Made by a program: the position numbers and the translations under genes. The notes under the pieces were generated by a model. It worked only from the letters and a program-made list of their open reading frames with translations, made no database searches and was not told the origin of the DNA. 64,000 nucleotides of DNA. Origin: Escherichia coli. Lineage in GTDB: Bacteria; Pseudomonadota; Gammaproteobacteria; Enterobacterales; Enterobacteriaceae. The DNA lies in the NCBI RefSeq assembly GCF_003018235.1, contig NZ_CP027437.1. One strand, given 5' to 3'. Positions 1-64,000 of this stretch are shown here, in pieces; within the stretch, counting starts at the first letter, position 1; every line of letters starts with the position of its first letter.

Positions 1-864
1 GTGGTGGTTGACGACTGGGATATGGAAATCACCCACGTTATCCGTGGCGAAGACCATATCAACAACACGCCACGCCAGATCAACATTCTTAAAGCACTGA
101 AAGCGCCGGTACCGGTTTACGCGCACGTTTCTATGATCAACGGCGATGACGGCAAAAAACTGTCCAAACGTCACGGGGCGGTCAGCGTAATGCAGTATCG
201 TGATGACGGTTATTTGCCAGAAGCACTGCTGAACTATCTGGTGCGTCTGGGCTGGTCCCACGGCGATCAGGAAATCTTCACTCGTGAAGAGATGATCAAA
301 TACTTCACCCTGAATGCCGTCAGCAAATCTGCCAGTGCGTTCAACACCGACAAGCTGCTGTGGCTGAACCATCACTACATTAACGCGCTGCCGCCGGAGT
401 ATGTTGCTACTCACTTACAGTGGCACATTGAGCAGGAAAATATCGATACCCGTAACGGCCCGCAGCTGGCTGATCTGGTGAAACTGCTGGGCGAACGCTG
501 CAAGACGCTGAAAGAGATGGCACAGAGCTGCCGTTATTTCTACGAAGATTTTGCTGAGTTCGATGCCGACGCCGCGAAAAAACATCTGCGTCCGGTAGCG
601 CGTCAGCCGCTGGAAGTAGTTCGTGACAAACTGGCCGCGATTACTGACTGGACCGCTGAAAACGTTCATCACGCTATTCAGGCGACGGCGGATGAGCTGG
701 AAGTGGGTATGGGTAAAGTTGGTATGCCGCTGCGTGTCGCCGTAACCGGTGCGGGGCAGTCTCCGGCGCTGGATGTTACCGTTCACGCAATCGGTAAGAC
801 CCGCAGTATCGAGCGTATCAACAAAGCGTTGGCTTTTATTGCTGAACGCGAAAATCAGCAGTAA
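1..864 (+). CDS. gltX: glutamyl-tRNA synthetase, C-terminal 287 aa (5' end outside window)
   Basis: ORF open from position 1; sequence recalled as E. coli GltX C-terminal part; synteny with yfeD/yfeC/alaWX. Confidence 0.9.
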
Positions 865-883
865 TTAGCGCATAAAAGATAAA

Positions 884-913
884 CGGCAGGAGAGATACCC
901 CTGCCGTTTTTTA
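884..913. terminator. Rho-independent hairpin between convergent gltX and yfeD (bidirectional)
   Basis: stem cggcagg (884-890) / cctgccg (900-906) followed by T-run 907-913, with A-run upstream. Confidence 0.7.
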
Positions 914-914
914 T

Positions 915-1307
915 TTATTCTGATTCATCTATGTCGAGACGAGCAAGGAAATTACGAATTCCTTCGCGTGACAAAAATTGCGCAACTTTTTCCTGCTCAC
1001 TGTGAGTCATGTTGTCTATTGCGCTGATGATTTGCCGATAAGCAGGAGTGCGAATCCCCGGTGCGTATTCGGCAAGGGGTTCTTCGGCTTCCAGAAGCAT
1101 CGGCGTGTTATGGAAGGCTGGCGTGTTCTGAATAAACTCGCAAACTTGCGTATCGACCAGAATAAGTCTGGCACGACCGCCTTTCACGCCAGGAAATTTT
1201 TCCGTTTTCCAGCCTTTTTCTCTGATCCAACGGTTAACAGTTTGTTTAGCCACACCGAGGCATTCAGCCAGTTCTTCGGTGGTCATTTTATTGCGTAATC
1301 TTTTCAT
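915..1307 (-). CDS. yfeD: small putative HTH DNA-binding protein, 130 aa
   Basis: ORF track; paralogous to adjacent yfeC; K-12 synteny next to gltX. Confidence 0.8.
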   Translation of the reverse strand: MKRLRNKMTTEELAECLGVAKQTVNRWIREKGWKTEKFPGVKGGRARLILVDTQVCEFIQNTPAFHNTPMLLEAEEPLAEYAPGIRTPAYRQIISAIDNMTHSEQEKVAQFLSREGIRNFLARLDIDESE

Positions 1308-1308
1308 A

Positions 1309-1653
1309 TTATTTGCTATCGCGAATCCCTAAGCGTTGTAATAATCCGATAATCCCTTCCCGCAGAAGCAAGGATGTAAACTGTTTTTGTTCAACTGGCG
1401 TCATCTCTTTCGCCAGTGTCACCAGCAACACTTCAAGCGGCGCATCACCAGACAGGGCAGGCGCTTCTCCCTGACCTTCTGGACGTTCAGCATTGCGAAT
1501 ATATTCACGAACCTGTTCATTGACGTGAACCAGTCGGGCTTTGCCACCCTGGACGCCTGGTTTTGGTGACGTTGTCCAGCCTTCCTTGCGTACCCATTTA
1601 TTAATGGTCTGGCGGCTATAGCCGGTCAGTCTGGCAAGTTCATCTGGCGTCAT
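1309..1653 (-). CDS. yfeC: small putative HTH DNA-binding protein, about 114 aa (internal Met start chosen; ORF extends to 1668)
   Basis: ORF track; MTPDELARL start; paralog of yfeD. Confidence 0.75.
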   Translation of the reverse strand: MTPDELARLTGYSRQTINKWVRKEGWTTSPKPGVQGGKARLVHVNEQVREYIRNAERPEGQGEAPALSGDAPLEVLLVTLAKEMTPVEQKQFTSLLLREGIIGLLQRLGIRDSK

Positions 1654-1827
1654 CCTCTCCTTGAACATAACAATTCCCTGAATGTATGTGGGTCTATTAG
1701 TAGTTCATTTTATAACACCACTTTACAGGAAACCGTGACATGAATAACTACTGAATGCGAGCGGTTTTCCAAAATTGTTCATTTGCCTGATTTTTCAGCG
1801 ATTGAAACTACACGTTGCAATTTGCCG

Positions 1828-1856
1828 TTGACACATTCGGGCGGAATTCATATGAT
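1828..1856 (+). promoter_or_regulatory. sigma70 promoter of the tRNA-Ala operon: -35 TTGACA (1828-1833), 17-bp spacer, -10 TATGAT (1851-1856), GC-rich discriminator
   Basis: consensus hexamers read directly about 35 bp upstream of the first tRNA. Confidence 0.6.
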
Positions 1857-1888
1857 GCCGCCCGTCAACTCGACAAGCTTTACGTGAC

Positions 1889-1964
<76 letters not shown>

Positions 1965-2003
1965 AATTTTGCACCCAGCAAATTTGGTACGTAAACGCAT
2001 CGT

Positions 2004-2079
<76 letters not shown>

Positions 2080-2088
2080 AATTTCCAA

Positions 2089-2114
2089 CCCTCGCTGCAA
2101 AGCGGGGGTTTTTT
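2089..2114 (+). terminator. Rho-independent terminator of the tRNA-Ala operon
   Basis: stem cctcgct / agcgggg with loop gcaa, followed by gttttttg. Confidence 0.65.
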
Positions 2115-2286
2115 GTCTCTGCTTTTTGCCGCTTTTGTAATACAGTCTACGTCCGGGTTAGCGCCGCCTGGTGAAAGCATCATTGGATGAAAAATCGGCA
2201 ACAGGCTGGCCCCTGTTTGCTTCGCGATGCGAATAAACTTATTATTTGTGTGCCTGAAAACCCCGATCAGTGAGAGTAGTGTACTC

Positions 2287-4476
2287 ATGTTTGTGGAGCA
2301 TAACCTGATAAAAAATATCAAGATATTCACACTAGCGTTTACGCTCACCGTGGTACTTATTCAGCTATCCCGTTTTATTTCGCCACTTGCCATTATCCAT
2401 TCCAGTTATATCTTTCTGGCGTGGATGCCACTGTGCGTAATGCTGTCAATCTTGTTTATCTTTGGCTGGCGCGGTGTCGTTCCCGTTTTATGCGGGATGT
2501 TTTGCACCAATCTGTGGAACTTTCATCTCTCTTTTTTACAGACCGCGGTCATGCTCGGCAGCCAGACGTTTGTTGTGTTGTGTGCCTGCGCAATATTACG
2601 CTGGCAGCTGGGGACGCGTTGGCGTTATGGATTGACCAGCCGATATGTCTGGCAACGTCTTTTCTGGCTTGGTTTGGTGACGCCGATCGGCATCAAATGC
2701 AGCATGTATCTTGTGGGGAGCTTTTTTGATTTCCCGCTAAAGATATCCACCTTTTTCGGCGATGCGGATGCCATTTTCACAGTCGTTGATTTACTAAGCC
2801 TTTTCACCGCTGTGCTGATTTACAACATGCTTTTCTACTATCTCACTCGCATGATTGTAAGTCCCCACTTTGCGCAGATATTGTGGCGCAGGGATATCGC
2901 TCCGTCGTTGAGCAAAGAGAAACGCGCATTTACCTTAAGCTGGCTGGCAGCTCTTAGCGTGCTGCTACTTCTGATGTGCACACCGTATGAGAATGACTTT
3001 ATTGCCGGTTACCTGGTACCTGTTTTCTTCATTATCTTTACCCTCGGTGTCGGTAAGCTTCGCTATCCGTTTTTAAATCTCACCTGGGCTGTTTCAACGC
3101 TTTGCCTTCTGAATTACAACCAGAACTTTTTGCAAGGGGTACTAACCGAATATTCGCTGGCATTTATTCTCGCGGTGCTGATTTCCTTTAGCGTTTGCCT
3201 GCTCTATATGGTGCGCATTTATCATCGCAGTGAATGGCTTAATCGCCGCTGGCATTTGCAGGCGCTGACCGATCCGTTAACGCTCCTACCCAACTTTCGT
3301 GCGTTGGAGCAAGCGCCGGAGCAAGAGGCGGGCAAGAGTTTTTGCTGCCTGCGCATTGATAATCTTGAGTTTATGAGTCGTCATTACGGCTTAATGATGC
3401 GCGTTCACTGTATCCGCTCAATTTACCGTACGCTGCTGCCGTTGATGCAGGAAAACGAAAAGTTGTATCAATTGCCGGGTAGTGAACTGCTGTTAGTGCT
3501 GAGTGGACCGGAAACGGAAGGGCGACTCCAGCATATGGTTAACATCCTGAATAGTCGGCAAATTCACTGGAACAATACCGGGCTGGATATGGGCTATGGT
3601 GCTGCCTGGGGGCGTTTTGATGGAAATCAGGAAACCCTGCAACCCTTGTTGGGGCAGTTAAGCTGGCTGGCGGAGCAATCCTGCGCACATCACCATGTGC
3701 TGGCGCTGGATAGCAGAGAGGAGATGGTTTCCGGGCAGACCACTAAACAGGTGCTATTGCTGAATACCATTCGCACGGCGTTAGATCAGGGTGATTTGCT
3801 GCTCTACGCCCAGCCAATTCGCAACAAAGAGGGTGAAGGTTATGATGAGATCCTCGCGCGACTGAAATATGACGGTGGCATTATGACCCCGGATAAGTTT
3901 CTGCCCCTTATTGCTCAGTTTAACCTTAGCGCGCGTTTTGATTTGCAAGTGCTGGAATCCCTGTTGAAGTGGCTGGCAACACATCCTTGCGACAAAAAAG
4001 GCCCGCGCTTTTCAGTCAATTTAATGCCGCTCACGCTGCTGCAAAAGAATATTGCCGGGCGGATTATTCGTCTGTTTAAGCGTTATAACATCTCCCCGCA
4101 GGCGGTCATTCTTGAGATCACCGAGGAGCAGGCGTTTTCTAACGCAGAAAGCAGCATGTACAACATCGAGCAACTGCATAAGTTTGGTTTCCGGATTGCG
4201 ATTGATGACTTTGGCACCGGTTATGCCAACTACGAACGGTTAAAGCGTTTGCAGGCTGATATCATCAAAATTGATGGCGTCTTTGTGAAAGATATCGTCA
4301 CGAATACGCTGGATGCGATGATTGTGAGATCAATTACCGATCTGGCGAAAGCGAAGTCATTGAGTGTGGTCGCGGAGTTTGTCGAGACGCAACAGCAGCA
4401 GGCGCTATTGCATAAGCTCGGGGTGCAATATCTGCAAGGGTATTTGATTGGTCGCCCGCAGCCATTAGCTGATTAA
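2287..4476 (+). CDS. pdeA: membrane-anchored c-di-GMP phosphodiesterase (EAL domain), about 729 aa; ORF opens at 2227, internal Met start chosen
   Basis: ORF track; multi-TM N-terminus plus C-terminal EAL-type region; K-12 synteny (yfeA) between the tRNA-Ala genes and nupC. Confidence 0.75.
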   Translation: MFVEHNLIKNIKIFTLAFTLTVVLIQLSRFISPLAIIHSSYIFLAWMPLCVMLSILFIFGWRGVVPVLCGMFCTNLWNFHLSFLQTAVMLGSQTFVVLCACAILRWQLGTRWRYGLTSRYVWQRLFWLGLVTPIGIKCSMYLVGSFFDFPLKISTFFGDADAIFTVVDLLSLFTAVLIYNMLFYYLTRMIVSPHFAQILWRRDIAPSLSKEKRAFTLSWLAALSVLLLLMCTPYENDFIAGYLVPVFFIIFTLGVGKLRYPFLNLTWAVSTLCLLNYNQNFLQGVLTEYSLAFILAVLISFSVCLLYMVRIYHRSEWLNRRWHLQALTDPLTLLPNFRALEQAPEQEAGKSFCCLRIDNLEFMSRHYGLMMRVHCIRSIYRTLLPLMQENEKLYQLPGSELLLVLSGPETEGRLQHMVNILNSRQIHWNNTGLDMGYGAAWGRFDGNQETLQPLLGQLSWLAEQSCAHHHVLALDSREEMVSGQTTKQVLLLNTIRTALDQGDLLLYAQPIRNKEGEGYDEILARLKYDGGIMTPDKFLPLIAQFNLSARFDLQVLESLLKWLATHPCDKKGPRFSVNLMPLTLLQKNIAGRIIRLFKRYNISPQAVILEITEEQAFSNAESSMYNIEQLHKFGFRIAIDDFGTGYANYERLKRLQADIIKIDGVFVKDIVTNTLDAMIVRSITDLAKAKSLSVVAEFVETQQQQALLHKLGVQYLQGYLIGRPQPLAD

Positions 4477-4483
4477 CAGGCGT

Positions 4484-4516
4484 AAAAAAGCCGGGGAATG
4501 ATCCCCGGCTTTTTTA
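4484..4516. terminator. bidirectional Rho-independent terminator between convergent pdeA and nupC
   Basis: stem agccgggga / tccccggct flanked by A-run and T-run. Confidence 0.7.
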
Positions 4517-4525
4517 TGTATGGTT

Positions 4526-5728
4526 TTACAGCACCAGTGCTGCGATTGACGCAGACAGCACACTCACCAGGGTAGAGCCGTAAACCAGTTTCAGACCGAA
4601 GCGAGAAACCACGTTACCTTGCTCTTCATTCAGGCCTTTAACTGCACCGGCGATAATCCCGATTGAAGAGAAGTTAGCGAAGGAAACCAGGAACACAGAG
4701 ATGATGCCTTCAGCACGCGGAGAGAGTGTAGAGGCAATTTTCTGCAGATCCATCATCGCAACGAACTCGTTGGAAACCAGTTTGGTCGCCATGATACTGC
4801 CCACTTGCAGTGCTTCACTGGAAGGAACACCCATCACCCATGCAATCGGATAGAAGATGTAGCCCAGGATGCCCTGGAAGGAGATGCTGTAGCCAAACCA
4901 GCCAGTAACGGTGGCAAACAGTGCGTTCAGCGCGGCGATCAGGGCGATAAAGCCGATCAGCATCGCGGCAACGATAATGGCAACTTTGAAACCTGCCAGA
5001 ATGTATTCACCCAGCATTTCGAAGAAGCTCTGACCTTCGTGCAGGTTGGACATCTGGATGTTTTCTTCACTGGCATCAACACGGTAAGGGTTGATCAGCG
5101 ACAGCACGATAAAGGTGCTGAACATGTTCAGTACCAGTGCCGCAACGACGTATTTCGGTTCCAGCATGGTCATGTATGCACCAACGATGGACATCGACAC
5201 GGTGGACATCGCCGTGGCAGCCATGGTGTACATGCGATTGCGGGAGATTTTGCCGAGGATATCTTTATAGGCAATAAAGTTTTCAGACTGACCCAGAATC
5301 AGGGAGCTGACGGCGTTAAAGGATTCCAGTTTGCCCATGCCGTTGACTTTGGAGAGCAGGAAACCAATTGCGCGGATAATCACCGGCAACACGCGAATGT
5401 GCTGGAGAATACCGATCAGTGCAGAGATAAAGACGATTGGGCACAGCACTTTCAGGAAGAAGAATGCCAGGCCTTGATCATTCATGCTACCAAAGACGAA
5501 GTTAGTCCCTTCGTTGGCAAATCCGAGCAGTTTTTCAAACATTTCGGAGAAGCCTTTCACGAAGCCTAAACCAACGTCGGAGTTCAGGAAGAACCACGCC
5601 AGTAACACTTCGATAACAAGCAGTTGAATAACATAACGGATACGAATTTTTTTGCGGTCGCTGCTTACCAGCAGTGCGAGAATCGCAACAACGGCAAGTG
5701 CCAGTACAAAATGAAGGACGCGGTCCAT
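4526..5728 (-). CDS. nupC: nucleoside:H+ symporter, 400 aa (ORF extends to 5767; start taken at MDRVLHF)
   Basis: ORF track; recalled NupC sequence; synteny. Confidence 0.85.
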
Positions 5729-5994
5729 ATTTGCTCCAAATATGAGGCAGGTTAAATTTCCGTGCACATTCTATGTAACATGGTTAAGGAAAACGAGATC
5801 TGACACACACTATAATGACGTCCTGTGACAAGCTTCAAAAATAGTGAGCTGTCATACATTTCTGCTATGTTGTGTATGGAAGCTGAAAGTTATGTAAATG
5901 TGCTAACATTAAACATAACCATAACATTCAAGTCATCAATCTTTTCGTAGTCATAATCCTGGTCTATCAGAGAAATCACCACAACCCATTTAAA

Positions 5995-6016
5995 TGAATT
6001 TGATAATCATTATCGT
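5995..6016. promoter_or_regulatory. Fur box candidate in the mntH promoter (tgaatttGATAATCATTATCg)
   Basis: GATAATCATTATC matches the Fur consensus core; position about 50 bp upstream of the mntH start. Confidence 0.6.
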
Positions 6017-6029
6017 TTGGCATAGCATG

Positions 6030-6051
6030 AAACATAGCAAAGGCTATGTTT
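6030..6051. promoter_or_regulatory. MntR operator candidate: palindrome AAACATAGC-AAAG-GCTATGTTT
   Basis: near-perfect inverted repeat immediately upstream of the mntH start codon. Confidence 0.6.
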
Positions 6052-6054
6052 TAG

Positions 6055-7302
<1,248 letters not shown>

Positions 7303-7330
7303 TTCAACTGGCGTCGTACCAGGCATCACT

Positions 7331-8702
<1,372 letters not shown>

Positions 8703-8723
8703 GTGCTCCATTGACGGACGCGT

Positions 8724-9050
8724 TTAATGGCGATGCCCATGTCCGCGGCCTTTTCCGCGATGATCGTCACGATCGCGCCAGCCTTCACGATAGCCACGCT
8801 CATACGCTTTACGCTTATCCCAGCCACGATGGTAGCCATTATCATGACGCCACCAGCGGTTCTTACGCCATTCATAATTGCGATGCCAGTAGTCACGGTC
8901 GCGCCAGTGACCACCGTCCCAGTAATTACCGTAATGATCGCGATCGCCAATTTGTAATTTGATTGATGGCAGTAGGGTGATTTCACCTGCGTTTGCCGCA
9001 AGCGGGGTAAATGCCATCAGGGCGGCCGCCAGAAACAGTGACCTGAACAT
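8724..9050 (-). CDS. ypeC: secreted low-complexity protein rich in His/Arg/Trp/Asp/Tyr (DUF2502-like), 108 aa
   Basis: ORF track; signal-peptide-like N-terminus [21 protein letters not shown]; synteny. Confidence 0.8.
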
Positions 9051-9164
9051 TGTTATTCTCCTTCACGATCGAAGCCGTCAGCGGCCTGTTAACGCAATAT
9101 TACGGGGAGGTAAAGCCCCGTATCATCGCCATAACTCTTAAATCATAAAGGAGAGCATTTTTTG

Positions 9165-10421
9165 CTAAACGTTATCGTGGGGTGGCTGTTGCTTCGGACG
9201 ATTGACCATCATCATCGGCTTACCTGCTAATAACAGCCAAGCCGGAAGCATGACGATACAGAGCAGCGGTAGCAATGTGGTATTGGGTACAACGACTGCC
9301 GCCATAAAAAGACTTAACCAGCCATCACGTGTTACCACCAGCACGATGCCGAGAATAGCGCAGGAAACGGTTATTGCCGCTGGAACGGCGGGTACGTGCT
9401 CATGCAGCATCAACCCTAATGCCACGCCGACAAACACTGCCGGGAAGATTCGCCCACCGCGAAAGCCACTGGCGGCAGCAACGACCAGGGCGGCAAGTTT
9501 AATTACCGCCAGCAAAAAGTAATCGCTGGTGCTGAAAGCCTGATTTGCCACCATCTGCTGCATCTCATCCAGCCCTTTAAACAGCGAAACTGGTCCACCA
9601 ATAACCCCCAGAATACCGAGAATAAATCCGCCAATACCCAGCACGAGCACCGGATTTTTTATTTGATGCATCATCGCGTGCAACCGTGGTAAGCACCATA
9701 CGGCGACCATCCCTGCTGCGATGGCAATCGCCGCGACAATTGCACCGCTGAGAATATCGGTCATTTCCATTTTTCCGTAATGCGCAATGGGCAGTGAAAA
9801 ATGGGGATGGAAAAATAATCCGGTAGTAAGTGCACCAGCTGCTGCCGCCATTAACGGCGCAAAAAGACGATCCCATAGCGGAACTTCACTACTACCATTT
9901 AAGGTTTGCGAAAATATCAACGCCGCCGCAACAGGTGTGCCAAACAGTGCGCCGATGGTGCCGGCAGAGGCTAAAATAGTCCACTCCATTCGGTTGACGC
10001 GCGGTAACAGACGAGCGCCAATGGCAACCGCAAGGGCGATATTGACGGTCATGATCGGATGTTCCGGCCCCAGGCTGACGCCGCCAGCAAGACCGAGAAT
10101 TAATGCTACGATAAGTCCAGGTAGCGCAGAGGGCGGAACCGGTGCGCCGATCAGCGGTTCACAGGCGGGGTCTGGTCCAGCATGCCCCTGGCTGAAACGG
10201 ATAACCAACCCCACCGCAATACCTGTTAGCGTTAATATGGCGATGATCCAGAAAGGTGAATCCTGAGCTATCCCCAGAGTTCCCGGCAGTCGTTGCCAGA
10301 GCAAATTCTGTAATACCGAGGCGATTTTCATCACCACAATCAGAATAAGACTGGACGCAATCCCAATTGCCACGGCGGGGAGCGATAATAACAACATGGT
10401 TCTGGCTCGCGGATGGAGCAT
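9165..10421 (-). CDS. yfeO: ClC-type voltage-gated chloride channel family membrane protein, 418 aa
   Basis: ORF track; polytopic membrane protein; synteny next to glk. Confidence 0.8.
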
Positions 10422-10624
10422 GTTCTATTCCTTATGCGGGGTCAGATACTTAGTTTGCCCAGCTTGCAAAAAGGCATCGCTGCAATTGGTGCTGAAACGA
10501 TAAAGTAATTGTGTGACCCAGATCGATATTTACAGGGAGCCTGCCTTTCCGGCGTTGTTGTTATGCCCCCAGGTATTTACAGTGTGAGAAAGAATTATTT
10601 TGACTTTAGCGGAGCAGTTGAAGA

Positions 10625-11590
10625 ATGACAAAGTATGCATTAGTCGGTGATGTGGGCGGCACCAACGCACGTCTTGCTCTGTGTGATATTGCCAGTGGTG
10701 AAATCTCGCAGGCTAAGACCTATTCAGGGCTTGATTACCCCAGCCTCGAAGCGGTCATTCGCGTTTATCTTGAAGAACATAAGGTCGAGGTGAAAGACGG
10801 CTGTATTGCCATCGCTTGCCCAATTACCGGTGACTGGGTGGCAATGACCAACCATACCTGGGCGTTCTCAATTGCCGAAATGAAAAAGAATCTCGGTTTT
10901 AGCCATCTGGAAATTATTAACGATTTTACCGCTGTATCGATGGCGATCCCGATGCTGAAAAAAGAGCATCTGATTCAGTTTGGTGGCGCAGAACCGGTCG
11001 AAGGTAAGCCTATTGCGGTTTACGGTGCCGGAACGGGGCTTGGGGTTGCGCATCTGGTCCATGTCGATAAGCGTTGGGTAAGCTTGCCAGGCGAAGGCGG
11101 TCACGTTGATTTTGCGCCGAATAGTGAAGAAGAGGCCATTATCCTCGAAATACTGCGTGCAGAAATTGGTCATGTTTCGGCAGAGCGCGTGCTTTCTGGC
11201 CCTGGGCTGGTGAATTTGTATCGGGCAATTGTGAAAGCCGACAACCGCCTGCCAGAAAATCTCAAGCCAAAAGATATTACCGAACGCGCGCTGGCTGATA
11301 GCTGCACCGATTGCCGCCGCGCGTTGTCGCTGTTTTGCGTCATTATGGGACGTTTTGGCGGCAATCTGGCGCTCAATCTCGGGACATTTGGCGGCGTGTT
11401 TATTGCGGGCGGTATCGTGCCGCGCTTCCTTGAGTTCTTCAAAGCCTCCGGTTTCCGTGCCGCATTTGAAGATAAAGGGCGCTTTAAAGAATATGTCCAT
11501 GATATTCCGGTGTATCTCATCGTCCATGATAATCCGGGCCTTCTCGGTTCCGGTGCACATTTACGCCAGACCTTAGGTCACATTCTGTAA
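10625..11590 (+). CDS. glk: glucokinase, 321 aa
   Basis: ORF track; [19 protein letters not shown] recalled as E. coli Glk. Confidence 0.9.
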
Positions 11591-11808
11591 ATCCTTCCTG
11601 TTATATCGGGAGATAACTCTCCCGATAATCTTTTAAATCATACAGTTAATTCAATTTTTCTTTGTGTCCCCTCACAAGGCCGACCTGCGTCACACTTCCG
11701 TACAGCGGGATTAATTCTCCAGTAAATGCATTATTTGTCTGGTAACGGCGATTTGTTTTGCACGTTCATAATTTCACTCGTCAACTATCACTGAACGAGG
11801 AATTAACG

Positions 11809-12135
11809 ATGAGTAAGAAACTGATTGCTTTATGTGCCTGCCCGATGGGTCTGGCTCACACCTTTATGGCCGCTCAGGCGCTGGAAGAAGCGGCGGTGGA
11901 AGCAGGCTATGAAGTGAAAATTGAAACTCAGGGCGCGGACGGCATCCAGAATCGCCTGACCGCGCAGGATATCGCCGAAGCGACCATCATCATCCACTCC
12001 GTGGCGGTTACCCCGGAAGATAACGAACGTTTCGAATCACGCGACGTTTATGAAATCACTTTGCAGGACGCAATTAAAAACGCTGCGGGCATCATCAAAG
12101 AAATCGAAGAGATGATTGCCTCTGAACAACAGTAA
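11809..12135 (+). CDS. fryB: PTS fructose-like EIIB component, 108 aa (ORF extends to 11758)
   Basis: ORF track; CACPMGLAHTFMAA PTS IIB-Fru-type motif. Confidence 0.8.
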   Translation: MSKKLIALCACPMGLAHTFMAAQALEEAAVEAGYEVKIETQGADGIQNRLTAQDIAEATIIIHSVAVTPEDNERFESRDVYEITLQDAIKNAAGIIKEIEEMIASEQQ

Positions 12136-12156
12136 TATTCGACAGGGATAATTGTT

Positions 12157-13404
12157 ATGGCCATTAAAAAACGCAGTGCAACCGTTGTGCCTGGCGCATC
12201 CGGTGCGGCAGCGGCAGTTAAGAATCCGCAGGCCTCTAAAAGCAGCTTCTGGGGTGAACTCCCGCAGCATGTGATGTCAGGGATTTCACGCATGGTGCCG
12301 ACCTTAATTATGGGCGGTGTGATCCTCGCTTTCAGCCAGCTTATTGCTTATAGCTGGCTTAAAATTCCTGCTGATATCGGCATCATGGATGCTCTTAATA
12401 GCGGGAAATTCTCCGGTTTCGACCTTTCCTTACTGAAATTTGCCTGGCTGTCGCAGTCCTTCGGCGGCGTGTTGTTTGGTTTCGCCATTCCGATGTTTGC
12501 CGCTTTTGTGGCGAACTCTATCGGCGGCAAACTGGCGTTCCCGGCTGGTTTTATTGGCGGCTTGATGTCTACCCAGCCGACGCAACTGCTGAACTTCGAT
12601 CCCAGCACTATGCAATGGGCGACCTCTTCGCCGGTGCCGTCCACCTTCATTGGTGCGCTGATTATTTCTATCGTTGCTGGTTACCTTGTGAAATGGATGA
12701 ACCAGAAAATCCAGTTACCGGATTTCCTGTTAGCGTTCAAAACCACTTTTTTGCTACCGATTCTTTCCGCCATTTTTGTCATGCTGGCGATGTACTACGT
12801 CATTACCCCCTTTGGCGGCTGGATCAACGGCGGTATCCGTACCGTGCTGACTGCCGCAGGTGAGAAGGGCGCGCTAATGTATGCGATGGGGATCGCCGCG
12901 GCGACAGCAATCGACCTTGGTGGCCCGATCAACAAAGCCGCAGGTTTCGTTGCCTTCAGCTTTACCACGGACCACGTATTACCGGTCACCGCACGTTCTA
13001 TCGCTATCGTTATTCCGCCGATTGGTCTGGGTCTGGCGACCATTATTGACCGTCGTTTAACCGGCAAACGCCTGTTCAACGCTCAACTTTATCCGCAGGG
13101 TAAGACCGCGATGTTCCTGGCCTTTATGGGGATTAGTGAGGGTGCGATTCCGTTTGCGCTGGAAAGCCCCATCACCGCCATCCCGTCGTATATGGTCGGC
13201 GCGATTGTCGGCTCAACTGCAGCTGTCTGGCTGGGCGCAGTGCAATGGTTCCCGGAATCCGCTATCTGGGCATGGCCGCTGGTCACTAACCTGGGCGTCT
13301 ATATGGCGGGGATCGCGCTGGGGGCAGTCATTACTGCGCTGATGGTGGTGTTCCTGCGTCTGATGATGTTCCGTAAAGGCAAATTGTTAATCGATAGCCT
13401 GTAA
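12157..13404 (+). CDS. fryC: PTS fructose-like EIIC permease, 415 aa
   Basis: ORF track; polytopic membrane protein; operon context. Confidence 0.8.
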
Positions 13405-13418
13405 GAAGGAAAATCCAG

Positions 13419-14504
13419 ATGACATTACTCGCTTCGCTGCGTGACTGGCTTAAGGCGCAACAACTGGATGCGGTGCTTCTCTCCTCACGGCAGAACAAAC
13501 AGCCGCATCTGGGGATCTCCAGCGGATCAGGCTATGTGGTGATTAGCCGTGAAAGTGCGCACATTCTGGTGGACTCGCGCTATTACGCGGATGTCGAAGC
13601 CCGCACGCAAGGTTACCAGCTACATTTGCTTGACGCGACGCACACGCTTGCAACCATCGTCAATAAAATCATTGCCGATGAGCAGTTGCAAACGCTCGGT
13701 TTTGAAGGCCAGCAGGTAAATTGGGAAACCGCGCACCGCTGGCAGTCTGAACTCAATGCGAAACTGGTAAGCGCCACGCCGGATGTGCTGCGGCAAATCA
13801 AAACGCCAGAGGAGGTGGAGAAAATCCGCCTCGCCTGTGGGATTGCCGATCGCGGAGCGGAGCATATTCGCCGCTTTATTCAGGCGGGGATGAGCGAATG
13901 CGAGATTGCTGCTGAACTGGAGTGGTTTATGCGCCAGCAGGGCGCAGAAAAAGCCTCTTTCGATACCATTGTCGCCAGTGGCTGGCGTGGGGCGCTGCCG
14001 CACGGCAAAGCCAGCGACAAGATTGTTGCAGCGGGCGAGTTTGTCACTCTCGATTTCGGTGCGCTGTATCAGGGTTACTGCTCTGATATGACGCGTACCT
14101 TGCTTGTGAATGGCGAAGGGGTGAGCGCCGAATTTCACCCGCTGTTTGACGTCTATCAGATTGTTTTGCAGGCACAGCTCGCAGCAATCTCCTCGATTCG
14201 CCCCGGCGTGCGCTGCCAGCAGGTTGACGACGCCGCGCGCCGGGTCATTACAGAAGCAGGTTATGGCGACTATTTCGGTCATAACACCGGTCATGCTATC
14301 GGTATTGAAGTCCATGAAGATCCGCGTTTTTCACCGCGGGACACCACGACGCTACAGCCAGGCATGTTACTGACCGTGGAGCCGGGGATTTATTTGCCAG
14401 GGCAAGGGGGCGTGCGCATCGAAGATGTTGTGCTGGTCACCCCGCAAGGCGCAGAAGTGCTCTACGCCATGCCGAAAACAGTGTTGCTCACGGGAGAGGC
14501 ATAA
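13419..14504 (+). CDS. ypdF: Xaa-Pro aminopeptidase (M24 family), 361 aa
   Basis: ORF track; synteny; stop overlaps the ypdE start (TAATG). Confidence 0.8.
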
Positions 14505-15541
14505 TGGATTTATCGTTATTAAAAGCGTTGAGCGAGGCAGATGCGATCGCCTCCTCGGAACAGGAAGTGCGGCAGATCCTGCTGGAAGAAGCGGATCGCC
14601 TGCAAAAAGAAGTGCGATTTGACGGCCTGGGATCGGTGCTGATCCGCCTCAATGAATCGACAGGTCCGAAGGTGATGATCTGTGCGCATATGGATGAAGT
14701 GGGATTTATTGTACGCAGCATCTCCCGCGAAGGGGCGATCGATGTGTTGCCGGTTGGCAATGTACGCATGGCTGCCCGCCAGCTTCAGTCGGTGCGTATC
14801 ACTACCCGTGAAGAGTGCAAAATTCCAGGCCTGCTTGACGGCGACCGGCAGGGGAATGACATCAGCGCCATGCGCGTGGACATTGGTGCGCGCTCGTATG
14901 ACGAAGTGATGCAGGCGGGAATTCGTCCAGGCGATCGCGTCACCTTTGATACAACTTTTCAGGTTCTCCCTCACCAGCGGGTGATGGGGAAAGCCTTTGA
15001 TGATCGCCTCGGTTGCTATCTGCTGGTGACGTTACTACGTGAGCTGCACGACGCCGAACTGCCTGCGGAGGTGTGGCTGGTGGCCAGCTCCAGCGAAGAG
15101 GTGGGATTACGCGGCGGGCAAACCGCTACCCGTGCGGTTTCACCGGACGTTGCGATTGTGCTGGATACCGCCTGCTGGGCGAAAAACTTTGATTATGGCG
15201 CGGCTAACCATCGCCAGATTGGTAACGGCCCGATGCTGGTATTAAGCGACAAGTCGCTGATTGCGCCGCCAAAACTTACCGCGTGGATTGAAACCGTGGC
15301 GGCAGAAATTGGCGTGCCGTTACAGGCAGATATGTTCAGCAACGGCGGCACGGACGGTGGAGCGGTGCATTTAACTGACACCGGCGTACCCACGGTGGTG
15401 ATGGGGCCAGCGACGCGCCACGGACATTGTGCGGCATCGATTGCCGATTGCCGCGACATTTTGCAGATGCAGCAACTTTTATCTGCCCTTATTCAACGTC
15501 TTACCCGTGAGACGGTTGTTCAACTGACGGATTTCAGATGA
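14504..15541 (+). CDS. ypdE: M42-family aminopeptidase, 345 aa
   Basis: ORF track; synteny. Confidence 0.8.
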
Positions 15542-15565
15542 TCTCCTGATTAACCCGGAGCGGTT

Positions 15566-18061
15566 ATGTTAACGATTCAATTTCTCTGTCCTTTGCCTAA
15601 CGGTATTCATGCTCGTCCGGCGTGGGAACTTAAAGAACAGTGCAGCCAGTGGCAAAGCGAAATCACTTTTATTAACCATCGCCAGAACGCAAAGGCCGAT
15701 GCGAAAAGTTCGCTGGCGCTGATTGGTACCGGCACTTTATTTAATGACAGTTGCAGCCTGAACATTAGCGGCAGCGATGAAGAGCAGGCGCGGCGCGTGC
15801 TGGAAGAGTACATCCAGGTGCGCTTTATCGACAGCGACAGCGTCCAGCCAACGCAGGCAGAACTGACGGCGCATCCGCTGCCGCGTTCATTAAGCCGTCT
15901 GAATCCTGATTTATTGTACGGCAATGTGCTGGCAAGCGGCGTCGGCGTGGGTACGCTGATCCTGTTACAGAGCGACAGCCTCGACAGTTACCGGGCGATC
16001 CCCGCCAGTGCGCAAGATTCCACCCGGCTGGAGCACAGCCTGGCAACGCTTGCCGAGCAACTGAACCAGCAGCTGCGTGAGCGTGACGGCGAAAGCAAAA
16101 CTATCCTCAGCGCCCATTTGTCGCTGATTCAGGATGATGAATTTGCAGGCAATATCCGTCGCCTTATGGCAGAACAGCATCAGGGACTGGGGGCGGCGAT
16201 CATCAGCAATATGGAGCAGGTTTGCGCCAAACTATCTGCTTCTGCCAGCGATTATCTGCGCGAGCGGGTCAGCGACATTCGCGATATCAGCGAACAGTTG
16301 CTGCATATCACCTGGCCGGAACTGAAGCCGCGCAACAATCTGGTGCTGGAAAAACCGACTATTCTGGTGGCCGAGGATTTAACCCCAAGCCAGTTTTTGA
16401 GCCTCGATTTAAAAAATCTTGCGGGCATGATTCTGGAGAAAACCGGGCGCACCTCGCATACCCTGATTCTGGCCCGCGCCTCGGCGATCCCGGTACTAAG
16501 TGGCTTGCCGCTGGATGCGATCGCGCGCTATGCCGGGCAACCGGCGGTGCTTGACGCCCAGTGCGGCGTGCTGGCGATTAATCCTGATGACGCGGTGAGC
16601 GGTTATTATCAGGTTGCGCAGACGCTGGCAGATAAACGTCAGCAGCAGCAGGCGCAGGCTGCCGCGCAGCTGGCCTATTCCCGTGATAACAAGCGCATTG
16701 ATATCGCGGCGAATATTGGCACCGCTCTGGAAGCGCCTGGCGCGTTTGCCAACGGCGCGGAAGGCGTCGGGCTGTTCCGTACCGAAATGCTCTATATGGA
16801 TCGCGACAGCGCGCCGGACGAGCAGGAGCAATTTGAAGCCTACCAGCAGGTGCTACTGGCAGCGGGCGACAAGCCGATTATCTTCCGCACAATGGACATC
16901 GGAGGCGATAAAAGCATTCCTTATCTGAATATTCCCCAGGAAGAGAACCCGTTCCTCGGCTATCGTGCGGTACGAATTTACCCGGAATTTGCTGGCCTGT
17001 TCCGCACTCAACTGCGGGCTATTTTGCGCGCCGCCAGTTTCGGCAACGCCCAGCTGATGATCCCGATGGTTCACAGCCTCGATCAGATCTTATGGGTGAA
17101 GGGTGAGATCCAAAAAGCGATCGTTGAGCTTAAACGCGATGGTCTGCGTCATGCAGAGACGATTACGCTGGGTATCATGGTGGAAGTGCCGTCGGTGTGC
17201 TACATCATCGATCACTTCTGCGATGAGGTCGATTTCTTCAGTATCGGTTCTAACGATATGACCCAGTATCTGTATGCGGTTGATCGTAATAACCCGCGCG
17301 TATCGCCGCTGTATAACCCGATTACGCCATCGTTCCTGCGCATGTTGCAGCAGATTGTTACCACTGCGCATCAGCGGGGTAAATGGGTAGGTATTTGCGG
17401 TGAACTGGGCGGTGAAAGCCGTTATCTGCCGCTACTGCTTGGGCTGGGCCTGGACGAGTTAAGTATGAGTAGCCCGCGCATTCCGGCGGTGAAAAGCCAG
17501 CTTCGTCAACTGGATAGCGAGGCGTGTCGGGAACTGGCGCGTCAGGCGTGTGAATGTCGCAGCGCGCAGGAGATTGAAGCGTTACTCACCGCCTTTACGC
17601 CGGAAGAAGACGTTCGCCCGCTGCTGGCGCTGGAGAATATCTTCGTTGATCAGGCCTTTAGCAATAAAGAGCAGGCGATCCAGTTCCTGTGCGGTAACCT
17701 CGGCGTTAACGGGCGCACTGAACATCCGTTCGAGCTGGAAGAGGATGTCTGGCAACGGGAAGAGATTGTTACCACCGGCGTTGGTTTTGGCGTAGCGATC
17801 CCGCACACCAAATCTCAGTGGATCCGTCATTCCAGTATCAGCATTGCCCGGCTGGTGAAACCGGTTGACTGGCAGTCAGAAATGGGCGAAGTCGAACTGG
17901 TGATCATGCTGACGCTGGGTGCTAACGAAGGGATGAACCATGTGAAAGTCTTCTCGCAGCTGGCGTGTAAACTGGTGAATAAAAACTTCCGCCAGTCGTT
18001 GTTTGCCGCGCAAGATGCACAAAGCATCCTGACGCTGCTGGAAACAGAATTAACCTTCTGA
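15566..18061 (+). CDS. fryA: PTS multiphosphoryl transfer protein (HPr-like, EI-like and EIIA-Fru-like domains), 831 aa
   Basis: ORF track; domain-like segments recognisable; synteny. Confidence 0.8.
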   Translation: MLTIQFLCPLPNGIHARPAWELKEQCSQWQSEITFINHRQNAKADAKSSLALIGTGTLFNDSCSLNISGSDEEQARRVLEEYIQVRFIDSDSVQPTQAELTAHPLPRSLSRLNPDLLYGNVLASGVGVGTLILLQSDSLDSYRAIPASAQDSTRLEHSLATLAEQLNQQLRERDGESKTILSAHLSLIQDDEFAGNIRRLMAEQHQGLGAAIISNMEQVCAKLSASASDYLRERVSDIRDISEQLLHITWPELKPRNNLVLEKPTILVAEDLTPSQFLSLDLKNLAGMILEKTGRTSHTLILARASAIPVLSGLPLDAIARYAGQPAVLDAQCGVLAINPDDAVSGYYQVAQTLADKRQQQQAQAAAQLAYSRDNKRIDIAANIGTALEAPGAFANGAEGVGLFRTEMLYMDRDSAPDEQEQFEAYQQVLLAAGDKPIIFRTMDIGGDKSIPYLNIPQEENPFLGYRAVRIYPEFAGLFRTQLRAILRAASFGNAQLMIPMVHSLDQILWVKGEIQKAIVELKRDGLRHAETITLGIMVEVPSVCYIIDHFCDEVDFFSIGSNDMTQYLYAVDRNNPRVSPLYNPITPSFLRMLQQIVTTAHQRGKWVGICGELGGESRYLPLLLGLGLDELSMSSPRIPAVKSQLRQLDSEACRELARQACECRSAQEIEALLTAFTPEEDVRPLLALENIFVDQAFSNKEQAIQFLCGNLGVNGRTEHPFELEEDVWQREEIVTTGVGFGVAIPHTKSQWIRHSSISIARLVKPVDWQSEMGEVELVIMLTLGANEGMNHVKVFSQLACKLVNKNFRQSLFAAQDAQSILTLLETELTF

Positions 18062-18063
18062 CG

Positions 18064-18921
18064 TTAGCCCTGAAAACGGGCGCTGTACTCTCCCGGCGTC
18101 AGACCAAACTGACGCCGGAAAACGCGACAAAAATAGTCGCTATCCGGAAAACCGCAACGCTGTGCCACTTCATGAATTGACAGATGATATTTCTGCAAAA
18201 TCATCCTCGCCTTCGCCATTCGCACCCAACGCACATACTCGATAAAACGCATCGTTCCATGCTGAGCAAACAGTTTTGACAGATGATTGGGCGTGATATT
18301 AAAAAACTGCGCCACGCTCTCGCGGGTGAGCGGCTGGGCATAATTATCCTGAACCCAGTTACAAATGCTGTGATAGAGAAAATCGCTGCGCGGCTGCGAA
18401 TTGCCCGGTGGCATATTCACCACGTTGCGGCAAAGATGCAGCAAACTTAACACCAGTGGCTGAATGATATTCTGCTCCAGCGGTGAACGGCTAAGATGGG
18501 TGAGGGCAGTAAGCATTGCTTCACCTTCGCCGCGTTGCAGGCTGGGAAGCTGGATCTGGCGAGCAGGATGCAACAACGACGTGGTACGGCTATCGTAAAA
18601 CGATAACCCAAGCCAGGTCGGTGCGAACACCAGGCTTAACAGCATCACCGGTTTGTTGTTGATCGGTAAATTAGCCGCGCGCGCTGGAATAAACAGCATT
18701 TCTCCTTCAACCATACGTTGCTGCTTTGCTTCCAGCAGATTGCCGTATTCGCCGCGCAGCACGATATCCAGACGGGGAAAATCAATACATAAACTGCCCA
18801 CCGGTAACGAGGCAGGCTGGCTGGCAAACCAGACGCGCCCCAGTAGTTGCGGGTTAAGCACCAGGCCGCTGAACAGATCGGCGAAAAATTGTTGATCGGC
18901 GGGCAAGCCTGGTGCTTTCAT
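18064..18921 (-). CDS. ypdC: AraC-family transcriptional regulator, 285 aa
   Basis: ORF track; C-terminal AraC-type HTH; synteny. Confidence 0.8.
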   Translation of the reverse strand: MKAPGLPADQQFFADLFSGLVLNPQLLGRVWFASQPASLPVGSLCIDFPRLDIVLRGEYGNLLEAKQQRMVEGEMLFIPARAANLPINNKPVMLLSLVFAPTWLGLSFYDSRTTSLLHPARQIQLPSLQRGEGEAMLTALTHLSRSPLEQNIIQPLVLSLLHLCRNVVNMPPGNSQPRSDFLYHSICNWVQDNYAQPLTRESVAQFFNITPNHLSKLFAQHGTMRFIEYVRWVRMAKARMILQKYHLSIHEVAQRCGFPDSDYFCRVFRRQFGLTPGEYSARFQG

Positions 18922-18933
18922 GAAAGTTCCCGA

Positions 18934-19668
18934 TTAAAGATGCATTAACTGGCGGAATTCTTTAACTTTGCTGCGGCTGACTGGCACTTCAAAATCCAGA
19001 TCTTTCAGCCGCAGAATGTAGGTGTTATTAAACCACGGTTCGATCTCGCGGATTTTGTTCAGATTGACACAAAATGAGCGATGGCAGCGGAAAAAATGCG
19101 ACGGCGGCAGCTTGCTGCAAAACTCGGTAATGTTCATCGGCATTACGTAGGATTCACGCCGCGTATAGACAAAGGTCATTTTCTCATGCGCTTCGGCGTA
19201 ATAGATATCGTTAATTGGCGTGACGATGATTCGCTCATCTTTCACCAGATTAATGGTGTCATTCTCACGCGTTACCGTCGTGGCAGGCGTACTGCTGGTC
19301 TGCTGTTGTTGCCAGGCTGCTTCCAGTTTTTGTAGCATCCCGGTAATGCGTGACTCCTGATACGGTTTGAGAATGTAGTCAAACGCCTCCAGTTCAAACG
19401 CTTCTACCGCATGTTCTTTCCATGCGGTGATAAACACAATAAACGGTTTATGGGCGAACTGGCTGATGTTTTGCGCCAGCAACACACCGTCCAGCGACGG
19501 AATATTGATATCCAGAAAAATGGCGTCGACGCGGTTATGCTGCAAAAACTTCAACACGTCCAGACCGTCGTCAAAGGTGCCGACAATCTCCATCTGGCTG
19601 TGCTCTTTAATTAGCCAGCTCAGTTCCTGTTGTGCCAGGAATTCGTCTTCAACAATGATGACTTTCAC
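18934..19668 (-). CDS. ypdB: LytTR-family response regulator, about 244 aa (GTG start inferred; ORF extends to 19686)
   Basis: ORF track; receiver plus LytTR domains; partner of ypdA. Confidence 0.75.
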   Translation of the reverse strand: MKVIIVEDEFLAQQELSWLIKEHSQMEIVGTFDDGLDVLKFLQHNRVDAIFLDINIPSLDGVLLAQNISQFAHKPFIVFITAWKEHAVEAFELEAFDYILKPYQESRITGMLQKLEAAWQQQQTSSTPATTVTRENDTINLVKDERIIVTPINDIYYAEAHEKMTFVYTRRESYVMPMNITEFCSKLPPSHFFRCHRSFCVNLNKIREIEPWFNNTYILRLKDLDFEVPVSRSKVKEFRQLMHL

Positions 19669-19682
19669 AATATCACTCCGGC

Positions 19683-21380
19683 TCAAAGCAATAACGTAGC
19701 CTGTGAGGCGACTGGGGTGCGTTGGTTAGGAATGTAAAACGCAATTTCCGTCCCCGGTTCCAGGCGGCGGATATGCAGCCCCTCGCCATACAATAACTTC
19801 ACGCGATGATGGACATTCAGCAGGCCAATTTTATTGCCCGGCATTTCGTTCGCTTCGACCCGCTCAATCACCTTTGGATCGATGCCGTGCCCGGTATCTC
19901 GCACCGCAATACGTACCCGATTACCGCACTCTGCAACGCTGATGGTGACAACGCCTTTACCTTTGCAAGGCTGGATACCGTGGACAATGGCGTTTTCCAC
20001 CAACGGCTGGATCAGCAGGCTGGGAATGCAGCAATTCACCTCTTCATCAATATCATAGATAACCGTCAGCTTGTCGCCAAAGCGGGCCTGCTCAATGGCA
20101 ATATAGTCTTTAATTTGATACAGCTCTTTTTTGATATCGATTTGCTCATCGTCTTTTAATTCAATGTTATAGCGCAGATAACGCGACAGATTAAAGATCA
20201 GCTGGCGAGCGGTATCCGGATTCAGACGGATTGACGATGAAATAGCGTTCAAAGCGTTAAACAGGAAATGGGGATTAATTTTGCTTTGCAGGGCGCGAAG
20301 CTCTGCCTTATTTGCCATTTCACGTAGCTGCTCGGCGCGTGAAACCTCCAGTTGCGTGGAGATGATTTGCGACAGACCGACCGCCATTTCCTGTAATGAT
20401 GACGTAATCTGATGCGCGTGGCAGTAGTAAATTTTCAGTGTTCCGGTCACAACGCCTTTCTCCCACAATGGGATCACCAGCATGGAATGAATCTCTGGTG
20501 TGCGGTGGGCTTCATCATTGTTTTTAATGATGATTTTTCCGTAATTCATCGCCTGTCGGGTAGTCGGGCTAATGAAGTCATCGCCATTCTGATAGTTGTG
20601 TTCACCCACGCCAACATAGGCCAGCACATGATCGGTATTGGTAATCGCCACCGCATCGGCATGAATATCATCGCGGATAATTTCACAAACTTTGCGTAAT
20701 GACTCGCTATTGACATGGCGAAACAGCGGCAGCGTTTTGTTGGCGATATCCAGCGCCAGCTTGGCCTGCCGCGCGGCGCTGGCCTCTTTTTCGCCCTCAA
20801 CGCTTTGCACCAGCAGCACAATAAAGCCGATACAGACGCTACCGAGGATCATCGGAATCCCGATTTTAGAGACGATATCGATCCCCAACGCGGTAGTTGG
20901 TGCCCAGACAATCACCAGAATCATGGTCAACGTTTCACATAACATGCCGCCGAGAATACCGACGCGCCAGCGCTGTGCTTTGGGGATTTTCAGGTTGATC
21001 CAGCCCGATATACAACCCGCCAGAATGCTGGTGATAAAGCAGGGGATCGCCGTCACGCCGCCGATATCAATTAAATACCGGTGAATACCCGCAATCACGC
21101 CGGTAATGATGCCTACCCACGGGCCAAACAGAATCCCGCCTGACATCACCGCGATAATACGAACGTTCACTAGCGAGCCTTCTACGGGAACGCCGGACCA
21201 GGTGCTGAACAGGGCGAACAGCGAGAAAATGGCGGTAACAGCGAGCAGCTCTTTTGGGGAGTGCGCCGACTTGTGCAACAGTTCGCGAAACAGGCGGATA
21301 CGGATGAGAAAGAACAGGCAGATAAGCATTAACGCTGCCCGATCGAAGACCGCCAGCAGCATGTTGAATATTTCGTGCAC
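19683..21380 (-). CDS. ypdA: LytS-type sensor histidine kinase, 565 aa
   Basis: ORF track; 5TM-LYT N-terminus, GAF and HATPase regions; synteny. Confidence 0.8.
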
Positions 21381-21756
21381 GGGTGACTCTGAATAAGGAT
21401 TAAACCTCTATGATAGGTAACCTGAAGGCTGATGACCAGCAGGCCGTTTTTGAGGAAAAACCACAATTTTAAAAGGGGATTGAAAGATAAATGGTGTATT
21501 AGCAATGCATCTCTTGATAATGCACATCTGCTTGGTAAATTTATTGAAATTATAATGTTAATAAAATGAGTGGTAATTTTCTTGTTAGCGCAGATAAATT
21601 TCCTGTTTTTGAAGTGGAGTTCCTCATTTAAAGCCATTGATAAAAATGTTCTAAAACGCTGGACAGACAGAAATTAATCAGGCTATTTTCAAAACAGCCA
21701 CCATCGTGGCAGCGTCGCTCGGACGGTCCGGGCGCTAACGTTAATCTGAGGAAATT

Positions 21757-22995
21757 ATGGCTGACACTCGCCTTGAACGTCGCTTTACGCGCATTGATCG
21801 TCTCCCGCCCTACGTTTTTAATATTACCGCTGAACTGAAAATGGCTGCGCGTCGGCGCGGCGAAGATATTATCGATTTCAGTATGGGTAACCCGGACGGT
21901 GCGACTCCGCCGCATATCGTCGAAAAATTATGTACGGTGGCCCAGCGACTGGACACGCATGGTTACTCTACTTCACGCGGCATTCCGCGGTTACGTCGCG
22001 CCATTTCCCGCTGGTATCAGGATCGCTACGACGTCGAGATCGACCCGGAATCAGAAGCCATCGTCACCATTGGTTCGAAAGAGGGACTGGCGCATCTGAT
22101 GCTGGCGACGCTGGATCATGGTGACACTGTACTGGTGCCTAATCCAAGCTACCCGATTCATATTTACGGCGCGGTGATTGCCGGGGCGCAGGTACGCTCA
22201 GTGCCGCTGGTGGAAGGTGTCGATTTCTTCAACGAACTGGAACGCGCCATTCGCGAAAGTTATCCGAAACCGAAGATGATGATCCTCGGCTTCCCGTCGA
22301 ATCCAACCGCGCAATGCGTGGAGCTGGAGTTCTTCGAAAAGGTTGTGGCGCTGGCGAAACGCTACGATGTGCTGGTGGTCCATGACCTGGCCTATGCGGA
22401 CATCGTCTATGATGGCTGGAAAGCGCCGTCAATCATGCAGGTGCCGGGTGCACGCGATGTGGCGGTCGAGTTCTTTACGCTGTCGAAAAGCTACAACATG
22501 GCGGGCTGGCGTATCGGCTTTATGGTTGGCAACAAAACGCTGGTCAGCGCGCTGGCACGTATTAAAAGCTATCACGATTACGGCACCTTTACGCCGTTGC
22601 AGGTGGCAGCGATTGCGGCGCTGGAGGGCGATCAACAGTGCGTGCGCGACATTGCTGAACAGTACAAACTCCGCCGTGATGTACTGGTAAAAGGGCTGCA
22701 TGAAGCGGGCTGGATGGTCGAAATGCCGAAGGCTTCGATGTATGTCTGGGCGAAAATCCCGGAACCGTATGCTGCCATGGGCTCGCTGGAATTTGCCAAG
22801 AAGCTGCTGAACGAAGCGAAGGTCTGTGTCTCTCCGGGGATTGGCTTTGGCGACTACGGCGACACGCATGTTCGCTTTGCACTGATTGAAAACCGCGACC
22901 GTATTCGTCAGGCGATTCGTGGAATTAAAGCGATGTTCCGTGCCGACGGTTTATTACCCGCCAGCAGCAAACATATTCACGAAAACGCGGAATAA
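21757..22995 (+). CDS. alaC: glutamate-pyruvate aminotransferase (PLP-dependent), 412 aa
   Basis: ORF track; class I aminotransferase; synteny (yfdZ). Confidence 0.85.
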
Positions 22996-23012
22996 ACACC
23001 GACCTCAAAAAT

Positions 23013-23045
23013 GCAAACAGGAGCCTGATGGCTCCTGTTTTTCAT
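23013..23045. terminator. bidirectional Rho-independent terminator after alaC
   Basis: stem aaacaggagcc / ggctcctgttt with loop tgat, T-run downstream and A-run upstream. Confidence 0.7.
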
Positions 23046-23059
23046 TGCACAGTTTGCTT

Positions 23060-23131
23060 TTAGATCATCAGGGCAAAAGTACCGGCCCAAACGATGACCA
23101 TAAAAGAAATGCCCATAAAGAAATATTTCAC
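23060..23131 (-). CDS. ypdK: 23-aa small hydrophobic protein, (V/M)KYFFMGISFMVIVWAGTFALMI, apparent GTG start
   Basis: manual minus-strand translation; matches my recollection of K-12 YpdK; below the ORF-track size cutoff. Confidence 0.6.
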   Translation of the reverse strand: MKYFFMGISFMVIVWAGTFALMI

Positions 23132-23486
23132 TTTACATCTCTCCGCGTAATTACTGTTACGCCTGAATGACTTCATTACACCTGATACAGTGAGTTGACA
23201 CCGGGCAAAACGACCTTAAAAGTCCTGTATTCTACCGTGGGCATCACCCCAGAATTCTGAGCTAAACTGCTCCAGACGGCGCTAATGTACGCCTAAAACT
23301 GAAACGAGACAAGAGGCATTTTCTTATTTACTTTTAGTAACTTACAGGTGTCTCATATCGGCGACAGTTTAATTTCTGACGGTAATAATTAGAGATTCAG
23401 CGAAGGAAAAAACCTTAAGAAAAAAGCCATAAAAACCATGAGGTTATTATGGCTGATTTGAGGAGGGAAAGAGTTAGAGCAGTTTG

Positions 23487-24407
23487 TTAAATGTATAGCG
23501 ACGATTCTCCCACCGGGCGCGTTTTAAAGCGACGGTGGATCCAGAGGTACTGCTCCGGTGCGCGCATGATCTCTTTTTCGATAATCTTGTTCATATAGGC
23601 AGCGGCTTGATTTTCATCTGCCGGGTAGCCTTCCATCTCTGGGGTGATGTACAAACGATATCCGCTGTAATCCGCTTTTCTTACCATCGTTACGGTTAAC
23701 ATGGCTGCGCCAGAGAGACGTGAAAGGACATACGTACCATTGGTTGTGGCGACATTTTCCACCGCAAAGAACGGCGCGAAGGAGCTGCCTTTACGACCAT
23801 AATCCTGATCGGGAGCAAACCATACCGCTTCACCTTTCTTCAGTGCACCGACAATGCCGCGCAGATTATTTCTGCCGATCATCGCTTTGTTAGAGCGCAT
23901 GCGCCCACGGGTCTGCACCCATTCCATCAGCTGATTATTATGTGGACGATAGGTAGCCATCATTGGTTGGCACAGTCCCATCACGCGGCCGCCCAGCTCC
24001 AGCGACATAAAATGGACGCCGACAACCATTACGCCGCGATTTTGCATTTGTGCGCGTTTAAGGTTATCCAACCCTTCAACATCAAACCATTTACGTACGC
24101 GACTGTCGGGCCAGAACCACGCCATGCCGGTTTCTACCAGCGCCATGCCGAGTGAACGAAAGTTTTCGGCAATCATCTTCTCGCGTTCTTCCGCAGAATG
24201 CTGTGGGAAACAAAGTTCCAGGTTTTTACGGGCGATAGATTCACGCCGTTTCAGGAATGGTCGCGCCATTGCGCCAATACGCGTGCCGAGAAAGCAGAGA
24301 ACAGGATAAGGAAGCTGTACCCAAAGCCAGAGTACACCAAGCCCAAACCATGTGAGCCAGTAGCGAGGATGTAGAAACTCGCGGGAAAATTTGCATTGTG
24401 GAAACAT
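23487..24407 (-). CDS. lpxP: lipid A palmitoleoyltransferase (cold-induced), 306 aa (ORF extends to 24473)
   Basis: ORF track; recalled LpxP; start taken at MFPQCKF. Confidence 0.85.
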   Translation of the reverse strand: MFPQCKFSREFLHPRYWLTWFGLGVLWLWVQLPYPVLCFLGTRIGAMARPFLKRRESIARKNLELCFPQHSAEEREKMIAENFRSLGMALVETGMAWFWPDSRVRKWFDVEGLDNLKRAQMQNRGVMVVGVHFMSLELGGRVMGLCQPMMATYRPHNNQLMEWVQTRGRMRSNKAMIGRNNLRGIVGALKKGEAVWFAPDQDYGRKGSSFAPFFAVENVATTNGTYVLSRLSGAAMLTVTMVRKADYSGYRLYITPEMEGYPADENQAAAYMNKIIEKEIMRAPEQYLWIHRRFKTRPVGESSLYI

Positions 24408-24759
24408 AGTTACCTTCTGTAGATACGAATTGTTGTATCGCAGAAGATTCCATGTCGACAGCGGTACACTCAATTGGTTGGGCCATCATGTACGACAATG
24501 GTTCCTGTAAAGAGTGTAAAGACTAGTCAGGACATAACCACGAGGAGCATGAATGCGGTGGCTCTACTTTATCACTGGCTGACTGCTTTCAGCTACTGAT
24601 TATTAATCGTGCAAAGTAAAAAATTTTCCGCACGCAATAGCGTTGCATTTAACGTGCTGTTTTCATTGATGCTTAGCAAAAATTGCCAGAGGTTAAGGAT
24701 TGTCTTACTATTAAAGTGACTGAAGTTACAGGTTTTTTAGCGCGGCAGGAGGTTGAGCT

Positions 24760-25002
24760 ATGATTTATTTATGGATGTTTCTCGCCCTGTGTATTGTCTG
24801 CGTAAGCGGCTACATTGGTCAGGTCCTGAACGTGGTATCGGCGGTCTCTTCTTTCTTCGGCATGGTGATCCTCGCTGCACTCATTTATTACTTCACCATG
24901 TGGTTAACTAGCGGTAATGAACTGGTGACGGGGATATTTATGTTTCTTGCCCCGGCTTGTGGCTTGATGATTCGCTTTATGGTGGGGTATGGCAGGCGGT
25001 AG
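24760..25002 (+). CDS. yfdY: small inner-membrane protein, 80 aa
   Basis: ORF track; two hydrophobic helices; synteny. Confidence 0.7.
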   Translation: MIYLWMFLALCIVCVSGYIGQVLNVVSAVSSFFGMVILAALIYYFTMWLTSGNELVTGIFMFLAPACGLMIRFMVGYGRR

Positions 25003-25078
25003 TGGGTCAGGATGGTTCATTTGGGCAGGTGTTCACATCAGCATCAGACATGATTGTTCACCTGCCGTGTGACAGACG

Positions 25079-25354
25079 CTATCGCACAGGATGGATAAGA
25101 TAATTCGCCTTTGTCGGAAAAGGGGGCGGAATTTCTTCTGTGAGGTTTAATGGTGGCGCATCTTCTCTCATCTTAAACAAAATCGCCTGTGATGGCTGAA
25201 GTTTTGTAGAATGAGTTGTCGTCATCATTGACGTTTTTTCTGTCTCTTTATAGCTCGTCTCACTTCCACCACCAGAAATGGAAAATGCAAAAACATTGCA
25301 TGCCATAATAGAGACCAATAAAAATAAGCTAAAAAGCATTAAGTTTACTTTCAT
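25079..25354 (-). CDS. ypdI: small putative lipoprotein, 91 aa
   Basis: ORF track; signal peptide with lipobox-like IMAC; synteny. Confidence 0.7.
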   Translation of the reverse strand: MKVNLMLFSLFLLVSIMACNVFAFSISGGGSETSYKETEKTSMMTTTHSTKLQPSQAILFKMREDAPPLNLTEEIPPPFPTKANYLIHPVR

Positions 25355-25496
25355 AGAAAGTTATCCTGAAAATGGTTCACTGAAAACCTACGACGTTATT
25401 GCTGTATTTACATATAATTAATCAGTATTTACATCGATATAATAAATGACATCTCTTTTTGGTATATAAGAATAGTTCTCTGTGACAGGAAGCATA

Positions 25497-25514
25497 TTCC
25501 TACAATTGTAAGGC
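25497..25514. promoter_or_regulatory. EvgA-box candidate, TTCCTACA-AT-TGTAAGGC, upstream of yfdX
   Basis: 18-bp inverted repeat matching the EvgA consensus as I recall it (TTCYTACA-N2-TGTARGAA); about 135 bp upstream of yfdX. Confidence 0.55.
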
Positions 25515-25649
25515 TAAAATACTTCTTGCGATAATAACTACAACTGTAAGATAACCCTTTCAAAATGAGCGTTGCTCTCTGATTTCTCATTTCATGCTCA
25601 CCCAATATGATGGCGGCGTTTTCTAAAACTGTTAAAGAATGAGGTAAGT

Positions 25650-26282
25650 ATGAAACGTTTAATTATGGCTACGATGGTCACAGCAATTCTGGCATCTTCA
25701 ACTGTATGGGCGGCTGATAATGCACCGGTAGCGGCACAACAGCAAACTCAGCAAGTTCAGCAAACCCAGAAAACGGCAGCAGCAGAGCGTATCTCTGAAC
25801 AAGGTTTATATGCGATGCGTGACGTGCAGGTAGCGCGCCTGGCTCTGTTTCATGGCGATCCGGAAAAGGCAAAAGAACTGACCAATGAAGCTTCAGCTTT
25901 GTTGTCAGATGACAGTACCGAATGGGCAAAGTTCGCTAAGCCAGGTAAAAAGACCAATGTCAATGATGACCAATATATTGTCATTAATGCATCTATCGGA
26001 ATTTCTGAGAGTTATGTAGCGACACCCGAAAAAGAAGCCGCGATAAAAATTGCCAACGAAAAAATGGCGAAAGGGGATAAAAAGGGCGCAATGGAAGAGC
26101 TTCGCCTGGCCGGTGTTGGCGTAATGGAAAACCAATATCTGATGCCGCTCAAACAGACTCGTAATGCACTTGCTGATGCGCAGAAACTGCTTGATAAAAA
26201 GCAATACTACGAGGCAAACCTGGCGCTTAAAGGTGCGGAAGATGGAATCATCGTCGATAGCGAAGCACTGTTTGTGAACTAA
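25650..26282 (+). CDS. yfdX: periplasmic protein of the EvgA regulon, 210 aa
   Basis: ORF track; signal peptide; synteny. Confidence 0.8.
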
Positions 26283-26339
26283 CGCTGACAGGCAGTATAT
26301 TGAGGTAAAGGATTTAACTCCCTCCAGCCGACAATTTTT

Positions 26340-26370
26340 TATGACCACAATACGACAGATTGTGGTCATA
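26340..26370. repeat. perfect 12-bp-arm inverted repeat tatgaccacaat-N7-attgtggtcata between yfdX and frc (hairpin or operator)
   Basis: read directly; flanked by a T-run upstream and an A-run downstream. Confidence 0.5.
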
Positions 26371-26793
26371 AAATTATTTGGCGCTCGCGGTTCTATAAAC
26401 TCGCATTTTATCTTCCTCAAAGTAAACCGCAATAATCCCGTGTCATCACAAATCATTTATTATGTTATGTTTTATGGTACGCTTTAAAAATCGTAATCAT
26501 ACCCTTACTTGTAAATCACCGGCGCTTCTTACAGTTGTAAGAATAACATCACAAATGTCGCGGCTCTCTCTGATTACCGCGAACCAATATTTATCATATT
26601 CTTCTTTTCGTCCTCACTACTTACCATGCAGAAAGGAATTGGAAGTAGCGATGAAATGATTTTCAGTACTTGATACAGGAATTTAAAAATATCGAGTGCA
26701 GCTACGACGATATTTTGCGGATTATTTATAGAGGCGTTATGTCTTAAATAAACGCTAAATTAACACATATTTAATTAACTAATAGGTATTGCT

Positions 26794-28044
26794 ATGTCAA
26801 CTCCACTTCAAGGAATTAAAGTTCTCGATTTCACCGGTGTGCAATCTGGCCCATCTTGTACTCAAATGCTGGCCTGGTTTGGCGCTGACGTCATTAAAAT
26901 TGAACGTCCCGGCGTTGGTGACGTAACGCGTCACCAGCTGCGAGATATTCCTGATATCGATGCGCTTTACTTCACCATGCTTAACAGTAACAAACGTTCT
27001 ATTGAATTAAATACCAAAACAGCGGAAGGCAAAGAGGTAATGGAAAAGCTGATCCGCGAAGCTGATATCTTAGTCGAGAACTTTCATCCTGGGGCCATTG
27101 ATCACATGGGCTTCACCTGGGAGCATATTCAAGAAATCAATCCACGTTTGATTTTTGGTTCGATCAAAGGGTTTGATGAGTGTTCGCCTTATGTGAATGT
27201 AAAAGCCTATGAAAACGTTGCTCAGGCAGCGGGTGGCGCGGCATCCACTACGGGTTTTTGGGACGGTCCGCCGCTGGTAAGCGCTGCAGCGTTGGGTGAC
27301 AGCAACACCGGAATGCATTTACTGATCGGTTTACTTGCTGCTTTGCTGCATCGCGAAAAAACGGGGCGTGGGCAACGAGTCACCATGTCAATGCAGGATG
27401 CCGTATTGAACCTTTGCCGCGTGAAATTACGCGACCAGCAGCGTCTCGATAAATTGGGTTATCTGGAAGAATACCCGCAGTATCCGAATGGCACATTTGG
27501 TGATGCAGTTCCCCGCGGAGGTAATGCGGGTGGTGGCGGTCAGCCTGGCTGGATCCTGAAATGTAAAGGCTGGGAAACCGATCCTAACGCCTATATTTAT
27601 TTCACTATTCAGGAGCAAAACTGGGAAAACACCTGTAAAGCCATCGGCAAACCAGATTGGATTACCGATCCGGCATACAGTACAGCCCATGCCCGACAGC
27701 CACATATTTTCGATATTTTTGCTGAAATCGAAAAATACACTGTCACTATTGATAAACATGAAGCGGTGGCCTATTTGACTCAGTTTGATATTCCTTGTGC
27801 ACCGGTTTTAAGTATGAAAGAAATTTCACTTGATCCCTCTTTGCGCCAAAGTGGCAGTGTTGTTGAAGTGGAACAACCGTTGCGTGGAAAATATCTGACA
27901 GTTGGTTGTCCAATGAAATTCTCTGCCTTTACGCCGGATATTAAAGCTGCGCCGCTATTAGGTGAACATACCGCTGTGGTATTGCAGGAGCTGGGTTATA
28001 GCGACGATGAAATTGCTGCAATGAAGCAAAACTACGCCATCTGA
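26794..28044 (+). CDS. frc: formyl-CoA:oxalate CoA-transferase, 416 aa
   Basis: ORF track; CoA-transferase family III; synteny (yfdW). Confidence 0.85.
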
Positions 28045-28097
28045 TATTAACGGGGGCTTTTGGCTCCCAATTTATAAAAATTTCGAGGTTATTAATC

Positions 28098-29792
28098 ATG
28101 TCAGATCAACTTCAAATGACAGATGGTATGCATATCATCGTTGAAGCATTAAAACAGAATAATATTGACACTATTTATGGTGTTGTAGGTATTCCTGTGA
28201 CGGATATGGCACGCCATGCCCAGGCGGAAGGCATTCGTTATATTGGTTTTCGTCATGAGCAGTCGGCAGGCTATGCCGCTGCGGCAAGCGGTTTTCTTAC
28301 CCAAAAACCGGGGATCTGCCTGACAGTTTCTGCGCCAGGATTCCTCAATGGTTTGACCGCATTGGCCAACGCAACGGTAAATGGTTTTCCGATGATCATG
28401 ATTAGCGGCTCCAGCGACCGCGCGATCGTCGATCTCCAGCAAGGTGATTATGAAGAGCTGGACCAAATGAATGCGGCAAAACCGTATGCCAAAGCGGCGT
28501 TTCGCGTTAATCAGCCGCAGGATCTTGGCATTGCATTGGCACGCGCTATCCGGGTCTCAGTATCGGGTCGCCCTGGCGGAGTTTATCTTGATTTGCCAGC
28601 AAATGTCCTGGCCGCGACGATGGAAAAAGACGAAGCGTTAACCACGATTGTAAAAGTTGAAAATCCGTCGCCAGCATTATTGCCATGCCCGAAGTCAGTC
28701 GCTAGCGCAATTTCGCTTTTAGCAAAAGCTGAACGACCATTAGTTATCCTTGGCAAAGGCGCGGCGTATTCACAAGCGGATGAACAGCTTCGTGAATTTA
28801 TTGAAAGTGCCCAGATTCCATTCCTGCCAATGTCTATGGCGAAAGGGATCCTCGAAGATACACATCCACTTTCTGCGGCAACTGCGCGTTCGTTTGCCCT
28901 GGCAAATGCTGACGTTGTCATGCTTGTTGGTGCACGACTGAATTGGTTACTGGCACACGGTAAAAAAGGATGGGCGGCAGATACACAGTTTATTCAACTG
29001 GATATTGAACCGCAGGAAATTGACAGCAACCGCCCCATTGCTGTGCCAGTCGTTGGCGATATTGCATCCAGTATGCAAGGTATGCTGGCAGAACTGAAAC
29101 AAAACACATTTACGACTCCACTGGTATGGCGCGATATTTTAAATATCCACAAGCAGCAAAATGCACAAAAAATGCATGAAAAATTAAGTACAGATACTCA
29201 ACCATTAAATTACTTTAATGCATTAAGTGCTGTGCGCGATGTATTGCGCGAGAACCAGGATATTTATTTAGTTAATGAAGGTGCAAATACCCTGGATAAT
29301 GCACGAAATATTATTGATATGTATAAACCACGTCGCCGTCTGGATTGTGGTACCTGGGGTGTCATGGGCATCGGTATGGGCTATGCCATCGGTGCTAGCG
29401 TGACCTCTGGTTCTCCGGTTGTCGCCATTGAAGGTGATAGTGCTTTTGGTTTCAGTGGGATGGAGATTGAAACGATTTGTCGATATAACCTGCCGGTGAC
29501 GATCGTTATTTTTAATAATGGCGGCATCTACAGAGGAGACGGTGTTGATCTCAGTGGCGCTGGTGCACCATCACCAACAGATCTATTGCACCATGCAAGG
29601 TATGACAAATTAATGGATGCGTTTCGTGGCGTTGGCTATAACGTCACTACGACAGATGAACTTCGTCATGCTTTAACCACCGGTATTCAGTCGCGCAAAC
29701 CGACCATTATTAATGTGGTCATCGACCCTGCAGCAGGAACTGAAAGTGGCCATATTACCAAACTTAACCCAAAACAAATCGCTGGTAATTAA
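28098..29792 (+). CDS. oxc: oxalyl-CoA decarboxylase (ThDP-dependent), 564 aa
   Basis: ORF track; ThDP-enzyme fold; synteny (yfdU). Confidence 0.85.
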   Translation: MSDQLQMTDGMHIIVEALKQNNIDTIYGVVGIPVTDMARHAQAEGIRYIGFRHEQSAGYAAAASGFLTQKPGICLTVSAPGFLNGLTALANATVNGFPMIMISGSSDRAIVDLQQGDYEELDQMNAAKPYAKAAFRVNQPQDLGIALARAIRVSVSGRPGGVYLDLPANVLAATMEKDEALTTIVKVENPSPALLPCPKSVASAISLLAKAERPLVILGKGAAYSQADEQLREFIESAQIPFLPMSMAKGILEDTHPLSAATARSFALANADVVMLVGARLNWLLAHGKKGWAADTQFIQLDIEPQEIDSNRPIAVPVVGDIASSMQGMLAELKQNTFTTPLVWRDILNIHKQQNAQKMHEKLSTDTQPLNYFNALSAVRDVLRENQDIYLVNEGANTLDNARNIIDMYKPRRRLDCGTWGVMGIGMGYAIGASVTSGSPVVAIEGDSAFGFSGMEIETICRYNLPVTIVIFNNGGIYRGDGVDLSGAGAPSPTDLLHHARYDKLMDAFRGVGYNVTTTDELRHALTTGIQSRKPTIINVVIDPAAGTESGHITKLNPKQIAGN

Positions 29793-29861
29793 ATACTGAC
29801 ATCGTCTCCTCTTGCCAACTCATTATGCGATGGTGAGGGGACCCTTATCGGAAATACTATT

Positions 29862-30806
29862 ATGCTAACATTTTTTATTGGCGATTTATTGCCTATTATC
29901 GTAATCATGCTGTTGGGTTATTTTAGCGGCAGACGAGAAACTTTTTCAGAAGATCAAGCCCGGGCATTTAATAAACTGGTATTAAACTACGCTCTTCCTG
30001 CGGCTCTATTTGTATCTATTACCCGGGCAAACAGGGAAATGATTTTTGCGGACACTCGTCTGACCCTTGTATCACTTGTGGTTATTGTCGGATGTTTCTT
30101 TTTCTCCTGGTTCGGTTGCTACAAATTTTTTAAACGTACTCATGCAGAAGCAGCAGTATGTGCATTAATTGCAGGTTCACCTACCATTGGATTCCTGGGA
30201 TTTGCAGTTCTCGATCCTATTTATGGTGATTCCGTATCAACAGGTTTAGTTGTAGCAATTATTTCTATTATTGTTAACGCAATTACTATTCCTATTGGTC
30301 TGTATTTGCTGAATCCTTCCTCAGGAGCGGATGGTAAGAAGAATAGTAACCTGAGCGCATTAATTTCTGCGGCAAAGGAGCCAGTAGTATGGGCACCTGT
30401 TCTGGCAACGATCCTGGTGTTGGTTGGGGTAAAAATTCCGGCAGCATGGGACCCAACCTTTAATCTGATTGCGAAGGCTAACTCAGGGGTAGCGGTATTC
30501 GCTGCGGGGTTGACTCTGGCTGCACATAAATTCGAGTTCAGTGCCGAAATTGCTTATAACACCTTCCTGAAGCTGATTCTGATGCCACTGGCGCTGCTTC
30601 TCGTGGGTATGGCATGTCATTTGAACAGCGAACATCTGCAGATGATGGTACTGGCAGGCGCATTACCGCCGGCATTCTCCGGAATCATTATTGCAAGTCG
30701 GTTTAATGTCTACACCCGCACTGGTACAGCGTCATTGGCTGTGAGCGTACTGGGTTTTGTCGTCACGGCTCCCTTGTGGATTTATGTCAGTCGACTGGTT
30801 TCATAA
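29862..30806 (+). CDS. yfdV: AEC-family membrane transporter, 314 aa
   Basis: ORF track; synteny. Confidence 0.8.
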
Positions 30807-30879
30807 TTAATCATGTTATTGATTTTACATAAATGCCGAAGTGTCTTTTCACCTTCGGCTTTTTTCAAGGCATAAGCAA

Positions 30880-32025
30880 ATGACAAATAATGAATGCAAA
30901 GGGCCGTTTGAAGGCTTATTAGTTATCGATATGACACATGTCCTTAATGGACCTTTCGGAACTCAACTTCTTTGTAATATGGGCGCAAGGGTAATTAAAG
31001 TTGAGCCGCCGGGTCATGGTGATGATACCCGCACATTTGGTCCCTATGTGGATGGACAGTCACTCTATTACAGTTTTATTAATCATGGCAAAGAGAGTGT
31101 GGTTCTTGATTTAAAGAATGATCACGATAAAAGTATATTTATAAATATGCTTAAACAAGCTGATGTATTAGCTGAGAATTTTCGCCCAGGTACAATGGAA
31201 AAACTGGGGTTTTCATGGGAAACGCTACAAGAAATCAACCCGCGTCTCATATATGCTTCATCGTCAGGTTTTGGGCATACCGGCCCGCTAAAAGATGCTC
31301 CAGCCTACGATACCATCATTCAGGCAATGAGCGGGATAATGATGGAAACAGGGTACCCTGATGCTCCGCCAGTGCGCGTGGGTACCTCTCTTGCGGATTT
31401 ATGTGGCGGTGTCTATTTATTCAGCGGAATAGTGAGTGCACTTTATGGCCGCGAAAAGAGCCAGAGAGGGGCGCATGTCGATATAGCGATGTTTGATGCC
31501 ACGCTGAGTTTTCTGGAGCATGGTCTGATGGCATATATTGCGACAGGGAAGTCACCACAACGCCTGGGAAATCGCCATCCCTACATGGCACCTTTTGATG
31601 TTTTTGATACTCAGGATAAGCCGATTACTATTTGTTGTGGTAATGACAAGCTTTTTTCTGCGTTATGCCAGGCACTGGAGCTTACGGAACTGGTTAATGA
31701 TCCCCGATTTAGCAGCAATATTTTACGCGTACAAAACCAGGCTATTCTTAAACAATATATTGAGCGAACGTTAAAAACGCAGGCAGCTGAAGTTTGGTTA
31801 GCCAAAATACATGAAGTTGGTGTGCCCGTCGCGCCGTTATTAAGTGTGGCTGAGGCCATTAATTTGCCACAAACTCAGGCGAGAAATATGTTGATTGAAG
31901 CCGGGGGAATAATGATGCCAGGTAATCCGATAAAAATCAGCGGCTGCGCGGACCCGCATGTTATGCCGGGAGCGGCAACGCTCGACCAACATGGGGAACA
32001 AATTCGCCAGGAGTTCTCATCATAA
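30880..32025 (+). CDS. yfdE: CoA-transferase family III protein, about 381 aa (ORF extends to 30841)
   Basis: ORF track; paralogous to frc; synteny. Confidence 0.8.
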   Translation: MTNNECKGPFEGLLVIDMTHVLNGPFGTQLLCNMGARVIKVEPPGHGDDTRTFGPYVDGQSLYYSFINHGKESVVLDLKNDHDKSIFINMLKQADVLAENFRPGTMEKLGFSWETLQEINPRLIYASSSGFGHTGPLKDAPAYDTIIQAMSGIMMETGYPDAPPVRVGTSLADLCGGVYLFSGIVSALYGREKSQRGAHVDIAMFDATLSFLEHGLMAYIATGKSPQRLGNRHPYMAPFDVFDTQDKPITICCGNDKLFSALCQALELTELVNDPRFSSNILRVQNQAILKQYIERTLKTQAAEVWLAKIHEVGVPVAPLLSVAEAINLPQTQARNMLIEAGGIMMPGNPIKISGCADPHVMPGAATLDQHGEQIRQEFSS

Positions 32026-32080
32026 ATGTAAGATGTGCTGGTAAATAGCTCCCACATTTGAATATTGTGGGAGCCGCTAT

Positions 32081-35000
32081 TTAGTCATTTTGTTGACAGA
32101 AAACAGCTATCTCCTGGTCCAGCTCTGCAATGTGTTCTTTAACAGAGTTCAGCAGCTGAAGAATTTCAGGCTTACTGTCATCTGAAACAGGTGTTATTTC
32201 TAACTGATGGCTAAGATTAATCAACTTTTGCAAATTCAGGATGTTAGCTGCACCGTGGATGCGATGAATACACTGATGGAAAGTTCTGTTGTCGCCAGCT
32301 TCTAGTGCATGAAACGCAGCGGGTAGATCTTTATGCGTTTCATGCTGGAAAGTCATGAGAATCTCCTGCATCAGTTGTAGATCGTTCGCCGTATTATTTT
32401 TCAGGGCCTCGATATCAAGGTGGCGATACTGAGGTGCAATAGGCGCAACCTGGTGTAACTGACTTAAATGTGTTTTCAGTACATCCAGGGTCAACGGTTT
32501 GAACAAACATAAGTTCATGCCGCAATTTAACCCTTTTTCACGTTCGTTAGCCTGTGCGTTGGCTGTAAGCCCCCAGATGGGTAAGGAAGAATTTTGCTCA
32601 CGGAGTTTGCGAGTCAACTCAAAACCATCCATATTCGGCATATTAACGTCAGTAATAAGCAGATCATAATGTTGCATACTGACTTTGTGTAGCGCTTGCA
32701 CACCATCAGTTGCTTCATCAACATCATATCCTAATAGGTTTAGCTGGCGTTTGAGTAATAGCCTGTTGGTCGGATGATCATCCGCGATTAATATGCTCAA
32801 CTTTTCAGGGAGTGTCATGGGTTGTTCTGCTTTTGCCTCGACAGTCGCCACTTGTTGGGTAATTTCTACCGGGATTGTGATCGTAAATGTCGTTCCTATG
32901 CCTGGATGACTTTCTAATGACAAATCGCCCTGCATGTTTTTAATTAATTCTTTGCAGATCATTAAGCCTAAACCAGAACCTGTTTGCTGACGACCTGCAC
33001 TTGTTTGGCTATAGCGTTTAAACAGTTGTTGTTGTTCTTCCTGTGATAATCCACTTCCAGAATCCATAATCGTCATTTTGATTACAGCGTGGTTGTCATC
33101 AATGTTAACCAGGGAGGTCGTAATTTTTACTGCCCCCTCGGTGGTAAATTTGAGAGCATTGCTCAGTAAATTAGATAAGACCTGCTTAAACGCCTGAGGG
33201 TCGATCTTAACCAGGTAATGTTCAGGAAACGTACTGCTGCAACTTAATGCGATCGATTTGCTTGCAGCAATCGCACCGAAAGAGTGACAAGTGTTCTGGA
33301 CTAAAGTAGGGATATCGACCCATTGTGGTTGAAGTTGATAGTTACCCGACTCAATTTTGTCGACATCAAGGATTTCACCAATTAAGCCGAGGAGTGATTG
33401 TCCGGTGGCGTAGGCAAGTGAAATCGCCTCCACCCGTTGTTCCTTGCTAAGACCAGAACCCGACAGAAGTTCCAGGAAGCCCATAATGGAGCTTATTGGT
33501 GTTCTTATTTCGTGACTCATTGTTGCCAGAAACTGACTTTTTGCGACAGTTGCATTGATCGCTTTATTTCTCTCTACTTCGAGAGCGTGAATTAAATCAC
33601 GCGTCTCGGTAATATCTTGCCAACCACAAATATAAACAGCATGATCGCTGGCTGGCAGATTGCATAATGTATGCCAGTGATTAATGCATCTTTTCTCGAT
33701 GCCATTATCAATTTCAAATACCTGTGTGTATATTGTTCGATTTTCTTTCGTTTCTGCTGTGACTTCATGCGCATTAGAAAAAACATCTTTAAAGGGTGAG
33801 TCACTGTTTTCTAATGGTAACATTGCATTTTTGTAGTAATCCGCAGTGAAATAATGTTCAAAAGCACTATTATGACTAATGACATTACCTTGCCAGTTTA
33901 CAACATAAGTTGGATTCGGTAAGGAATCCGAGAGTGCTTTTCGGAATGATATTTGGTTTTCTAAATCACCCTGAATGACTTTACGACGACGAACTGAGCG
34001 TAACAGGTAGAATCCCCATAAAAGGCTACTGCCAACTAATAAAACGGATAATGTCGTGACAATATAAAATTGCTCGCTATAGAGGTCCCATGTGTCAATG
34101 GTCACATTGGGCATTTTAATCCATTTTTCCGTCAGGCGCAGAACTTCGCTTGGGGGAATTGCATTCAGTGCTTTATTAATAATATCCTTAAGTTCCGGTT
34201 CTCCGCGAGGAAAAGCGAACGAAAGCGATGCATTCGGAACGCCGGGAATAAGAAAATGATAAAGTTCATTAGGATAGTAATGGTCGATCATGTAACGTGA
34301 ATTTAACTGTGTCGCGACCAGAGCATCAAGTTCGCCTTCCTTGACCTTGTGAAATGCAGCGCTGGCGTTATCGACTTTTATCCACTCTACCTCCGGATAC
34401 ATCTCTTTTAATTGCGAATGAAGCTCATAATAATAGGGAATGGCAACTTTCATTCCTTTTTTTAATGTTTGTTCACTGTCAGGCGCTTTTTGCATGACAA
34501 AAACGTAAGGCGTTGTTATGAAGGCTTCAGCAAATAAAACATTATTTTCTCTATCTTCACTATAAATAGCGGCGGGCAATATATCCCATCCACCGGGGTT
34601 AAGCTGTGTCCCCGCATGAATATTGTGTGAAACGGTGATCGGAGAAAAATTTAAACCTGTTTGCAAGGTAATAATATTAAGAATATCACCCATCACGCCC
34701 CGAACTGAGCCAGTTTCATCTGTCATAGAATAGGGTGGCGAGTAAGGATTTTCCAGCACCTTTAAATCGGGATGCTGCTTAATCCACTGTTTTTCATGTT
34801 CAGTGAGTTCTAATGGTTTGTTCAGAAAGGCCAGGTTTCCTGTATCAAGCCAATTTTGTGATACTTCATAGCGAACTTCATTTGTTAAAGCATCAACAAA
34901 TCGATTGAGTACTTCATTAAGAACGACTGAATCTTTTCTGGTTAAGAAAAAGTTATATTGACGCGGCGAGTTATAATATTTCACTACATTTAAGGAGTGA

Positions 35001-35674
35001 GTGAAATAGCGGGAAATCATACTGCTGGTAATAATGTTACTACCAATAAAGTAATCATTCTGTCCGGCTGAGACGGATGCTAATGCCTGATATAAATTTG
35101 TAAAAGAGATAATTGTTGCTTTTGGAAATGATTGATGAATTACCTCATCTGGAGGGTAATTTGCTACCCGAGCAATATTTACTGGTTTTGATGAGGTAAG
35201 CGGTCTCATTGAATCGTGAAGGGTGGTGACCAGCGCCGGAAAGGTAATTATCAGCGGTTTGGTTGCAGCAATGTCATCATTAAGAGGCGGCGAAGCAACT
35301 AAATGTGATAACACTATATCGACTTCCCCTTCTGTAAGCGCGTCCATTGCTTTTTGATGATCTGCGTATTCCCGGAGTGTTAATTTGATATTTAACGCTC
35401 TTTTTAAAAGATTTAAATAATCAGCATTAATACCACGAACCCGTTGCTGCGAATCGGTATGCAACAAAGTAGCTGTTTGGGACTTGTGTACTGCAATCAC
35501 AAGATTTTTTTTGCTCGCTAACCAACGTAATTCCTTGTTGCTCAGACGTAGTGGATCAAGCGTGACACGGTTGTTACTACTGATGCCACGATATTCGATG
35601 TAATCTTCGTCTGCGAAACTTATGGTCGACCAAAGACCACAACAGAGAAGAATAATATAGGGTAAAAACTTCAT
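32081..35674 (-). CDS. evgS: hybrid sensor histidine kinase with periplasmic binding domains, HisKA/HATPase, receiver and HPt, 1197 aa
   Basis: ORF track; domain order recognisable; synteny. Confidence 0.9.
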   Translation of the reverse strand: MKFLPYIILLCCGLWSTISFADEDYIEYRGISSNNRVTLDPLRLSNKELRWLASKKNLVIAVHKSQTATLLHTDSQQRVRGINADYLNLLKRALNIKLTLREYADHQKAMDALTEGEVDIVLSHLVASPPLNDDIAATKPLIITFPALVTTLHDSMRPLTSSKPVNIARVANYPPDEVIHQSFPKATIISFTNLYQALASVSAGQNDYFIGSNIITSSMISRYFTHSLNVVKYYNSPRQYNFFLTRKDSVVLNEVLNRFVDALTNEVRYEVSQNWLDTGNLAFLNKPLELTEHEKQWIKQHPDLKVLENPYSPPYSMTDETGSVRGVMGDILNIITLQTGLNFSPITVSHNIHAGTQLNPGGWDILPAAIYSEDRENNVLFAEAFITTPYVFVMQKAPDSEQTLKKGMKVAIPYYYELHSQLKEMYPEVEWIKVDNASAAFHKVKEGELDALVATQLNSRYMIDHYYPNELYHFLIPGVPNASLSFAFPRGEPELKDIINKALNAIPPSEVLRLTEKWIKMPNVTIDTWDLYSEQFYIVTTLSVLLVGSSLLWGFYLLRSVRRRKVIQGDLENQISFRKALSDSLPNPTYVVNWQGNVISHNSAFEHYFTADYYKNAMLPLENSDSPFKDVFSNAHEVTAETKENRTIYTQVFEIDNGIEKRCINHWHTLCNLPASDHAVYICGWQDITETRDLIHALEVERNKAINATVAKSQFLATMSHEIRTPISSIMGFLELLSGSGLSKEQRVEAISLAYATGQSLLGLIGEILDVDKIESGNYQLQPQWVDIPTLVQNTCHSFGAIAASKSIALSCSSTFPEHYLVKIDPQAFKQVLSNLLSNALKFTTEGAVKITTSLVNIDDNHAVIKMTIMDSGSGLSQEEQQQLFKRYSQTSAGRQQTGSGLGLMICKELIKNMQGDLSLESHPGIGTTFTITIPVEITQQVATVEAKAEQPMTLPEKLSILIADDHPTNRLLLKRQLNLLGYDVDEATDGVQALHKVSMQHYDLLITDVNMPNMDGFELTRKLREQNSSLPIWGLTANAQANEREKGLNCGMNLCLFKPLTLDVLKTHLSQLHQVAPIAPQYRHLDIEALKNNTANDLQLMQEILMTFQHETHKDLPAAFHALEAGDNRTFHQCIHRIHGAANILNLQKLINLSHQLEITPVSDDSKPEILQLLNSVKEHIAELDQEIAVFCQQND

Positions 35675-35678
35675 GTGG

Positions 35679-36293
35679 TTAGCCGATTTTGTTACGTTGT
35701 GCGAATGTGTAAAGATCCATCAGTGATTTACATTCTAATTTTTCCATCAGGCGACTTTTATAAGTGCTGACAGTTTTGTTGCTGATGAACATTTTTTCCG
35801 CAATGTCATTATTATCCTTGCCATCAAGAATATATCGCATGACACTAATTTCTTGTTTCGATAAGGAGTCGAGTTTTTGCTGGTCGGACGTTAAACTTCC
35901 AACAAACCGGTTGAGAGAGAAGGGGAAATAGCAGTAGCCATTTTTTGCAGCTTCAATAGCCGCAATGATATTGTTCATGCCTTCTTTTTTACTCACGAAT
36001 CCATTAGCGCCAGCATCAGCACAATGTTTCCCGTAAAAATGGTCATTTTTAGCGGAGACGATAATAATAATTCCGCTATATTGGCGCTTCCTCAGCGTTT
36101 CTAACACCTGGATACCGTTAACTCCGGGGATATCGACATCAATGATGACGATATCAGGCTTAAGTGTTTCCACCCGCTGAACGGCACTTCCCCCTTCAGT
36201 CAACTCCGCTAAGATTTCAATATCGTTTTTGATCAATAAATTACGAATTGCTGCGATAGCAAGAGGATGGTCATCAATAATTATTGCGTTCAT
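35679..36293 (-). CDS. evgA: NarL/FixJ-family response regulator, 204 aa
   Basis: ORF track; receiver plus LuxR-type HTH. Confidence 0.9.
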   Translation of the reverse strand: MNAIIIDDHPLAIAAIRNLLIKNDIEILAELTEGGSAVQRVETLKPDIVIIDVDIPGVNGIQVLETLRKRQYSGIIIIVSAKNDHFYGKHCADAGANGFVSKKEGMNNIIAAIEAAKNGYCYFPFSLNRFVGSLTSDQQKLDSLSKQEISVMRYILDGKDNNDIAEKMFISNKTVSTYKSRLMEKLECKSLMDLYTFAQRNKIG

Positions 36294-36517
36294 AGATTAT
36301 TCCCTTTGCAATGAAGCATCTCCCTTCTCCCTGTAGTAATACAGACATAAGGCATCATCTCATTTTCTCAATAAAAATAAGAAAATTTGAGCTTCCTTTA
36401 AGATAATTCGACAAGTATACCATATAAATAGTCGGCATAAATGAAATGTCAACAATAAAATCAGGGATTGTACCGATGATTTATAGTTTCACATTAGCAC
36501 TATAAGTCTTCTCACTA

Positions 36518-36535
36518 ATCCTACATGCGTAAGAA
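36518..36535. promoter_or_regulatory. EvgA-box candidate, aTCCTACA-TG-CGTAAGAA, in the evgA–emrK divergent region
   Basis: 18-bp imperfect inverted repeat resembling the yfdX box; lies between evgA and emrK. Confidence 0.5.
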
Positions 36536-36708
36536 TTGTATTGCAAAAGCCACGGTTTAGTCCTCTGTTGTTTTTTTTGCACCTCATTTAAATTAGGCCT
36601 CCAACGTTCCTGGGACAATGTGCAACACATGCACTGTGTTTGATATGAAGAATGAATACTCTTTTCATTCAATTCATAAATTTCATCTATGCGAAATGAG
36701 AGATAATA

Positions 36709-37872
36709 GTGGAACAGATTAATTCAAATAAAAAACATTCTAACAGAAGAAAATACTTTTCTTTATTGGCGGTAGTTTTATTTATTGCGTTTTCAGGTGC
36801 CTATGCCTATTGGTCAATGGAATTAGAAGACATGATTAGTACAGATGACGCCTATGTCACGGGGAATGCAGATCCAATTTCTGCACAAGTTTCAGGCAGC
36901 GTCACTGTCGTTAATCATAAAGATACGAACTACGTTCGACAGGGTGACATTTTAGTCTCACTGGATAAGACTGATGCCACTATCGCACTCAATAAAGCTA
37001 AAAATAATCTGGCCAATATTGTTCGGCAAACGAATAAACTGTACTTACAGGATAAACAATACAGTGCCGAAGTCGCTTCAGCACGTATTCAGTATCAACA
37101 ATCTTTAGAAGATTATAACCGTCGTGTACCTTTAGCGAAGCAGGGGGTTATTTCAAAAGAAACGCTGGAGCATACCAAAGATACGTTAATAAGTAGCAAA
37201 GCGGCATTGAATGCTGCTATTCAGGCTTATAAAGCGAATAAAGCTTTAGTAATGAACACACCATTAAACCGTCAGCCACAAGTCGTTGAAGCTGCGGATG
37301 CAACCAAAGAAGCCTGGTTGGCGCTTAAACGTACGGATATTAAGAGTCCGGTTACCGGCTATATTGCCCAGCGAAGTGTTCAGGTCGGCGAAACAGTGAG
37401 TCCCGGACAATCGTTAATGGCTGTCGTACCGGCACGTCAAATGTGGGTTAATGCTAACTTTAAAGAAACACAACTCACGGATGTACGGATTGGTCAATCG
37501 GTCAATATTATCAGCGATCTTTATGGTGAAAATGTTGTGTTTCATGGTCGGGTGACAGGGATCAATATGGGAACCGGCAATGCGTTCTCCTTATTACCTG
37601 CACAAAATGCGACAGGGAATTGGATCAAAATCGTTCAGCGTGTACCGGTTGAGGTTTCTCTTGATCCAAAAGAACTCATGGAACATCCCTTGCGTATTGG
37701 TTTATCGATGACTGCAACTATTGATACCAGGAACGAAGACATTGCCGATATGCCCGATCTGGCTTCAACCGTGACGTCCATGCCTGCTTATACCAGTAAG
37801 GCTTTAGTTATCGATACCAGTCCGATAGAAAAAGAAATTAGCAACATTATTTCGCATAATGGACAACTTTAA
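36709..37872 (+). CDS. emrK: multidrug efflux membrane fusion protein (EmrA paralog), 387 aa
   Basis: ORF track; HlyD-family; synteny. Confidence 0.85.
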   Translation: MEQINSNKKHSNRRKYFSLLAVVLFIAFSGAYAYWSMELEDMISTDDAYVTGNADPISAQVSGSVTVVNHKDTNYVRQGDILVSLDKTDATIALNKAKNNLANIVRQTNKLYLQDKQYSAEVASARIQYQQSLEDYNRRVPLAKQGVISKETLEHTKDTLISSKAALNAAIQAYKANKALVMNTPLNRQPQVVEAADATKEAWLALKRTDIKSPVTGYIAQRSVQVGETVSPGQSLMAVVPARQMWVNANFKETQLTDVRIGQSVNIISDLYGENVVFHGRVTGINMGTGNAFSLLPAQNATGNWIKIVQRVPVEVSLDPKELMEHPLRIGLSMTATIDTRNEDIADMPDLASTVTSMPAYTSKALVIDTSPIEKEISNIISHNGQL

Positions 37873-39410
37873 TGGCAATCACTAAATCAACTCCGGCACC
37901 ATTAACCGGTGGGACGTTATGGTGCGTTACTATTGCATTGTCATTAGCGACGTTTATGCAAATGTTGGATTCCACTATTTCTAACGTCGCAATACCGACA
38001 ATATCTGGCTTTCTGGGAGCATCAACAGACGAAGGCACCTGGGTTATCACTTCGTTTGGCGTAGCAAATGCCATTGCGATCCCTGTTACCGGCAGGCTGG
38101 CACAAAGAATAGGCGAATTAAGATTATTTTTACTTTCAGTCACTTTTTTTTCGCTGTCTTCCTTAATGTGTAGTTTATCGACCAATCTTGATGTGCTGAT
38201 ATTTTTTAGAGTCGTTCAGGGATTAATGGCGGGGCCGTTAATTCCACTGTCACAGAGTTTATTATTAAGGAATTATCCACCAGAAAAAAGAACATTTGCT
38301 CTGGCATTATGGTCTATGACCGTGATTATCGCGCCGATATGTGGGCCGATATTGGGCGGTTATATTTGTGATAACTTTAGCTGGGGTTGGATATTTTTAA
38401 TCAATGTCCCTATGGGGATTATCGTCCTGACATTATGCTTAACCTTACTTAAAGGAAGAGAAACTGAGACTTCACCGGTCAAAATGAATCTACCAGGACT
38501 GACCCTGTTAGTGCTCGGTGTTGGTGGCTTGCAAATTATGCTCGATAAAGGGCGCGATCTGGATTGGTTCAACTCGAGTACAATAATAATACTAACAGTA
38601 GTGTCAGTTATTTCTCTGATCTCTTTAGTCATTTGGGAGTCGACCTCAGAGAATCCGATTCTTGACCTCAGTTTGTTTAAGTCCCGTAATTTCACCATTG
38701 GTATTGTGAGTATCACATGCGCGTATTTATTTTACTCTGGGGCAATAGTCCTTATGCCGCAATTACTCCAGGAAACGATGGGGTATAATGCGATATGGGC
38801 CGGACTTGCCTATGCGCCCATCGGCATCATGCCGCTATTAATATCACCTTTGATAGGACGTTATGGCAACAAAATTGATATGCGGTTGTTGGTGACATTT
38901 AGTTTTTTAATGTATGCGGTTTGCTATTACTGGCGTTCTGTGACATTTATGCCAACGATTGATTTTACAGGCATCATTTTGCCACAGTTTTTCCAGGGAT
39001 TCGCCGTCGCCTGTTTCTTTTTACCCTTAACAACGATTTCGTTTTCAGGTTTGCCAGATAATAAATTTGCCAATGCCTCGAGTATGAGTAATTTTTTTCG
39101 TACCTTGTCAGGATCAGTTGGTACGTCGTTGACAATGACGCTGTGGGGACGACGCGAATCGTTACACCATAGTCAGTTGACAGCAACCATCGATCAATTT
39201 AACCCCGTGTTTAATTCATCGTCACAAATTATGGATAAATACTATGGTTCGCTTTCAGGGGTTCTTAATGAAATTAATAATGAAATAACTCAGCAGTCAC
39301 TTTCAATTTCTGCAAATGAGATTTTCCGTATGGCGGCTATTGCTTTTATCTTACTTACGGTTTTGGTTTGGTTTGCGAAACCGCCGTTTACAGCGAAAGG
39401 CGTTGGGTGA
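37872..39410 (+). CDS. emrY: MFS multidrug efflux pump (EmrB paralog), 512 aa
   Basis: ORF track; 14-TMS MFS; start overlaps the emrK stop. Confidence 0.85.
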   Translation: MAITKSTPAPLTGGTLWCVTIALSLATFMQMLDSTISNVAIPTISGFLGASTDEGTWVITSFGVANAIAIPVTGRLAQRIGELRLFLLSVTFFSLSSLMCSLSTNLDVLIFFRVVQGLMAGPLIPLSQSLLLRNYPPEKRTFALALWSMTVIIAPICGPILGGYICDNFSWGWIFLINVPMGIIVLTLCLTLLKGRETETSPVKMNLPGLTLLVLGVGGLQIMLDKGRDLDWFNSSTIIILTVVSVISLISLVIWESTSENPILDLSLFKSRNFTIGIVSITCAYLFYSGAIVLMPQLLQETMGYNAIWAGLAYAPIGIMPLLISPLIGRYGNKIDMRLLVTFSFLMYAVCYYWRSVTFMPTIDFTGIILPQFFQGFAVACFFLPLTTISFSGLPDNKFANASSMSNFFRTLSGSVGTSLTMTLWGRRESLHHSQLTATIDQFNPVFNSSSQIMDKYYGSLSGVLNEINNEITQQSLSISANEIFRMAAIAFILLTVLVWFAKPPFTAKGVG

Positions 39411-39515
39411 TGGTAAAAAGAGAGAGCTATAGCAGGTAAGACGGTAGAATCTTAAGTCTGCGCCATCGGCAGCATCGCTCACCCAGGGAAAGGATGGCGA
39501 TGCTGCGTTGAAACG

Positions 39516-40847
39516 TTATGAACGGCCTTTTGCCAGATATTGCTCCATCTCTTCTTCCGGCACCATTCCACCTCCCGTCGCCCACACCAGATGAGTGGCA
39601 TTACGCAGTTGTTCTGCGCTGAAACCGTGCATCTGTTGGTAACTTACTGATGCGCACACGCGCTGAGGCCCGGCCATACCCGCCAGTGCCGAAGGTTCAA
39701 GACGAATACCTTCTTCCTGCGCCAGCCAGCCAAGCATGTCATACATGGTTTGATCGCTAAGGGTATAGAAGCCATCCAGTAGACGCTCCATTGCCCGCCC
39801 GACAAAGCCTGATGCGCGACCAACTGCAAGGCCATCCGCTGCGGTAAGGTTGTCGATACCAATATCCTGAACAGAAATCTGATCGTGTAATCCTGTATGG
39901 ACGCCTAACAGCATACAAGGGGAGTGCGTTGGTTCGGCAAAAAAGCAGTGAACATGATCGCCAAATGCCAGTTTAAGCCCGAATGCGACGCCACCAGGAC
40001 CACCGCCAACACCACACGGCAGATAGACAAACAGAGGGTTATCAGCATCGACAATACGACCTTGCTCGGCAAATTGCGCTTTAAGACGCTGGCCTGCGAC
40101 GGAATACCCAAGGAACAACGTGCGGGAATTCTCGTCATCAATAAAGAAACAGTTCGGGTCAGACTGCGCTACTTTACGTCCTTCCTCGACTGCAACACCA
40201 TAATCTTGCTCATATTCCACGACCGTAACGCCATGGCTGCGCAGTTTCGCTTTTTTCCATGCCCGGGCATCAGCAGACATATGTACTGTCACCTTAAAGC
40301 CAATGCGGGCGCTCATAATGCCGATTGATAACCCCAGATTTCCGGTTGAGCCCACAGCAATGCTGTATTGACTAAAGAACTGTTTAAACTCCGGAGAAAG
40401 CAGTTTGCTGTAGTCATCTTCAAGCGTCAGCAACCCCGCTTCCAGAGCCAGTTTTTCTGCATGTGCCAGGACTTCATAAATCCCGCCGCGTGCTTTTATG
40501 GAGCCGGAAATGGGCAAATGGCTATCTTTTTTCAGTAGCAGTTGCCTGCTGATCGGTTGTTGATATTCCTTTTCCAGCCGTTTTTGCATAGCCGGAATGG
40601 CAACCAGTTCTGATTCAATAATCCCCCCAGTAGCAGCAGTTTCAGGAAATGCTTTTGCCAGATAGGGTGCAAAACGGGATAAGCGCGCATGGGCGTCCTG
40701 AACATCCTGTTCGGTCAGGCCAACATAAGGTAAACCTTCAGCCAATGAGGTCGTGCCAGGATTAAACCAGGTGGTTTCTTTAAGAGCAACCAGATCCTTT
40801 ACCAACGGATACTGGGCGATGAGCGAGTTCATTTTAGCGTTTTCCAT
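39516..40847 (-). CDS. dsdA: D-serine ammonia-lyase (PLP-dependent), about 442 aa
   Basis: ORF track; [19 protein letters not shown] recalled as DsdA. Confidence 0.9.
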
Positions 40848-40864
40848 AGTACGTCTCTTTGCGC

Positions 40865-41095
40865 TTAGATGATAAATGACAGCAGGAATGTGCCCGCCAG
40901 AGCGACGACTGAAGCGATAAATGTCGCGGTCGTATAGTATTTAAATGTTTCATTGAGCGTAGCGCCGCAATATTGCTTCACCAGCCAGAAAAGCGAGTCC
41001 GTAACGATCGTGCAGCCAATCGCACCTGAACCGATAGCAATCGCAATAATTTCCGGGCTGATGTCGGGATACAGCGGCAGCACAATGATCCATAT
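40865..41095 (-). pseudogene. dsdX: 3' remnant of the D-serine permease gene (about 72 C-terminal codons); the rest was replaced by the csc island
   Basis: minus-strand frame ...IVLPLYPDISPEIIAIAIGSGAIGCTIV...SFII matches the DsdX C-terminus; in-frame stop just upstream; no dsdC present. Confidence 0.7.
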
Positions 41096-41325
41096 TTATA
41101 TTTTCTTCTCCAGGTTGGCGATGCCAGTTGGCATGTTTTACCTACTTGCCTACATGGTTACTCGTTGGCGAGAACAGAGGCGGAATTGGGTACAATTGTC
41201 CGGGAATTATTGTTATTTTTTATTGTATTGCCGTGTCGGGTGATAGGGCGTCGAGAATATCGTTGGATCTCGCCAGTGACGTCTGTTTCTGCTACAGTGC
41301 CCGTTTTACGGCAAACGGCTTGGGT

Positions 41326-42321
41326 ATGGCTTCATTAAAGGATGTCGCACGCCTGGCGGGAGTGTCGATGATGACAGTCTCCCGGGTGATGCATAATGCA
41401 GAATCTGTGCGTCCTGCAACGCGTGACCGCGTATTGCAGGCAATCCAGACCCTGAATTATGTTCCTGATCTTTCCGCCCGTAAGATGCGCGCTCAAGGAC
41501 GTAAGCCGTCGACTCTCGCCGTGCTGGCGCAGGACACTGCTACCACTCCTTTCTCTGTTGATATTCTGCTTGCCATTGAGCAAACCGCCAGCGAGTTCGG
41601 CTGGAATAGTTTTTTAATCAATATTTTTTCTGAAGATGACGCTGCCCGTGCTGCTCGTCAGCTGCTTGCCCACCGTCCGGATGGCATTATCTATACTACA
41701 ATGGGGCTGCGACATATCACGCTGCCTGAGTCTCTGTATGGTGAAAATATTGTATTGGCGAACTGTGTGGCGGATGACCCAGCGTTACCCAGTTATATCC
41801 CTGATGATTACACTGCACAATATGAATCAACACAGCATTTGCTCGCGGCGGGCTATCGTCAACCGTTATGCTTCTGGCTACCGGAAAGTGCGTTGGCAAC
41901 AGGGTATCGTCGGCAGGGATTTGAGCAGGCCTGGCGTGATGCTGGACGAGATCTGGCTGAGGTGAAACAATTTCACATGGCAACAGGTGATGATCACTAC
42001 ACCGATCTCGCAAGTTTACTCAATGCCCACTTCAAATCTGGCAAACCAGATTTTGATGTTCTGATATGTGGTAACGATCGCGCAGCCTTTGTCGCTTATC
42101 AGGTTCTCCTGGCGAAGGGGGTACGTATCCCGCAGGATGTCGCCGTAATGGGCTTTGATAATCTGGTTGGCGTCGGGCATCTGTTTTTACCGCCGCTGAC
42201 CACAATTCAGCTTCCACATGACATTATCGGGCGGGAAGCTGCATTGCATATTATTGAAGATCGTGAAGGGGGAAGAGTGACGCGGATCCCTTGCCCGCTG
42301 TTGATCCGTTGTTCCACCTGA
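41326..42321 (+). CDS. cscR: LacI-family sucrose operon repressor, 331 aa (ORF extends to 41128)
   Basis: ORF track; N-terminal LacI-type HTH MASLKDVARLAGVSMMTVSRV; csc context. Confidence 0.85.
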   Translation: MASLKDVARLAGVSMMTVSRVMHNAESVRPATRDRVLQAIQTLNYVPDLSARKMRAQGRKPSTLAVLAQDTATTPFSVDILLAIEQTASEFGWNSFLINIFSEDDAARAARQLLAHRPDGIIYTTMGLRHITLPESLYGENIVLANCVADDPALPSYIPDDYTAQYESTQHLLAAGYRQPLCFWLPESALATGYRRQGFEQAWRDAGRDLAEVKQFHMATGDDHYTDLASLLNAHFKSGKPDFDVLICGNDRAAFVAYQVLLAKGVRIPQDVAVMGFDNLVGVGHLFLPPLTTIQLPHDIIGREAALHIIEDREGGRVTRIPCPLLIRCST

Positions 42322-42328
42322 TATTATG

Positions 42329-43762
42329 TTAACCCAGTTGCCAGAGTGCTCCATGTTGCAGCACAGCCACTCCGTGGGAGGCATAGAGCGACAGTTCCCG
42401 TTCTTCTGGCTGCGGATATATTCGGCTACTCATCACCGCCTCCCCGTCGTTAATAAATACTTCCACGGATGATGTATCGATAAATATCCTTAGGGCGAGC
42501 ATGTCACCCTGCGGGAGGGGAATACTACGGTAGCCATCTAAATTCTCGTGTGGGTAATACCGCCACAAAACAAGTCGCTCAGATTGGTTATCAATATACA
42601 GCCGCATTCCAGTGCCGAGCTGTAATCCGTAATGTTCGGCATCACTGTTCTTCAGCGCCCACTGCAACTGAATCTCAACTGCTTGCGCGTTTTCCTGCAA
42701 AACATATTTATTGCTGATTGTGCGGGGAGAGATAGATTGATGCTGCTGGCGTAACGACTCAGCTTCGTGTACCGGGCGTTGTAGAAGTTTGCCATTGCTC
42801 TCTGATAGCTCGCGCGCCAGCGTCATGCAGCCTGCCCAGCCTTCACGTTTTGAGGGCATTGGCGATTCCCACATATCCATCCAGCCGATAACAATACGCC
42901 GACCATCCTTCGCTAAAAAGCTTTGTGGTGCATAAAAGTCATGCCCGTTATCAAGTTCAGTAAAATGCCCGGATTGTGCAAAAAGTCGTCCTGGCGACCA
43001 CATTCCGGGTATTACGCCACTTTGAAAGCGATTTCGGTAACTGTATCCCTCGGCATTCATTCCCTGCGGGGAAAACATCAGATAATGCTGATCGCCAAGG
43101 CTGAAAAAGTCCGGACATTCCCACATATAGCTTTCACCCGCATCAGCGTGGGCCAGTACGCGATCGAAGGTCCATTCACGCAATGAACTGCCGCGATAAA
43201 GCAGGATCTGCCCCGTGTTGCCTGGATCTTTCGCCCCGACAACCATCCACCATGTGTCGGCTTCACGCCACACTTTAGGATCGCGGAAGTGCATGATTCC
43301 TTCTGGTGGAGTGAGGATCACACCCTGTTTCTCGAAATGAATACCATCCCGACTGGTAGCCAGACATTGTACTTCGCGAATTGCATCGTCATTACCTGCA
43401 CCATCGAGCCAGACGTGTCCGGTGTAGATAAGTGAGAGGACACCATTGTCATCGACAGCACTACCTGAAAAACACCCGTCTTTGTCATTCTCGTCTCCTG
43501 GCGCTAGCGCAATAGGCTCATGCTGCCAGTGGATCATATCGTCGCTGGTGGCATGTCCCCAGTGCATTGGCCCCCAGTGTTCGCTCATCGGGTGATGTTG
43601 ATAAAACGCGTGATAACGATCGTTAAACCAGATCAGGCCGTTTGGATCGTTCATCCACCCGGCAGGAGGCGCGAGGTGAAAATGGGGATAGAAAGTGTTA
43701 CCTCGGCGCTCGTGAAGTTTTGCTAGTGCGTTTTGCGCCGCATGTAATCGAGATTGCGTCAT
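42329..43762 (-). CDS. cscA: sucrose-6-phosphate hydrolase / invertase (GH32), 477 aa
   Basis: ORF track; GH32 WMNDPNG motif; recalled CscA. Confidence 0.85.
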   Translation of the reverse strand: MTQSRLHAAQNALAKLHERRGNTFYPHFHLAPPAGWMNDPNGLIWFNDRYHAFYQHHPMSEHWGPMHWGHATSDDMIHWQHEPIALAPGDENDKDGCFSGSAVDDNGVLSLIYTGHVWLDGAGNDDAIREVQCLATSRDGIHFEKQGVILTPPEGIMHFRDPKVWREADTWWMVVGAKDPGNTGQILLYRGSSLREWTFDRVLAHADAGESYMWECPDFFSLGDQHYLMFSPQGMNAEGYSYRNRFQSGVIPGMWSPGRLFAQSGHFTELDNGHDFYAPQSFLAKDGRRIVIGWMDMWESPMPSKREGWAGCMTLARELSESNGKLLQRPVHEAESLRQQHQSISPRTISNKYVLQENAQAVEIQLQWALKNSDAEHYGLQLGTGMRLYIDNQSERLVLWRYYPHENLDGYRSIPLPQGDMLALRIFIDTSSVEVFINDGEAVMSSRIYPQPEERELSLYASHGVAVLQHGALWQLG

Positions 43763-43796
43763 TTTTATCATCCTGGTTAAGCAAATTTGGTGAATT

Positions 43797-43808
43797 GTTA
43801 ACGTTAAC
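43797..43808. promoter_or_regulatory. perfect palindrome GTTAACGTTAAC, candidate CscR operator 1 in the cscA–cscK divergent region
   Basis: 12-bp perfect palindrome read directly. Confidence 0.5.
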
Positions 43809-43860
43809 TTTTATAAAAATAAAGTCCCTTACTTTCATAAATGCGATGAATATCACAAAT

Positions 43861-43872
43861 GTTAACGTTAAC
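43861..43872. promoter_or_regulatory. second perfect palindrome GTTAACGTTAAC, candidate CscR operator 2, nested in a larger TCACAAA...TTTGTGA inverted repeat
   Basis: identical 12-mer 64 bp from the first copy. Confidence 0.5.
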
Positions 43873-43977
43873 TATGACGTTTTGTGATCGAATATGCATG
43901 TTTTAGTAAATCCATGACGATTTTGCGAAAAAGAGGTTTATCACTATGCGTAAGTCAGATGAATTTAAGGGAAAAAA

Positions 43978-44901
43978 ATGTCAGCCAAAGTATGGGTTTT
44001 AGGGGATGCGGTCGTAGATCTCTTGCCAGAATCAGACGGGCGGCTACTGCCTTGTCCTGGCGGTGCGCCAGCTAACGTTGCGGTGGGAATCGCCAGATTA
44101 GGCGGAATAAGTGGGTTTATAGGTCGGGTGGGGGATGATCCTTTTGGTGCGTTAATGCAAAGAACGCTGCTAACTGAGGGAGTCGATATCACGTATCTGA
44201 AGCAAGATGAATGGCACCGGACATCCACGGTGCTTGTCGATCTGAACGATCAAGGGGAACGTTCATTTACGTTTATGGTCCGCCCCAGTGCCGATCTTTT
44301 TTTAGAGACGACAGACTTGCCCTGCTGGCGACATGGCGAATGGTTACATCTCTGTTCAATTGCGTTGTCTGCCGAGCCTTCGCGTTCCAGCGCATTTACT
44401 GCGATGACGGCGATCCGGCATGCCGGAGGTTTTGTCAGCTTCGATCCCAATATTCGTGAAGATCTATGGCAAGACGAGCATTTGCTCCGCTTGTGTTTGC
44501 GGCAGGCGCTACAACTGGCGGATGTCGTCAAGCTCTCGGAAGAAGAATGGCGACTTATCAGTGGAAAAACACAGAACGATCGGGATATATGCGCCCTGGC
44601 AAAAGAGTATGAGATCGCCATGCTGTTGGTGACTAAAGGTGCAGAAGGGGTGGTGGTCTGTTATCGAGGACAAGTCCACCATTTTGCTGGAATGTCTGTG
44701 AATTGTGTCGATAGCACTGGGGCGGGAGATGCGTTCGTTGCCGGGTTACTCACAGGTCTGTCCTCTACGGGATTATCTACAGATGAGAGAGAAATGCGAC
44801 GAATTATCGATCTCGCTCAACGTTGCGGAGCGCTTGCAGTAACAGCGAAAGGGGCAATGACAGCGCTGCCATGTCGACAAGAACTGGAAAGTGAGAAGTA
44901 A
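43978..44901 (+). CDS. cscK: fructokinase (PfkB family), 307 aa
   Basis: ORF track; ribokinase/PfkB-like; csc context. Confidence 0.85.
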   Translation: MSAKVWVLGDAVVDLLPESDGRLLPCPGGAPANVAVGIARLGGISGFIGRVGDDPFGALMQRTLLTEGVDITYLKQDEWHRTSTVLVDLNDQGERSFTFMVRPSADLFLETTDLPCWRHGEWLHLCSIALSAEPSRSSAFTAMTAIRHAGGFVSFDPNIREDLWQDEHLLRLCLRQALQLADVVKLSEEEWRLISGKTQNDRDICALAKEYEIAMLLVTKGAEGVVVCYRGQVHHFAGMSVNCVDSTGAGDAFVAGLLTGLSSTGLSTDEREMRRIIDLAQRCGALAVTAKGAMTALPCRQELESEK

Positions 44902-44962
44902 ACGGCGAGGCCGCTCTTATCTCTAAATAGGACATGAATTTTTTAACGACAGGCAGGTAATT

Positions 44963-46210
44963 ATGGCACTGAATATTCCATTCAGAAATGCATACTATCG
45001 TTTTGCATCCAGTTACTCATTTCTCTTTTTTATTTCCTGGTCGCTGTGGTGGTCGTTATACGCTATTTGGCTGAAAGGACATCTAGGATTAACAGGGACG
45101 GAATTAGGTACACTTTATTCGGTCAACCAGTTTACCAGCATTCTATTTATGATGTTCTACGGCATCGTTCAGGATAAACTCGGTCTGAAGAAACCGCTCA
45201 TCTGGTGTATGAGTTTCATTCTGGTCTTGACCGGACCGTTTATGATTTACGTTTATGAACCGTTACTGCAAAGCAATTTTTCTGTAGGTCTAATTCTGGG
45301 GGCGCTCTTTTTTGGCCTGGGGTATCTGGCGGGATGTGGTTTGCTTGACAGCTTCACTGAAAAAATGGCGCGAAATTTTCATTTCGAATATGGAACAGCG
45401 CGCGCCTGGGGATCTTTTGGCTATGCTATTGGCGCGTTCTTTGCCGGCATATTTTTTAGTATCAGTCCCCATATCAACTTCTGGTTGGTCTCGCTATTTG
45501 GCGCTGTATTTATGATGATCAACATGCGTTTTAAAGATAAGGGTCACCAGTGTGTAGCGGTGGATGCAGGAGGGGTAAAAAAAGAGGATTTTATCGCAGT
45601 TTTCAAGGATCGAAACTTCTGGGTTTTCGTCATATTTATTGTGGGGACGTGGTCTTTCTATAACATTTTTGATCAACAACTCTTTCCTGTCTTTTATGCA
45701 GGTTTATTCGAATCACACGATGTAGGAACGCGCCTGTATGGTTATCTCAACTCATTCCAGGTGGTACTCGAAGCGCTGTGCATGGCGATTATTCCTTTCT
45801 TTGTGAATCGGGTAGGGCCAAAAAATGCATTACTTATCGGTGTTGTGATTATGGCGTTGCGTATCCTTTCCTGCGCGCTGTTCGTTAACCCCTGGATTAT
45901 TTCATTAGTGAAGCTGTTACATGCCATTGAGGTTCCACTTTGTGTCATATCCGTCTTCAAATACAGCGTGGCAAACTTTGATAAACGCCTGTCGTCGACG
46001 ATCTTTCTGATTGGTTTTCAAATTGCCAGTTCGCTTGGGATTGTGCTGCTTTCAACGCCGACTGGGATACTCTTTGACCACGCAGGCTACCAGACAGTTT
46101 TCTTCGCAATTTCGGGTATTGTCTGCCTGATGTTGCTATTTGGCATTTTCTTCCTGAGTAAAAAACGCGAGCAAATAGTTATGGAAACGCCTGTACCTTC
46201 AGCAATATAG
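44963..46210 (+). CDS. cscB: sucrose:H+ symporter (LacY-like MFS), 415 aa
   Basis: ORF track; oligosaccharide:H+ symporter family; csc context. Confidence 0.85.
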   Translation: MALNIPFRNAYYRFASSYSFLFFISWSLWWSLYAIWLKGHLGLTGTELGTLYSVNQFTSILFMMFYGIVQDKLGLKKPLIWCMSFILVLTGPFMIYVYEPLLQSNFSVGLILGALFFGLGYLAGCGLLDSFTEKMARNFHFEYGTARAWGSFGYAIGAFFAGIFFSISPHINFWLVSLFGAVFMMINMRFKDKGHQCVAVDAGGVKKEDFIAVFKDRNFWVFVIFIVGTWSFYNIFDQQLFPVFYAGLFESHDVGTRLYGYLNSFQVVLEALCMAIIPFFVNRVGPKNALLIGVVIMALRILSCALFVNPWIISLVKLLHAIEVPLCVISVFKYSVANFDKRLSSTIFLIGFQIASSLGIVLLSTPTGILFDHAGYQTVFFAISGIVCLMLLFGIFFLSKKREQIVMETPVPSAI

Positions 46211-46289
46211 ACGTAAACTTTTTCCGGTTGTTGTCGATATCTCCATATCCCTCAACCGGAAAATAATAATACAAAAATGCTTAGCCCAA

Positions 46290-46520
46290 CTAATAATCAC
46301 CTAATCCAAACGCCTCATTCATGTTCTGGTACAGTCGCTCAAATGTACTCCGGATACGCGGTTCGCTGATTTCCAGGACATTGTCGTCATTCAGCGACCT
46401 GTCCCGAGTATCACGGGCCTGCGAATTCATCAAGGAATGCATTGCAGAGTGAAGTATCGAGTCACGCCATATTTCGCTATCAGGATTCTGTATGATGGTT
46501 ACATCGCCCGGCCCAGGGCT
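46290..46520 (-). other. start-less ORF remnant of about 60 codons (…IWRDSILHSAMHSLMNSQARDTRDRSLNDDNVLEISEPRIRSTFERLYQNMNEAFGLGDY*) in the cscB–argW spacer
   Basis: manual translation; open frame bounded upstream by a stop, with no plausible start or RBS; identity unknown. Confidence 0.3.
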
Positions 46521-46651
46521 GTTTAGTCATCAGCGCTTTCTGACAGTGCTGAGATTTCAACCTGTTGCAGTAAAAATGAGTAAATATAGGGCAAGTGTGC
46601 TGCCAAACCCATCTTTTACGGGGTGAAGGTAGATATTGTTAGAAGGGTATC

Positions 46652-46726
46652 TGGTGTCCCCTGCAGGAATCGAACCTGCAATTAGCCCTTAGGAGGGGCT
46701 CGTTATATCCATTTAACTAAGAGGAC
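46652..46726 (-). tRNA. argW: tRNA-Arg(CCU), 75 nt
   Basis: reverse complement GTCCTCTTAGTTAAATGGATATAACGAGCCCCTCCTAAGGGCTAATTGCAGGTTCGATTCCTGCAGGGGACACCA. Confidence 0.9.
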
Positions 46727-46801
46727 AATGCGGCATGAGTATACCCGCTAATGGACTGCGGGGTAAGTACGCTGCCGCTCGATTGCTTAAACCCTCGCCA
46801 T

Positions 46802-64000: not shown

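Follow-up and report, generated by a model that had tools for sequence, protein, structure and literature searches.

The 64,000-nucleotide stretch of Escherichia coli DNA analyzed here (from now on the window) carries the well-documented four-gene csc island, which is intact and ordinary in this strain and already known. The locus as a whole is very probably a chromosomal regulon for non-PTS sucrose catabolism (csc), with the phenotype predicted for it below and a putative origin at the tRNA gene argW. The inserted DNA proper spans positions 41083-46651 (5,569 bp), lies on the chromosome between a remnant of dsdX and argW and contains cscR, cscA, cscK and cscB, all of them intact. The features of the locus are:

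39516-40847, minus strand: dsdA, D-serine ammonia-lyase, intact, 443 aa (TIGR02035, 808 bits)
40865-41082, minus strand: dsdX 3' remnant comprising the final 72 of 445 codons (matches DsdX profile positions 374-445 of 445)
41083-41325, plus strand: non-coding left flank 5' of cscR, presumed cscR promoter region
41326-42321, plus strand: cscR, LacI-family sucrose repressor, 331 aa, intact (PF00356, LacI HTH; PF00532, Peripla_BP_1)
42329-43762, minus strand: cscA, GH32 invertase (sucrose hydrolase), 477 aa, intact (PF00251, PF08244; TIGR01322, 478 bits)
43763-43977, no strand: divergent cscA/cscKB control region, GC 0.30
43797-43808 and 43861-43872: two perfect 12-bp palindromes GTTAACGTTAAC, putative CscR operators
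43842-43857: CRP-like site TGCGATGAATATCACA with one mismatch, between both operators
43978-44901, plus strand: cscK, PfkB-family fructokinase, 307 aa, intact (NF006957, 507 bits; PF00294)
44963-46210, plus strand: cscB, LacY-type sucrose:H+ symporter, 415 aa, intact (PF01306, LacY_symp, 641 bits)
46220-46263, no strand: terminator-like hairpin TTTTCCGGTTG...CAACCGGAAAA 3' of cscB, end of the core csc module
46299-46526, minus strand: internal fragment of a DUF4942 gene, 76 codons (residues 76-151 of a 281-aa protein; PF13708)
46527-46651, no strand: 125-bp spacer directly adjoining argW at its 3' end, specific to csc-bearing Escherichia
46652-46726, minus strand: argW, tRNA-Arg(CCT), whose 3' end (46652) is the right island boundary and the argW prophage attachment site

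All four open reading frames match Csc proteins. Identity to the annotated counterparts amounts to 328/331 residues for CscR, 476/477 for CscA, 304/307 for CscK and 412/415 for CscB, and all four are at least 99% identical at the amino-acid level to the proteins of genome L001, strain fS10a and O157:H7. The cscR start is the ATG at 41326 and not the upstream TTG of a 397-aa open reading frame, and cscA starts at 43762. CscA contains the motifs WMNDPNG (residues 36-42), RDP (160) and ECP (215), CscK contains GGAPAN and DSTGAGD, and CscB carries the wild-type residue Q353. With regard to orientation, cscA is divergent from cscKB, and cscR is convergent with cscA. GC content is 0.515-0.518 in cscR, cscA and cscK, 0.433 in cscB, 0.298 in the cscA-cscK intergenic region and 0.481 in the whole window. 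The palindrome GTTAACGTTAAC found twice in this intergenic region has 2 matches in the 64-kb window, where 0.14 would be expected; csc operators and a CRP site were described by Jahreis 2002, as summarized in PMC11251922. A sigma-70 consensus scan of 40800-46800 under strict criteria returned no site and was uninformative.

The island boundaries were determined by BLAST against L002 (strain EC14), a genome with the order dsdA-dsdX-dsdC-argW. Homology stops at 41082|41083 and resumes exactly at 46652, the 3' end of the argW tRNA, which places the right boundary to the base. Relative to that genome, the island stands in place of 2,368 bp that hold dsdC, the spacer between it and argW, and 84% of dsdX. 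The dsdX remnant is 97% identical to DsdX residues 374-445 (tblastn), and its alignment with intact dsdX parts after ...CAGCGGCAGCA. No DsdC-coding sequence was found in the whole 64-kb window; dsdA is intact (439-440 residues identical to the 442-aa DsdA of L001 and L004) but lacks its activator DsdC. An earlier note on this DNA had placed a cscR/cscA/cscK/cscB module between a dsdX remnant and the 3' side of argW, and gene positions, protein families and the high identity all agree with it. Its further claim that dsdC and most of dsdX had been replaced can now be sharpened: the exchange is exact and affects dsdC as well as the 5' 84% of dsdX. The extent it had given, 40865-46651, is correct at the right end, while its start takes in the dsdX remnant and has to be moved to 41083. 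It had also seen no direct repeat of the argW 3' end at the dsdX junction, and none emerged here: a search of the window with up to 3 mismatches found neither the argW 3' 24-mer nor the 15-mer near this junction, the sole other match (<=3 mismatches) being a chance-level 15-mer at 60833. A search for direct and inverted repeats over 40700-46900 yielded nothing relevant at the dsdX junction. There is no integrase gene beside the tRNA, and every open reading frame of at least 60 aa within 41083-46651 is either a csc gene or a shadow frame of one. In an Rfam search of the window, only three tRNAs reached the gathering score. The left flank (41083-41325) occurs once per genome and solely in csc-bearing E. 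coli (2,691/5,426); E. coli genomes contain no paralogue of it at any other site, which rules it out as the end of a repeated element. Its part 41083-41284 is also present in the Escherichia lineage L007 and, from 41216 on, in L006, and this part is missing from the Citrobacter csc locus, where homology starts at 41285.

The spacer between cscB and argW is 441 bp long and holds the terminator-like hairpin and the DUF4942 gene fragment. The hairpin is kept in Citrobacter csc loci, whose homology ends at about 46278. The DUF4942 fragment is 50% identical to a DUF4942 protein of CFT073 (tblastn, E 2e-18), whose gene has cbtA/yeeU, radC and antirestriction genes as neighbors; part of the fragment is annotated in EDL933 as the 50-aa open reading frame z3622. 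DUF4942 genes are typical of CP4-like integrative islands, and the fragment represents a fossil of one. As in CP4-type tRNA-integrated islands, for example the cbtA/yeeU-DUF4942 island of CFT073, the boundary lies at the tRNA 3' end and DUF4942 has the orientation expected downstream of a tRNA; unlike these islands, the window keeps 76 DUF4942 codons only and has no integrase, toxin-antitoxin or att repeat. E. coli genomes lacking csc match the 441-bp spacer solely in its DUF4942 part, and the sequence at 46527-46651 is wholly unlike the dsdC-argW spacer of L002. This argW-side spacer was absent from all E. coli genomes without csc, and thus E. coli yielded no intact parent element. The earlier note had overlooked the DUF4942 fragment.

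When 5,426 complete E. coli genomes were surveyed, about 2,640-2,690, approximately half, carried the island, and an identical 80-mer across the dsdX|csc junction was present in 2,664 of the 5,426. The prophage-free argW version seen in the window is common to about 1,466 genomes. The csc regulons of EC3132, W and O157:H7 EDL933 (z3622-z3626) have the same four genes in the same order and orientation, the same dsdX|csc junction, the two 12-bp operators, the CRP site and the small open reading frame of the DUF4942 fragment (z3622). For these three strains, the replacement of dsdC and 5' dsdX by csc has been published (PMC3032704, PMC4366372, PMC7486766, PMC11251922). Differences concern CscK, which has 307 aa in the window and 304 aa in O157:H7, and an extra element that W and O157:H7, but not the window, carry at argW, inserted so that it separates the csc spacer from the tRNA. 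In E. coli W, this element is a lambdoid prophage (PMC3032704, Table 2). The comparison with an alternative, W-type argW configuration made in the earlier note agrees with the published arrangement, with the nuance that W also has its argW prophage. O157:H7 and L007 have, after the spacer and before an integrated element, a copy of 15-23 nt of the argW 3' end. The dsdCXA-argW order of EC14 and the argW-CPS-53-dsdCXA order of K-12 share the same backbone, emrKY-dsdA on one side and argW-yfdC-mlaA on the other, and compared with both the window has the 5.6-kb csc island in place of dsdC and 373 of 445 dsdX codons. The K-12 order given in the earlier note is present in MG1655, where argW is followed by CPS-53, pawZ (a 15-nt argW repeat), dsdC, dsdX and dsdA; unlike K-12, the window has neither CPS-53 nor the pawZ repeat.

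Outside Escherichia, csc loci of Citrobacter amalonaticus (L008, L012) have the same cscR, cscA, cscK, cscB order and orientation and are 80-83% identical at the DNA level over window positions 41285-46278, the hairpin after cscB included. They are located between ytfQRT-yjfF and an MCP fragment followed by fbp, mpl and pmbA, lack both a DUF4942 fragment and a dsd context, and have neither a tRNA within 10 kb nor, among the neighboring open reading frames examined, an integrase, indicating that the csc module can also move by other routes. Plasmid and phage carriage were considered and rejected. Full-length csc matches filed under plasmids are records of 0.37-4.9 Mb, all but one >1.4 Mb and evidently chromosomes, and true plasmids match only through a distant GH32 gene (~74%). 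Four phage records hold csc, but at their very ends, which looks like overreach of prophage boundaries at argW.

With regard to origin, we infer that csc arrived within or next to a CP4-like integrative element that inserted at the argW 3' end. The integrase and the bulk of the genes of this element would later have disappeared, with the DUF4942 fragment left behind, and a deletion would then have taken the distal end of the element together with dsdC and 5' dsdX, resulting in a junction without an att repeat. The csc allele so formed, of single origin, would now segregate in about half of E. coli. Integration is favored by the right boundary, which lies exactly at the tRNA 3' end that also serves as prophage att site, and the DUF4942 fragment is in line with the published proposal that csc was brought in by an element integrating at argW. 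Integration has to be deduced because the window contains no integrase and no att repeat, and an internal deletion must be assumed because the DUF4942 fragment adjoins the tRNA, while DUF4942 lies far from the tRNA in intact CP4-like islands.

Alternatively, csc and foreign island DNA may have been swapped for dsdC and 5' dsdX in one step by illegitimate or flank-guided recombination. In that case no integrase would have acted at argW, and the island would end at the tRNA because of a recombination hotspot. Such an exchange would agree with the lack of both integrase and att repeat, with a left junction inside a gene and with the Citrobacter module, whose site has no nearby tRNA and no integrase among the flanking open reading frames examined. 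Two observations speak against it: the right boundary coincides to the base with the argW 3' end, where CPS-53 and other argW elements are known to have their att site, and a gene fragment of an integrative island lies 125 bp from that end. We consider this scenario rather unlikely. As to timing, the same dsdX|csc junction is found in L007 at about 90% DNA identity (flanks 90.1%, csc 90.3%), and this common junction points to one old event. More tentatively, since junction, DUF4942 fossil and csc are all common to L007 at ~90% over flanks and csc, the choice between csc and dsdCX could be an old, single-origin, trans-species presence/absence polymorphism, either older than the Escherichia species boundaries or crossing them, which is kept at about 50% in E. 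coli, rather than a recent acquisition. We view this as an unlikely reading; if true, it would represent an old polymorphism trading sucrose use against D-serine use.

The functions of the encoded components follow from what has been established for the csc family. CscB would import sucrose with a proton, the GH32 invertase CscA would hydrolyze it to glucose and fructose, and CscK would phosphorylate fructose. The LacI-family protein CscR would repress the divergent cscA and cscKB promoters via the two GTTAACGTTAAC operators, with catabolite control added through the CRP site. Both csc function and the D-serine trade-off have been published (PMC3032704, PMC4366372, PMC7486766, PMC6599523). With every csc component intact and wild type, the strain is predicted to grow on sucrose, although probably slowly when the sugar is scarce. 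Slow growth at low sucrose is typical of wild-type csc with intact cscR and CscB Q353 (PMC11251922, PMC6599523), and deletion of cscR is reported to accelerate growth on sucrose and to increase dsdA read-through (PMC7486766). Because dsdC and most of dsdX are missing from this locus, D-serine sensitivity and an inability to utilize D-serine are predicted as well, even though dsdA is intact; K1 strains are an example of genomes with a second dsdCXA copy.

That the csc genes are instead cryptic or non-functional and the strain Suc- is very unlikely: wild-type csc strains do grow slowly on low sucrose and Shigella csc loci are commonly inactivated (PMC11251922), but here all four reading frames are full length and free of frameshifts and IS elements, the proteins have their catalytic and signature motifs, both operators are perfect, and the proteins differ by 1% at most from those of csc-bearing E. 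coli. A PTS-type scr regulon (pUR400, Klebsiella, E. coli B2), which likewise has a GH32 hydrolase, a fructokinase, a LacI-type repressor and paired operators (PMC11251922) and is brought to mind by the top NCBIfam match of CscA, TIGR01322 (scrB_fam), a 'sucrose-6-phosphate hydrolase' model, and by its frequent RefSeq name, sucrose-6-phosphate hydrolase, is hardly credible and already refuted by gene content, since scr encodes a PTS EII (ScrA) and a porin (ScrY) and hydrolyzes sucrose-6-phosphate, whereas the window has a LacY-type symporter (PF01306), neither scrA nor scrY, and gene order and operators of the csc type.

Arrangement, regulation and D-serine trade-off of this locus are all published (PMC3032704, PMC4366372, PMC7486766, PMC11251922), and the same topics are treated by Jahreis 2002 and Moritz & Welch 2006 as far as these are relayed in PMC11251922, PMC4366372, PMC3032704 and PMC7486766. 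The csc locus described here leaves current understanding unchanged. The csc genes are those used in engineering sucrose-fed production strains. The value of the finding lies solely in the annotation of this strain, for which a sucrose-positive, D-serine-sensitive and D-serine-non-utilizing phenotype is predicted, a pattern that according to the literature is mainly found in intestinal, B1/D/E-type E. coli as opposed to K-12-like or most uropathogenic lineages.

Four intact sucrose-utilization genes lie between a truncated dsdX and argW, within a region containing the following features:

37872-39410, plus strand, emrY
39516-40847, minus strand, dsdA
40865-41083, minus strand, dsdX remnant, a 72-codon ORF that matches DsdX profile positions 374-445 of 445, the last 72
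41326-42321, plus strand, LacI-family regulator (cscR)
42329-43762, minus strand, GH32 hydrolase (cscA)
43978-44901, plus strand, PfkB fructokinase (cscK; NF006957, 507 bits)
44963-46210, plus strand, LacY-type symporter (cscB; PF01306, 641 bits)
46652-46726, minus strand, tRNA-Arg(CCT) (argW)
46802-47734, minus strand, yfdC
48028-48783, plus strand, mlaA
48965-50245, minus strand, yfdF-like ORF
50612-51958, minus strand, fadL

The earlier note had read the four ORFs as Csc proteins, an identification borne out by RefSeq records matching 8.4 kb at 99% identity, which name the genes cscR, cscA, cscK and cscB and whose annotated products differ from those of the window by 1-3 residues each. Relative to O157:H7, 3-7 positions differ, three of which stem from the CscK C-terminus differing in length by 3 aa. 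None of the four genes carries a frameshift or interruption. CscA contains the GH32 motifs WMNDPNG (36-42), RDP (160) and ECP (215), CscK the PfkB signatures GGAPAN and DSTGAGD, and CscB the wild-type Q at residue 353, as opposed to the Q353H fast-uptake variant. The GC content of cscB (0.433; 44963-46210) is clearly lower than that of cscR, cscA and cscK (0.515-0.518; 41326-44901), which hints that the module is itself mosaic.

Boundaries were defined against L002, an island-free E. coli genome (strain EC14) with the gene order emrY-dsdA-dsdX-dsdC-argW-yfdC. Homology stops at 41082, within dsdX, and restarts exactly at 46652, where the 3' end of argW begins on the shown strand; the inserted DNA therefore spans 41083-46651 (5,569 bp). 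The 2,368 bp of L002 sequence that it displaces run from the 5' 1,120 bp of dsdX, through the dsdX-dsdC intergenic region and dsdC, to the 95-bp spacer between dsdC and argW. By tblastn, DsdC has no match in the 64-kb window and DsdX only the 72-codon remnant, in line with the earlier claim that dsdC and most of dsdX had been replaced. The K-12 layout invoked there, argW followed by CPS-53 and dsdC-dsdX-dsdA, is present in MG1655, where the order is argW, CPS-53 (10.2 kb), pawZ (a 15-nt argW 3' repeat), dsdC, dsdX and dsdA. Neither an integrase nor an att repeat was found at the island, which agrees with the reported lack of an argW 3' direct repeat at the dsdX junction; both the original observation and its interpretation are correct.

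At least 80% of window 39400-47800 was found in 2,642 of 5,426 complete E. coli genomes. The 243-bp left flank occurs in 2,691 of them, as one copy each and always on the chromosome, and an 80-mer across the dsdX/csc junction in 2,664. Since this breakpoint is common to essentially all csc-bearing E. coli, a single founding event is indicated. The 80-mer across the spacer/argW junction is present in only 1,466 of the 5,426 genomes; in the others, such as O157:H7, the csc spacer leads into the initial 15-23 nt of the argW 3' end, beyond which lies an integrated element, demonstrating that the sequence from 46652 on is an active att site. The window represents the form without a prophage at argW; for E. 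coli W, a lambdoid prophage at this tRNA is listed (PMC3032704 Table 2). Four phage records (ON470594, ON470589, ON470608 and ON470622) contain csc at their extreme ends, most likely due to argW prophage boundaries drawn too wide rather than to phage cargo.

Within the 441-bp cscB-argW spacer lies an internal piece of a DUF4942 gene (46299-46526, minus strand), equivalent to residues 76-151 in a protein of 281 aa (50% identity, E 2e-18; PF13708 also matches). In CFT073, the full-length gene resides in a CP4-type island near cbtA/yeeU, radC and antirestriction genes. The fragment is directed away from argW, as would be expected of an island integrated downstream of the tRNA. Jahreis et al. (2002) reportedly proposed that csc was delivered by an argW-integrating mobile element. 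PMC4366372 is consistent with this proposal, which is supported by two features of the window, the DUF4942 fragment and the boundary that coincides to the base with the tRNA 3' end. As both an integrase and an att repeat are absent, the left junction probably arose through a later deletion into dsdX, giving a two-step history in which an element would first have integrated at argW, bringing csc, and subsequently lost its distal end together with dsdC and part of dsdX. That the same state was instead reached by illegitimate replacement in one step seems less likely.

A single CscB scan of species-representative genomes returned four kinds of match. L007, a csc locus labelled E. coli, shows only about 90% DNA identity (90.1% across emrK-dsdA, 90.3% across csc), and has the same csc-side junction as the window (...GCAGCA/CAnTGATCC...). 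Its dsdX remnant (L007 5980-6120) carries an extra 104-bp deletion bordered by the short microhomologies GCCGCA and GCGGCA, which suggests slippage-type pseudogene decay; its DUF4942 fragment is shorter than that of the window, and beyond a 15-nt argW 3' copy lies foreign DNA. In L006 (Escherichia sp. MOD1-EC7003, 95% identity), csc adjoins lpxP. There, about 290 bp separate cscR and lpxP (L006 1-1436), so the roughly 17 kb between them in the window (24473-41216), which carry yfdX, evgAS, emrKY, dsdA and presumably, going by the K-12 map, frc, oxc, yfdV and yfdE, are absent. Citrobacter amalonaticus (L008 and L012) shares the csc gene order at 80-83% DNA identity, only across 41285-46278, at a different site between ytfQRT-yjfF and an MCP fragment/fbp/mpl/pmbA; no tRNA was found within 10 kb and no integrase among the flanking ORFs examined. 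The transferable core thus extends over about 41285-46278, the segments 41083-41284 and 46279-46651 having been found in Escherichia loci only. Rosenbergiella species encode CscB homologues of about 62% amino-acid identity.

Within the 215-bp cscA-cscK intergenic region (GC 0.30), the palindrome GTTAACGTTAAC occurs twice in perfect form (43797-43808 and 43861-43872), at a spacing of 64 bp; at up to one mismatch these are the only two matches in the whole window (0.14 expected by chance). Between them is a CRP-like site, TGCGATGAATATCACA (43842-43857), that departs from the consensus at one position. PMC11251922 credits Jahreis et al. (2002) with identifying the equivalent pair of 12-bp inverted repeats and CRP site, and shows these to be conserved across species. 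A terminator-like hairpin, TTTTCCGGTTG...CAACCGGAAAA (46220-46263), 3' of cscB is also kept in Citrobacter.

Elsewhere in the window, the 426-aa ORF at 48965-50245 (minus strand, GC 0.33) has no match in Pfam or NCBIfam and is a divergent YfdF allele, with 74-87% amino-acid identity to the 352-aa K-12 YfdF and an internal stretch of roughly 70 residues duplicated in tandem. Its divergence far exceeds that of its neighbours, the yfdC protein for example being 100% identical to that of other E. coli. A 326-aa ORF at 7493-8473 (minus strand) is an IS110-family transposase of the RNA-guided, bridge-RNA type (NF033542, E 6e-76). From K-12 gene order and ORF lengths, we take its neighbours to be mntH (6064-7302) and yfeO (9165-10421), between which, to our knowledge, K-12 has no such insertion.

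The island is an already-known feature. Its arrangement is said to have been documented genetically by Alaeddinoglu & Charles in 1979, molecularly by Bockmann in 1992 and Jahreis in 2002, and epidemiologically by Moritz & Welch in 2006. It also appears in the W genome paper (PMC3032704), in D-serine/virulence studies (PMC4366372, PMC7486766) and in a 2024 survey (PMC11251922). Added here are only boundaries resolved to the base, counts of the junctions across 5,426 genomes, the DUF4942 fossil and the finding that a 90%-identical Escherichia lineage shares the junction.

Sucrose enters by CscB proton symport and is hydrolysed by CscA, and the fructose is phosphorylated by CscK; both csc promoters are repressed by CscR and need cAMP-CRP (PMC3032704, PMC6599523, PMC11251922). 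All parts of this system are present and intact in the window, and the strain is predicted from its sequence to be sucrose-positive. Its sucrose use would probably be slow at low concentrations, given the wild-type state of cscR, both operators and CscB Q353. With dsdC and dsdX lost, dsdA is predicted to be silent. EHEC with this dsdC/dsdX-less arrangement are D-serine-sensitive, and dsdA can be re-activated via deletions removing cscR, through read-through from the cscA or z3622 promoter (PMC4366372, PMC7486766).

Follow-up and report, generated by a model that had tools for sequence, protein, structure and literature searches.

The csc regulon underlies the growth on sucrose of Escherichia coli W and of many B1, D and E strains, and it is a standard target of strain engineering, in which cells are freed from their need for high sucrose concentrations by deleting cscR or mutating an operator. 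Its control region has been described for E. coli EC3132/W (Jahreis 2002, J Bacteriol 184:5307; Sabri 2013, AEM 79:478) and is, to the extent that those descriptions are quoted in later papers, the same object as the one analyzed here. As related in PMC11251922, Jahreis et al. (2002) identified the two 12-bp inverted repeats of this region as putative CscR operators, and a mutation in one of the two raises csc expression, that is, derepresses the genes. In the layout quoted there, the repeats flank the -35 and -10 elements of cscA, with the downstream repeat lying over the start site and a Crp site adjoining the -35. The same source reports the repeats to be conserved in the loci of Citrobacter and Kluyvera, and it gives the conservation as extending to five species (PMC11251922). 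A spontaneous mutation of the "cscKB operator binding site" (mutant Tn69) has been re-isolated and is associated with growth on low sucrose, and sucrose use is abolished by a cyaA insertion (PMC3938415); that paper also cites two cAMP-CRP sites for the bidirectional csc promoter. CscR acts as a repressor, in that cscR deletions derepress csc (PMC3938415, PMC12465659), and the cscB, cscK and cscA transcripts fall below 10% after an anaerobic shift, even in a cscR deletion strain (PMC12465659). Our literature search found no in vitro assay of DNA binding by E. coli CscR, and a full-text search for GTTAACGTTAAC returned only unrelated cloning primers.

A similar layout is described for ScrR, a LacI-family sucrose repressor, at scrY of pUR400, where the -35 and -10 elements sit between two short inverted repeats; the downstream repeat covers the start site, and upstream there is a CRP site (Cowan 1991; Jahreis and Lengeler 1993, both as quoted in PMC11251922). 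In the published description, ScrR differs from CscR in belonging to another orthologous group, the fructose-responsive ScrR/FruR branch, and in its association with PTS-type sucrose utilization. The scrY repeats, as summarized in PMC11251922, are 14 bp long and of another sequence, and the CRP site is poorly conserved there.

The twin palindromes of the csc locus

The window, that is, the whole 64-kb stretch of DNA that was analyzed, belongs to the E. coli chromosome and carries the cscA/cscK intergenic region at 43763-43977 (215 bp, 30% GC). The 401 bases around the site were compared with 5,426 complete E. coli genomes, and 2,660 of these contain a match (95-100% identity), always on the chromosome. 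To the left lies cscA (42329-43762, minus strand), which encodes a GH32 sucrose hydrolase (invertase) of 477 aa (NCBIfam TIGR01322, 478 bits; RefSeq annotation); its RefSeq start has an AGGA Shine-Dalgarno sequence 8 nt upstream, and the mechanical open reading frame start at 43771 is three codons too long. To the right, on the plus strand, follow the fructokinase gene cscK (43978-44901; NCBIfam NF006957, 507 bits) and cscB, the gene of a LacY-type sucrose/H+ symporter (44963-46210; NCBIfam TIGR00882, 590 bits). Convergent with cscA, and 1.5 kb from the palindromes, is cscR (41326-42321, plus strand), whose product of 331 aa is a LacI-family repressor with the domains PF00356 (residues 3-48; 1.2e-21) and PF00532, Peripla_BP_1 (residues 61-329; 9.4e-94). 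The csc genes are flanked by a truncated dsdX remnant together with dsdA (39516-41083 in all; dsdA itself at 39516-40847, minus strand) and by argW, the gene of tRNA-Arg(CCT), at 46652-46726; in the matching RefSeq record, prophage-type genes (DUF4942, torI) come next. The position is that of the known argW/dsd recombination hotspot.

The original prediction had placed two identical perfect 12-bp palindromes, 64 bp apart, between the divergent cscA and cscKB transcription units, and this description proved exact. Copies of GTTAACGTTAAC are found at 43797-43808 and 43861-43872, in both cases as an unstranded exact match inside the 215-bp intergenic region, and nowhere else in the window. We refer to these copies, as putative CscR operator cores, as O1 (cscA-proximal), whose center is 40.5 bp upstream of the cscA ATG, and O2 (cscK-proximal), whose center is 111.5 bp upstream of the cscK ATG. 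They are 64 bp apart from start to start, with 52 bp in between. The sequence is its own reverse complement and can equally be described as the HpaI hexamer GTTAAC duplicated in tandem. The identity of O1 and O2 reaches one base further on each side, giving the 14-nt sequence TGTTAACGTTAACT, and a repeat search reports a direct repeat of 17 nt (94%) spanning the two.

A single perfect 12-bp palindrome is unremarkable here. The window holds 17 of them, about the number predicted by uniform composition, and at least one is present in 12% of dinucleotide shuffles of the cscA/cscK intergenic region. The same perfect 12-bp palindrome is found twice without overlap in only one of 100,000 shuffles. 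A role of the palindromes as RNA or DNA hairpins was rejected, because a 12-nt palindrome cannot make a stable hairpin. Two further symmetries were seen nearby. Another perfect 12-bp palindrome, TAACGATCGTTA, lies inside the cscA coding sequence (43614-43625); it has no central CG, occurs as a single copy and fits the chance rate of 17 per 64 kb. A 14-nt inverted repeat, 86% complementary, joins TCCCTTACTTTCAT (43825-43838, in the cscA promoter spacer) to ATGAATTTAAGGGA (43959-43972, in the cscK ribosome-binding region), and it may be due to chance.

The two sites carry the hallmarks of LacI-family operators. Among 1303 LacI-family motifs, 1251 are even palindromes and 1173 have a central CG; for more than 75% of LacI-family sites, the distance to the start codon downstream is 30-140 bp, and multiple sites are present in about 20% of operons (PMC4052901). 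O1 and O2 are even-length palindromes with CG at the dyad (GTTAAC|GTTAAC), both lie inside the 30-140 bp range, and a LacI-family regulator with an HTH_LacI domain and a periplasmic-binding-protein core, CscR, is encoded at the locus. The conserved core is only 12 bp long, and in other genera the flanks extend it weakly toward AATGTTAACGTTAACATT. Within the cscA/cscK intergenic region, the RefSeq record annotates no regulatory feature. Further operators were looked for upstream of cscR, where one might have indicated autoregulation, in the cscK-cscB gap and past the end of cscB, and none was found: the closest sequences in these places have 4-5 mismatches.

Site pairs beside CscR homologues

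We used CscR as a query against one genome per species and obtained 74 loci with homologues of 48-96% identity in about 20 genera, which belong to Enterobacterales, Orbaceae and Aeromonas. In the 1.18 Mb of sequence around these 74 homologues, exact copies of GTTAACGTTAAC number 75, against 0.086 expected, and one-mismatch copies number 80, against 3.0 expected; nearly all adjoin sucrose genes. O1 is kept with at most one mismatch beside CscR homologues in about 20 genera, and the helix-turn-helix is the best-conserved part of the homologous regulators. Distant LacI relatives (25-27% identity) are accompanied by another core, GTTAGCGCTAAC. Such co-occurrence of motif and regulator is what comparative genomics typically shows for a regulator and the site that it recognizes. 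The twin occurrence of the palindrome is non-random, and chance is excluded because of the shuffle result and the excess of exact copies beside CscR homologues taken together. The reading of the palindromes as candidate CscR operators, as originally predicted, is supported both by the published genetics and by the comparative evidence; it is correct but already known, having been in the literature since 2002.

A check of conservation in other csc loci had been proposed with the original prediction, and it gave 58 site pairs among the 74 loci, distributed over two gene arrangements. The spacing is 64 bp in 37 pairs, 63 bp in 6 and 62 bp in 2, so that 45 of the 58 pairs fall at 62-64 bp; the others are spaced 68-69 bp (9 pairs, Proteus) or 57 bp (4 pairs, Gilliamella). 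In an alignment of 21 sequences (A1), invariant columns are found only in O1, O2 and two CRP blocks, and the spacer is essentially unconstrained; O2 corresponds to columns 95-106, all invariant or nearly so. Six Escherichia sequences have invariant operators, and their differences are densest between O1 and the first CRP box (CRP box 1, described below).

In the first arrangement, which is that of E. coli, the site pair lies between the GH32 gene and the kinase gene. In the second, it lies upstream of an operon of a LacY-like permease, a GH32 enzyme and a RafY-like porin, with the regulator gene divergent (loci L028, L030-L059, L070, L073 and L074; for example L051:3606-8996). This arrangement is seen in Klebsiella, Enterobacter, Raoultella, Serratia, Kosakonia, Erwinia, Yersinia and Aeromonas, where the CscR homologues have 51-58% identity, and the intergenic region contains the same O1-CRP-O2-CRP module with a spacing of 63-64 bp. 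The gene-proximal operator is consistently imperfect in these loci (GGTAAC or GATAAC). The 74-locus survey, the fixed spacing of 62-64 bp and a fixed 3-nt gap between O2 and the adjacent CRP box go beyond what has been published, and so do the second gene arrangement with the same module and the explanation of the outer repeat as CRP half-sites that is given in the following section.

Several lineages depart from this scheme in other ways. The pairs of Proteus (L019-L027, L069), 68-69 bp apart, have two imperfect sites, GTTAACGATAAC and GTTAACGTTATC, and most Providencia loci (L012-L017, L064) have a single exact site. In Gilliamella and other Orbaceae (L029, L033, L034, L037, L038, L048, L066, L071; positions around 7700-7850), extra sites lie between the permease and regulator genes, 14-20 bp from start to start (e.g., TTTAACGTTAACATGTTAATGTTAAC); between their invertase and kinase genes, the same loci also have the 57-bp pair together with a perfect CRP box. 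Among the distant relatives, those of Lachnospiraceae (L075, L077, L078, L079) have paired palindromes of the GTTAGCGCTAAC type about 30-230 bp upstream of their own regulator genes, a core that is akin to the csc operator but different from it.

CRP boxes and promoters around the operators

O2 had been described in the original prediction as nested in a larger TCACAAA…TTTGTGA inverted repeat. This repeat exists and is slightly longer than stated, with arms of 8 nt that are 100% complementary (ATCACAAA at 43852-43859 and TTTGTGAT at 43881-43888), but the nesting is only positional: the axis of the outer repeat is at 43870 and that of O2 at 43866.5, so the two are 3.5 bp apart rather than concentric, and one dimer therefore cannot use both symmetries. 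An extended operator built on the outer repeat was rejected on this offset and on the finding that the arms belong to conserved CRP boxes. The arms are the inner half-sites of two predicted CRP boxes that flank O2. CRP box 1, TGCGATGAATATCACA (43842-43857, unstranded; center 43849.5), matches 9 of 10 positions of TGTGA-N6-TCACA, and its right half is the TCACAAA arm; sites with at most one mismatch to this consensus number 5 in the 64-kb window, against 2.0 expected. CRP box 2, TGTGATCGAATATGCA (43883-43898, unstranded; center 43890.5), matches 7 of 10 positions, with a strong left half, which is the TTTGTGA arm, and a weak right half. The two centers are 41 bp apart, and the number of boxes fits the literature, in which two CRP sites are described (as cited in PMC3938415).

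The placement of both boxes relative to O2 is conserved. Among the 45 pairs with a spacing of 62-64 bp, CRP box 1 matches at least 7 of 10 positions at a fixed offset in 43 and CRP box 2 does so in 40, compared to 0.29% of random positions in each case. Wherever a pair spaced 62-64 bp has CRP box 1, this box is separated from O2 by 3 nt (4 nt in Gilliamella, with its 57-bp pairs), and the gap between O2 and CRP box 2 is 10 nt; the stretch from O1 to CRP box 1 accounts for all length variation. The cross-species consensus of CRP box 2 is TGTGATCGAGATCACA: the TG of its TGTGA is invariant in the 21 aligned sequences and the rest largely conserved, and the whole TGTGA is invariant in the 12 type-A loci. 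Between the operators of the Proteus pairs (68-69 bp) and the Tatumella pairs (62-63 bp; L006, L062), no recognizable CRP box was found.

The promoters themselves are less clear-cut. As read from the sequence, candidate -10 elements of cscA on the minus strand are TATAAA (43815-43810) and TATTTT (43821-43816), which together occupy 43810-43821; the former would place the cscA start near 43803, the latter near 43808, which would make CRP box 1 a class II site at -41.5. A third candidate, AACAAT (43794-43799), overlaps O1; it would put the start near 43788 and CRP box 1 in a class I position (-61.5). Depending on the candidate, CRP box 1 would thus be centered at about -41.5, -46.5 or -61.5. A generic scan of 43700-44050 for sigma-70 promoters and terminators gave no hits, which is no surprise for promoters that depend on an activator. 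In a cross-species -10 profile, no -10 was conserved at class II distance, and TATAAA and TATTTT are not conserved across genera. The sole positionally conserved -10-like hexamer (46 loci) is AACAAT in E. coli and TACCAT in permease-type loci; it begins 49.5-50.5 bp from the center of CRP box 1, as in class I (-61.5) geometry, and it overlaps the gene-proximal half of O1, so that its conservation is confounded by that of the operator. The class I geometry is at odds with the promoter layout quoted from Jahreis 2002 in PMC11251922. In all three candidate geometries, O1 would overlap either the cscA start site or the -10.

Mode of repression and comparison with known systems

We propose that O1 and O2 are CscR operators, of which O1 acts by occluding RNA polymerase and O2 by interfering with activation by CRP, and we hold this model as a whole to be about 90% probable. 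Read on the cscA-coding strand, the control module would consist of CRP box 2, O2, CRP box 1, the core promoter, O1 and cscA, with cscKB transcribed in the opposite direction from beyond CRP box 2. CscR would bind with one dimer per operator, and the hinge helices, as in the LacI family, would read the central CpG. On O1, CscR probably blocks RNA polymerase at cscA directly, because this operator overlaps the start site or the -10 in every plausible geometry. On O2, it would most plausibly interfere with the activation of both promoters by cAMP-CRP, cooperate with O1, or do both, because O2 is upstream of either core promoter and wedged between the CRP boxes. A sucrose-derived inducer would free CscR from its operators, after which cAMP-CRP would activate transcription. 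Repression by CscR, the operator-constitutive mutation and cAMP dependence are taken from the literature (PMC3938415, and PMC11251922 as far as it quotes the original work), and the sequence, the genes, the conservation and the fixed geometry were observed here; the roles given to protein surfaces, the exact start sites and the way in which O2 represses are what we infer. The weakness of CRP box 2 in E. coli (7/10) counts against the model, and the part that is coupled to CRP is not universal, because the Proteus and Tatumella pairs have no recognizable CRP box between the operators.

How the two sites work together can be pictured in more than one way. In one of these, possible though doubtful, CscR dimers at O1 and O2 act mainly together and associate, so that the DNA over the cscA promoter forms a 64-bp loop, which the bend introduced by CRP would favor, in the pattern of lac O3-CAP-O1 or gal OE-OI; looping between the palindromes had already been suggested in the original prediction. 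The center-to-center distance of 64 bp corresponds to 6.1 turns at 10.5 bp per turn, and the spacing is held at 62-64 bp (5.9-6.1 turns) in 45 of the 58 pairs despite the free divergence of the spacer; moreover, a CRP box lies inside the putative loop, and O1 and O2 are equally perfect. However, a loop of 64 bp is very short, and the fixed spacing is equally explained if each operator is pinned to a promoter element. The pairs of Gilliamella (57 bp or 5.4 turns, 4 pairs) and of Proteus (68-69 bp or 6.5-6.6 turns, 9 pairs) are half a turn out of phase. In addition, the PF00532 core extends to residue 329 of the 331 residues of CscR, which leaves the protein without the C-terminal tetramerization helix of LacI, although CscR may achieve bridging of the GalR type without such a tail.

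An unlikely alternative to such a loop is that CscR at O2 acts in the manner of CytR, displacing or contacting the two CRP dimers, 41 bp apart, and turning both promoters off. CytR operators are weak, their half-sites are variably spaced, and CRP is needed for CytR to bind; O2, by contrast, is a perfect and invariant palindrome, which should bind its repressor unaided. What speaks for anti-activation are the fixed distances of 3 nt and 10 nt between O2 and the CRP boxes, with offsets kept in 43/45 and 40/45 pairs, and the position of O2 upstream of the core promoters in all cscA geometries and in the cscK geometry deduced from CRP box 2. As O2 is upstream of either core promoter, simple occlusion of the polymerase by this site is unlikely. 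The best NCBIfam match of CscR is to CytR, but at 138 bits it is far below the cut-off of 436 and reflects only general LacI-family similarity. The operator mutation assigned to cscKB, which derepresses (PMC3938415), also speaks for anti-activation.

Finally, the palindromes could be read by another regulator (Cra/FruR, ArcA or a LacI paralogue). The GTTAA half-site resembles part of the ArcA half-site, but ArcA direct repeats have a spacing of 11 bp instead of 6 bp, and the half-site of Cra, TGAAWC, departs from the csc half-site at the three outer positions; Cra and ArcA were rejected as binders on half-site sequence and spacing and on the co-variation of the motif with the CscR homologue. 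Even with the more than 10-fold anaerobic decrease of csc transcripts in a cscR deletion strain (PMC12465659) in its favor, another regulator, or a functionless duplicated HpaI-site repeat, is extremely improbable: the motif tracks the CscR homologue over two gene arrangements and about 20 genera, the distant LacI relatives have a different core, the published operator mutation derepresses csc (as quoted in PMC11251922), and chance is excluded by the shuffles and the copy excess.

Returning to CscR as the repressor, one may speculate, at odds that we consider low, that the csc control region is a rigid and widely transferred cassette in which the O2-bound dimer fits tightly between two CRP dimers. 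Such a cassette may serve the anti-activation of both divergent promoters or an unusually short, CRP-bent 64-bp loop with O1. If this were true, the 3-nt gap and the spacing of 62-64 bp in 45 loci of about 20 genera would reflect protein-protein geometry rather than the independent placement of sites. The findings are ordinary in that they leave the current understanding of csc regulation unchanged. Their use is practical: knowledge of which bases belong to the operators and which to the CRP boxes is useful for designing derepressed or catabolite-insensitive promoters, the clean 12-bp core provides a motif for regulon prediction, and the recognition of an O1-promoter-CRP-O2-CRP module at sucrose or fructan loci of many Enterobacterales, Orbaceae and Aeromonas is modestly useful.

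Compared with other LacI-family systems, the csc region shares with gal OE/OI and with lac O3-CAP-O1 two operators that bracket a CRP-activated promoter, and in each case one operator adjoins the CRP site on its upstream side; with CRP box 1 at -41.5, O2 would be at about -58.5, compared to -60.5 for gal OE. Looping of the gal operators, which are separated by 113 bp, requires HU, and a tetramer joins the lac operators over a distance of 92 bp; the csc operators differ in being 64 bp apart and in having a repressor without the tetramerization tail. With the CytR-CRP complexes of deoP2, cdd and udp, csc shares a LacI-family repressor site that has a CRP site on either side. The sites of CytR are degenerate and dependent on CRP, with CRP sites about 52-53 bp apart, whereas O2 of csc is a perfect palindrome and its CRP boxes are 41 bp apart. 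Finally, RafR and the ScrR of Burkholderiales resemble CscR as local LacI-family sugar regulators with obligatory paired sites (PMC4052901). Their pairs are 21-22 bp apart, which indicates adjacent cooperative dimers (PMC4052901), whereas the two sites of the csc pair are separated by 64 bp, with a promoter and a CRP site between them.

Follow-up and report, generated by a model that had tools for sequence, protein, structure and literature searches.

The DNA between cscB and the tRNA gene argW raises the question of what lies beside a known integration hotspot (PMC4366372, PMC11251922): a gene, the border of an island with its att junction, or neither. In the window, by which we mean the whole 64-kb stretch of Escherichia coli DNA analyzed here, cscB (415 aa) ends at 46210 and the spacer up to argW occupies 46211-46651. 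This is 441 bp, in agreement with the roughly 440 bp given in a preliminary description made from the letters of the sequence. That description placed in the spacer a start-less open frame of about 60 codons, took it for a possible vestige of an integrase or another island-border gene, and expected the att junction of the island in the same interval. According to our analysis, neither a gene nor an att junction is present: the spacer is a mosaic of three parts, all of them relics without coding function; we put the probability of this reading at roughly 0.85. Coordinates of the features are collected in Table 1.

Table 1. Features of the cscB-argW spacer and corresponding positions in other loci (window coordinates unless a locus is named)
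Feature	Position	Strand	Basis
csc-associated 3′ flank	46211..46278 (perhaps to 46290)	+	blastn homology to Citrobacter yjfF/MCP intergenic region
Citrobacter-type element	window 46211-46290; L043 1592-1662; L026 3510-3580; L033 1045-1115		
Hairpin, 11-bp arms TTTTCCGGTTG + CAACCGGAAAA	46220..46263	+	folding
50-aa ORF (MHSLMN...GLGDY)	46290..46442	-	RefSeq-annotated in some genomes
DUF4942 pseudogene, downstream fragment	46299..46498	-	tblastn, blastn, DNA alignment, Pfam
DUF4942 pseudogene, upstream fragment	46499..46585	-	MAFFT alignment, tblastn
66 bp abutting argW 3′ end	46586..46651	.	no family or element assigned
Haplotype divergence points	window 46651/46652; L006 12099/12100; L050 2300/2301		
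argW, tRNA-Arg(CCT)	46652-46726	-	ARAGORN; confirmed by Rfam

Beyond argW the chromosome continues with yfdC and then mlaA. Between mlaA and fadL (window 48800-50400) there is a low-GC islet, with 30-36% GC against about 50% around it, and an Asn/Ile-rich ORF of 426 aa (48965-50245, minus strand) that belongs to no Pfam family. The islet is absent from K-12, CFT073 and FEA3, in which mlaA adjoins fadL, and is present in other strains as 'hypothetical protein'.

The peptide quoted in the preliminary description is encoded on the minus strand, and the open frame that contains it has 78 codons rather than about 60 (46293-46526), followed by a TAG stop at 46292-46290 of the minus strand. This 78-aa frame matches the Pfam family DUF4942 (PF13708) with E=1.5e-9 and 38.3 bits at a gathering cut-off of 25, and the 50-aa ORF alone scores 26.1 bits against the same cut-off. 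A tblastn search of the whole 64-kb window with a full-length DUF4942 protein gave E=1e-15 at 46299-46526, and the downstream fragment is 50-51% identical to DUF4942 in protein sequence (tblastn, E=2e-19). In addition, sensitive blastn against 5426 complete E. coli genomes aligned window 46307-46508 with full-length DUF4942 genes of 846 bp at 72-75% nucleotide identity. The similarity of the frame to DUF4942 far exceeds chance. Only profile positions 5-62 of 190 are matched, which is under one-third of the domain; in an intact relative of 281 aa, the domain lies at residues 87-276 and fills profile positions 1-190. No intact ORF with its own start spans the 190 profile positions in the remnant.

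The usual context of this family is the end of an island. CP4-type islands carry Ag43, DUF932, antirestriction, RadC, DUF987, CbeA, CbtA, DUF5983, DUF957 and DUF4942 in this order, and a matching order of YeeU, YeeV, YeeW, DUF957 and DUF4942 is tabulated for the SRL PAI (PMC6980539). Both of the intact DUF4942 genes inspected (2/2) are the terminal gene of their module, after DUF957, DUF5983 and CbtA. In strain F1022 the upstream series of Ag43, DUF932, antirestriction, RadC, DUF987 and CbeA is complete, and the DUF4942 copy adjoins tRNA-Ile. Because DUF4942 is the last gene of CP4-type islands, the idea of a vestige of an island-border gene was correct, although the gene is not an integrase. 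Compared with the DUF4942 genes that end CP4-type islands of E. coli and Shigella (L0010 of the LEE-adjacent region of EDL933; orf56 of the SRL PAI), the remnant has a Pfam match above threshold, is 50-53% identical in protein and 72-75% in DNA, and likewise adjoins a tRNA gene, as the intact copy adjoins ileX. However, its 5′-end is directed towards argW, whereas the intact ileX-side copy (L004) has its 3′-end towards the tRNA. It also stands without the usual neighbors DUF957, DUF5983, CbtA and CbeA, and what is left of it, codons 38-151 of 281, is interrupted by stops and a frameshifting deletion.

Closer relatives of the remnant are themselves fragments. When 5.8 billion proteins were searched by word seeds, the 28 matches were all E. 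coli fragments of 44-131 aa with differing ends, and no intact close relative was among them. HMMER, run exhaustively on 1.84 billion representatives, gave as its best near-full-length match a protein of 261 aa with 53% identity, which belongs to the type usual in E. coli islands. Neither at argW nor at any other site did we find a present-day island whose DUF4942 gene is nearly identical. For the family as a whole there is no NCBIfam model, and a search by sequence found no solved structure.

The alignment with intact genes shows how the gene was damaged. The downstream fragment corresponds to parent codons ~85-151 of 281 and makes up the homologous core of the 78-codon frame, while the upstream fragment, found by tblastn as a second segment, corresponds to codons 38-67 in another frame with two in-frame stops. 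Between the two, the MAFFT alignment has a gap of 53 columns, that is, a frameshifting deletion of 53 nt at 46498/46499. As a positive control, local alignment of the upstream fragment to DUF4942 scored 47 against a maximum of 25 among shuffles. Both ends of the gene are lost, namely codons 1-37 including the start and codons 152-281, the ~130 last codons, and 128 of the 190 domain positions are gone. Further pieces of DUF4942, including the missing 3′ half beyond csc, were not found by tblastn in the 64-kb window. The DUF4942 homology could not be extended into 46211-46298 (p about 0.07-0.08); this DNA matched Citrobacter instead. The description of the frame as start-less is right in that the real start of the parent gene is missing, but an ATG at 46442 does open the 50-aa ORF. 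The parent protein has an internal Met at the place of this ATG, and the last few codons and the stop of the ORF fall in non-homologous DNA.

Substitutions in the remnant were compared with those in the adjoining gene. Ten alleles, picked across the identity range for diversity, were aligned with their cscB, and variable sites were counted by codon position, which is not a phylogeny-aware dN/dS. At codon positions 1/2/3, the remnant frame has 10/15/12 variable sites compared with 19/7/62 in cscB; the two distributions differ (p=1.4e-5), and that of the remnant shows no departure from uniform (p=0.60). Diversity (pi) is about 0.04-0.05 at each codon position of the remnant, 0.052 in the whole spacer and 0.044 at third positions of cscB. 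Purifying selection on the remnant coding frame was not detected among the ten alleles. The length left open varies by allele between 43, 58, 78 and 119 codons (78 in 6/10), and alleles L007, L011 and L012 have premature stops, L011 and L012 coming from a group of ~95.5% identity that is frequent among the sampled matches. The frame noticed in the preliminary description is a stretch that happens to stay open in this allele. In terms of sequence evolution, the remnant frame is very probably the dead remainder of an island-terminal DUF4942 gene, drifts neutrally and has no coding function.

Annotation of the locus appears to tell another story. The spacer had been described as free of annotated genes, but in many genomes RefSeq has the ORF as 'DUF4942 domain-containing protein' (e.g. 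WP_001316510.1) or as 'hypothetical protein', and it calls nothing in others, with CDS lengths of none, 105, 153, 183, 207 or 240 nt across genomes. The ORF (50 aa; 60-85 aa in other annotated alleles) could then be a real small gene for a truncated DUF4942-derived protein retained for function. Besides the CDS calls, the 78-codon frame that is open in six of ten alleles speaks for such a gene, and so does the fact that csc+ genomes are never without the fragment; its presence in essentially all 2644 of them, with 78 codons open in several alleles, likewise counts against the relic reading. On the other hand, under one-third of the domain is present, substitutions have no codon-position bias, three alleles have premature stops, and starts and ends of the ORF vary among genomes. 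Moreover, there were no promoter-like sites on either strand of 46100-46850 and no Shine-Dalgarno motif upstream of the ATG at 46442, and Rfam at a permissive E-value gave the tRNA only and no other structured RNA. We regard a functional small gene as very improbable. Since 78 codons are still open in several alleles, PGAP calls a protein there.

The att junction is also placed differently from what had been expected. The only att core, TGGTGTCCCCTGCAG on the plus strand, has 15 nt and lies within argW at 46652-46666, just outside the spacer. It is the 3′-terminal end of argW and the core of KplE1/CPS-53-like and P22-like prophages. In the whole window, no second core was found with up to three mismatches, the only hits being the argW copy and a chance-level match at 60833, and no direct repeats were found in 38000-47000. 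Because the core is single-copy in the window, attB is empty, and the spacer is the distal bacterial arm of an unoccupied attB, not an island junction. The corresponding occupied state is seen in K-12, where pawZ is a 15-nt duplicate of the argW 3′-end at attR of CPS-53 (KplE1), with the same core (TGGTGTCCCCTGCAG / CTGCAGGGGACACCA); the window, in contrast, has the argW copy only, without duplicate and without prophage. In csc+ strains that carry a prophage, the core is duplicated beside the spacer as at pawZ. In strain CFSAN061763 the 441-bp spacer is complete and is followed by a second core copy and a torI-bearing prophage, which lies precisely between spacer and argW. In other strains, P22-like prophages or a recombinase-bearing element are found at the same point.

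The possibility that the frame is an integrase vestige and that the spacer holds the att junction of a csc island was the main suggestion of the preliminary description. It agrees with the standing of argW as a hotspot and with an integrase fragment beside argW in one strain (L002), but that fragment is IntS of a truncated CPS-53-type prophage. Scans of the stop-to-stop frames of the spacer of at least 25 codons against Pfam and PHROGs matched no integrase family, and tblastn of IntS against the spacer gave E of 12 or higher, which is noise. The argW core is not repeated in the window, and the proposed comparison with CPS-53 of K-12 found the spacer unlike both the intS-proximal and the torI-proximal junction. 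Such an origin is hardly credible. Nor does the spacer amount to a CP4-type island, as integrase similarity and a second att core are lacking, and of the module it contains one gene fragment, with no further gene up to argW.

DNA on this side of argW differs strongly among strains. K-12 has, beyond pawZ, 95 bp unrelated to the spacer and then dsdC, and the argW flank of CFT073 is a third type of DNA, unrelated to both the csc and the K-12 flanks; no similarity between the CFT073 argW island and the spacer was found beyond argW and pawZ. The csc-type, the K-12 dsdC-type and the CFT073 OmpH/UpaE/ipuAB-type haplotypes part 1 nt beyond the CCA end of argW. In the ETEC strain L7_E1373 (L002 8078-10284), ISEc46 (IS200/IS605 family, TnpB + TnpA) stands in place of the spacer from position 78 onward and abuts, beside argW, an N-terminal IntS fragment of 94 aa with a sequence identical to IntS. 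As a candidate integrase relic of the csc locus this fragment was rejected, because it is the IntS of a CPS-53-type prophage that ISEc46 has cut; the arrangement in L7_E1373 is a secondary rearrangement in which both the CPS-53-type prophage and the DUF4942 remnant were deleted. In NMBU-W10C18 and strain 350 (L008, L010; 2098-2724), an element with a 208-aa 'recombinase family protein' follows the spacer at the place of argW, and the annotation there shows no tRNA within 1.5 kb of the spacer.

The cscB-side part of the mosaic has a different source from the DUF4942 fragment. By blastn, csc+ C. amalonaticus (L043, L022) matches the window from cscK/cscB up to 46278 and no further. In csc-negative C. 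amalonaticus (L026), the same element of ~70 bp separates yjfF from a gene for a methyl-accepting chemotaxis protein (MCP), and in C. sedlakii (L033) it stands just before the start of the same MCP gene; an 18-mer from the hairpin also retrieved true Citrobacter homologues. Compared with the yjfF/MCP intergenic region of the two species, window 46211-46278 is 80-85% identical, hairpin arms included. Weak similarity may run to about 46290, over the first codons of the MCP gene, whose start ATG aligns with an ATA at 46269-46271. The E. coli copy follows cscB and is cut off in the first MCP codons, with ATG changed to ATA, whereas the copy of csc-negative Citrobacter follows yjfF. No yjfF remnant was found at the cscR/dsdX′ junction. 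Judged by this homology, 46211-46278 (perhaps to 46290) is Citrobacter-type flanking DNA brought along with csc, which points to a Citrobacter-like donor.

The hairpin within this flank is strong (dG -17.3 kcal/mol, z=-3.6), and its arms, unlike the variable loop, are near-invariant in the ten E. coli alleles and in Citrobacter, the overall identity between E. coli and Citrobacter being ~80%. It is followed by AAAAUAAUAAUAC, which has no U-tract, and a consensus terminator scan did not call it. The hairpin is hence not a canonical intrinsic terminator, and it may mark or stabilize the 3′-end of the cscB transcript. The scan of the region gave only two weak sites, one of them at 46604-46590 on the minus strand. 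One may ask whether the spacer is kept for transcript 3′-end formation, with the hairpin ending or stabilizing the mRNA of cscKB and a small minus-strand stem (46590-46604) ending the argW transcript. Stability of the hairpin, conservation of its arms between E. coli and Citrobacter with a variable loop, and the terminator-like site on the argW side are consistent with this. However, besides the lack of a U-tract on the cscB strand, the stem on the argW side has 5 pairs in a region that folds no better than shuffles (z=-0.5), and the stem pairs are invariant, which leaves no covariation evidence. A function in 3′-end formation is unlikely as an account of the spacer; it would cover ~60 bp at most and not the DUF4942 fragment, and would complement the mosaic of relics rather than replace it.

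The third part, the 66 bp beside argW, is confined to csc-bearing genomes, with one copy in each of 2630 genomes, and is the most variable part of the spacer (pi=0.078). It has no significant match to the 5′-end of DUF4942 or to its upstream DNA. As a piece of a DUF957 gene, its best local match was borderline (p about 0.02-0.03), and this assignment is not claimed. The 66 bp may be further-decayed DUF4942 5′ DNA or island DNA.

The distribution of the spacer follows csc. It occurs in 2644 of 5426 complete E. coli genomes, always on the chromosome and with 93-100% identity, at >80% of its length in 2623, and the 3′-end of cscB occurs in 2645. None of the ~2780 csc-less genomes contains the argW-proximal 80 bp. 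The linkage of spacer and csc is essentially complete. The preliminary description had made its case depend on protein similarity and on conservation in other csc-bearing strains; both are present, the latter in essentially every such genome (2644 vs 2645).

The spacer is also found in four GenBank 'complete phage genomes' (ON470589.1 (L048), ON470594, ON470608 and ON470622). ON470589 (L048 1-4400) opens with cscA-cscK-cscB and the spacer ahead of the excisionase, so the record takes in host DNA flanking an argW prophage. Such host flanks probably explain the remark that csc occurs in coliphage genomes (PMC11251922).

How the parts came together can be outlined in two ways. By analogy with the usual context of the DUF4942 family, the fragment would have an island origin: it would descend from a former argW island, or from a mosaic delivered with csc, and deletions would have removed the rest. 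In the first version, a CP4-type island formerly resided at argW and nearly all of it was deleted, leaving the DUF4942 fragment; csc would then have overwritten the 3′ part of the island, the old attR, dsdC and the 5′ part of dsdX. The ~70-80 bp on the cscB side would have entered with the csc cassette from a Citrobacter-like chromosome. Because the 5′-end of the fragment faces argW, origin from a resident island requires loss of the whole island interior. In the second version, no island at argW ever contained the fragment; an intermediate host or vehicle would have delivered it already joined to csc, in a single pre-assembled mosaic. Such co-arrival is slightly favored by the complete linkage, as spacer (2644), argW-proximal 80 bp (2630) and cscB (2645) co-occur, the 80 bp are found in 0 of ~2780 csc-less genomes, and the DNA of K-12 and CFT073 is unrelated from 1 nt past argW. 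However, the csc flank of Citrobacter runs on into the MCP gene and not into DUF4942, which demands at least one extra joining event, and no donor with this junction was found. We consider arrival in one piece quite conceivable, if doubtful. Tentatively, and at slightly less than even odds, we suggest that the csc cassette was cut from a C. amalonaticus/sedlakii-like chromosome together with ~70-80 bp of yjfF/MCP DNA, and was then joined, at argW or en route to it, to a decaying CP4-type island that would have left nothing but the DUF4942 fragment.

The object itself is ordinary: RefSeq annotates it already, its kind is well known, and it concerns history rather than function. Where PGAP has placed a short 'DUF4942 domain-containing protein' CDS between cscB and argW, as it has in many sampled csc+ genomes, the call is best handled as a pseudogene fragment. 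At this hotspot, the active recombination site is the 15-nt core within argW and not the spacer. If the proposed history is true, the old transfer of csc ran from Citrobacter to E. coli; the reverse direction has been raised for some csc copies of Citrobacter (PMC11251922). The mosaic of the spacer offers a usable marker of csc/dsd replacement, which points to a Citrobacter-type flank and to a CP4-type island that has vanished or was co-transferred.
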